From Macrostomum lignano (Eukaryota): a DNA stretch of 64,000 nucleotides. Below the pieces are notes generated by a model that was not told the DNA's origin, did no database searches, and saw only the letters and a program-made list of their open reading frames with translations. Every line of letters starts with the position of its first letter. The stretch's first letter is position 1. This document shows positions 1 through 64,000 of the stretch, one piece after another. A program made the position numbers and the translations under genes. The stretch is taken from contig NIVC01000573.1 in assembly GCA_002269645.1 (NCBI GenBank), positions 186,001 through 250,000 on the forward strand, read 5' to 3'.

Positions 1-3000
1 CCCCGGCTGTCTTTGACCCTAATCTGCCCCCGGCTGTCTTTGACCCTAATCTGCCCCCCGCTGTCTTTGACTCTAATCTGCCCCCCGGCTGTCTTTGACT
101 CTAATCTGCCCCCGGCTGTCTTTGACCCTAATCTGCCCCCGGCTGTCTTTGACTCTAATCTGCCCCCCGGCTGTCTTTGACTCTAAACTGCCCCCCGGCT
201 GTCTTTGACCCTAATCTGCCCCCGGCTGTCTTTGACTCTAATCTGCCCCCCGGCTGTCTTTGACCCTAATCTGCCCCCCCGGCTGTCTTTGACTCTAATC
301 TGCCCCCCGGCTGTCTTTGACTCTAATCTGCCCCCCGGCTGTCTTTGACTCTAATCTGCCCCCCGGCTGTCTTTGACCCTAATCTGCCCCCCGGCTGTCT
401 TTGACTCTAATCTGCCCCCCGGCTGTCTTTGACCCTAATCTGCCCCCCGGCTGTCTTTGACTCTAATCTGCCCCCCGGCTGTCTTTGACTCTAATCTGCC
501 CCCCGGCTGTCTTTGACTCTAATCTGCCCCCCGGCTGTCTTTGACTCTAATCTGCCCCCGGCTGTCTTTGACCCTAATCTGCCCCCGGCTGTCTTTGACT
601 CTAATCTGCCCCCGGCTGTCTTTGACTCTAATCTGCCCCCGGCTGTCTTTGACTCTAATCTGCCCCCGGCTGTCTTTGACCCTAATCTGCCCCCGGCTGT
701 CTTTGACTCTAATCTGCCCCCGGCTGTCTTTGACTCTAATCTGCCCCCGGCTGTCTTTGACTCTAATCTGCCCCCGGCTGTCTTTGACTCTAAATTGCCC
801 CCGGCTGTCTTTGACCCTAATCTGCCCCCGGCTGTCTTTGACTCTAAACTGCCCCCGGCTGTCTTTGACTCTAAACTGCCCCCCGGCTGTCTTTGACTCT
901 AATCTGCCCCCGGCTGTCTTTGACTCTAATCTGCCCCCCCGGCTGTCTTTGACTCTAATCTGCCCCCGGCTGTCTTTGACTCTAATCTGCCCCCCCGGCT
1001 GTCTTTGACCCTAATCTGCCCCCCGGCTGTCTTTGACTCTAATCTGCCCCCGGCTGTCTTTGACCCTAATCTGCCCCCCGGCTGTCTTTGACCCTAATCT
1101 GCCCCCGGCTGTCTTTGACCCTAATCTGCCCCCGGCTGTCTTTGACCCTAATCTGCCCCCGGCTGTCTTTGACTCTAATCTGCCCCCGGCTGTCTTTGAC
1201 CCTAATCTGCCCCCGGCTGTCTTTGACCCTAATCTGCCCCCGGCTGTCTTTGACCCTAATCTGCCCCCGGCTGTCTTTGACCCTAATCTGCCCCCGGCTG
1301 TCTTTGACCTAATCTGCCCCCGGCTGTCTTTGACCCTAATCTGCCCCCCGGCTGTCTTTGACCCTAATCTGCCCCCCGGCTGTCTATGACTCTAATCTGC
1401 CCGCCGGCTGTCTTTGACCCTAATCTGCCCCCGGCTGTCTTTGACCCTAATCTGCCCCCGGCTGTCTTTGACCCTAATCTGCCCCCGGCTGTCTTTGACC
1501 CTAATCTGCCCCCGGCTGTCTTTGACCCTAATCTGCCCCCGGCTGTCTTTGACCCTAATCTGCCCCCCGGCTGTCTTTGACCCTAATCTGCCCCCCAGCT
1601 GTCTTTGACCCTAATCTGCCCCCGGCTGTCTTTGACCCTAATCTGCCCCCCGGCTGTCTTTGACTCTAATCTGCCCCCGGCTGTCTTTGACCCTAATCTG
1701 CCCCCGGCTGTCTTTGACCCTAATCTGCCCCCGGCTGTCTTTGACCCTAATCTGCCCCCGGCTGTCTTTGACCCTAATCTGCCCCCGGCTGTCTTTGACC
1801 CTAATCTGCCCCCGGCTGTCTTTGACCCTAATCTGCCCCCGGCTGTCTTTGACTCTAATCTGCCCCCGGCTGTCTTTGACCCTAATCTGCCCCCGGCTGT
1901 CTTTGACCCTAATCTGCCCCCCGGCTGTCTTTGACCCTAATCTGCCCCCGGCTGTCTTTGACCCTAATCTGCCCCCCGGCTGTCTTTGACTCTAAACTGC
2001 CCCCGGCTGTCTATGACCCTAATCTGCCCCCGGCTGTCTTTGACTCTAATCTGCCCCCGGCTGACGTCTTTGACTCTAATCTGCCCCCGGCTGTCTATGA
2101 CCCTAATCTGCCCCCCGGCTGTCTTTGACTCTAAACTGCCCCCGGCTGTCTATGACCCTAATCTGCCCCCGGCTGTCTTTGACTCTAATCTGCCCCCGGC
2201 TGACGTCTTTGACTCTAATCTGCCACCGGCTGTCTTTGACCCTAATCTGCCCCCCGGCTGTCTTTGACCCTAATCTGCCCCCCGGCTGTCTTTGACCCTA
2301 ATCTGCCCCCCGGCTGTCTTTGACCCTAATCTGCCACCGGCTGTCTTTGACCCTAATCTGCCCCCCCGGCTGTCTTTGACTCTAATCTGCCCCCGGCTGT
2401 CTTTGACCCTAATCTGCCCCCCGGCTGTCTTTGACTCTAATCTGCCCCCGGCTGTCTTTGACCCTAATCTGCCCCCCGGCTGTCTTTGACCCTAATCTGC
2501 CCCCCGGCTGTCTTTGACCCTAATCTGCCCCCCGGCTGTCTTTGACCCTAATCTGCCCCCCGGCTGTCTTTGACTCTAATCTGCCCCCGGCTGTCTTTGA
2601 CCCTAATCTGCCCCCCGGCTGTCTTTGACCCTAATCTGCCACCGGCTGTCTTTGACCCTAATCTGCCCCCCGGCTATGACCCTAATCTGCCCCCGGCTGT
2701 CTTTGACCCTAATCTGCCCCCGGCTGTCTTTGACCCTAATCTGCCCCCGGCTGTCTTTGACCCTAATCTGCCCCCGGCTGTCTTTGACCCTAATCTGCCC
2801 CCGGCTGTCTTTGACCCTAATCTGCCCCCGGCTATGACCCTAATCTGCCCCCGGCTGTCTTTGACCCTAATCTGCCCCCCGGCTGTCTTTGACCCTAATC
2901 TGCCCCCCGGCTGTCTTTGACCCTAATCTGCCCCCGGCTGTCTTTGACCCTAATCTGCCCCCCGGCTGTCTTTGACCCTAATCTGCCCCCCGGCTGTCTT

Positions 3001-4410
3001 TGACCCTAATCTGCCACCGGCTGTCTTTGACCCTAATCTGCCACCGGCTGTCTTTGACCCTAATCTGCCCCCCGGCTATGACCCTAATCTGCCACCGGCT
3101 GTCTTTGACCCTAATCTGCCCCCCGGCTATGACCCTAATCTGCCCCCCGGCTGTCTTTGACCCTAATCTGCCCCCCGGCTGTCTTTGACCCTAATCTGCC
3201 CCCCGGCTGTCTTTGACCCTAATCTGCCCCCCGGCTGTCTTTGACCCTAATCTGCCCCCCGGCTGTCTTTGACCCTAATCTGCCACCGGCTGTCTTTGAC
3301 CCTAATCTGCCCCCCGGCTTGACCCTAATCTGCCCCCGGCTGTCTTTGACCCTAATCTGCCCCCGGCTGTCTTTGACCCTAATCTGCCCCCGGCTGTCTT
3401 TGACCCTAATCTGCCCCCCGGCTGTCTTTGACTCTAATCTGCCCCCCGGCTGTCTTTGACCCTAATCTGCCCCCCGGCTGTCTTTGACCCTAATCTGCCA
3501 CCGGCTGTCTTTGACTCTAATCTGCCACCGGCTGTCTTTGACCCTAATCTGCCCCCCGGCTGTCTTTGACCCTAATCTGCCCCCCGGCTGTCTTTGACTC
3601 TAATCTGCCCCCGGCTGTCTTTGACCCTAATCTGCCCCCGGCTGTCTTTGACCCTAATCTGCCCCCGGCTGTCTATGAGCCTAATCTGCCCCCGGCTGTC
3701 TTTGACCCTAATCTGCCCCCCGGCTGTCTTTGACTCTAATCTGCCCCCCGGCTGTCTTTGACCCTAATCTGCCCCCGGCTATGACCCTAATCTGCCCCCG
3801 GCTATGACCCTAATCTGCCCCCGGCTATGACCCTAATCTGCCCCCCGGCTATGACCCTAATCTGCCCCCGGCTATGACCCTAATCTGCCCCCCGGCTATG
3901 ACCCTAATCTGCCCCCGGCTATGACCCTAATCTGCCCCCGGCTATGACCCTAATCTGCCCCCGGCTATGACCCTAATCTGCCCCCGGCTATGACCCTAAT
4001 CTGCCCCTCGGCTATGACCCTAATCTGCCCCCCGGCTATGACCCTAATCTGCCCCCCTGGCTGTCTTTGAACCTAATCTGCCCCGCCCCGCTGTCTATGA
4101 CCCTAATCTGCCCCCCACTCGGCTAAGACCCTAATCTGCCCCCCCCCTGCTATGACCCTAATCTGCCCCCTGGCTGTCTTTGAACCTAATCTGCCTGCAG
4201 CTGTCTATGACCCCAATCTGCCCCTCCCCGCGGCTGTCTTTGACCCCAATCTGCCCCTCCCCGCGGCTGTCTATGACCCTAAATCTGCCCCCCCCGGCTG
4301 TCAATGACTCAATCTGCCCTCGGCTGTTTATGACTCTAATCTGCCCCCGGCTGTTTGACATTAATCTGCTCCCGGCTGTCTATGATCCTAATATGTCCCC
4401 CGGCTATGAC
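1..4410. repeat. 27-28 bp minisatellite (ccccggctgtctttgaccctaatctgc) in ALG8 intron 9, truncated by the window start
   Basis: Visible tandem array. A 22-23 bp deletion variant dominates ~3780-4050 and the edge degenerates by ~4410. Confidence 0.98.
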
Positions 4411-4454
4411 CCTAAAGTAATTACACTCTACAAAAATTCCTTAAAAAACTACTA

Positions 4455-4635
4455 CCTCGCTACATTATGGTCAGCTAAACACACGCATACCATAGCTGGT
4501 GAAGAGCAAGTTATAAACTTCGCTACATTATGGTCAGCTAAACACACGCATACCATAGCTGGTGAAGAGCAAGTTATAAACTTCGCTACATTATGGTCAG
4601 CTAAACACACGCATACCATAGCTGGTGAAGAGCAA
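4455..4635. repeat. 63-bp unit tandem repeat, about 2.9 copies
   Basis: cgctacattatggtcagctaaacacacgcataccatagctggtgaagagcaa recurs at 4458, 4521 and 4584. Confidence 0.95.
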
Positions 4636-4800
4636 CGGGAACAGTGAGAAATGCCCGATCGGCAGCACCAGAAGGGCCAGTCGGGCGTGAAACTCGGATT
4701 CGAACATCAGGAGGCTGTGGAAAATTCAGATTAATAAATCAAACCTCACTTAGTAACATCTAATTCAAAGCAAACTGACTGCTTATAAAAATATACTTAC

Positions 4801-7561
4801 ATGAGCAGGGGTATAATGAGCAGTATGGCTTTCTCGTGCACGTGCCAGCCGAAATTGTACGCGGTCCAGGCGCAGAGGACGGCTGACTCGATGCACAGAG
4901 TTCGGGACGGCTTGCCGGACACAGGAGACCAGGTGCGATACAGGATGGGCTGTCGGTGAGCAAGGGAAGGCAGACTTTGAGCTCTGATTATCGCCTGTCT
5001 ATGACCCCTTCCACCACTATTTTGGCCCGCTATCAGTGACCCTACCTGCCTGTTGCCTGTCTCTATTTTCGCTTTCAATGCCTAGTGTCTACTGTCTATG
5101 ACCCTACGGTTACTGTCTTTGACCCTACTGTCTACTGGTCTATGACCCTAGTGTCTACTGTCTATGACCCTAGTGTCTACTGTCTATGACCCTAGTGTCT
5201 ACTGTCTATGAACCTACTGTCTACTGTCTATGACCTTACTGTCTACTGCCTATGACCCTAGTGTCTACTGTCTATGACCCTATTGTCTACTGTCTGTATG
5301 ACCCTAGTGTCTACTGTCTGTATGACCCTAGTGTCTACTGTCTATGACCCTACTGTCTACTGTCTGTATGACCCTACTGTCTACTGTCCTAGGCCCTAGG
5401 GTGAACTGTCTGTATTTACATCTATTTCTTATTGACTAGAATATTAGAAATTGAGTCACTACAGATAGGGCATCTAAGTATCAATGCCGTCTCACCAGCA
5501 GAAACAGCGCAGTCAGCAGGAAGGTGTGCACCGGCCTGATGCTGGGCAGCACAGCGTGCTCAAACTCCTCAACCAGACCACCCGTCATGACGCCGACTCC
5601 TGGCTGCTTGGTGAGCAGGCCGAGGCGACAACCTGAGAATTCGAGTAAAAAGAAGTTAGAGGCGGGTCTATCGACAGATCTATGAAATCGGCAAACTGAA
5701 AGCGGCACACTCACCGACAATCTCCAGCAGCTTGTCCAAGCAGTTGTACAGAGTCCAAAAATTCGGCGCCCAGTACGCGTGGCAGAGGCCGCGTTTAAAT
5801 GGAAACAGGCGGGACAGCAGCTGGGGAATCTGCGACTGCCCAAAAGTACAAAATAATTTATTTATTTATTTATTTGCAACTATTCTGACGCAAGCTAAAC
5901 ATACTACTTAAATTAGTATTGAAACTGCATCACTAAAAGTTGAGTTTAATTCTACGAGTATTTACAAGCACGTAAAATTATTCGACTCTAACCTGTGGTA
6001 CGGCCCGATCCGACTATGACCTGTCTATGGTCTAATCCGACTATGAATGACCTGTCTATGGCCAAATCCGACTATGAATGACCTGTCTATGTCGCAATGC
6101 GACTATGATTTGTCTCGCTGTGTAATTGAAATAATAGCAATGTACCATAAATTGATAAGAGAAAAAAATTCTAAATTTAAATAATGGCTCACCAATTACG
6201 TGTATATGGCCCAATTCGACTATGACCTGTCTATGGCCCAATCCGACTATGAATTGTCCATGTCCCGATCATACTAAGAATGACCTATGGCCCAATCCGA
6301 CTATGGTTTGTCTATGGCCAAATCTATGACCTATCTATGGCGCAATCCGGCTATGATTTGTCTAAGACTCAATCCGACTATGACCTGTCTATGGCCCAAT
6401 CCGAATATGATTTGTCTATGACCCAATCCGTTTATAACCTGTCTATGGCCCAATCCGACTCTGAATTGTCTATGGCCCAATCAGACTATGAATGGTCTAT
6501 GGCCCAATCCGACTATGACCTGTCTATGGCCCAATCCGAATATGATTTGTCTATGACCCAATCCGACTATGATCTGTCTAAGGCGCAATCCAACTATGAT
6601 TTGTCTATGGCCCAATCCGACTCTGAATTGTCTATGGCCCAATCCGACAATGATTTGTCTATGGCTCAATCTGACTATGACCTGTCTATAGCTCAATCTG
6701 ACTATGACCTGTCTATGGCCAAATCCGACTATGAATTGTCCATGGCCCAATCAGACTATGAATGGTCTATGGCCCAATCCGACTATGATTTGTCTATGGC
6801 CCAATATGACTATGACCTGTCTAAGGCACAATCCAACTATGATTTGCCTATGGCCTAATCCGATTATGACCTCTCTATGGCCCAATCCGAATATGACCTG
6901 TCTATGGCCTAATCCGACTATGACCTGTCTCTGACCCCCGCCAACAACAAACGAGGACTCACGTGATAGGCGAACGGGGCCAGAGAAGTGGCCAGCACGG
7001 CCAGAACAATCCCGCCAAGAGAGGCCAGCCGAGCTACGCTCAGACTGCCGCCAATAGCGGGCAGCTTAACAGCCAGATGGCCTGAAGTGCAAGATATTGG
7101 AGCGGCACAGTGTAGGAATACAACAAGACAACTAAACAGTCAGCTGGTCTCAACCAAAATACCTGTCGAAAACCGGCCGATGCAATAATGCCGCAGCAAG
7201 TAGACAAACAGGGCAGGCGCGCAGTACAAATAAATGTGCTTGAAGTTCAACAGGGCGGCGAACAGCAGAGCCCCGGCCTTGGCTTGTCCGCGTCTGATGC
7301 ACAGCAGGGAGCCAATCAGAAGGCCGGTCAGCATGCCGTTGTACTGGAAGTGAATGTCTGCGGGTGGGTGAATGTCCGTAGGGTTAGAAAGATAGACGGA
7401 ATGCATTTAGATAGAACAAGACAACCGGACAGACAGGCAGGCAGGCAGAACACGCAGTCAAGGCAGACAAGACAGTGAGAGAGATAAGACAGACAGTGAG
7501 AGAGACAAGACAGACAGTGAGAGAGACAAGACAGAGAGTGAGAGAGACAAGACAGACAGTG

Positions 7562-7630
<69 letters not shown>

Positions 7631-9366
7631 TAGACAGTGAGACAGACAGACAGATAGACAGACATAGACAGTGAGACAGACAGACAGTGAGACAGACAAG
7701 ACAGACACTGAAGGCAGACAAGACACTGAAGCGCCAAAAGCCTGAAGTCAAACGCAATGCAGCTGGCCAGCCCAAAGCCACAGTTCTCACGATCAACGAT
7801 GAGCAGTCCAAAGTTGCACAGCAACAACAGGGCCGTCCACAATGCTGGCGCGCCGACGCCACCGCGACCGCCGCGCGTCGCCGATTTCGAAGCCGCGCCG
7901 CCTACGTCGGAGACAATTCTGAGCTCGGAGAAATAATTGGCAAAGGCGGATCAATACCTCCGCATGTCAACTTTAAGAACCTATCTATAACATATCAGGG
8001 ACCTAATTTTAACATAAAGTCTTGTTAACTCCTGTCTATGACCTGTTTTAAACGCTGTCTATGACCTGTTTTAAACGCTGTCTATCACCTGTTTTAAACG
8101 TTGTCTATGACCTGTTTTAAACCCTACATATGACCCGTTTTAAACCCGGCATATGACCTGTTTTAAACCCGGCATATGACCTGTTTTAAACCCTACATAT
8201 GACCTGTTTTTAACCCTACATATGACCTGTTTCAAACCCTGCATATGACCTGTTTTTAACCCTACATATGACCTGTTTTTAACCCTACATATGACCTGTT
8301 TTAAACCCTGCATATGACCTGTTTTAAACCCCGCATATGACCTGTTTTAAACCCTGCATATGACCTGTTTCAAACCCCGCATATGACCTGTTTTAAACCC
8401 TGCATATGACCTGTTTCAAACCCTGCATATGATTTGTTTTAAACCCTACATATGACTTGTTTTAAACCCCGCATATGACCTGTTTTAAACCCTGTCTGTC
8501 TATGGTCCGTTCTAAACTATTCTATGACCCACCAGCCGCTGCAATGGCGCAAACACAGGAATTGGCATTAAACAAGCGGGGATTCGGGAACTCACGCCAG
8601 ACAGGCAGCAAACAGGGCAGCATCGCTGACAATAACGCTGACTCTCTGGAACATGACTGTGGCGCCGGAGGCGTAGTTCAAATTGCTGACATTCAGCATG
8701 CCCGGATCGACCAGTGCAGCCAGCTGCGAGAGGCTCCACTCGAAGTAGGCAAAGTAGGGCGGGTAGTCCAGAGTCCATTGAGATGTATTCTGAGAGAAAT
8801 AGGTTGGTGACGGCAGTGACAGTGAATACTGGGGCAGTGACAGTGAATACTGGGGCAGTGACAGTGAATACTGGGGCAGTGGCAGTGAATACTGGGGCAG
8901 TGACAGTAAATACTGGGGCAGTGACAGTAAATACTGGGGCAGTGACAGTGAATACTGGGGCAGTGACAGTGAATATACTGGGGCAGTGACAGTGAATATT
9001 GGGTGACAGATGACAACCTGAATACTGTCGTGTTGCAGAAACAGTGACAGTTTAAAAAGACACAATAAATTTAAAAAACTAGCTTGTTAATTAAACCTTA
9101 CCTCAGAGTACCACTTGCTCAGTGGCAAAGAGTGGGTGATGGCTAACCAATTCCTGTGCACCTCAAAGTCGGTTGAATAGCTGAATAAAGAATATAATAG
9201 CAACTTTATACTCAATCAAAAATGTGAAACAATTATTGATTTTTGGAGCATTTATATATTTCTAATATGGCACTTACTATAGCTGTGAGAACAGGAGCTT
9301 CAGAAAAGTCAGCCCAGCTGCCACTAGAATAACATCAGTGTGAAATCCAGAGGCATTTTTCGCCAT
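4801..9366 (-). CDS. ALG8: ALG8 alpha-1,3-glucosyltransferase, 3'-partial. Exons: 9366-9278, 9180-9102, 8789-8596, 7918-7791, 7357-7163, 7081-6963, 5835-5715, 5632-5496, 4949-4801
   Basis: Spliced translation gives ALG6/ALG8 family motifs [97 protein letters not shown] and [12 protein letters not shown]. All introns are GT-AG with consistent phases. HRNWLAITH and [11 protein letters not shown] are ALG8-type. Confidence 0.95.
5090..5390. repeat. ~22 bp minisatellite (ctactgtctatgaccctagtgt), ALG8 intron 8
   Basis: Visible tandem array. Confidence 0.95.
6005..6930. repeat. 27 bp minisatellite (ccgactatgacctgtctatggcccaat), ALG8 intron 6
   Basis: Visible tandem array. It explains the repetitive ORF 6280-6858. 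Confidence 0.95.
7470..7720. repeat. (GACA)n-derived microsatellite, ALG8 intron 4
   Basis: gacagaca / gacagtgagaga runs. Confidence 0.93.
8030..8500. repeat. 23 bp minisatellite (catatgacctgttttaaaccctg), ALG8 intron 3
   Basis: Visible tandem array. Confidence 0.95.
8810..9010. repeat. 21 bp minisatellite (gcagtgacagtgaatactggg), ALG8 intron 2
   Basis: Visible tandem array. Confidence 0.95.
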
Positions 9367-12300
9367 TGTTATCTACTGTGCAGCAAAAGACATAGTAGTC
9401 GCTTTCTATTAGCGAATATGAATTGTTATAATTATGGCTGTATATTAGCTAATATTAAAAAAGTTACCTTTCTGAAAATGTTCTCTCTCTCTTTGAAACT
9501 CAATTTTAAAATTGCTATATATATTATGCAGACATTCATACCTATATATATTAGTGTTCCATTTTCTAAAATTGATCATATACCTAGATACATGTAGATA
9601 GATACCAACAAACTATTTTAGTATATGGATTGCAATGTGAGTCTCTTCTATAGATATAGGTTGAGATAAATCAAATTTCATAAAATTAAGAAACCACATC
9701 TGTTTTTTCAGTTTGAAATATGCTAATTCATATATAAAACATTAATTTTTGTACAAAATGTTTTGGTTTAGTGGTACCTTATTATTTTTATTTTTATTAT
9801 TTACATTATTTGTGTGCCTTAAGCCTTATTATACCTTAAAAAAGTCATAACTATTTGAATGCAATAACAAGTTTTTCCCTTTACAATTATCATTCTAAAA
9901 ATATGTTTACCTTTGGTTAGACCTATGCTATCATTTTAAGAGTAATTTTTTTGTTTTTTCCCTTTTTCTTTACTTTGTTTTACTTTACTTTTATTGTGTC
10001 TTTTTTACTTTAAACAATTTTCCTTGAGTGATTAACCATAGTGACTATACTAGTGTAAAAACCAATATATGGTTAATATGTTTGATTGCCTTCCTAACAG
10101 AGGAGAATAGACTGCTAGTTATTTCTATAGACTTGGTTTGAACTTGAAGTCTACAGCTTCTGTAGCCTTAATATTGTTTTTTTATAAACTTAAAGACTAA
10201 AGAAAAGGCCTATAAATTGTTATGTTGATATTATTAATCCAATGCTAGTAAATAAACTTTGTTACCAGAGTTTCAGGAATTACAACTTTTATGAATAATT
10301 AATTAAAAGAGTTTTGACAAAGTTAAAAATATGATTCGACTTTTTGTCTACAATTTGTAGCATACTTTTGTCAATTTTTATTAAAGTGAGTGTAACAAAA
10401 TTATATAGGGTTTCCAAAATATATTTAAATAGAACAAAAGTTTAAAACCTAAGTATCCTTTTTATTTTTAAATAAATTTTTGATTACTAAGTTTTGAGTA
10501 TGTTTGCACTGATATAGAGCCTAGGACCAAATTATTTTAATTTTTTAAATATTTTTATATATTTTCCCTATTGGAATAAGTGTAAAAACTTATAGACATG
10601 CAACATGGGGTCTAAAATTGTAGCTCAAAATGTGATAAGACAGAACATGTTAACTTTTGCACCAAATATAGGCATAGGCCTAGTACTAATTAGATAACAT
10701 GGCATTTAGACTGATCAGGACAGTCATAGTTACTTTTGTTATTTATCCAAAAACTATATGCAGCAATACTACCTGCCTTTACTCTAGCCACTATGTGCCA
10801 TTGTAAAATTCCAAAATTATGATAGATGGTTAGATACCTTTTGTCTGCATATTCCAATAGGGTATAATTGTGTTCCATTGCAATAGGTTATATTATTAAC
10901 TTATGCCTAGGGATGCCAATTCTAGTTAACCAGTTAACCAAAAAATGGTTTTGGGGCTTTTAATCCACTTTTGGTCTAGTTTTTGCACTTTTAAATTATA
11001 TTTTTAACAATTTTAAGCATTTTATTTTATAAACAAGCTAAGATTTAATGTTGCAGTTTATTTTTATATCATTATATCACACATTGTAATTAATACAAAC
11101 TATTTCTATGCAAGATTTGTATCTATTCAACTGTAATTTATGAATTACAAATCACGAATCATCATTTGTAGATTAAATATGCATTATGAGAAGGAATAAG
11201 AGCCTAATCTAATACCATAGTATTAGATTAATACCAGATAATACTAGAAGTTCATCTGCCAAACTGATCATGCCGCATTAACCTGGATCTTAAGGCAAAC
11301 TCAACAAATAGGCATCTTTGGACAATGGCTACAGCGCCTCAGCAAGTTTGAATTCGAGATTTAGCACCAAAAGTCAAGTCAGCATCAAAATGCCGACGGT
11401 CTCTCAAGACAGCCCGAGGACAACACTGAATGTTTGGAGGAGGCTCAGCATGAAAGCAGCTGACGAGGACCAAAGTAAGCAGCCAGCTGCAATAACTGGC
11501 ACAGCGGCACCGAAGGTCCACGACAGCAGCTATCCTAGTCCTCTACCGAGCAAGAAGCAACTGACCCACCAGAATCAACAAAAACCACCAACAAAACTGG
11601 AAGAGTCCAACTGCGAGGCGACGCCGCCAGCATCATTGACAGCTGACAGCAAGCCTCTGACAGCGCTGCACCTGCCAGCGACAAAGCCAAGGCCATCAGC
11701 CAGCCATTTTCAAGACTCTCAGAGGTTGCCCACCAGCTTTAGTAGCACGACATGTTGCCCTTCAAGGAGCAACCATCTACTAGCTGAAGGCAACGAGGAC
11801 AGCGACCACAGCATAGCTAGCGACGACCGCTACCAACTCGCTCGCCGTCCTGTGTTCAAGAAAGTGAGATTCAGCATTGACGCCAACAGCTCTGCTGACT
11901 CACCTTCATCTGATGACGAATCCAATTCTGCCGACAGGGATGCCAAAAAGACCGACAAGGATTGGCCTTCAAATTCAACAACAACCCGGCAACCGGTTAG
12001 AGTAGCAACCATGCAGAGGGAGCTCCAGACCCCGAACCATGCCGCCGCAGCCAAAGCCGCATCAACTAATTTGACTAACAAATGCCAAACCTGGAACTTA
12101 ACTGATCAAATCCCGAGACCAGTCACTCGTGAGGAGCTCCAGACACATCAGCATGCTGACTCTGCCATCGCGATGATGATCAACTTAATCGAAAGTCGAC
12201 AGCCAAAACTGCCGCTAAATCAGCGATTGAGTCTAACAAGAGATAAGCAAAATCTGTTAGCATTCTATGAGCAATTGGAAGTCCGAGACGACGGACTATT

Positions 12301-12653
12301 AGTCATTCATCTCAACGATGTTGGCAAGGAGGACAAAGCAAGGATCGTCCTGCCGAAGAGTCTCGATGCCACAGTGTTCGCCAACCTGCACGGTTTGCCC
12401 TACTGCAGACACATGGGCTGAGACCTCTTCATCGCGAAGGTGCACGAAAGGTTCTGGCGACCTGCCCTGGCCAAGGCAGTGTCTGACTATGTCGCTTCCT
12501 GCCAGACCTGCACTCAGAGCAAAGGACGGCGACGAGTTCCGGCACATGTATAATCATTTCCAATCTGCAAAATCTATGGGCAATGCGCGATCGACATCAT
12601 GGGCCCCACTGGAGACCCAACAGACCGAGGCAATAAGTACATCCTGACCTACG

Positions 12654-14223
12654 CAGTGCTGCCACTCTATATTGTAAAAAAATTAACGCACAAGGGAAAA
12701 AAACGCTTTCTAAAATTATGATTGTTTTTACCTCCCGTCACTAAAAGATGTTTGAACGTAGAATTTTTAACGCTAAATTCGAATTTTATATTTAATTTTT
12801 TTCCTTGATTCCAGATAGGCAACACAACAAACAAAACACACAACACAGTGCAGCAGAATAATGAACCATAAAAAATAGCTGTAATGAATTGACTTTAATA
12901 AAAAATTGATTGCTAAAAAGTTGCTTGTACTTAAAGAACAATGTGAAAGTTTATCCGTCATAGACAGTCAGATCAATTTATTGTACTACATTGTCATGGT
13001 CACAGGGCTTCTTGCTGGTGGAAGCTTCTCCATTGGCGTCGGCGATGGATTCTTGGTCCACATTGGCTTGACTAGAGGACTTGCGCTTCGTAGCTCTGCC
13101 TCCATCAAAATCACGTTGGTCTAGCATTTGGCGGTTTTTTTCCACTGCCATTTCGGCTTTCTGGGCAGCCTCCCGCTCACGCTGCGCTTGCTTTAGGTGC
13201 TCAGCGACCTTCTGCAGCGCCAACTCTGCTTCGGTGACCTTTCGATTGGCTTCCTGCTCGAGGTCATGAGCAGCCTTCTCTCGCTGGCGAATCTTCGTTG
13301 CTTGTTCTAGGCGCTTCATTTCGCGATTTGCTGCCTCAGCATCCTTGGCCGCTTGCACTGCAGCAGCCGCCTGAGCCTTTTCTGTTGCCTTACGCTTTTT
13401 CTTTTCTGCCTGGTGGGCGAAATACTTGGCTCGTGCTTCGATCCCGAGATCAATCAGGTTCCGACTGATGTTCGCATAGATGCACAGTTGCTGAGTTGAG
13501 CAAAGGAAGCTACGAACTCGAAGATGAGCTAGACGAGTGGTGTCAGCCATTGCGTTTCGCTTTGAATTATCATCGATGTCACTTGACTTCCCTATAGCAC
13601 GTTCTGGATCGGCATTGGCGTGGAAGAAGGTCATGACAGCTTGCGCTAACTTAGTCATCAAGGGGAACGCTGGCTCGTCGAAGATGTTCTTCTTATTGGC
13701 GACCTGACGCCAGAAAAGTGCTGGTGCTGGGTAGCTTTCGACAAGATGCCCTTGAAGATGCAGCTGCTGAACTTCTTGACGAAGAGAGTCAAGTTCCTTT
13801 TGGCGTATTACTGTTGGCAGCTGCTTGGCCAGCGCAACAGCAAGGTCGGGACTCTCTTCGTCAAGCAGTTTGCCTGGATTGAGAACTTACAGGCGCCGTA
13901 GGAATGGAAGTTCAGTTGCTAGGTAGGCAGCAAAGGCTTGATAGAATGCACGAACCTTAAGAAAGAATAGTGCGTTTTGAGATTCTCGTCTTCCTGGGTC
14001 GCGGAGTAGAATTCGAGTCTCCTCGCCGACTCCCAGCTGGCTGTCATCGACTTGGCCGTTTCTTCGCTGGGCTTGTTTATTTATAATCATGAAAAAGGAT
14101 GGGTACGGTGTATATAATAAGAAAAAACGCAGATATTACGCCTGGTGAAAAAATTATCGCATAACGCAGAGCCAGAGCTAAAAAAACGCAGCTGCGTTAA
14201 AAACGCAGGTAGTGGCAGCACTG
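12654..14223 (-). mobile_element. Internally deleted hAT DNA transposon
   Basis: 13-bp TIR cagtgctgccact / agtggcagcactg; 8-bp TSD gacctacg at 12646-12653 and 14224-14231; subterminal aaaacgc/taacgc repeats. Confidence 0.93.
12978..14090 (-). pseudogene. C-terminal part of a hAT transposase with one in-frame TAA (13887-13889) and a coiled-coil tail
   Basis: FWRQV...FPLMTKLAQAVMTFFHANADPER resembles the hAT dimerisation domain. ORFs 13887-14090 and 12978-13661 are in the same frame with no further stop between them. Confidence 0.8.
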
Positions 14224-15349
14224 GACCTACGTTGACATGACATCAAAGTACCCCTTCACCTTTGCCATGAAAAATCAGCACGCCAAGACAATCATAACTC
14301 TCCTGCAAGAACAAGTCTTCCCGATCACTGGAATCCCCGCGTGGATCCATTCGGACCAAGGCTAGTTCACAGGACATAAGTTTTGACATTTCTGCAAAGT
14401 TTATGGCATTTAACAAACAACAACGCCGCCATACTTGCCCTGAGCAAACAGTCAAGCTGAATCGTGCAACAAGAATATCAAGAAGGTGCTCACTTGTCTC
14501 CTAGAAGATCATCAACAATGGGACAAGATGCTGCCAGCTGCTTTGACAGCTCTGCAATCCGCTGTCAACCGTACAACGGGATTCCGCATTACGTCATCTA
14601 TGGAGTGCCCTATTGGTATCCTATCGATAACACCCTAGACTGCCTAGACGTATCACCGGACCTCCCCGAGTACATCGCGAAGCATCAGCGCAGACTGGCC
14701 AAGACCGAGAGGATTGTGTGACAGCGATTGCAAGCTGAGATCCAATGCCGCGAAGAATACTACGAGAACCGACCCAAGCCCATGGAACTGCAGCCTGAAG
14801 ACCTGGTATGCCTGGCCAACTCAAAGCTCGAATTGGGCGAGTTGCCAAAGTTTCACCAGCCGTACAAGAGCATGTACAAGGTCAACAGAAAGGTCGGCAA
14901 AGTAGCCTATTGGATCCAGCCTGCAACAGCCCAACGTGGACGCCCAGCCAAAATGTTGGTACATCGCAACAACATAATTAAGGTGCCGCAGATGATGGCA
15001 GACTGACTGCAGGAGCCGCCGCACCAAACTGAGCGGCCAATGTTGCCCTACGAGTCAAGTGATGAAAGCGAAGCCGACCCAGCCGATCAGCCCGCTCCAG
15101 AACTGGAGATTTGGAAGTGCTGCCTGAAGGCGACCCGGATCTGCCTGACATTGGCATGGAGATGGAGCTCTAAAAGGTATTTACCAGCAATTTATTATTG
15201 CACCTAATAGCTAAATTAATGATGCGCATTACTAGTACTAGTTGATTTTGCAAATGTGTTCTGAATTTTTATTGCTGTAAGCTTTCTCTGCATCCGCTCT
15301 GTGCTGAAAGCAGAATTTTAGTTTTGCGGTTCATTTGGCTGTAATTTCG

Positions 15350-15565
15350 TTCAATTTTCCTTATGCTTGAGGGTCAAAAGCAGTCAATTTTGTACTTTCC
15401 TTATGCTTGAGGGTCAAAAGCAATCAATTTTGTACTTTTCCTTATGCTTGAGGGTCAAAAGCAGTCAATTTTGCACTTTCCTTATGCTTGAGGGTCAAAA
15501 TCAATCAATTTTGTACTTTTCCTTATGCTTGATGGTCAAAAGCAGCCAACCTGTACTTTTTCCTT
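15350..15565. repeat. 40-41 bp tandem repeat, about 5 copies
   Basis: ccttatgcttgagggtcaaaagcagtcaattttgtac recurs at 15361, 15401, 15442, 15482 and 15523. Confidence 0.93.
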
Positions 15566-15898
15566 TTGCTTTCCAGCTAAAGCAATGTATTTCGAACTGA
15601 CCAGCACTCATGTACAGTGTGCCATTAACTATATCCAACCCGATACTTATACCAGCACTCTTGCGCTCATTATTTAACCTTATGCTTTCTGGCAAAAGCA
15701 TGTACTCATGCAGTCGATATTTATTCAATGTGTCAATATTTAATCAATGCGATACATTTGTAGTGACTGGCTGCTAACTGGCTATTCAGCAGCATTCACT
15801 AGCTTTCCCTAAGGGCGCTGTGATCCGCTGCACAGTAGCTCAGTCCACCTGATCTAGTGAGAGAGATACCCTGTGCTGGGCCTAAGTGTTTACTGCCC

Positions 15899-16290
15899 GA
15901 TGACTCATCGCCTGAGCGGGCGCGGGCAGCCACACTCAATGTCTTCCCACTCGCGCTGAGGAGGCGTAGCAGGATGACTCATCACCTGCGCGGAGTGTAA
16001 GGGCTGCCTAGAGGGAGTAAACAGGATGACTCATCCGCCCACATTTCTATTTTTAGCACAGACTAAGCACGTGACTGTGCACGCACTCTGTGCGTGGCCA
16101 CTGACCTTGAGTCACGCCACTGCTGCGTGACAGGGTTGCCTTATTTGGAAGTTGGCCTTGGATCACATGTCGCCCGCATGATTCCAATGCCCAAATAAGG
16201 AAGTTTCACGCCCTCACCGCATGAAACTCACGTGACTTTTGGGGGTCCGCTCGGCTATAAATATGGAGCATCTGCGAGCCATTTTTCTCC
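15899..16290 (+). promoter_or_regulatory. Putative Pol II promoter/enhancer: AP-1 x4, MEF2, CACGTG x2, CArG x2, TATA
   Basis: TGACTCA at 15901, 15975 and 16027; TGAGTCA at 16108; CTATTTTTAG at 16047; CACGTG at 16068 and 16229; CCTTATTTGG at 16139; CCAAATAAGG at 16191; TATAAATA at 16256; GCCATTTT at ~16279. Confidence 0.6.
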
Positions 16291-17388
16291 AGGACTCGAC
16301 CGGAGCTGCCTCTGCCTCCGAGCTCTCCTCTCTCATTTTAGGTTTTCAGGTTTTCAGGTTCGAGCAGCATTCTACTAAGACGATTGACTGTCGAGACATT
16401 TTTCAGATTTGCCTTTGCTCCAAGCGACTTTGTTAATTTTCTTTCAGGTGACAGATAGACAACTCTGCTGATGCGTTGAGTCCGCACACCAAGGTGGCAG
16501 CAACCCTACCAAGTAACGGCAACGTTTTAGGTTTATTTTCAAGCAAATCGATAGGTAGTACTGCGGTGCTATCTAGCTTCTTCAGGAGCAGCGGGTTCTA
16601 TTTTCTAGGAACATCTTCAAGAACCCAAGAAGAAAGAGGCAAACTTTACACATTATTTTGCATTTCATCTAATTTTGCAAATCCCAGTTTATTGTAAACT
16701 TTCCTTGCATGCTATCGAAGTGCAGAAAGTATCCCCATTTTCCCTTATGCTTTCTGAAGAAAAGCAACTAACTTGTAAACCTTCCAGTTTGATTCAGACT
16801 GAAGGTATCTCTTTCCAGTTTGCTAGCCTACTGTCTAAGGGCCAAACTGTCTTGTGCCCCGCTCAGGTCAAGCTGCCCTGGATCCAGGCCTTGCCCTCAG
16901 CAGAAGGCATTCAAGGACTCCCCTTTTTTATTTTCTCTATTCTGATTTTGCTAGAGCCTGGGAACTCGTGAGGGCCGCCAGTTTGGCTCCTCTCCCCAGT
17001 GCCATTTGTTTGCCCTATGCATTGTAACTCCTTATAGAGCCCCTGCGTATGTTATTATTTCTATTATTCTATTTAAACCTTCTGTTTATGCGATTTTTAG
17101 TTTCCTAACCACCAACCTGCTTGATGTGAGCCATTCAAGGTGTCCCATCTGATTCATTTGGCCCAGACCCCTGTCGCGCAGTTATCTGTTTTATTATCTC
17201 TTGATTTCATGTGCCCACCCCATCTCTGTGCGCGCCTGCCATAGAGTGCATGAGGGGTGCTAGCCAGCTCCCACGGCTATTTAAGCCTTACTCTTACTCA
17301 GTTTGTTCTTTGTCGTATTTCCAATTGCGCTGTTATTTTCCTTGCGACTAATTTGTTTTCAATTTTTAATTATCTCTGTACTACTTCA

Positions 17389-17949
17389 ATGGCAAGCAAC
17401 AACTCGATGTCGGAAAGTGCCGCCCCATCCACAGGCGCGTGCGACTTGACCCCCGACTTGACGGCGGCCATTGCCCGAGCCCCTTGGCTCCATCTGGACA
17501 AAATTCTGGCTATCCGTGCAGTCACCGCAATGGCCGCAAGCACCACTCCAGCGCAGGTCTGGCTAAGACATGCCCTTGACGAGGCCTATTATCAGGCAAC
17601 GCGAAAGGGGCACGTACAGCTTGATGCCCCTTGGCAAATTTATTGCAGCCTGATGCCACCAGAATTGACCTGGGATATCCTAGAGAGCCTGCTTGGCCGC
17701 GCAGAAGGCTATTTGCGGCAGTGGCCTGGGCGCCAGAGGCCAGCACTGGCTCTGCTGCTAGCCCTTGCTTATCTCGAAGCTGGCCACCTCCAGGATGGCT
17801 GGCAACCCAGGCTCTGTGCTTTCTAGGACGCCGCCATCGAGAAAGTCTCGGAGCAGCTTCAGTATGCTAATGGCCAACTCCAGGTGCTCGGGTGGCCACC
17901 CGCCGAGGATTCTTCTGATGCTATGGACCAACCGCCTGAAGCCGCCTAG
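17389..17949 (+). pseudogene. Orphan GC-rich ORF (~186 codons) with an internal TAG at 17824-17826
   Basis: ATG at 17389. A helical-looking peptide continues in frame after the TAG (DAAIEKVSEQLQYANGQLQVLGW) to the TAG at 17947. No family recognised. Confidence 0.4.
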
Positions 17950-20900
17950 CCCCCGCGCCAGTGCTGCAATGGTGATGGCAACCGCGGTGACTGGCCTGCA
18001 ACCCATGGTGGCCGAGCCCCTGCCAGCCGTGGCCGCTATTGATGTGAAATTGCAAGGTTTTGCAGACTTTTTTCTTTGTAGGGTATCCCCGTGCATGTGG
18101 TAGTCGGGTTGCCACTTCGATTTTTTTGTAATTACTTTAATATTTTTGCATTCAATTTACTAAGTTTCTATGAATTTAATTACATGCCCCAACTCCCAGA
18201 AATTTTTGTGTATTGTTTTCCAATAGTTGTTTATTTAGTCACTTTCCGGTATGTTGTCCTTTGTCCCAATTTTTGTTCCTCCAATTTGTCCCACCTATGA
18301 ATCCATGTTTCCCCACTCTTTTTTGTTATTTTTTTCTTTTAATTTCTGCGTAAAACTGCCTTTGCTCAACCTTGTGCCCACTTGTTTGCCTAACCAGCTG
18401 CCCAGCTACCCATCCAAGTTTTGCCCCTGTAGTTGAAATTTATACTAACTATTTATATTGCATGTTTCAAGCGCTGCTAATTCTTGCTCTCTCTCTCTCA
18501 CTCTCTTTTTTATTCTTGCATTTTTGTTACATTTTAGTTTACTCCAGCTCTGCTCATCAAATGATTTCAATTGCACAATAATAATTGTTACCTGCCTGCT
18601 AAATATTATTTTAATACTCAGTTAATAATAATAATAATTAATATTAAGTGATAATACTTTCATTAACTAATAAGAAGCCTGTAGTCTATTTTGAGTCTTT
18701 TGCCCATGGGGCATAAAATAACCAAAGTCTCATCTCAAAGAAAGCTCTGAGACCATACATTCTATAATACGTAAATTACAGTGGTGGCAGCAACTACCCT
18801 ACTGAAAGTAACAAGCTTAACAAGCCAACACATTAGATTACGGTGTCAGAATCTCTAGTGTTTATCAATTGAATGACCACATTGCTATATGAGTGCTTCG
18901 CTACGGCTACGATTGCAACTACCCTCCTCCCAGAACTTGAGGACCTGGCTGTTGGAGTAAAACAGGAGAAAGTAATTTGTTCTGATTCTTCTGCGCGATT
19001 TTCTGGAACCATGTGTGTGAACTCAATGCCGGCAGAAATTCAAACATGGAATCCACCCCACCTCACTGGTGTCAGCAACTAATTTTCAAATAAACCCATT
19101 CCAAGAAAACTTTCTTTGCCTCCACTCCACATGGCTGAATTTTTGGGCATATACTATATGATCCAGAGTGTCATATTGATCAAATGAACAAAGTAATATG
19201 CAATGTATATATATCTATTTTAATATCAAATTATCAACTATTATATATTGTCATTATTAAACAATTTTGTTGTATGGTTAGATTTTGATTTGATACTTTT
19301 GGTATACTATAAGCTATATAGGACTAGTATAGGTAATAGGCTCCTAGGTAAGCCCTAGCCTAGGAGTAGGAATAAGACTTGTAAGAATATAGGATTCAAA
19401 GAACTGACTCTGAGCTTACATTGTATTATAGTAATAAAAGTAAAAGTAGCTAGCTATAACAGTTGTTGGTATGGCAACAAAAAAGCAAAATGCTTAATAT
19501 TTCATATACAGTATAAAAATAATTGGTTTGAATTGGAAGTTGAAATTAAAAGTTAGAAAATAGAAATTTAATTATATCAGTATCACTTTATCTATCTATA
19601 TCAATATTAGTAATTCAGTAAATATTGTGTAGGCCTATATAGTGTAATACCTGTATGTTGTCACTTGTTATTTTTATGTTGGCTATATAGGCCTAAATGC
19701 AATTAGCTACTCTGATCCTAATGGACTGTGAAGTGAAGTGAACCTATGAGCTGTTGTAACTTCTTAAGTTCTATACTATATAGCCATTAATTATTCTATA
19801 GTTATTATTCTATAGCCATATTTAACACACTAATATTAATAAAGATCCAAGGTCTATTACATGACAAAGATGGACATCTAGATCTAGTCATAGGACAGAT
19901 ACTCAACTGTATACAGTAGTCAGTAGGCTATATAGACAGGCTAAAATTTTGTATTTGAATTGACCCTTGCGTGTGAAGTGTAAATCTTAAAGACTAATGC
20001 CTAATGGCTAGTGCAGTGCCTAGTGGCACCTAGTTAGCCCTAGGCCTAGCCCCGTCTAGGCCACATCGGAGGAGCAGGGCAGGGCGCCTACGCGAAAGAT
20101 TTTCCTAGAACATATCATTTCCTAGAACGTTTTTTGTAACGTGCTGGACATCACGTCGTAAACATTGATTTAAACAACCTGATATTTTTATGGGTGTAAG
20201 ATAAATATTTTGTTAATAACTTCGAAGTATTTTGTGAACATTGCGAGTTTACTTTCTTTGTGTTTGGAGACGGCCCAGTAGCTATTCCAAAGCGCATATC
20301 CGACATATCGGGCCTTGTCATATTGCTTGCTCTATTCAAAAAGTTACTTTTTGTCTCCATAACTAGAGGGAGATACGTGCTATGAAGTTTTTATTATTGA
20401 ATGACAGTCGCCAAGAAGAAAGTGAAAAATTGTGCTAAGTTAGGTTGTTAAGGCAGTCAAATATTAACAGAGTTTAATAGTTATACTGCTGTTTTTCTTG
20501 GAATTCCGAACCAATTCTGGTTCTGGAATTGGTAATATGAAAAGGCCCATCCTATCGCGGGCTACAACTTTTATGAAACTTTCACGAAGATTTACTCCAG
20601 ATTCAGAACCAGGAGATTGGGAAAATTCTGATTCCAGAATCGAAATCGATGTGAATGTAGAAAGAATTAATCGAACAATCTAATAAGATAAATCTGCTAA
20701 TACTTTTTAAAAAATCGTAAAAAAACTTTTTAACAGCATTGGTCATTCAAATCAAAGTCACGTATCAAATATAAAGTATATAGAGTATCGAGTATCATCA
20801 AATACAAATAATTATTTCAGCTTCTTTCTAGTAACACAAAGTTCGATCAGCTTTTGAGAAATTTTCTTAAACCAAATTCCAGAACCAAAAGCACAAGTGC

Positions 20901-21424
20901 TCATGGCCGGTCAAAATGGGGCAAGCGAAATCTTGTTATATATTTGTCGTGTCGTGTATATGTGGCAAAAATATTGTTGGATCTATTTCATCTTGCAAAC
21001 AGCCTACTATTTAATTAATGATGACATGAGTGGGGGCTGACAGAACTACGAAATACATGTAGGGCCACGTGATGACAATGTACGTACATGTACATGAAAG
21101 CCTAGGGTAATACGACAGCAGGGCGAAGATCGAGATAATTTTTTATTATGCTTTTAAAAAATGAAAAAAACCGATTGAATTTACTGGCTTCTTAAAAGCA
21201 TAACCCAATTTCTGCATAAAATTGGGTTCAATATTATAGTTGAATAAACTAAACAGCTTGTCGAATAATATATGTATGTAGCTCGTATGCATAAAAGTAA
21301 TGTGTAGTAATAATATAAATATACAGCAACATGAGTTCAAGCTTAACTATAGCAATGTCCGGCCGTGCTTAAAAAAATTTGAGAGCTTCAGAAATGTTAA
21401 GAGCATGATGAAAAATCACGCTCA

Positions 21425-21955
21425 GGTGTCCTTACTCCCTGGTGCCACTTGTTGAAGGTGCTGACGGCGTCAGGGTGATGGCTGAATGCTTGACTGACTA
21501 GCTGAGGATGTCCAGCAGTTGAGGTTTGCCCATTATTGAAGCTTGATTAGAAAAAACCTGACGTATTTGCAACAGGATGTCCATAGTCACCTGGTGTAAT
21601 CTGTTGAAGGAGCCGACGGCGTCCGGGTGATGCTGAATGCTTGACTGACTAGCTGAGGATGTCCAGCAGTTTATTTTTGCCCACTTTCGACGCTTGATCG
21701 GCGAAACTAGAGAAATTCTTATCAGGCTGTCCATAGTCACATGGTGTAATCTGTTGAAGGAGCCGACGGCGTCGGGATGATGACGGAATGCTTGAGAGAC
21801 TAGCTGAGAATGTCTGGCGGTTGATTCTTGCCCACTGTCGAGGCTTGATCTCGACTTCACAGCAACCCACATGCCCTTGAAAACAAGATATTTTGGGAGG
21901 GCTATTTGGGAGGGAAGACCTTCAGTCAACCGCTGCCCACCGCTGCAGGACTGCA
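21425..21955 (-). pseudogene. Degenerate triplicated ~150-152 bp unit encoding a ~51-aa repeat (..HPQLVSQAFxHHPDAVGSFN..)
   Basis: Three copies differ at synonymous positions (CAT CCC / CAC CCG / CAC CCT; TCT vs AGT Ser) but carry frameshifts and a stop. Confidence 0.5.
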
Positions 21956-22252
21956 AAAAAACTATAAAGTACTCACGCTTGTAATAATTGGGGCTATGAG
22001 TTGTTTACTCAAAATATTGGAGTTTCTGTCTTCTTAAAATTACTCAAAAGGTTAAGCAGTACCTTTCTTACAAGCTTTTCAGGATGATGTGAAGTTACTC
22101 TAGTCCTTAGTTCGCGAATATGTTTAAACTTCAGTTAATTCTTGTGAAATTTAATTTAAACTACACGATTTACATGCATGTAGTAAACTTACATGCAATG
22201 GCTAGATTAGGACCGCGTGGCTTGATCGTTCTTCGCACCCTCAGGTAGACCA

Positions 22253-22968
22253 ATGGAGACACTCTTGTCGCATCTGAGCTCCCCGACTGCAAAGTTGCTA
22301 CTCACCGTGGGTGCGGCAACTGTTGGAATAATGGCCATTAAGAAAATCTTCTTCAATCTTGATCCCAGCATTAGCCCACGAATAGCCAACTTGCAAAAGG
22401 ACATGGTATACTTTGTTCACGTTTCCGAGTACCCGCACAGCAGTCACGATCTCTCCTTTCGCCTTGAAGCTGGAGACCTGGCTCTGCATGAAGCAGATTC
22501 GGTACAACTGCCGTGCGTAAAGCACACGTCTGGAGTAGCAAGGGCCAAATTCCGTTCGTGGAGCTCTCAACGGAGAAGAGCTCAACGATCGTCCAATATG
22601 ATCATTGCCAGCCTCTCCGACTACTTCAAGACAAACGATTCGCTGACTGACGAGCAGAGTTGGGATTTGCCAGAGGCCTGGAGATGATGCTGGAGAACCA
22701 GACCTTCTACTCGTACATGTACTATCGATTTGTTGAGCAGGCTCGGAAGTTTCTCATACTGACGTTCCCAAGATACTGGAGGAAGCGGTGCGCGTACCAC
22801 GGCATCGGTCGGAACACCGTGCCGGAGATCTACGCCATGGGCTGCGACGATATTCTGGCGCTGTCCAGAGCTCTGGGCAGCAAGAAGTTCATCATGGGCG
22901 ACCGAATGACTACCGTGAATTGCTACGCCTTCGGCCATCTTGCTCAGCTGATGTACGTAGTCGAATGA
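22253..22968 (+). pseudogene. Failed axon connections (FAX/FAXC)-like, metaxin/GST-fold gene; intronless with about 5 frameshifts
   Basis: Stitching frames gives KDMVYLF.FP...SPFALKLETWL, SSKGQIPFVELNGEELNDSNMII, LTDEQ..FARGLEMMLEN and YHGIGR...DDILALSRALGSKKFIMGD...AFGHLAQ. Confidence 0.85.
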
Positions 22969-23658
22969 AGCTGCCGAAGCTGCCGAAGCTGCCGAATGAA
23001 TTGTGACATAAACCCATAAAACTGTAGTTGCTAGGCCTCATCGTTCATTGGCATCCATGTAAATTCTTAATTCATAAAAACTATTAAACTACTGAAGCTA
23101 AAATTTTTGACACTATCAATGCCAACACTGCCATACCGAGCTTTGACTCTTTGGTTTCCTATTTGATATTTACTTGCATGGCATATGCTCTCATTTTTTA
23201 CTCAATTCTTTCCTCATTCTGTTTGATATTCTTTCGTTCTCAAAAGTGCAAGCAAAATTGCGCGTCCCCATTTCGTGTTTTTTATTATTTTAAAACCAAA
23301 AAGCCTTAAGTAGTATCCGCTTGCATTTGCTGACATAGTGTTGCCTATTGCCTGAAAAACAATAAAAATCATTCACTACAACTAAACTTAGAATCCACTA
23401 TATCTATCTGTGTGATTGATTAGAGAAAAAACGGCTCAATCGATTTTCATGAGACTTGCACTGTTCGATCAGAAATTCTCTGGTGACGGTACATGTGTCG
23501 TAGCTAAGAAATTGCTGAATGATAAAGGGATTAAATATTCGAAAAACATCCTTTTTTGCAAAGGTCAAGAAGACTGTAGCAGTGGAAGAGTAGCCCGTCT
23601 AACAAATAGTAGGAAAATAAACGTCAACAAAAACATAAAATAATTTTTTTTCTTTTTA

Positions 23659-23755
23659 GCCAACGCGTTTCGTCAAACACAAGACGTCGTCATATTGGTG
23701 CTGAAAATTAAGGTTAGTTGAATTTGCCCTGACGACGTCTAGGGATAGATGAAAA
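23659..23755. other. Two inverted, degenerate hammerhead-like cores, possibly a Penelope-like element remnant
   Basis: Minus: aTGACGAC-gtc-ttgtgttt-gac-GAAACGCGTtggc. Plus: gccCTGACGAC-gtct-agggat-agat-GAAA. Confidence 0.45.
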
Positions 23756-24201
23756 CCGATACATTGAAAACCTCACCTACAGTATTTGAATCCGTCGGGC
23801 TACCAAGCTTCTTGTATCAACTACGAGCGCAACTGTAAACCCCTAGATTTGTACATAGTCTACTTCAAGTAGCCACCGAAGGATTTGACCGTATTAAGAG
23901 AGCAAACCAACACAGAAACGCGCACACAATCAATTTTTTCTAGACCAGTATATTTTAGTTATACGGATTCTGCGGCCCCAAAGACTCATTTGAACTGTTT
24001 TCGATTCTTCAGAAAACAAGTGCGACAAAATGGTGTAAAAACTGGTTCAGTGAAGTTATTAACTATAATACGGTGTCATTTTTCTTTGGCCTCCGCTTGG
24101 TTGCTGAGCTCTGAACCAGGTGTTGAGTTCTGCATTCGAGGTGGCTGGAATCTCTGGGCGCAATGCAACTGGATGGATTCCAAGAGCTTTTCCTATACAT
24201 C

Positions 24202-25938
24202 TCATCGTTCAAACATCACCCAGCCGGTACTGTTGAACTCTGCTTCAACTGAGGCCAGATCAAAGTTGATGAAGTGGCATCTGGCCTGAGCGGCGTTGAA
24301 GAGAAATGCCCTGCAGTGAAGGCTGTATCTACACAGCAGAGCGCAGTGGCCTTGAGACCTGACCTGGGTGTTGGACTCCCGCGAGCAGTACTCATTGGCC
24401 GAGTCGATTGGAACATTGGTCAGATGGCGGAACATCGAGGCCTGAGCAAAGCTGTGCCGACCCTGCTCGCACACGTAGTAATAGTTGTTGGAGCAGTGGC
24501 TGTTCGACTGGCGGAACGGGCCGGCGCTGGTCTCCGCGTTGAGGGCCAGGCAGTCGTCGCGTCCGCTGGTCCAGTAGGGCCGATTCGGAGTCCACTGAGT
24601 CTCTGCTGGCATCTCATGGCCTTCGGTGCTCATCCAGCCCAGCTTGCTGGTGCGGACCTTTGCCAATGAGGAATTCGGGAAGTTGCCTAATAGCATGGGA
24701 TCCATCCTAGAGTATGGAATCTGGCAGTGAGTGTGGTGTATGGGATCTATAGCAGTGTGCTGTATGGGATCTAGCAGTGTGGTACAGGAGATCTAGCAGT
24801 GTGGTACAGGAGATCTAGCAGTGTGGGGTGTGGGATCTAGCAGTGTGATGTATGGGATCTAGCACTGTGGTGTATGAGATCTAGTAGTGTGGTGTATGAA
24901 ATCTAGCAGTGTGGTGTATGAGATCTAGCAGTGTGCTGTATGAGATCTAGCAGTGTGCTGTATGAGATCTAGGAGTGTGGTGTATGGAATCTAGCAGTGT
25001 GGTGTATGGGATCTAGCGGCGTGGTGTCTGGGATCTAGCAGTGTGGTGTATGAGATCTAGTAGTGTGGTGTATGAGATCTAGCAGTGTGGTGTATGGGAT
25101 CTAGCGGCGTGGTGTCTGGGATCTAGCAGTGTGGTGTATGAGATCTAGTAGTGTGGTGTATGAGATCTAGCGGTGTGGTGTATGAGATCTAGCGGTGTGG
25201 GGTGTGGGATCTAGCAGTGTGGTGGTGTATGGGATCTATAGCAGTGTGTTGTATGGGATCCATCCGTGTGGTGTATGGGATCTAGCAGTGTGGTGTATGG
25301 GATGATCTAACAGTGTGGTGTATGGGATGATCTAGCAGTGTGGTGTATGGGATCTATAGCAGTGTGGTGGTGTATGGGATCTATAGCAGTGTGGTGTATG
25401 GGATCTAGCAGTGTGGTGTATGGGATCTATAGCAGTGTGGTGGTGTATGGGATCTAGCAGTGTGGTGTATGGGATCTAGCAGTGTGGTGTATGGGATCTA
25501 GCAGTGTGGTGTATGGGATCTAGCAGTATGGTGTATGAGATCTAGCGGTGTGGTGTATGAGATCTAGCGGTGTGGTGTATGGGATTTATCGCTTGAGAGT
25601 ATGAGATTTTTTAGCTCAGAAAAAAAGGCAGTCCAGGTCAGGAAATTCTGAATCACCTCAGTCAGCAGGTCGGTGTAGCCAATCCAGTACCGAGTTCGCT
25701 GGTTCAGATCCGACATCAGTCGTTGGATCACATGCGGTGACGTCACAAGCCGGCCGCCGATGCCGCTGGAGGCAGCCTGGGCGCCGCACCAGGTGTCTGG
25801 CTGGACTGTTTCGGTTCGCACGCAGGTGAAATTGTCGCCCAGCAGCCTGGGAAAATCTGGGTCGCAACTACCGGTAGCTGCCGCTGAGCTGAAAACTGCT
25901 GCCAAGGTGCTGAGCAAAGTCCAGAATCTACTCTTCAT
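24202..25938 (-). CDS. Secreted C-type lectin-like + PAN/apple domain protein. Exons 25938-25657 and 24657-24202
   Basis: Signal peptide MKSRFWTLLSTLAAVFSSAAA; CTLD motifs GGRLV, YWIGYTD, DDCLAL and YYYVCE; C-terminal CALLC...CRAFLF...CHF PAN pattern; phase-0 GT-AG intron. Confidence 0.85.
24715..25585. repeat. ~22 bp minisatellite (gatctagcagtgtggtgtatgg) filling the lectin intron
   Basis: Visible tandem array. Confidence 0.96.
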
Positions 25939-26594
25939 CTCTGGATGCTTGAGTTCAACTGCTTCCCCAACTCCGCAAAAGAAATCGACACTTTTTTATA
26001 GCTGTCTTCAACTTAGCCTTGGGACAATTCGTTGCCACGTGCCTCGAGCTGCTTTGGAAGAATATTCCTGTTTGAATATCGTCATACATGCAGCTGGCTT
26101 TGTTTGTTTTACTGAACGTGTTGCCGTGACAACGGCTCAACTGTGGGAACACCTGTGCACTCGTATGTTTCTGAATTGACAAGGGAAACTCGCGGACAAA
26201 GAAGAGAGGTTGGAAGATGGAGCTATTTTCCAGAGCTACCATACCAGGAATTTTTTAGTTTGTTAGAAGTGAATTCTGCCACTTCTTAATCCTTGCCTGT
26301 CCTTCCGCTATTCCCCGTGGCGCTGTCCCATTCCCCCTGTCTTTCCTCCATACTATGTGAGTCTACTGCTCTGACTGCTCGTAAGTTGTTATCCTTAATA
26401 TATTGGCGTTATTCTCCCTACTTCTAATGTAACCCCCTTATCCCATACTTATTTTCACTGCTTTCTACTCATATCCGTAGAGCGTGAACACGATGTTCCC
26501 TATTCTGTCTTAAATAATTCCCCCTTTTCATGAGTCTGCAATAAAACCCTTTCCATCATGTCTCCCCAACTTGCTCTCTCCTATTTATCCTTAG

Positions 26595-26695
26595 CTACCA
26601 GACCCCCTATCTACCAGACCCCCTATCTACCAGACCCCCTATCTACCAGACCCCCTATCTACCAGACCTCCTATCTACCGGACCCCCTATCTATC
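26595..26695. repeat. 16 bp tandem repeat (cctatctaccagaccc)
   Basis: About 6 copies visible. Confidence 0.9.
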
Positions 26696-26953
26696 AGAAA
26701 CAAAAGTTGCGTCGTTACCTATCTGAATGCGCCAAAACCCATCCAAAAAAATCGCGGCTTTCCTCATCGTTTCCTCGTGACCCGCATGATAATTCTATTT
26801 TTAGAACGAGGTGAATGACGTCAGAAGACTGGAAGCCAATCAGAGAGAGACTGTCCTGGCAACGATCTTGGAAAGCATCACGTGACCGACCTTGGGGACT
26901 ATCTGCGCTGAGGATTTTAGACCGACGTGTGGTTTTGACTTTGACTGATGACT

Positions 26954-26956
<3 letters not shown>

Positions 26957-27007
<51 letters not shown>
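26957..27007. repeat. (GA)n microsatellite
   Basis: Visible. Confidence 0.97.
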
Positions 27008-27010
<3 letters not shown>

Positions 27011-27089
27011 AGAGACCTGTTAGCACTGGAATGCCGGAAGCATCCAGAACCCTGGACACAGGACTCTTCTCTCAACCCTTCTGCAACTC

Positions 27090-27410
27090 GGGCGGGTGAC
27101 CCTGTGACCCAACTCGAGCGGGTGAGCCTGTGACCCAACTCGAGCGGGTGACCCTGTGACCCAACTTGGACGGTTGACCCTGTGACCCAACTCGGACGGG
27201 TGACCCTGTGACCCAACTCGGACAGGTGACCTATGACCCGACTCGGGCAGGTGACTGTGACCCCAACTCGAGCGGGTGATCTGTGACCCAACTCGATCGG
27301 GTGATCTGTGACCCGACTCGGGCAGGGGACTGTGACCCAACTCGAGCGGTTGATTTGTGACCCAATTCGAGCGGGCGAGCCGGTGACCCAATTCGAACGG
27401 GTGACCTGTG
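27090..27410. repeat. ~26 bp minisatellite (gtgacccaactcgagcgggtgaccct)
   Basis: About 12 copies visible. Confidence 0.93.
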
Positions 27411-27559
27411 ACCAGCGGTCTGCGGCAGGCCAGCTTATGTCTGCCATTTCCCATTCCACGAGTCCCAAAGTCCCACACTCCACCCTTCGGGAACTTTGAA
27501 TTAAACAGTAAATAAACAATAAAAAGTTGCACAATTGAAGATTTTAGGAATATAATATA

Positions 27560-27821
27560 TGATGTGTGTCGAGATTAAGATGACGAGCGGTGCAAGGTTA
27601 TCGTTTATATTTGATGGTATAATCAGGAATCTTGAACGCATAGCTCTAGGCGGGGTCTTGAGGGGGAGAAGGGCTGAAACTGAGAGGGGCTCTGCGAAAG
27701 AAAGAGTATACTGCCATAGACTAACTAAACAGCAACAAAACGAAAGTTGAGCGAGCTTAAGTCACATAGACAGAAAAACAATAATGCACTAAAGCTATAG
27801 GCTGAGCTCTGATGCACAACA
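27560..27821 (-). repeat. Gypsy 3' LTR
   Basis: TG...CA ends; near-identical to 37707-37968. Confidence 0.96.
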
Positions 27822-28000
27822 TGTCCCCCTTACGGAACGAAGGGCGTGGGGCCGATATTCACGCATACGCGCGTGAGCAACAATCATAGAAAGAACTATT
27901 CAAACTATCATATGTGGGAAACGACTATGCCAGAGCGTTATGTTAGGTATATGATTAAGTAGAGCAGTTTTTGTTATCTGAAGAATTGTCAGTGAGTCAA

Positions 28001-29043
28001 TCATGGTGAGAAGCGATCAGGCGCGCGGCATGCACGGGTGCTACGGCGGGGCAACGCAGCCCCATGCTCCTGGCTTGGACCCTCCTGTCCCGTAGCAGGG
28101 TCTTCGTCTCTTGAGTCCTCGTCGACGTTCGGAACTGGAGCATCGGTTTCATAGCTATCCTCCTCGTCGGTGGCGAATGGATCGGCCGCGGGCGCCAGTT
28201 GGTTTGTACTGGCCAGGTGCAATCCATTTTTAGCCGGAATCCATGCGGTGTTGCGCCCTGACGTCATTAGAAATGTGGCTGAGTTGGTGCTTGCGGAGGC
28301 GGTAGGCCGATACATGACGCCGTCACCTTGCTCAAAGTGCGTCACCACCGGTACTCTGAGCTTTTTGCCGAACAGTATCTCGGCCGGGCATTGCCCCGCG
28401 ACGATGCTGAGTTCCGATGGTGGAGCAGCACTTTCTGCAGAAAATGGCTGAATTCCATGTGCGTAATTCTCTCTGACCACGCGCGCAGTGCAGCTTTGAC
28501 GGTCTGTACAGCGCGTTCGGCCGCTCCGTTTGCCTGTGGATAATAAGCTGGCGATTCAAGTTTATGGACACCATTGGCCCGTAGCCAAGAGTAGAGGGGA
28601 TCACCGATGAACTCTGGTGCATTATCGGACACTACCAGCTCGGCCACTCCAAAGCGTGCGAACACTGCGTGCAAACACTGCATAACTGATTCGCCAGTTC
28701 TATTCCGACAAGGGAATGCCTCTATCCAGCCAGAAAATGTGTCAACGATGACTAGAATGTTACCGGCGTCCTTCACATAGGCCCAGTCCATATGGATACG
28801 TTGAAACGGGTACGAAGCTGCCGGCCAGTGGTCTCTGTCATTTCCCAAGCGAGGTCGCAAGTGGCAACAGCCTGGGCAGCGCTGGACAAACTGGGTTACA
28901 TCCTGCTGCATGCCAGGCCACCAGCAGGACGCTGAGAGCAGGTTGTACGAAGCTTGTGCACCTGAATGGGTGTCATGAACGGCCTCAAACGCTGCCTTGC
29001 GCAGCCGCGGTGGTATAAACACGCGTCTCTGTATATAGAGAAG
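28001..29043 (-). CDS. Gypsy pol 3' part (integrase), one frameshift near 28400
   Basis: VHDTHSG...CWWPGM...RCPGC Zn finger; IHMDW, VVSDNAPEF and NGAAERAV (DDE core). Confidence 0.92.
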
Positions 29044-29328
29044 GCACGCGAAGGCGTATTCAGCATGCCAGTGAAGTATGAGACAGACTAGGCCTACGAG
29101 CTAAGGTCTGCGATGCTTCACGCCTGCCCCCATCTTCAGCAGGTCAAGGCTGGTGGGAGGTCTGCACCCTCTATTTGCCTCTGGCAGCCGCAGACTCCCC
29201 CACGCTGTCTCGCAAGTCGACCCAGGGGTACTCGTCCCCGCGTGTGTTCAAGGCAGACCCTAGGGCTGCTGGACAGACTGGGCTCCGGCGCTGGCGACCC
29301 TATCCAGTGGCTTCGGCCGAATTTGGGT
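29044..29328 (+). ncRNA. Predicted HDV-like self-cleaving ribozyme at the LINE 5' end
   Basis: P1 gcacgcg (29044-50) / cgcgtgt (29239-45) with G1-U wobble; P2 acccag (29220-25) / ttgggt (29323-28); P3 ggg/ccc closing L3 tactcgt; P1.1 ac (29230-31) / gt (29246-47); J4/2 cgaat with the catalytic-C equivalent at 29318. Confidence 0.82.
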
Positions 29329-29533
29329 ATGCGGGTCTGGCTCACCAGCCTGCAGGCCGTGGTACTGCTTAACGTACCCTCTAATGCCTAAGGTGTTTGA
29401 CCGTGCCGATGGGCTGGAAGGCCGGGGAGTAGTCCGGTCGCTAGCGGTCCTTTTTTCAAACCGGCTGGCTTGAGGTGTCGGCCAGTCGGGTACTCAACTC
29501 GCATAACGAGTAGCCCTCCCCCGCTTTTCAGCT

Positions 29534-31063
29534 ATGGCCACTAACGCCACCATCCCTAAAGAAACTGACCCGGTCGCCTCTGGCTCACCGGGATCAGCCG
29601 CTCCGGTAGCTACCACTGGTAGCACCAACGCCCAACCTGGTCCAACCGGGCCAGCTGACGCTGCCGCCGATCACCCTGGCCGCCAGTCTAGCCGACCGCG
29701 CACGGCCGAGTCTCGACGACAGCGGAACATCCGCCGCAACCGTAAGCGGCAGGAGAAGCGGGCTGCTGCTGCGTCTGAGGAGGGCACGCAAGCCGCGGTG
29801 AGGCCTTCGGGAGCCACCGCAGCGGGGAGGCCCTCTGGGGAGTCCGGTGGCGCGGCTGGGCCGTCAGGAACCGCCGTGTCCTCGGGCTCTCAGGGGGGCA
29901 ACCCTGCCGGCCTACCGCCTTCCAAAGACAAAGCGGCCCCGCTCAAGACCTCCGAGTCCTACGCGTCCAAGGTCAAGCAGCCGCTGCAACCCGCCGTGAT
30001 GATCCTCGGCGGGGATTTCGACCTGACGCCCGAGCAGCTCGACGTCGCGTGGCGTACCATCGACGAGGGCTTGCTCAATCTAACCCTGGAGGGCGTCTTC
30101 GTGGACATCGTCAAGTCCACCAAGGCGAACGGGTGCATCCTACTGTGGTGCAAATCCGAGGAGAGCACCCAGCTCCTGCGGGATCAGCTGCCCAAGTTCG
30201 ACTGGCACAGCGACCTGGGCCAGCTGACCTTCGCCTTGGAGAGCGAGCGGCCGAAGACCATCCGCCATCGGATTTGGGTCCCGGCCGACAGTGCAATCAA
30301 GTCCGGGGAGCAGCTGCGGCAGCTCCTGCTCAAGCGGCACCCGGATCTCGACGCCAGTGGTCTTGTGTACCACAGCACGGTCCGCAAGGGCACGACCGGG
30401 GCCACAGTCATCCTCGGCCTGACGGAGGGATGGGCCAAGCGGCTACCGCACGGCACAAACCTCCACCTTGGTCTCCATCAACTGACCATCCTCCGCTGTG
30501 AGGAGGGCAAGGTGGAGACCAAGAAAGACGGGAAGCGCGCCGCTCCCGGAGCTGGGGCTCATGCCCCGCCGGCCAAGCGGCAGCAGCAACCCGATCCCGA
30601 GCCTAACAAGGCTATTCGCGCTGCTGAGTCCGCCTCGCGCGGACGTAGACCCGCCCGCAGTAGCCGGCGGTCCGGTCTAATCCAGCGCGCACTTGACGAA
30701 GCTCAGTCTCTGAGACTTCACCTCGAGCAGACTCGTGCCGCTCGAAAAAACACTGAAAGCCAGCCGAGGGAACTGGACGACGGCACGGCTCAGCCTTCCA
30801 ACTGGTGGGATTACCACCAGGAGGACGCTGCCGGCCGAGCTCAGACTCCCGACGGCGGGGCGCAAGGCGAAGGCAGCAGCCGTACCCCAGTCGCTGGGGA
30901 GGAGGGCGGTGTAGCGCGGCTAGGTGACTCACCTGCCGTGGGCGCCGTGTCCGCCTCCGCGGCGGCTGGGGAGGCGGCTGAGCCTGAGCCAATGGAAATT
31001 GGCGACTCAACTCTCACCGATGAGGCTGAGAATGAGTTGCTTTTCTCCTCCCCTGGACAGTAG
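29534..31063 (+). CDS. LINE ORF1 (gag-like; central region reminiscent of the DUF4780 domain of R1/LOA ORF1s)
   Basis: Intact 509-aa ORF ending 2 nt before the ORF2 ATG. Confidence 0.88.
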   Translation: MATNATIPKETDPVASGSPGSAAPVATTGSTNAQPGPTGPADAAADHPGRQSSRPRTAESRRQRNIRRNRKRQEKRAAAASEEGTQAAVRPSGATAAGRPSGESGGAAGPSGTAVSSGSQGGNPAGLPPSKDKAAPLKTSESYASKVKQPLQPAVMILGGDFDLTPEQLDVAWRTIDEGLLNLTLEGVFVDIVKSTKANGCILLWCKSEESTQLLRDQLPKFDWHSDLGQLTFALESERPKTIRHRIWVPADSAIKSGEQLRQLLLKRHPDLDASGLVYHSTVRKGTTGATVILGLTEGWAKRLPHGTNLHLGLHQLTILRCEEGKVETKKDGKRAAPGAGAHAPPAKRQQQPDPEPNKAIRAAESASRGRRPARSSRRSGLIQRALDEAQSLRLHLEQTRAARKNTESQPRELDDGTAQPSNWWDYHQEDAAGRAQTPDGGAQGEGSSRTPVAGEEGGVARLGDSPAVGAVSASAAAGEAAEPEPMEIGDSTLTDEAENELLFSSPGQ

Positions 31064-31065
31064 AC

Positions 31066-34000
31066 ATGACTGTCTCCCAGGGCATCCACTGCTTGCAGGT
31101 CAACCTGCAGCACAGCATTGCTGCTTCAGTCAACCTCTTGAAGCACACTGACCAATACGTGCCAGGGATTATCCTTATCCAGGAACCTTGGACGCTTAGG
31201 GGCAGCCCCCAACATGTCCCCACCGGCTACCAGTGTTTAACCGCTGGTACCCGGGAGGGAAACCTGGCACCAAGATCCTGCATCATGGTGTCCAGTTCTA
31301 TTAACGCATGGCTCAGATCAGACCTGTCCACCAGGGACATCTGTGTCATCCAGTCTGAAGACATACTCCCTGGGAGGACTACCCTCATCGCCTCGGTTTA
31401 CCTACCGGGCGACGGCGAGATGATCCCAGTAGAGCTTGTCACACTGGTCGAGCTCTGCTCCACCAGAAACTATGAGCTGCTCGTGGCAGGTGACATCAAT
31501 GCCCACCACACCCACTGGGGCAGTTCTGATATAAACCAGAGAGGTGAAGACTTCCTGGCTTATATTGCTACTACAACCCTTGAGTTCTGTAACTCGGGTA
31601 GTACCCCTACCTTCAATAACGGACGCCGATCGGAGGTGCTGGATGCCACCCTCGCCACGCCCAGGCTCTTCCAGAGCACTAGGGAATGGCGGGTGCTTCC
31701 TGAGGCGTCCCTCTCCGATCACAAGTTCATCTCTTTCACGCTGGCCAGCGCCCGTAACGCAGGCCAGCTTTACTGGAAACGGAATGCTAGGAATACCGAC
31801 TGGACCGCCTTCAGGCTTGCCCTGGAGGAGACCTATCGTTGCACTAGCGCTCCAGTCTCCATCAACACCTGCGAAGAAGCAGATGAATTTGCGGCCGCAC
31901 TTACGGACTCGCTCACTGCTGCCTTCGAAGCCTCATGCCCACTAAAGGCATATAAAGGCAAACAGTCGGCCCCATGGTGGAACCCGCAGCTTGGCGACCT
32001 CCGTCGCAGAGCCAAAAGGCTTCACCGCAGGGCCCAAAAAACTAAAAACCCGGCCGACCAAACCGCCTACCTGAACTCTATCCACGAGTTCAAGAGGCAG
32101 GTTAGGAACGCCAAAACCAACAAGTGGCGCGAATACTGTGAGGAACTTGAGGGCTCCCGCCCCACCTCCAGAATCGTTAAAGCCCTCACCCTGGACAAAA
32201 TGTCCAAACTCTCCTCAGTCAAGAGAGCCGACGGCTCGCTCACTGAGAACCCAGGAGAAACACTGGAAGCGATGCTAACAGCGTTTTTCCCGAACGAGCC
32301 AGCTAGGCCCGGCCCCCTGACCACTCAGTGGGCGGACACGTACTGGCTGACTCAATCATCACGGAGGACCGCGTTACTAAAGCTGTCTCCTCCTTCAAAC
32401 CCTTCAAATCCCCAGGACCGGACGGCGTTGTGCCAGCCTTCCTGCGGGAGGCGGTGAAATGCACCGGTTTCCTGCGGAACCTTTGCCGGCTTCTGAAAGC
32501 CTGCATTGTGCTCGGCTTTGTTCCGAAATCCTGGACCGAGGCCAAGGTGGTCTTTATCCCCAAGCCTGGCCGACCGGACTACCGGTCCATTAAATCCTTC
32601 AGACCAATTAGCCTCACCTCCTCATTGGTGAAGCTGTTAGAGAGACTGGTGCTCTGGCGCCTCCTCTCTGTGGAACTGAAGAACAAGCCGCTCAGTGAGA
32701 ACCAGCATGCCTTTCGGGCAGGCAGGTCCACGGAGAGCGCGCTTCACGTTCTGGTTGACATGCTGGAGAAAGCCGTTCTTGGTAATGGCTACGCTCTCGC
32801 TGTCTTCCTCGACATTGTTGGAGCCTTCGATAATGTCCTCTTTGAGGCCTTTGACAGAGCTCTACGTGCTAGAGGAACCCACTCGCACCTCACCCGGTGG
32901 ATCATGTATATGATCAGCCACCGTACTGCCACCGCACACCTGTTGGGCCACCAACGGACGGTAACCGTCTGCAAAGGCAGCCCCCAGGGCGGTGTCCTCT
33001 CTCCAGTTCTCTGGAACATGGTCATCGATGAGCTCCTCCAGGACAGCCATCTTGACCCCATCCTCAAGGTCGGTTACGCCGATGATGTCACAGCCGTGGC
33101 ATCCGGACCGTCACCTGAAACCCTTAGAGATCTTTTGCAAAACTTCATTCGCTCTGCTGAACGTTGGGCGGACAGGTGCGGCCTCAGGCTCTCCGAGACC
33201 AAAACTGTCGCGATCATGTTCACCAGCAGGGTAAACTGGCGTATTCGCCCACTAAAGCTTTACGGGTGGAAATTCCATCCTGCAAGCAAACCAAGTGTCT
33301 CGGCGTTACGCTGGACCACCGGCTGAGCTGGTCCACCCACGTCCAGGCCAAAACCAAAAAAGCCCTCGCGATTCTTGCGCAGCTGCGCAGAGCCGTCGGC
33401 ACCACCTGGGGCCTCACCCCAAAGCGTCTCTGGTGGATCTATACCGCAATGGTCCGACCGGCCGTTACATACGCCGGCCTGGTCTGGACCAGCGCCTTGC
33501 AGATTAAAACCTGCCACGAAGCCCTCAAAAAGGTGCAGGGACGTGCGTGCCGCATGATCCTGAATGCCCCGCTCTCTGCTCCCTTTGACGGCCTCAACGC
33601 CTTTCTCTGCCTCCCGCCTCTGGACATCTTTGTCCGTCGCGAGGCTGCTAAAACCACCCGCCGGCTCATCGAGGCTGGTGTTAGCTTCAAGCCACAAAGA
33701 GCGATGGCGAAGCGCAAGCTCCTGCCGCACTCTGACCTGTGCCTTAAAGTTCTGGAGGAGAGTGGGAGTGCGGCTGTCCTTTCGGACGCTGAACCGCGCT
33801 CCCTCAACCTCTACCAACGCTTCAAGGTCACGATCCCCTCCAGGGAGAACGCCAACGACAGCTGGGCCCCTCAGGAGGTTCACTGCTTCACTGACGGATC
33901 CTCCAAAGACGGTTTATCCGGCTTTGGAGTCTGCATCCTTATCAACGGCCGCGTGATTGCTACTCACGCCCAACACACTGGCAGACTCTCCAGCGTCTTC

Positions 34001-34768
34001 CAGAATGAAGTCCTTGCCATCAGCTCCTGTGCAGCTGAGCTCCACCGCAAGGACTTCAAGGACAAAAGAATCTTCTTCCACTCTGACAGCCAGGCCGCTT
34101 TACAGGCCCTGTGTCACACCACTACGAACTCCCGAACAGTCCGCGACTGTATCGGGCAGCTCAACAAGCTGGCTCGGAGGAACACCGTCCGGCTCACGTG
34201 GATCCCAGGACACGCCGGCTTCAAAGGTAACGAGCTCGCCGACTCCCTCGCTAAGGCGGGCTGTTCCGGCTCGCCCCTTGGCCCCGTGCCCCTGGCCCCC
34301 ATCCCCGCCACAGTCATTAATCGTCAGATTAACGACTGGGCGGACATCCTGCACTTGCGCAGATGGGATGGTATCTCCAACTGCCGCCAATCTCGTGCGG
34401 CAGTGCCCAATCCGTCCCTCAAGCTGCGGAGAATCCTTTTGAATCAAAATCGAAAAGATATCCGCGCTCTCACTATGACCTTCACAGGTCACGGTTGCTT
34501 TGCCAGGCACTGCTTCCTCCGATGTGTTCGCCGGAGTGAACTCTGCCCCTTCTGCAGCCTCGAGAATGAAGATGCCATGCACTTCGTCTGCTACTGCCCG
34601 GCCTTCAACCGAGACCGGCTCAACCACCTCGGGCCCAACCCGTCCCTGGACGACGTTTGCCGGCCCGAGAACATCCCACGGCTCATCCGGTTCCTCCGGG
34701 CCACCAAGCGAGCCTCCGTCTTCCCCACCGAAGACAACGCTGCAGACAGGACCGGCAGACCTCCCTGA
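31066..34768 (+). CDS. LINE ORF2 (AP endonuclease, reverse transcriptase, RNase H, CCHC) with two 1-bp frameshifts (~32315, ~33255)
   Basis: LQVNLQHS, LIQEPW, GDINAHH and SDH (APE); KGSPQGGVLSP and YADD (RT); FTDGS, FQNEV, HSDSQAAL, WIPGHAGFKGNELAD (RNase H); CPFCSLENEDAMHFVCYC. Confidence 0.95.
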
Positions 34769-34879
34769 CCGGCCCCGCGCCCTAGCCTATGCGGGTCTTT
34801 CAGGGATTAGCGGAATGGGCGACGCTCGCCTCCCCGCTGCGTCTTCGGACCGCCCTGCAGCTAAGTCAAGTAAGTCAAA

Positions 34880-37706
34880 GTATATAGAGAAGCCCGTTCT
34901 CCAGCGTTAGTGTCTCCGCAACCTTCTTGAAGGATGCCTCTGCCTGACTGCAACTCCTCCAATTGCCGGAGCGTACACGCTCCAAGATGCGTTGAGCGAA
35001 CGCGTCAGTACTCAGTTCGGCTGCAACCCTATCTGCGTCAATCACCGGTGCCTCAAAAGCCACAGCATTAATAGCTTCAAACGTCTCCTTGTCGTCCGAG
35101 GTGCAGTCGTCAAAGCGCAGTCTAGAAATTGCGTCAGCATGGGGAATGCTGCTCCCTCGCGCGTACCGGATGTCAAAGTCGAACTGCATTAAGTACATGG
35201 CCCAGCGGCCAATCCTCGCTGACGTATTTAGCGGAATCCCGCTTCCATAGAGGCGCAGTAGCGGCTGATCATCTGTCTGAATCACGAACTTGCGACCGTG
35301 TAGGAAATGCTTGAGTCGGGAGACGGCCCAGAAGATTGCAAGTGCTTCGCGTTCGATGTTTGAATAGTTGCTTTCAGCGGCCGAAAGGGTACGGGAGACG
35401 TATATTACCGGATGACCCTCCTGCGTTGCCACGGCGGCGAGTGCACCTTTGGACGCATCTGTCGTCAGAATCAGCTCTTTAGTCAGACTGTATGGCTGCA
35501 CGACCGGCGCAGATGCAATCTCCGCTTTCAGATTATTGAAGGCTCGGGAACACTCGTCTGACCAGGTGAACGGAATGCCAGCCTTTCGCAGTCTGTTAAG
35601 CGGAGCAGTTTTGCCTGCAAAGTTCGGAATCAATCGTCCGAAGAAATTGACTAGACCTAGAAACTGGGAGAGCTCCGTCTTGTTTTTCGGTACGCATACA
35701 TGGCGAATCTTCTCTACGAGACGCACGTCTGGCTGGATTCCGGCGGCGGAAATCCGGAAGCCTAGAAATGACACAGAGTCAGAGTAGTTGATGCACTTGG
35801 ATTCGTTTATAGTCACTCGCTTCTCGGTGAGGCGCTTCCTGACTGCCGCTAGTCGCTTCTCCAAGACGACTGCGTCCGGTGCGTGTACGAGAATATCATC
35901 TTGGTAGATGAGTAGACCTTTAATATCACCCAAAATGGACTCCATTGTGCGTTGGAGGATGAAGGAAGCGTTCTTCATCCCCATTTGAAGCCTATTGACG
36001 CGGTAGAGCCCCCGGGATGTGTTTATTACGGATAAATCCCGAGCGGAATCATCCAGTTCGATCTGCCAATAGGCAGAACGCAAATCCACAGTAGCGAATG
36101 TCTTTGAATTCTTGAGCCGTGAGAACATCGTCTCGACGTTTGGAATGGGGTAGGAATCTGATTGGATTTTTGCGTTAACGTGTACGCTATAGTCGGCACA
36201 CATTCTTAATGAGCCATCCTTCTTCTTCACCCACACGACGGGCGACGCGTTGTTGACAGGGCCCTCAATGGGCTCGATGACGCCCAACATTTGCAATCGA
36301 TCCAGCTCCGCGTTGATCTTGGCCTCCAGTGCGATTGGTACGGGCCGAGCCCTACAAAACTGTGGCCTGGCTCCGTCCACGAGCTCCATTTTGGCTTTCA
36401 CGCCCTTAATTGTCGGCAGAGGTTCCACAGCCTGCTGGATGTAAGATGGCAAGGCCGTAGCGTGAAAGAGTTTATCTGACTGCAGTAGATCACGGCCGAT
36501 AAGACCATGAGCCTTGCTTGAGGCAACAACCATAAGCTCTGCTGGGTGCAAACGTCCTCGGAGCTGCACAGCGGTGCACAATTTGCCCAGTGTACGCATG
36601 ACGTGACCATCAAAGGCCTCAAGGCGGCGAAAGCATTTTTGCAGGTGCGGGCGACCCAGCGAAATCCACTGCGCACTTGAAATCACTGAGACAGACGCCC
36701 CAGTATCAACCTGCATCCTCAGGCTTCTGCCATCGACGACCACCGTTTCGATAGTCTCGCTGATAGCGTGCACAGAACTTGCGTCGGTGAGGTGCATGAT
36801 GGATCCCGGTGAATGAGCTGGCTCTTCGCCCTCGTCACCTTGGTCTGCCGTCGTGTGGTGCAGCGAACGAGTAGCTCCAGATCTGCAGACGTTGCTAAAA
36901 TGATTCTTTTTTCCGCACTTCATACAGGTTTTTCCGTAGGCCGGACATTTACCTTCGAGGTGGGACCTACCGCAATAACGACAGGTGGAATTAGTTCGCC
37001 GGGCACTATCGTGTTGAGCCGATTCCATCCTGGGTACGGAACGCTGCTTGGTGAAGTGTAGCGAGACTTCTTCAGCGCCGATATGGCTGGGAGAGGATGC
37101 ACCAATGGCACATGGCATAGCAGAAGCAATTCCACTACTCGGGAGCTCCTTCTGACTAGAGACAAAGTTTGTCACCTGCTCCAAATTGCGGATGAAATTT
37201 ACGATTTCCGTTGTTGAAAGCTTCTGTAACTGCATGGCCTCTAGCACGCGTAGCTGCTCCTGACTGTCTCGAAGTCCAGCGATCAGCGCCATTCGAATCA
37301 ACTCTTCCGATGGGCTTTGGCTCGAGCGTAGAGAGTCGAATTTGCAATCGATTGCGGCATGACGAAGTCGGCTCACAAAGTCGCCAATGGACTCGCTAGG
37401 CGCTTGACGAACGTTGAAGAACCGCGCCCTCTCCGCCACGGTCAGTTTCTCTCTGGGTCGTAGGTAGTCCAGTAGTGTTTTCTCAATGTCCGCAAACGAC
37501 AGGTCGGCTACAAGTCGTGGAGACACAAGATCTTGCAATTTTTCAAGTGCAGTCAGACCGCAGCAAGCTAGGAAATTGTCAGCGATGCATTTCTTTTCTG
37601 CAGTGTCAGTCCATCCTTTCGCTCTGGCCAACGCTTGGAAGGCAGTCAGCCATGTTTGCGCCCTCTCCGGCTTTTCGAGCGGCAGGTTGCCGAGTTGCGA
37701 CGCCAT
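34880..37706 (-). CDS. Gypsy gag-pol 5' part (Gag CCHC, protease, RT, RNase H)
   Basis: CRYCGRSH...CMKCGKKNHFSNVC; VDTGASVS; YQDD; LTTDAS, YSNIEREAL and HADAISR. Confidence 0.96.
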
Positions 37707-37968
37707 TGATGTGTGTCGAGATTAAGATGACGAGCGGTGCAAGGTTATCGTTTATATTTGATGGTATAATCAGGAATCTTGAACGCATAGCTCTAGGCGG
37801 GGTCTTGAGGGGGAGAAGGGCTGAAACTGAGAGGGGCTCTGCGAAAGAAAGAGTATACTGCCATAGACTAACTAAACAGCAACAAAACGAAAGTTGAGCG
37901 AGCTTAAGTCACATAGACAGAAAAACAATAATGCACTAAAGCTATAGGCTGAGCTCTGATGCACAATA
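37707..37968 (-). repeat. Gypsy 5' LTR
   Basis: Copy of 27560-27821; the terminal TG reads TA on the minus strand. Confidence 0.96.
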
Positions 37969-38507
37969 ATATAATTGGCACTAAATGTTTGTGCTTAAAA
38001 TTTGGCATTGGAATCATTTAAACTCGTGGTTAATTTTTTATTAAATTTTCATAAAATGGAGAAATTGAAATATGCTTTTAGAGTTTCAGGCTACTGTAGG
38101 GCGCATATATTGGCCTAAATGAATTTGCGATGAGCGGAATTCGATTCTATATATACAGAAAAATTTTTTTTAACAAAAAGATGCACAAAAACTTCTCAGC
38201 TGCTCTGCGTGAAGTCTAATATCGGTTACGGTTAATATTGAATTCTAATTTGAGATATTGAAGACTGATTATAAATATGATTATTAGTTCCTATGCAGTA
38301 CAACTTTCGATATTTTCCCTTGAAGATTTATCTATCAATATAAGTCATAATTGTTCATTCAAAAACCTCAATTGTTACATGCTAGGAGTTCTAGTTCTAC
38401 TAGGATCTACTAGTGGTCCTTGGTTCAATATTAATGAATTTATAAAATTACAAAGATAAGTGCAAACTTTAACTTTCTATGAAAATGGCTACATAGACAA
38501 GAAGCAG

Positions 38508-38874
38508 CGGGTCTCCCTAAAACACGCACCGCACCGCCCAGCAACGCTACAAATTAAAACAAATTGCGCTTTAAATTAAGACACAGTGTTAAGCTTTAAG
38601 TGTTTAATAAATTTATGTTTTTTTATTACTTTAAAATCTAAAATTCGGTGAATAATACTGATATTATTAAAAATAATAAAATAATAACTATGTAATTTAA
38701 TAATGAGAATGAAAATAAGAAGAATAACAATAATGTTTAATATAATAATTAAAGGTATTTATTTCGTTACTCTTACAACAAATAGTTTTCTCTGCAATCA
38801 AATACTGCATGGACAAAAAATGTTATAATGTGTAGCACTGCGGGGCGGTGCGGTACGTGTTTTAGGGAGACCCG
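38508..38874. mobile_element. MITE with ~45-bp imperfect TIRs and an AT-rich core
   Basis: cgggtctccctaaaacacg... / ...cgtgttttagggagacccg; flanking 7-bp direct repeat gaagcag at 38501-38507 and 38875-38881. Confidence 0.88.
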
Positions 38875-39120
38875 GAAGCAGCTACCCAAGAAAGAAATGA
38901 GCTAATAAAACAAAAACAAAAAATTCGTCAAAATCCAGGAAGTAGCGTAGCGTACGGTAAAAGGCTCCGTCTTTAAATTGCTTGCCCATTTAGTTTCGAC
39001 TGAATAAATTGACCTGCAAAAACATTCTCTGAAGTCCCGGAAGACTTAACGCTCGTACAAACAAGAGTCGTTCAAAGTTCAAAGCTCAAAGGACGCCGCG
39101 AACTTTTCTCGTCGAGAGCT

Positions 39121-45819
<6,699 letters not shown>

Positions 45820-46419
45820 TCTTATAATTGAGTCTGTCAAGCACTGGCTTTGCCAGAGAAAGCAGCGGTCTGATGGAGTTTCTGCAGCAGCTCGCGCTCT
45901 CCCCCGTCTCAGTCTCTGCTTTTCTTGCCAATCAGGCCGCCAGGTCCGAAATAGCCAAGCCTTGGCAAGCCGTGCGAAAGGTCGTGGAGTGCCTGCTTAT
46001 GGGGCTCGCGAGTTTGGCCACCCACCAGCGCAAAGCGGCTCTGCTCCAGTGAGTAATGCGTCGCTGAGACCAATGGCTTTGGAACCCTCCAACTCGTCCA
46101 CTCATTCTCTCTCTTCTCCACCCACCCCAACCGCCGACAAACGAATGGCATCGTGCGAGCTGAGCTCGGACAACCCCCTCCAGCCACCCGAGAGTAGAGT
46201 TTGTTTCAGTTAAGAACAGCAATGGTGTGCTGGGGTCCCTTGGCTCAATAAGCCAATAACAGCCCCACCCCCGCAGTGCAAAAAAATGACGCAGAAGGTT
46301 ATTCTATTATAGTGCACGTGACGAAGCTTGTTATGTTTGCTTGCTAAATTTTCTTGCAAGATTTTACTGCTTCTAAGTAGTGCCAGTAGCATTTGTTTTC
46401 TCAAGATTGAATAACATAT

Positions 46420-46912
46420 CAGCCTGAAGGTTCAGGTGGGTAGCGGGTAGGCCCTGATGAATCAGGTGGGTAGCGGGTAGGCCCTGAAGAATCAGGTGGG
46501 TAGCGGGTAGACCCTGAAGAATCAGGTGGGTAGCAGGTAGGCCCTGAAGAATCAGGTGGGTAGCGGGTAGGCCCTGAAGAATCAGGTGGGTAGCGGGTAG
46601 ACCCTGAAGAATCAGGTGGGTAGCAGGTAGGCCCTGAAGAATCAGGTGGGTAGCGGGTAGGCCCTGAAGAATCAGGTGGGTAGCGGGTAGACCCTGAAGA
46701 ATCAGGTGGGTAGCGGGTAGGCCCTGAAGAATCAGGTGGGTAGCGGGTAGGCCCTGAAGAATCAGGTGGGCAGCGGGTAGACCCTGAAGAATCAGGTGGG
46801 TAGCAGGTAGACCCTGAAGAATCAGGTGGGTAGCGGGTAGACCCTGAAGAATCAGGTGGGTAGCGGTAGGCCCTGAAGAATCAGGTGGGTAGCGGGTAGG
46901 CCCTGAAGAATC
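46420..46912. repeat. 30 bp minisatellite (ccctgaagaatcaggtgggtagcgggtagg)
   Basis: About 16 copies. Confidence 0.97.
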
Positions 46913-47554
46913 CAGTTCTTTAGTTGAACAAGTAGTGTGAGCTATTTCAGTCAGTGCAGGATTCAGGTAGTAAAACGAGCCGTCTTGTCTCACTATCAAA
47001 CAGTGATAAGCTCATGCACTGCATTGCCGGCCTTATCAGTGAGCTGAGTTGGACACGCAGGGCTGTAAACTGCGGGTCCAATTCTTTGATAACCGCCGCA
47101 TGTTCACCCCATGGCTGCGAACTGAATTAAAGTTAGTTAATTTCATTGGTTCCTCACCTGCATTCCCCGATATCCCCATGTGTTTACTTTGGTTCCTCAC
47201 CTGCGTCTGCATATCCCTTGTATACTCTGCAAAAATAAGTCACTGTTGGGAGGCTCTCGATCGGGCTGAGCTCTCGGCAAACTGTCATCATACTCGCGTT
47301 TTTAAAAAGCTTCTTTCTCGGCTTTTTTCTGAATCATAAGATTCAGCAATTTCACTCCATATGCATTACTTTTAGTAGAGCCAATGTGTGGTTTTAGATG
47401 AAACTAGCAATCTTTGCCCCCCGATGGGGACATCTGGATAGAATCCTTGTTCTTTACAAATAACAAATAGACAGCGAAATAAAGCCTTCATAAAAAACAA
47501 CAGACATTCCCTCTTAAAAAGAAAACATCCCAAGACAGCAAGCATCCTCAGACA

Positions 47555-47757
47555 GCATTCAAGCATCGATCCCCAAATAGCAAGCATCCCCCAGACTGCA
47601 AGCATCCCCCCCGATAGCAAGCATCCCCCCGATAGCAAGCAACCCCAGATAGCAAGCATCCCCAGATAGCAAGCATTCCCCCCAGACCCCAGATAGTAAG
47701 CATCCCCCAGATAGCAAGCATCCCGCAGATAGCAAGCATCCCCCAGATAGCAAGCAT
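47555..47757. repeat. 18 bp repeat (cccccagatagcaagcat)
   Basis: About 10 degenerate copies. Confidence 0.9.
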
Positions 47758-47834
47758 AAATTTTAAATTTGATTAATAACACGACAGTAAAGACTTGATA
47801 ATACAAGCGTAGCAAGTGGATTAATAGTTATTAA

Positions 47835-49675
47835 CTGGATTTAAGGGATTCTATGGAATTTAAGGGACTGTGAGGAATTCCGGTGATTTTATGTAATTCA
47901 GGAGGGAATACCAAGCTATTCAGAAAGATTCCAAGGGATTCAGGGGGTTCCAAGGATTCAGGGGATTCCAAAGGTTTCAGGGGGGTTCCAAGGGATTCAG
48001 AGGGTTCCAAGGGATTCAGGGGGATTCCAAAGGATTCAGGGGATTCTAAAGGATTCAGGGGGATTCCAAGGGATTCAGGGGATTCCAAGAGATTCAGGGG
48101 GATTCCAAGAGATTCAGGGGGATTCCAAGAGATTCAGGGGGATTCCAAAGGATTCAGGGAGATTCCAAAGGATTCAGGGGGATTCCAAAGGATTCAGGGG
48201 GATTCCAAGAGATTCAGGGGGATTCCAAGAGATTCAGGGGGATTCCAAGAGATTCAGGGGGATTCCAAAGGATTCAGGGGGTTCCAAAGGATTCAAGGGG
48301 ATCCTGGGGATTCAGGGGGATTCCAAGAGATTCAGGGGGATTCCAAAGGATTCAGGGGATTCTAAAGGATTCAGGGGGATTCCAAGGGATTCAGGGGGAT
48401 TCCAAGAGATTCAGGGGGATTCCAAGAGATTCAGGGGGGTTCCAAGGGATTCAGGGGGTTCCAAGGGATTCAGGGGATTCCAAGGGATTCAGGGGGGTTC
48501 CAAGGGATTCAGGGGGATTCCAAAGGATTCAGGGGGATTCCAAGAGATTCAGGGGGATTCCAAGGGATTCAGGGGGATTCCAAGAGATTCAGGGGGATTC
48601 CAAGGGATTCAGGGGGATTCCAAGAGATTCAGGGGGATTCCAAGGGATTCAGGGGGATTCCAAGAGATTCAGGGGGATTCCAAGAGATTCAGGGGGATTC
48701 CAAAGGATTCAGGGGGGTTCCAAAGGATTCAAGGGGATCCTGGGGGATTCAGGGGGATTCCAAGAGATTCAGGGGGATTCCAAAGGATTCAGGGGGATTC
48801 TAAAGGATTCAGGGGATTCCAAGGGATTCAGGGGGATTCCAAGAGATTCAGGGGGATTCCAAGAGATTCAGGGGGGTTCCAAGGGATTCAGGGGGTTCCA
48901 AGGGATTCAGGGGGATTCCAAGGGATTCAGGGGGGTTCCAAGGGATTCAGGGGGATTCCAAAGGATTCAGGGGGATTCCAAGAGATTCAGGGGGATTCCA
49001 AGGGATTCAGGGGGATTCCAAGAGATTCAGGGGATTCCAAGGGATTCAGGGGGATTCCAAGAGATTCAGGGGGATTCCAAGGGATTCAGGGGATTCCAAG
49101 AGATTCAGGGGATTCCAAGAGATTCAGGGGATTCCAAAGGATTCAGGGGGTTCCAAAGGATTCAAGGGGATCCTGGGGATTCAGGGGGATTCCAAGAGAT
49201 TCAGGGGGATTCCAAAGGATTCAGGGGGATTCTAAAGGATTCAGGGGGATTCCAAGGGATTCAGGGGGATTCCAAGAGATTCAGGGGGATTCCAAGAGAT
49301 TCAGGGGGTTCCAAGGGATTCAGGGGGTTCCAAGGGATTCAGGGGGATTCCAAGGGATTCAGGGGGATTCCAAGGGATTCAGGGGGATTCCAAAGGATTC
49401 AGGGGGATTCCAAGAGATTCAGGGGGATTCCAAGGGATTCAGGGGATTCCAAGAGATTCAGGGGGATTCCAAGGGATTCAGGGGATTCCAAGAGATTCAG
49501 GGGGATTCCAAGGGATTCAGGGGATTCCAAGAGATTCAGGGGGATTCCAAGGGATTCAGGGGGTTCCAAGGGATTCAGGGGATTCCAAAGGATTCAGGGG
49601 GATTCCAAGAGATTCAGGGGGATTCCAAGGGATTCAGGGGATTCCAAGAGATTCAGGGGGATTCCAAGGGATTAA
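47835..49675. repeat. 19-20 bp minisatellite (gggggattccaagggattca) with a ~435 bp higher-order period
   Basis: Visible array; the rare variant atcctgg occurs at 48301, 48737 and 49170. Confidence 0.97.
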
Positions 49676-50201
49676 TAATTATTCTAAGGATTCAGGAGGA
49701 GTGCTGAGCAAATATAAAAGTGCACAGTTATCACAACTAGAATGAATATTTATGACATGCGAGAGCGCCGAAAAGGAAAGTGACCCGGGCAAGACTCCGG
49801 CAGCTCCTGTCCCAGATTGGCATCCGCAAATCCATTGCGAAATTCCATTCAGCCCAGCCGGCAGATCTCATGATTGAAATTCTCTCCTTTCAGGCAGCGA
49901 CAGGAAGGAAATGAGAAATCGAGATAAGAAGGCCTGGGCTATAGCAGGGGCACCGGGCCATTGTCCTCAGCGCTGCCGGCTCCTGCGGCCAGAATTCGAA
50001 GCCGGCGAAATTGGAAAATGCGACGCCGCCACTCGACCAGGGCCGACCGCGGACAAAGCGGGGTGCCAGCTGACCGGTCAGTCACCGCCTGCCGCCCATC
50101 AGTGCTGCGCGATCCTCAGGGGTGGGGTGGGCGTTCAAATGTTGCCAAGACTGACTGCTGCCTTGCGTGTCACCGGATTGCGGCTGGGAGGGGAAGGAGG
50201 G

Positions 50202-51095
<894 letters not shown>

Positions 51096-51739
51096 TCATC
51101 CATCAAGAAACTACTATAAGTAGGCACTATCGAGGTTCTCTCGTCTTAGCTCTTTCCTCATTGGCTGCCGTGGGGGCCAACAGGCAGCGGCTAGCAGTAG
51201 GAATGATCTGCAGGTTTATACGGCAACCAGCAAATCTGCTCTGTGTTTCAATTTTCACCTGGGTGAAACACTCTGCAACAGATATTGCTGAGATTTCGTA
51301 TTGACCGCGGACTTCTAGTTCAGGTGAGCAAAATCTGTAAGTTTCGGTGTTTATTCGGTGACTTCTCTGTATCTCTCCGATTTTGCAGTCAAATTCACTT
51401 CAACTAAAACTGCTTAGGACTTGCTGACACCAAAATTTCAGCTGCGCATGAAAGTTTTGTTTCACTAATGAAATTCAAGCGCGGAGTTTTGCTTGTGTTT
51501 GCCGTGAGCAGCTGCAGCTCTCAGCTTGGGCTTTGCGCACCTGCCGCTCACTTGATCACTGCCGCTGGCTGGCGTTGCGCAAACTCAAAACTTTGCCCTG
51601 ACATAGCAGGGGCTGCTGCTTTCTCAGCTGCGAATTCGGCTCGACTGACATTCTGGCTTTGCATGGAGTGGCTTGGCGTCCGTGTTTACTTGAACTGACC
51701 TTTTCACTACCACTTTGGGATCGCACTCAACTTGCCTTC

Positions 51740-52300
51740 GCCTCTCCCTTCCCCTCTCCCTTCCCCTCTCCCTTCCCCTCTCCCTTCCCCTCTCCCTTCC
51801 CCTCTCTCTTCCCCTCTCCTTTCTAGTCTCTTCCCCTTTCCCTTCCCCTCTCCCTTCCCCTCTCCTTTCCCTCTCCTTTCTAGTCTCTTCCCCTTTCCCT
51901 TCCCCTCTCCCTTCCCCTCTCCCTTCCCCTCTCCCTTCCCCTCTCCCTTCCCCTCTCCTTTCTAGTCTCTTCCCCTCTCCCTTCCCCTCCCCCTTCCCCT
52001 CTTCCTTCCCCTCTCCCTTCCCCTCTCCCTTCCCCTCTCCCTTCCCCTCTCCCTTCCCCTCTCCCTTCCCCTCTCCCTTCCCCTCTCCCTTCCCCTCTCC
52101 TTTCTCCATTCCTTCCCCCTATCCTTTCTCATCTCCCTTCCTCTCTCCCTTCCCGTCTCCATTCCTCTCTCCCTTCCCTTCTCCTTTATCCTCTCCCTCC
52201 CATCTCCATTCTCTTCTCCCTTCCCCTCTCCCTTTCCTCTTCCTTACACCTTTCTCTCTCTTCCCGTCTCATTTCCTCTCGTCGCCCTCTCTCCGTATCT
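51740..52300. repeat. Pyrimidine-rich 12 bp repeat (ccctctcccttc)
   Basis: Visible. Confidence 0.95.
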
Positions 52301-54702
52301 TTATTGGAGATAAAGATCCTCTACCTTCCCTTTCCCCTATTCGTGCTGGTTTCTGGAGTTTTTAACTTCTCCCTCAGGCAGTTTTTAGCCATAAGGTTTT
52401 GTCTTTATGAGCCATTAAATTTGCAAAATGATGTGGAAAGAGATTTTCGCTTTTTATGGCTCTGCTTTGAAATCGAACAATTGAATACAGCCCGAGTGGT
52501 TGGCTCTGCTTTTAAAACTTAGAAAAATGCTGCCTGATCGGAAAGACAAACAGAGTTTTGCTTGCAGATTGCAGGACGGTCGCTTCATAAAACTGCGCTG
52601 CGCCGAAGCGCCTCTCCAGCCTCTCCGCTTCCTCAGCTCGAATTTCACCTGGCCATGCCATTTGATGCGCCTCGTCCCCAATGAACCGAAATTGGGGGGG
52701 GGGGCAGCAGAATGCAACCTGGGACTGCTGCTGACTGCCAGACAGAGAAATCTGGCTCGAGAAAATAATCGATAGTCCCCAATCTAAGATCCGCTTGGGT
52801 TGATAACAGGAGTCCGGAGGATTTACCATGCAGATAAAGCATCAGAGATAACAAATTATCCAAACGAGATTTCAGTCTCATTCACAGGTTCATCTGCTCT
52901 GTGGAGGAAAGCTGGAGAACATTCTATCCGAAATCCCTTTGACAGAGTTAAAAAATCAGTTCGATTTTAGGCGTTAAAATACAGAAATAAAGGCATAGAA
53001 ACTTTGATGAGGCCAAGCTATGCACTCAGCTTCCAGTCCGAATCCGCAGTCTCGAACTTCATGAACTTCTTTGCTTCCCAAGCGATAAAATTATCTTTAT
53101 AGATACTTTATAGACGAGGCAGTCAGCATGGTTGCTGACTGGGAGGGATTGGCCACAAATCCTTCATCGCAATCCTATGCTGCTGGCTTGGCTGGGCCTG
53201 TCTGGCGGTGACACATCGCTCGGGTGTGGGTGGGTGGCGTCTTTGTGGTCTGAAAGCATTCCTCTGCAAGCAACACCCCCGGCCTGCCGCTCTCGATCTC
53301 CCGGCAGAGATTAGGCTGAATCGGACACGCGCAAGACAGCTGGTTGTGACACCCGCTGCTGCCTGCCTCTCTTTGACCTCCTCATCCTCCTTCCAGTTCT
53401 CCATTATTCCTGGTCCAGTGAGAGCAGCTCCGGGCAGCCCCAGCTCCAACGGGTAAGTTTTACAGTTTACAGAATCGCGGATTCAATTGTCCGTAACGAG
53501 CTCCTGCAGCCCCTGCAACATGGGAGAGAGAGGCTCAGGTGGGAAAAGCGGAAGTGTGGCGCTCACAGGGCCGCTCCAGCGACCGTGCCTGAGTTTCCGC
53601 TTCTCACCTCTGGTGGCATTGTTGTTGCGGCTGAAGCCGTGCCTGTTGTGCTGCCTTGTTACCCCGCATCCCGAACGGATCGTAAGAGGAGAACGCGCGA
53701 TGGGAGAGACGGGAGCAGAGCAGCAGAGCCAGAAGTAGCAGCCAGGGAGTTCACCTGAAGTGCTGCTGAAGTCTGCTTTTTCAACACTGCTTCTAGCACG
53801 TTTTGCGACACGCCACTGCGTTGCCAACTTCCTCATTAGATGGAGGTGGGGCAACTGCCGGTAGTGCAAAGTGGGGCAGCAGCAACTTGAAGAGGCGCCC
53901 CCTTGAAGCAGAGGGCTCTTGACCGGGGAGCTACTGGCTGGTGCACTCTTGCCCCCGGGGAGGTGTCGCTATTTTCGGTTTGAATTTCGCAGTCTGCCAA
54001 CGGAGCGGGGGGACGGGCATCATTTTGCACGGGTACTGAGGAGGAGGAGGACCGAGGGGCTCGAGGCGTCGATGAGCTGAGCTGGACTTGGAGGACAGAA
54101 ACTCACAAGGCTGGGGAGTGCAGCTGGGCAAGATTCGCTGGGCTGGAAACCTGACTCAGGGTCCGCCCTGTGCTCAATGCGAAAGGCTCTGTGCGGTGGG
54201 GCCTCTAATCCCCGCCGGGCCCTGAGTGGATTAGAGTAGGAAATCCGCTCTGAGCGGCCGGTCGAGCGGCTTATCAGAGCCGTGGTCGAGTTTTCCTGTT
54301 TCCAAGAAAACGTGTTAAAAAATTTTTCGCTAAGAATAATTTCAACATGACAACATGATTAAACAGCGCCTCTCGGAGGGAGATTACAAGCAGTGTAATA
54401 TCCCAACGCCAGTGTGGGATGTGCAGCACAGGTTGTCAGTACAATTTTATGTTGAGAAATCAGTTTTAGAATGCTCGCTGCACTGGTTTTTCAAGACAAA
54501 TTTTGCTACAAATTTACTTACGAGTGCGAGATACGAATTGCGGAGTCGCAGGTTGACTTCCTGTTTTTATGCTGATTTTCTGCATTCGTCTTCACTAGTA
54601 TTTTATTGCAGCAGTGACAAGAGCGAACCCCTCGTACCAAACACAACAGCTGCTCAATGTCGCCCTGATTTCCAGGAAATCGCCCGCCCTACCGCCCGAG
54701 TC

Positions 54703-57700
54703 ATGGCAGCCTCGGCTGTCCCAATTCTGACCCTGGCCGCCCTGATGGTCAACATCGTTGAGGCCATCAGCTCGGAGCTGTTGCTGACGACCACCTGCTC
54801 GGTGGTGGAGGAGGTGCCGCTGGGCAGCCCCGTCTGCAGCCTCGCCCAGCTGCTCAACCACAACGCCACCGGCCGCTTCCAGCAGGTGAACGACTCCTCA
54901 GCTCGGCTGTTCTCCGTCGACCCGGCCAGCGGCCTCGTGCGCACCTCCGGCCGCATCGACCGGGAGGGAATCCCGAGTGCCGGCGCCCCCAGCCCGTCTG
55001 CGCCCTGACGCTGCAGACCACCTGGCGCGGCGCCGACAACTCCCAGATGCTGCCGATCAGCGCAACAATCCGCGTACTGGACGTCAATGACAACGCGCCG
55101 AGGTTTCGCGGCGGCGCCGTCCTGAAGGCCAGCCTGCAGGAGCACGACAGGTCGGCGAGCTTCCAGCTGCCGCGGGCCGTCGATCCCGACGCAGGCGAGA
55201 ACGGCAGCGTGGTGTACAGCCTGCACCCGGAGGCGCAGCGCCTCGCCAAGTTCAGCCTCGTCGACGACCCGCACGATCGGCTGCGCGGCCCAGTCCTGCT
55301 GGTGGTCGGCGACGTCAACCTGGAGAGGGACCCCGGCCTGCTGAGGGTGCTGGTGCTGGCCAGGGACAAGGGGCAGCCCAGCCTGAACAGCAGCTTCACC
55401 ATGGAGCTGGCGGTCATCAACACCAACGACTTCGATCCGGCATTGACGCCAAAGGATCCGCAGCGGGATGTGAGACGGAAGCGCGGCTGTCTTGAGATGC
55501 TGAGCGTAGGGACCGGCTGAGCGTAGAGACGAGAGAATACTTGGGATAGTGGCAGAGAGCGGTAGAAAGAGTGACTGAGAACCCGGTAGAAAGAGTGACT
55601 GAGAACCCGGTAGAAAGAGTGACTGAGAACCCGGTAGAAAGAGTGACTGAGAACCCGGTAGAAAGAGTGACTGAGAACCCAGTAGAAAGAGTGCCTGATA
55701 ACCCGGTAGAAAGAGTGACTGAGAACCAGGTAGAAAGAGTGAATGAGAACCCAGTAGAAAGAGTGCCTGATAACCCGGTAGAAAGAGTGCCTGAGAACCC
55801 GGTAGAAAGAGTGACTGAGAACCCGGTAGAAAGAGTGACTGAGTACCCCGGTAGAAAGAGTGCCTGATAACCCGGTAGAAAGAGTGACTGAAAACCTGGT
55901 AGAAAGAGTGACTGAGAACCCAGTAGAAAGAGTGACTGAGAACCCGGTAGAAAGAGTGACTGAGAACCCGGTAGAAAGAGTGACTGAGAACCCAGTAGAA
56001 AGAGTGACTGAGAACCCAGTAGAAAGAGTGACTGAGAACCCGGTAGAAAGAGTGACTGAGAACCCGGTAGAAAGAGTGACTGAGTACCCGGTAGAAAGAG
56101 TGACTGAAAACCTGGTAGAAAGAGTGACTGAGAACCCAGTAGAAAGAGTGACTGAGAACCCAGTAGAAAGAGTGACTGAGAACCCGGTAGAAAGAGTGAC
56201 TGAGAACCCATTAGAAAGAGTGACTGAGAACCCGGTAGAAAGAGTGACTGAGAACCCGGTAGAAAGAGTGACTGAGAACCCGGTAGAAAGAGTGACTGAG
56301 AACCCAGTAGAAAGAGTGACTGAGAACCCAGTAGAAAGAGTGACTGAGAACCCGGTAGAAAGAGTGACTGAGAACCCAGTAGAAAGAGTGGTCCCATCGC
56401 TACCGCATCCCACAGATCCCAGAGAACACCTCCGTGAACTCGGTGGTGCTGCAGATGAGCGCCTCGGACAAAGACGAGTTCAGCAAGCCGCTGACGTTCA
56501 GCATCATCAACTACGACTGCCCGCCCCTCTGCTCGCCGTTCGCCATCCACCCGCGCAGTGGGGAAATCCGCCTGACCTCGGCGTTGGACGCCGAGACTCA
56601 GCAGCGCTACGAGATCTACGTCAGCGTGACGGACAACCATCCGCCAAGCCCGCGCACCTCAGTGTCAATCGTCAAGGTCCTGGTGAGTCTGTCAAGGTGG
56701 TTTGAGCTGTTACACACTCGCTTAATCCATTCCAAATGGATTAATGCCATTTCAAACAGGCCCACCCGACCCAAGTCATCTCACACCGACTCAAGCCATT
56801 CCAGACCGACTCAAGCCATCCCACACCGGCTCAAGCCATCTCAGACCGACTCAAATCATCCCACACCGGCTCAAGCCATCTCAGACCGACTCAAGCCATC
56901 CCACACCGGCTCAAGCCATCCCACACCGGCTCAAGCCATCCCACACCGGCTCAAGCCATCCCACACCGGCTCAAGCCATCCCACACCGGCTCAAGCCATC
57001 CCACACCGGCTCAAGCCATCCCAGACCGACTCAAGCCATCCCAGACCGGCTCAAGCCATCCCAGACCGACTCAAGCCATCCCAGACCGACTCAAGCCATC
57101 CCAGACCGACTCAAATCATCCCACACCGGCTCAAGCCATCCCACACCAACTGAAGCCATCCCACACCGACTCAAGCCATCCCACACCCAACTCGAGCTCT
57201 CCCACACCGACTCAAGCCATCCCACACCAACTCAGGCAATCCCACATTCGCCCAAGTCATCCCACACCGGTTCAGGCAATCCCACACCGACTCAAGCCAT
57301 CCCACATCAAAATCAAGTCCTCCCACACAAACTCAAGCCATCCCACATCAAACTCAAGTCCTCCCACACAAACTCAAGCCATCCCACACCAACTCAAATC
57401 CAAGCAAATCCCCCTCGAATCGATTCGTCCTTTCCCATCGGGACAAAGAAGAAAGAGAGAGAACAGGAAAGGATAGGGATTATATTTTTAGAGAAAACGG
57501 AAACTGCCAACCGAGACAGAAAGAGAGAATGAGGCTTGGGACTTGCAAGGGCCCAGCCTGGCGATCCGCTATGCAGATGACTGATGGCAGAGGCAGAGCA
57601 CCAGGAAGCAGAGGCCCAGACCAACGGAGGCCGCCAATGGTGGAGGCAATAAAATACCGGAAGGAAGACAAAGCAGGAATCTCGCCCCCCCCCCCAGCTC

Positions 57701-60700
57701 ATGTTTGTCGGAGATGGGCGCTGCCGCTTGCGCGACCTTGCAGGGCGGTCACAGCCAGCACAGCCGGGAACCACACTTGAGTAGGCAGTGCTCAGCCAGT
57801 TCTGACCCGATTGGCGGCCACCTCGGTTAGAAAAGCAGGATTTCTGCTTCCGCAGAACTAAGATTTCCTGGTTGCTTTTCTGTTCATTGGTGGGCTCAAT
57901 TTCGTAAACTGTTGCAACATTCTTAAATTCAGTCATTTTGAGCTATCATCTGGGCCTTCATAAACTCGAGTTGTGTTTCATAAACTGGAGTGTGTTTTCA
58001 AACTGGAGTGTGTTTAATAAACTGGAGTTGTGTTTAATAAACTGGAGTTGTGTTTAATAAACTGGAGTGTGTTTCATAAACTGGAGTGTGTTTCATAAAC
58101 TGTAGTTGTGTTTCATAAACTGGAGTGTGTTTCATAAACTGGAGTATGTTTTACAAACTGGAGTTGTGTTTCATAAACTGGAGTATGTTTTACAAACTGG
58201 AGTTGTGTTTAATAAACTGGAGTTGTGTTTAATAAACTGGAGTTGTGTTTAATAAACTGGAGTTGTGTTTAATAAACTGGAGTGTGTTTCATAAACTGGA
58301 GTTGTGTTTCATAAACTGGAGTTGTCTTTCATAAGCTGGAGTTGTGTTTCATAAACTGGAGTGTGTTTCATAAACTGGAGTGTGTTTCATAAACTGGAGT
58401 TGTGTTTCATAAGCTGGAGTTGTGTTAAATAAACTGGAGTATGTTTTACAAACTGTAGTTGTGTTTCATAAACTGGAGTTGTGTTTCATAAACTGGAGTG
58501 TGTTTCATAAACTGGAGTGTGTTTTCAAACTGGAGTGTGTTTAATAAACTGGAGTTGTGTTTAATAAACTGGAGTTGTGTTTAATAAACTGGAGTGTGTT
58601 TCATAAACTGGAGTGTGTTTCATAAACTGTAGTTGTGTTTCATAAACTGGAGTGTGTTTCATAAACTGGAGTGTGTTTCATAAACTGTAGTTGTGTTTCA
58701 TAAACTGGAGTATGTTTTACAAACTGGAGTTGTGTTTCATAAACTGGAGTATGTTTTACAAACTGGAGTTGTGTTTAATAAACTGGAGTTGTGTTTAATA
58801 AACTGGAGTTGTGTTTAATAAACTGGAGTTGTGTTTAATAAACTGGAGTGTGTTTCATAAACTGGAGTTGTGTTTCATAAACTGGAGTTGTCTTTCATAA
58901 GCTGGAGTTGTGTTTCATAAACTGGAGTGTGTTTCATAAACTGGAGTGTGTTTCATAAACTGGAGTTGTGTTTCATAAGCTGGAGTTGTGTTAAATAAAC
59001 TGGAGTATGTTTTACAAACTGTAGTTGTGTTTCATAAACTGGAGTTGTGTTTCATAAACTGGAGTGTGTTTCATAAACTGGAGTGTGTTTCATAAACTGG
59101 AGTTGTGTTTCATAAACTGGAGTTGTGTTTCATAAGCTGGAGTTGTGTTAAATAAACTGGAGTATGTTTTACAAACTGGAGTTGTGTTTCATAAGCTGGA
59201 GTTGTGTTTCATAAACTGGAGTTGTGTTTCATAAACTGGAGTTGTGTTTAATAAACTGGAGTTGTGTTTCATAAACTGGAGTTGTGTTTCATAAACTGGA
59301 GTTGTGTTTCATAAACTGGAGTTGTGTTTCATAAGCTGGAGTTGTGTTTCATAAACTGGAGTGTGTTTCATAAACTGGAGTGTGTTTCATAAACTGGAGT
59401 TGTGTTTCATAAACTGGAGTTGTGTTTCATAAGCTGGAGTTGTGTTAAATAAACTGGAGTATGTTTTACAAACTGGAGTTGTGTTTAATAAACTGGAGTT
59501 GTGTTTCATAAACTGGAGTATGTTTTACAAACTGGAGTTGTGTTTAATAAACTCGAGTTGTGTTTCATAAACTGGAGTTGTGTTTTCAAACTGGAGTTGT
59601 GTTTAATAAACTGGAGTTGTGTTTAATAAACTGGAGTTGTGTTTAATAAACTGGAGTATGTTTTACAAACTAGAGTTGTGTTTAATAAACTGGAGTGTGT
59701 TTTACAAACTGGAGTTGTGTTTAATAAACTGGAGTTGTGTTTAATAAACTGGAGTTGTGTTTCATAAACTGCAGTTGTGTTTCATAAACTGGAGTGTGTT
59801 TCATAAACTGAAGTGTGTTTCATAAACTGGAGTTGTGTTTAACAAACTTGAGTGTGTTTCATAAACAGTAGTTGTGTTTCATAAACTGGAGTTGTGTTTC
59901 ATAAACTGGAGTGTGTTTCATACACTGTAGTTGTGTTTCATAAACTGGAGTTGTGTTTCATAAACTGGAGTTGTGTTTCATAAACTGGAGTGTGTTGAAT
60001 AAACTGAAGTGTGTTTTACAAACTGGAGTTGTGTTTACAAACTGGAGTTGTGTTTAATAAACTGGAGTTGTGTTTAATAAACTGGAGTTGTGTTTAATAA
60101 ACTGGAGTTGTGTTTAATAAACTGGAGTTGTGTTTCATAAACTGGAGTGTGTTTCATAAACTGGAGTGTGCTTCATAAACTGGAGTGTGTTTCATAAACT
60201 GTAGTTGTGTTTCATAAACTGGAGTGTGTTTCATAAGCTGGAGTTGTGTTTAATAAACTGGAGTTGTGTTTAATAAACTGGAGTGTTTTTCATAAACTGG
60301 AGTGTGTTTCATAAACTGGAGTTGTGTTTCATAAACTGGAGCGTGTTTCATAAACTGGAGTTGTGTTTCATAAACTGGAGTGTGTTTCATAAACTGGAGT
60401 GTGTTTCATAAACTGGAGTGTGTTTCATAAACTGGAGTGTGTTTCATAAACTGGAGTGTGTTTCATAAACTGGAGTTGTGTTTCATAAACTGGAGTGTGT
60501 TTCATAAACTGGAGTTGTGTTTCATAAACTGGAGTTGTGTTTCATAAACTGCAGTTGTGTTTCATAAACTGTAGTTGTGTTTCATAAACTGGAGTGTGTT
60601 TCATAAACTGTAGTTGTGTTTCATAAACTGGAGTGTGTTTCATAAACTGTAGTTGTGTTTCATAAACTGGAGTGTGTTTCATAAACTGGAGTGTGTTTCA

Positions 60701-63700
60701 TAAACTGTAGTTGTGTTTCATAAACTGGAGTGTGTTTCATAAGCTGGAGTTGTGTTTCATAAACTGGAGTTGTGTTTCATAAACTGGAGTTGTGTTTCAT
60801 AAACTGGAGTTGTGTTTCATAAGCTGGAGTTGTGTTTCATAAACTGGAGTTGTGTTTCATAAACTGGAGTTGTGTTTCATAAACTGGAGTTGTGTTTCAT
60901 AAACTGGAGTGTGTTTCATAAACTGGAGTGTGTTTCATAAACTGGAGTTGTGTTTCACAAACTGGAGTTGTGTTTCATAAACTGGAGTTGTGTTTCATAA
61001 ACTGGAGTTGTGTTTCACAAACTGGAGTGTGTTTCATAAACTGGAGTTGTGTTTCATAAACTGGAGTGTGTTTCATAAGCTGGAGTTGTGTTTCATAAAC
61101 TGGAGTTGTGTTTCATAAACTGGAGTTGTGTTTCATAAACTGGAGTTGTGTTTCATAAGCTGGAGTTGTGTTTCATAAACTGGAGTTGTGTTTCATAAAC
61201 TGGAGTTGTGTTTCATAAACTGGAGTTGTGTTTCATAAGCTGGAGTTGTGTTTCATAAACTGGAGTTGTGTTTCATAAACTGGAGTTGTGTTTCACAAAC
61301 TGGAGTGTGTTTCATAAACTGGAGTTGTGTTTCATAAACTGGAGTGTGTTTCATAAGCTGGAGTTGTGTTTCATAAACTGGAGTTGTGTTTCATAAGCTG
61401 GAGTTGTGTTTCATAAACTGGAGTTGTGTTTCATAAACTGGAGTTGTGTTTCATAAACTGGAGTTGTGTTTCATAAACTGGAGTTGTGTTTCATAAACTG
61501 GAGTGTGTTTCATAAACTGGAGTGTGTTTCATAAACTGGAGTGTGTTTCATAAACTGGAGTGTGTTTCATAAACTGTAGTTGTGTTTCATAAACTGGAGT
61601 GTGTTTCATAAACTGGAGTGTGTTTCATAAACTGGAGTGTGTTTCATAAACTGGAGTTGTGTTTCATAAACTGGAGTGTGTTTCATAAACTGGAGTTGTG
61701 TTTCATAAACTGGAGTTGTGTTTCATAAACTGGAGTTGTGTTTCATAAACTGTAGTTGTGTTTCATAAACTGTAGTTGTGTTTCATAAACTGTAGTTGTG
61801 TTTCATAAACTGGAGTTGTGTTTCATAAACTGGAGTTGTGTTTAATAAACTGCAGTGTGTTTCATTAACTGGAGTGTGTTTCATAAACTGGAGTTGTGTT
61901 TCATAAACTGGAGTGTGTTTCATAAACTGGCGTTGTGTTTCATAAGCTGGAGTTGTGTTTCATAAACTGGAGTTGTGTTTCATAAACTGGAGTTGTGTTT
62001 CATAAGCTGGAGTTGTGTTTCATAAACTGGAGTTGTGTTTCATAAACTGGAGTGTGTTTCATAAACTGGAGTTGTGTTTCATAAACTGGAGTTGTGTTTC
62101 ATAAACTGGAGTTGTGTTTCATAAACTGGAGTGTGTTTCATAAGCTGGAGTTGTGTTTAATAAACTGGAGTTGTGTTTCATAAACTGGAGTTGTGTTTCA
62201 TAAACTGGAGTTGTGTTTCATAAACTGGAGTTGTGTTTCATAAACTGGAGTGTGTTTCATAAGCTGGAGTTGTGTTTAATAAACTGGAGTTGTGTTTCAT
62301 AAATTGGAGTTGTGTTTCATAAACTGCAGTTGTGTTTCATAAACTGGAGTTGTGTTTCATAAACTGCAGTTGTGTTTCATAAACTGCAGTTGTGTTTCAT
62401 AAACTGCAGTTGTGTTTCATAAACTGGAGTGTGTTTCATAAACTGGAGTGTGTTTCATAAACTGCAGTTGTGTTTCATAAACTGCAGTTGTGTTTCATAA
62501 ACTGGAGTTGTGTTTCATAAACTGGAGTGTGTTTCATAAACTGTAGTTGTGTTTCATAAACTGGATTGTGTTTCAGAAAATATCGGAGGTGTTCAAAAAG
62601 AAGATATTTTGTGCACCGTGAAACCTTTCAGAGCTGTCAGAGCACATACCCAGGTAATTATTGACAGAGAAACTTGAAAATGAAGAAGAGACGGGTTGAG
62701 TTTTTTCAAATTTGCTTTTAACTGTAAAGGAATATTTTTCTCTTTATAGGTAATTTTGTTTTTTAGAACCCACCGGGTGCGCCGATGAAACATCTGCAAG
62801 CAAATCACCTGGGCAATCAATTTTTGTCGAGGTTGCCGCGATGAGCAGGCGGGGACTGGGGCGGGGGGAGGGGCAGCAGAATCGATGAGCACACAGGCAG
62901 CAATTTTCGCCTCAACGAAGCGGGATAAATGGAGAAAAAAAGCAAAATCACCATCATCTTTATGCACCTTTGAAAAGCGGAGCAGCTGATGATTCTTAGC
63001 AGCCTGTAAGAGCGAATTTTCGTTGCATTTCTTGGAAAGCTAGCGTGTTACAGATCACACAAAACCGAAGCTAAAATGACCAAAATTAAAATACCCGAAA
63101 CCGAATTCAAACCCGAAACCGAACTCAAACCCGAAACTGAATTCCAACCCGAAACTGAATTCCAACCCGAAACTGAATTAAAACCTGAAAACGCACCCGA
63201 AAATGCGTAGGTCACCGACGTGAATGACAACGCGCCGCAGATTGTGGTGAATCGCGACTCTCTCACCGTCCGCGAGAACAGCCAGCCGATTTCCACCGTC
63301 GACTACATCAGCGTCAAGGACCGCGACGTCGGCAACAGGTTCATCCACTGCGATCTTGACGGCTTCAACAGACAGACGGACGCGTTCAGCCTGACCCGGA
63401 TGTCTGGCTCTGACGCGGTGTCGGGGTCCGGCAGCCAGGTGCTGCTGCTGCTGCAGGCTATCCGCAGTCTGGACCGCGAGCAGCAGGCGGCGCACGCCCT
63501 GTCGCTCACCTGCTCTGACTCTGACGGCGTCGCCAGCACCGAGAATTTCACCGTCAGCGTTGGCGACGTCAACGACTCGCCGCCGGTGTTCCCCAGACCG
63601 GAGCTGGTGGCCCGGCTGCTGCCGCCGCTGCGGGAGAACTCGCCACCCGGCACCGTGATCGGCAGGCTGGCAGCCACCGACGCTGACGAGCCGCAGAACG

Positions 63701-63780
63701 CCAGGACGGTGTACAGCGTGGCCGGGAACTGCCAGCACGACATCGGCATCGGGAGCTCAATGCTACGGTCTATGCAAAGG
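54703..63780 (+). CDS. Protocadherin-like cadherin, 3'-partial. Exons 54703-55469 (1-bp frameshift at ~54972), 56416-56682, 63211-~63780
   Basis: Signal peptide; cadherin Ca-binding motifs RIDRE, VLDVNDNAP, AVDPDAGENG, LDAE, VTDVNDNAP, LDRE, VGDVNDSPP and ATDADEPQN. GT-AG introns in phase 0; the end of the third exon is uncertain. Confidence 0.9.
55562..56390. repeat. 24 bp minisatellite (gagtgactgagaacccggtagaaa), cadherin intron 1
   Basis: About 34 copies. Confidence 0.97.
56760..57400. repeat. 20 bp minisatellite (ccacaccggctcaagccatc), cadherin intron 2
   Basis: Visible array. Confidence 0.95.
57960..62575. repeat. 19/20 bp minisatellite (aaactggag(t)tgtgtttcat), ~4.6 kb, cadherin intron 2
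   Basis: Visible array. Confidence 0.98.
63095..63200. repeat. 18 bp repeat (cccgaaactgaattccaa) just before the cadherin exon acceptor
   Basis: About 6 copies. Confidence 0.88.
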
Positions 63781-63834
63781 TTCGTGGGAGACTAAGAAGA
63801 GCCTCCTTAGTCTCTTCGGGATTTTGTCCCTGAT

Positions 63835-64000
63835 CTGCCTGTACCTTGTGTCCTTGAGCTGCCTGTAGCTTGTCTCCTTGAGCTGCCTGTAGCTTGTCTC
63901 CTTGAGCTGCCTGTAGCTTGTGTCCTTGAGGTGCCTGTAGCTTTTGTCCTTGAGCTGCCTGTAGCTTGTGTCCTTGAGCTGCCTGTAGCTTGTGTCCTTG
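63835..64000. repeat. 24 bp minisatellite (cttgagctgcctgtagcttgtgtc), truncated by the window end
   Basis: Visible array. Confidence 0.94.

What the first reader, a model, noticed from the sequence alone, without database searches (positions are those of the whole stretch)
29044..29328. HDV-like ribozyme starting at the exact first base of an R1/LOA-like LINE, with a 169-nt J1/2 insert and a compensatory P1.1
Seen: the TSD fixes the element start at G29044. The first 7 nt (gcacgcg) pair fully, with the canonical G1-U wobble, to cgcgtgt at 29239-45. The other parts follow in HDV order: P2 acccag/ttgggt, P3 ggg/ccc, a 7-nt L3 tactcgt, and J4/2 cgaat. L3 has A in place of the usual first C, and the P1.1 partner is GT instead of GG, so the pairing is preserved. 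J1/2 (29051-29219) folds into hairpins (e.g. gtgaagtat/atgcttcac), and P4 looks like a multibranch junction. Established: HDV-like ribozymes process the 5' ends of R2 and several other non-LTR families. Inference: this is an active ribozyme that frees the LINE RNA from read-through host or Gypsy transcripts, and may be an undescribed variant for this lineage.
Basis: partly seen in the sequence, partly recalled or inferred. Interest (0 to 1): 0.85.

Follow-up and report, generated by a model that had tools for sequence, protein, structure and literature searches.

The report
Self-cleaving ribozyme at a LINE's start
The first 285 bases of a jumping gene (a LINE retrotransposon) have all the sequence hallmarks of a hepatitis-delta-type self-cutting RNA that would trim the element's transcript to its exact first base; this is a convincing new example of a mechanism already known from other LINEs, not a new kind of ribozyme.

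Summary
A perfect 13-bp target-site duplication, and a Gypsy integrase reading frame that closes when the insert is removed, fix the LINE at 29044-34879. Its first 7 nt pair 7/7 (G1·U) with 29239-45, directly after a GGG-UACUCGU-CCC hairpin. P2 and a C-G-A-A J4/2 follow in HDV order. With P1 anchored at that independently defined first base, dinucleotide shuffles of the 5' UTR matched in 78, 5 and 0 of 30,000 trials at three stringencies. The only relative found (metagenome contig L001, ORF1 53% identical) keeps P2, P3, six of seven L3 bases, the J1/4 G and the proposed catalytic C. That contig starts inside J1/2, so P1 covariation cannot be checked. Rfam models give no hit. I conclude, at about 0.8, that this is a genuine HDV-like 5'-processing ribozyme. 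It is a new member of a known kind. J1/2 loops of 216-498 nt, variable or absent P4, one-pair P1.1 and cleavage at the element's 5' end are all published for R2, baggins, R4/Dong and L1Tc. The "compensatory P1.1" is not confirmed by the relative, and the Gypsy lies on the opposite strand. Cleavage itself is untested.

The parts
29031..29043 (+). Upstream copy of the 13-bp target-site duplication GTATATAGAGAAG
   Evidence: Identical to 34880-92. Joining the flanks restores the Gypsy integrase ORF.
29044..34879 (+). Whole non-LTR retrotransposon (5' UTR, ORF1, ORF2 with APE-RT-RNase H, short 3' UTR)
   Evidence: Bounded by the TSD. Domains from Pfam. No other copy in the window.
29044..29050 (+). 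P1 5' strand GCACGCG; predicted cleavage is between 29043 and 29044
   Evidence: Pairs 7/7 with 29239-45, G1·U wobble, -10.4 kcal/mol. Anchored shuffle tests.
29051..29219 (+). J1/2 peripheral domain, 169 nt, folding on itself with its two ends brought together
   Evidence: MFE -62.9 kcal/mol, z = -1.76, 9/200 shuffles as good. Contains the 9-bp hairpin 29071-79/29113-21. The 3' third is conserved in L001, including the identical 17-mer at 29176-92.
29220..29225 (+). P2 5' strand ACCCAG
   Evidence: Pairs with 29323-28. ACCCA is identical in L001. P2 and P3 appear in the unconstrained MFE fold.
29226..29228 (+). P3 5' strand GGG
   Evidence: Pairs with 29236-38; identical in L001.
29229..29235 (+). 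L3 loop UACUCGU (U1, C3 and G6 as in HDV-like cores; A at position 2)
   Evidence: L001 has UUCUCGU, 6/7 identical. PMC3774820 reports conserved C and G sites in L3, both changed in the one R2 ribozyme found inactive in vitro.
29236..29238 (+). P3 3' strand CCC
29239..29245 (+). P1 3' strand CGCGUGU, directly after P3
   Evidence: L001 has CGCGAGC, so the differences fall only at positions that pair with element nt 1 and 3.
29246..29247 (+). J1/4 GU, partners of L3 C29231 and A29230 (P1.1)
   Evidence: Read from the sequence. GU is identical in L001, where only the G-C pair can form.
29248..29317 (+). Enlarged P4 region holding several hairpins: GGCAGACC/GGGCUGCU, CUGG/CCAG and C(UUCG)G
   Evidence: The pieces are conserved in L001, but no clear closing helix was found.
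29318..29322 (+). J4/2 CGAAU with the proposed catalytic C29318
   Evidence: L001 has C-A-A-A at the same place. Decoy cores with A, G or T are not found at the strict level on this strand.
29323..29328 (+). P2 3' strand UUGGGU
29329..29533 (+). Rest of the 5' UTR: conserved, structured RNA upstream of the ORF1 AUG
   Evidence: Identical 30-mer at 29420-49. Hairpin 29361-78 has two compensatory pairs versus L001.
29534..31063 (+). ORF1, 509 aa, no known domain
31066..34768 (+). ORF2 (APE, RT, RNase H), split over three frames in this copy
   Evidence: Pfam. Frameshift at about 32277-32304 relative to the uninterrupted ORF2 of L001/L002.
34860..34879 (+). 3' end GCTAAGTCAAGTAAGTCAAA (short repeated motif, no poly(A))
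34880..34892 (+). Downstream copy of the TSD

Best explanation
Window 29044-29328 encodes an HDV-like (delta-type, nested double-pseudoknot) self-cleaving ribozyme that forms the 5' end of a non-LTR retrotransposon.

Proposed mechanism:
1. A sense-strand transcript that starts upstream of the element is made. This could be host or antisense-Gypsy read-through, or an imprecise start of the element's own transcription.
2. The first seven nucleotides pair with 29239-45 to form P1.
3. The 169-nt J1/2 domain folds on itself and brings P1 next to P2.
4. P3/L3, a short P1.1 (C29231-G29246, possibly A29230-U29247) and J4/2 form the active site.
5. C29318 and a bound Mg2+ catalyse attack of the 2'-OH of nt 29043 on the 29043/29044 phosphodiester.
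6. The LINE RNA then starts exactly at G29044 with a 5'-OH. Full-length reverse transcription of that RNA explains why the inserted copy begins at that base.
7. The conserved, structured UTR downstream (29329-29533) plausibly supports translation of the uncapped RNA.

Shown here: the anatomy, the coincidence with the TSD-defined terminus, its statistical significance, and conservation of the core in a relative. Inferred: catalysis, the source of the precursor transcript, and the translation role.
For: - The exact element start is fixed by a 13/13 TSD and by restoration of the Gypsy integrase ORF.
- All helices and junctions are in HDV order with canonical lengths: P1 7 bp starting at +1 and abutting P3, P3 3 bp, L3 7 nt with U1/C3/G6, G after P1', C-G-A-A before P2'.
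- Anchored shuffles matched in 78, 5 and 0 of 30,000 trials at three stringencies. The strict core occurs once in the window against 0.12 expected.
- P2 and P3 appear in the unconstrained MFE fold. Forcing P1 costs little (-99.9 kcal/mol before adding P2, against -110.9).
- Relative L001 (ORF1 53%, ORF2 72-81% aa identity) keeps P2 5/5, P3 3/3 on each strand, L3 6/7, J1/4 2/2, the proposed catalytic C and P2' 5/5. The differences in P1' fall only at positions pairing with element nt 1 and 3.
- The -1 nucleotide (G29043) cannot extend P1.
- Precedent: HDV-like ribozymes cleave at the 5' end of R4, Dong, baggins and L1Tc. R2 tolerates J1/2 of 216-498 nt and a variable or absent P4 (PMC3774820). 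Structured J1/2 domains accelerate drz-Agam-2 (PMC4908430). An active L1Tc ribozyme has a one-pair P1.1 (PMC3185411).
Against: - No Rfam family matches at gathering score or at E <= 10, in the window or in L001. Large J1/2 and P4 inserts and narrow family models may explain this.
- Only one relative carries the region, and its contig begins inside J1/2, so the key P1 covariation is unseen. P2 and P3 are invariant and so say nothing either way.
- In L001 the second P1.1 pair is U·U, and two unpaired A's lie between P2 and P3.
- The P4 region has no clear closing helix, and the C(UUCG)G hairpin could sequester C29318.
- J1/2 folding is only marginally better than shuffles (z = -1.76).
- This copy is decayed: ORF2 is frameshifted and there is an A·G mismatch in the first P4 hairpin.
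- The strict descriptor was written after seeing the candidate.
- No cleavage data exist.
Confidence: 0.8

Rival explanations
1. Chance look-alike. The 5' UTR is conserved because it is an internal promoter and/or another structured RNA, and the HDV-like arrangement, including the terminal 7-nt pairing, is coincidental.
For: - Loose HDV descriptors hit about once per kb in this window, and decoys with A, G or T at the catalytic position are as frequent as C.
- The whole 5' UTR, not only the core, is conserved with L001 (72% identity).
- There is no Rfam hit.
- A second 7/7 partner for the P1 3' strand lies in the flank at 29019, which shows that such matches do occur by chance.
Against: - Anchored at the independently defined first base, only 5/30,000 (moderate) and 0/30,000 (strict) shuffles match.
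- The strict core is unique in 128 kb.
- L3, the J1/4 G and the proposed catalytic C, the positions that matter for catalysis, are kept in L001, while the outer P1' positions vary.
Confidence: 0.07
2. Genuine family ribozyme but a relic. The fold descends from an HDV-like ribozyme, but this copy (or the lineage) no longer cleaves efficiently, and the 5' end is now set mainly by an internal promoter.
For: - The copy is decayed: ORF2 is frameshifted, and the first P4 hairpin has an A·G mismatch and a G·U where L001 pairs perfectly.
- L3 position 2 is unusual, and P1.1 is weak or variable.
- P4 architecture is uncertain.
- Some retrotransposon HDV-like folds that look adequate are inactive in vitro (PMC4035085).
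Against: - All catalytic-core positions are intact and P1 is perfect in this very copy.
- The TSD is perfect, so the insertion is young.
- A copy that starts exactly at P1 nt 1 is what ribozyme processing predicts.
Confidence: 0.1
3. A different cleavage site. The functional P1 is a compact internal one just upstream of P2, as L001's GCUCGC (76-81) suggests. The terminal pairing in the window would then be secondary or a recent shift.
For: L001 has a 6/6 Watson-Crick partner of its own P1' only 6 nt upstream of P2. This is the canonical compact layout, and it is the only match of 6/7 or better in the 87 nt available.
Against: - The homologous window segment UCUCGCA pairs only 4/7 with the window P1' (read; recorded in the notebook).
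- Internal cleavage would discard about 165 nt that are conserved between the two elements and therefore inherited.
- The window terminus pairs 7/7.
Confidence: 0.03

Closest known systems
R2 retrotransposon HDV-like ribozymes (insects, other animals)
   Same: - Double-pseudoknot ribozyme in the 5' UTR of a non-LTR element that releases the element RNA from a co-transcript.
- Very large J1/2 loops (216-498 nt in silkmoths; P1 and P1' up to more than 700 nt apart).
- P4 variable or absent; P1 6-7 bp; P2 at least 5 bp.
- Only the catalytic C and four other positions are rigidly conserved (PMC3774820).
- The 5' UTR has been proposed to act as an IRES (PMC6765202).
   Different: R2 is site-specific (28S rDNA), has a single ORF with a restriction-like endonuclease, and often cleaves upstream within the 28S sequence. 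This element is an APE-RT-RNase H LINE with two ORFs, inserted in a Gypsy element, and cleavage is predicted at its own first base.
baggins1 (LOA clade), R4 and Dong 5'-end ribozymes
   Same: [quoted passage not shown]
   Different: The clade of this LINE is not resolved.
L1Tc / ingi-clade ribozyme (L1TcRz, Pr77)
   Same: A dispersed LINE encoding APE, RT and RNase H, flanked by TSDs of about 12 bp, with an HDV-like ribozyme starting at +1. P1.1 has 1-2 pairs, and upstream flank sequence can interfere with folding (PMC3185411, PMC6765202).
   Different: L1TcRz is compact (77 nt), starts with C1 and doubles as an internal promoter. This candidate spans 285 nt, with a 169-nt J1/2 and a 70-nt P4 region, and starts with G1·U.
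drz-Agam-2 family (mosquito)
   Same: Large natural HDV-like ribozymes with a structured J1/2 peripheral domain (P1.2) that brings P1 and P2 together (PMC4908430).
   Different: Here the closing helix of J1/2 is short (GCG/CGC plus CAGC/GCUG in the MFE fold) and only weakly supported. There are no kinetic data.

Membership tests
HDV-like self-cleaving ribozymes | Strand order P1-J1/2-P2-P3-L3-P3'-P1'-J1/4-P4-J4/2-P2' (nested double pseudoknot) | tested here: met
   Direct reading. Descriptor scans recover exactly this arrangement at 29044/29226/29323.
HDV-like self-cleaving ribozymes | P1 of 6-7 bp whose first nucleotide is the cleavage site, with its 3' strand directly following P3 | tested here: met
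   7/7 pairs with G1·U, -10.4 kcal/mol. C29239 abuts C29238.
HDV-like self-cleaving ribozymes | 3-bp P3 closing a 7-8 nt L3 that carries the conserved C and G | tested here: met
   GGG/CCC with L3 UACUCGU. L001 has UUCUCGU. Conserved C and G sites in L3 per PMC3774820.
HDV-like self-cleaving ribozymes | P1.1: 1-2 pairs between L3 and the nucleotides right after P1' | tested here: met
   C29231-G29246 plus A29230-U29247 in the window. L001 has only the C-G pair (U·U second). A one-pair P1.1 is active in L1Tc (PMC3185411).
HDV-like self-cleaving ribozymes | Unpaired catalytic C at the start of J4/2, followed by N-A-A, then P2' | tested here: met
   C29318-G-A-A-U then UUGGGU. L001 has C188-A-A-A then UGGGU. 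Caveat: C29318 could pair with G29309 at the base of the UUCG hairpin.
HDV-like self-cleaving ribozymes | P2 of at least 5 bp | tested here: met
   5 Watson-Crick pairs plus 1 G·U (-6.8 kcal/mol). The 5 bp are identical in L001.
HDV-like self-cleaving ribozymes | Helices supported by compensatory changes among homologues | tested here: inconclusive
   Only one homologue was found. P2 and P3 are invariant. P1' differs at two positions, but the matching 5' strand lies beyond the end of contig L001. All further collection scans were empty.
HDV-like self-cleaving ribozymes | Recognised by curated covariance models of the family (Rfam) | tested here: not met
   No hit at gathering score or at E <= 10 in the window or L001. 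The models are of compact, specific subfamilies. A test on a construct without the J1/2 and P4 inserts could not be run.
HDV-like self-cleaving ribozymes | Mg2+-dependent site-specific self-scission giving 5'-OH and 2',3'-cyclic phosphate, abolished by C-to-U at the catalytic C | not testable with these tools
   Needs bench work.
5'-end processing ribozymes of non-LTR retrotransposons | Ribozyme +1 coincides with the first base of the element as defined by its insertion junction | tested here: met
   TSD and empty-site reconstruction put the start at G29044, which is P1 nt 1. Chance is about 0.002-0.004 per position.
   Pfam Exo_endo_phos_2, RVT_1 and RNase_H. The only PDB sequence match of the endonuclease is TRAS1 (R1 clade), E = 9e-11.
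   ORF1 has no Pfam or PDB match, only 3 Cys and no CX2CX4HX4C motif.
   No reference set of classified LINE RTs is available in the tools.

The most novel reading that the evidence does not exclude
The family may record a ribozyme cleavage-site shift that lengthened the element. The relative L001 still carries an intact compact P1 (GCUCGC) 6 nt upstream of P2. In the window element that internal site has decayed, and the P1 3' strand instead matches a terminus 165 nt further upstream. This would be 5' extension of a dispersed LINE by re-targeting of P1, as was modelled for R2 within rDNA. The flank site ACACGCG at 29019-25 would be a candidate for the next such shift.
Probability: 0.12. Interest if true: 0.55.

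Novelty: new member of a known kind. Interest (0 to 1): 0.38.

Why it matters
It adds a well-delimited example of HDV-like 5' processing in a LINE family that is barely represented in public data: one relative among 5.8 billion proteins. The host is possibly a flatworm, since the nearest named ORF2 relative is from Macrostomum lignano. The insertion junction gives independent evidence for the cleavage site. It supports the view that delta-type ribozymes are a common solution for promoter-independent 5'-end definition in dispersed LINEs that encode APE, RT and RNase H. It also offers a natural large-J1/2, large-P4 variant for folding studies. It does not change what is known about the ribozyme class.

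Tried and rejected
- Rfam. A whole-window scan at gathering score and three focused E <= 10 scans (window 28900-29500, window 29205-29340, L001 60-205) gave no HDV-family hit.
- Other copies in the window. blastn with the element and tblastn with its ORFs found none.
- Protein searches. ORF1 (whole, and region 140-400) gave only P0001. The ORF2 endonuclease part gave four hits, the closest named one from Macrostomum lignano.
- Context look-ups. L001 starts inside J1/2. L002 has only 157 nt upstream of ORF1. L003 lacks the 5' region. The window ORF1 and P0002 are not on record.
- Collection scans, all empty: a 21-mer UTR anchor in the metagenome, genome and viral collections; a degenerate core pattern in the genome and viral collections; an ORF1 alignment in the metagenome and viral collections.
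- Loose descriptor without anchoring. Rejected as evidence because C and non-C decoys are equally frequent and minisatellites generate hits.
- The idea that the large J1/2 or the odd P4 makes this a new variant. Rejected on the literature (PMC3774820, PMC4908430).
- Clade assignment by phylogeny. Not possible without reference sequences.
- Papers not held in the library: Ruminski et al. 2011, the Webb & Lupták 2011 review, and Eickbush & Eickbush 2010.

Full report
**What is at the coordinates**

- P1: GCACGCG (29044-50) is fully complementary, with a G29044·U29245 wobble, to CGCGTGT (29239-45).
- P2: ACCCAG (29220-25) pairs with TTGGGT (29323-28).
- P3: GGG (29226-28) pairs with CCC (29236-38) and closes the 7-nt loop TACTCGT.
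- J1/4 is GT (29246-47), directly after the P1 3' strand. J4/2 is CGAAT (29318-22), directly before the P2 3' strand.
- Helix energies are -10.4 (P1), -6.8 (P2) and -2.5 (P3) kcal/mol.
- The 169-nt J1/2 folds on itself, and the quoted 9-bp hairpin 29071-79/29113-21 is part of the minimum-free-energy structure.
- P2 and P3 form in the unconstrained fold of 29044-29328. Forcing P1 and P3 gives -99.9 kcal/mol before P2 is added, against -110.9 for the unconstrained pseudoknot-free optimum.

**The element and its exact start**

ORFs and Pfam show a non-LTR retrotransposon on the plus strand.
- ORF1 is 29534-31063 (509 aa, no known domain).
- ORF2 carries an AP-type endonuclease (31066-32457), a reverse transcriptase (32328-33326) and RNase H (33164-34768). 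It is split over three frames.
- The element interrupts a Gypsy pol gene on the minus strand: protease-RT-RNase H at 37706-34875 and integrase at 29022-28342.
- The 13-bp GTATATAGAGAAG occurs at 29031-43 and at 34880-92. Joining 240 nt of each flank with one TSD copy removed gives an uninterrupted integrase frame.

The LINE is therefore 29044-34879. G29044 is its first base on evidence that is independent of any RNA motif. The 3' end is GCTAAGTCAAGTAAGTCAAA, with no poly(A).

**Is it more than chance?**

A loose descriptor is uninformative in this window. That descriptor required a 7-bp P1, a 3-bp P3, a 7-8 nt L3, a 5-bp P2, C-N-A-A before P2', J1/2 up to 300 nt and P4 up to 150 nt.
- It gave 87 predicted cleavage sites in 128 kb.
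- About 135 cores were found, and cores with A, G or T in place of the catalytic C were as common as cores with C.
- Many of the hits fall in minisatellites.

The informative test fixes P1 at the TSD-defined first base.
- Among 30,000 dinucleotide-preserving shuffles of the 490-nt 5' UTR, 78 matched the loose descriptor.
- Five matched when L3 C3, a G after P1' and C-N-A-A were also required.
- None matched when L3 U1 and G6 were added.
- The strict core, scored without P1, occurs exactly once on either strand of the window, at 29226. Block-wise shuffles give 0.12 expected.
- Of about 470 positions upstream of P2, only two pair 7/7 with the P1 3' strand: the element's first base, and ACACGCG at 29019-25 in the Gypsy flank.

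The strict descriptor was written with the candidate in view. The moderate level uses only positions that the literature calls conserved: five conserved nucleotides in about 50 (PMC4870747), and the catalytic C plus four rigid positions, including a C and a G in L3 and an A in J4/2 (PMC3774820).

**Comparative evidence**

No second copy exists in the window. Three protein searches found a single ORF1 relative.
- It lies on a 4.1-kb JGI metagenome contig (L001) and on a 99.9% identical Logan contig (L002).
- ORF1 is 53% identical and ORF2 72-81% identical in amino acids.
- The 5' UTRs align at 72% identity.

In L001 the core is retained:

| Element | Window | L001 | Identical |
|---|---|---|---|
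| P2 5' strand | ACCCA | ACCCA | 5/5 |
| P3 5' strand | GGG | GGG | 3/3 |
| L3 | UACUCGU | UUCUCGU | 6/7 |
| P3 3' strand | CCC | CCC | 3/3 |
| P1 3' strand | CGCGUGU | CGCGAGC | 5/7 |
| J1/4 | GU | GU | 2/2 |
| J4/2 | CGAA | CAAA | 3/4 |
| P2 3' strand | UGGGU | UGGGU | 5/5 |

The two P1' differences lie at the positions that pair with element nucleotides 1 and 3. This predicts an L001 terminus of GCUCGCG type. The L001 contig begins inside J1/2 (aligned to window 29133), and L002 has only 157 nt upstream of ORF1. The decisive covariation test therefore cannot be made. Every further scan was empty: a DNA anchor, a degenerate core pattern and an ORF1 profile, tried across the metagenome, genome and viral collections.

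The A-U "compensatory" second pair of P1.1 is not corroborated. L001 has U at L3 position 2 with the same U partner. An active L1Tc ribozyme works with a one-pair P1.1 (PMC3185411), so this does not disqualify either sequence.

**Negative and awkward results**

- Rfam has no match at gathering score or at E <= 10, in the window or in L001. The 169-nt J1/2 and the 70-nt P4 region probably defeat models built on compact subfamilies. A trimmed construct could not be submitted to the tool.
- The P4 region has conserved hairpins: GGCAGACC/GGUCUGCC (perfect in L001, one A·G and one G·U in the window), CUGG/CCAG and a C(UUCG)G tetraloop hairpin. It has no obvious closing helix, and the last hairpin could pair C29318 with G29309.
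- J1/2 folds only marginally better than shuffles (z = -1.76). Its ends are brought together by short helices, as in the "pinch" model for drz-Agam-2 (PMC4908430).
- The copy itself is decayed. ORF2 changes frame at about 32277-32304, where L001 and L002 read through.

**An unexplained feature**

L001 carries GCUCGC (76-81) just 6 nt upstream of its P2. This is a 6/6 Watson-Crick partner of its own P1', which is the layout of a compact HDV-like ribozyme. The homologous window segment UCUCGCA (29207-13) pairs only 4/7 with the window P1'. Possible readings are:
- chance, roughly 0.01-0.02 for that position range;
- a competing alternative helix;
- a relic of an ancestral compact P1 that preceded a shift of the cleavage site to a new, more distal terminus.

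The last scenario was proposed for R2 (PMC3774820). It is my "most novel reading", at low probability.

**Mechanism**

I conclude, with confidence about 0.8, that this is a genuine HDV-like ribozyme.
1. It cleaves a longer sense transcript between 29043 and 29044, leaving LINE RNA that begins at G29044 with a 5'-OH.
2. Full-length reverse transcription of that RNA accounts for the copy's first base.
3. The precursor cannot be the Gypsy's own sense transcript, because the Gypsy is on the other strand. It would be host or antisense read-through, or imprecise transcription of the element itself.
4. The UTR downstream of the ribozyme is conserved, with an identical 30-mer at 29420-49. A hairpin at 29361-78 has two compensatory pairs relative to L001. 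This indicates selection at the RNA level.
5. That fits the proposal that such 5' UTRs support translation of uncapped, ribozyme-processed RNA (PMC6765202). This last step is inference.

**Comparison with what is known**

- HDV-like ribozymes at the 5' ends of non-LTR elements are established for R2, R4, Dong, baggins (LOA clade) and L1Tc/ingi (PMC3774820, PMC3185411, PMC4035085).
- R2 ribozymes have J1/2 loops of 216-498 nt and P1-P1' separations above 700 nt, with P4 variable or absent (PMC3774820).
- L1Tc is a dispersed LINE encoding APE, RT and RNase H, with TSDs of about 12 bp and a ribozyme at +1 (PMC6765202).

None of the features presented as unusual is new.

The clade label "R1/LOA-like" is plausible but unproven. 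The endonuclease's only PDB sequence match is TRAS1 of the R1 clade (E = 9e-11), and an RNase H domain is present. ORF1, however, lacks CCHC knuckles, and no RT phylogeny could be made. The host is unknown. The nearest named ORF2 relative is a Macrostomum lignano protein (60% identity over 35% of the query).

**Verdict**

This is a new member of a known kind, and interest is moderate (0.38). Its value lies in the clean junction evidence and in the rarity of the LINE family in public data. The decisive tests are a census of family 5' ends in the source genome and a C29318-dependent cleavage assay.

Noticed in passing
window 29019-29025: The Gypsy flank carries ACACGCG, a perfect Watson-Crick partner (-10.1 kcal/mol) of the ribozyme's P1 3' strand, 25 nt upstream of the LINE. 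In read-through RNA of this locus it could compete with the true P1 or redirect cleavage.
   Followed up: partly
L001 76-81 versus window 29207-29213: The relative L001 has an internal GCUCGC, 6 nt upstream of P2, that pairs 6/6 with its own P1 3' strand (a compact-ribozyme layout). The homologous window segment pairs only 4/7. This could be an alternative helix, or a relic of a cleavage-site shift.
   Followed up: partly
window 29329-29533: The 5' UTR downstream of the ribozyme is strongly conserved with L001. It has an identical 30-mer at 29420-49 and an 18-mer at 29477-94. A hairpin at 29361-78 has two compensatory pairs. L001 has two insertions, of 60 and 38 nt. This is likely a structured RNA, perhaps for cap-independent translation.
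   Followed up: partly
window 32277-32304 and about 33164-33326: ORF2 of this copy changes frame twice. The first shift is confirmed against the uninterrupted ORF2 of L001 and L002. The copy is therefore probably non-autonomous despite its perfect TSD.
   Followed up: partly
window 29534-31063: ORF1 (509 aa) has no Pfam or PDB match, no CCHC knuckles and a low-complexity N-terminal 140 aa. Only one relative was found among 5.8 billion proteins, so this is an uncharacterised ORF1 type.
   Followed up: partly
window 34860-34879: The LINE ends in GCTAAGTCAAGTAAGTCAAA, a short repeated TAAGTCAA motif, rather than poly(A).
   Followed up: no
window 28342-29022 and 34875-37706 (minus strand): A Gypsy-type LTR retrotransposon pol gene (protease, RT, RNase H, integrase) is split by the LINE. 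The integrase frame is continuous once the LINE and one TSD copy are removed.
   Followed up: yes
whole window, e.g. 1-4405, 24730-25585, 43522-44281, 47896-49673, 57957-62579: The window is packed with at least 25 different minisatellite arrays of period 12-30 bp (up to 235 copies), plus long ATAG and GTCT microsatellites. They cause the strong strand-composition skews and most of the false hits of loose RNA descriptors.
   Followed up: no
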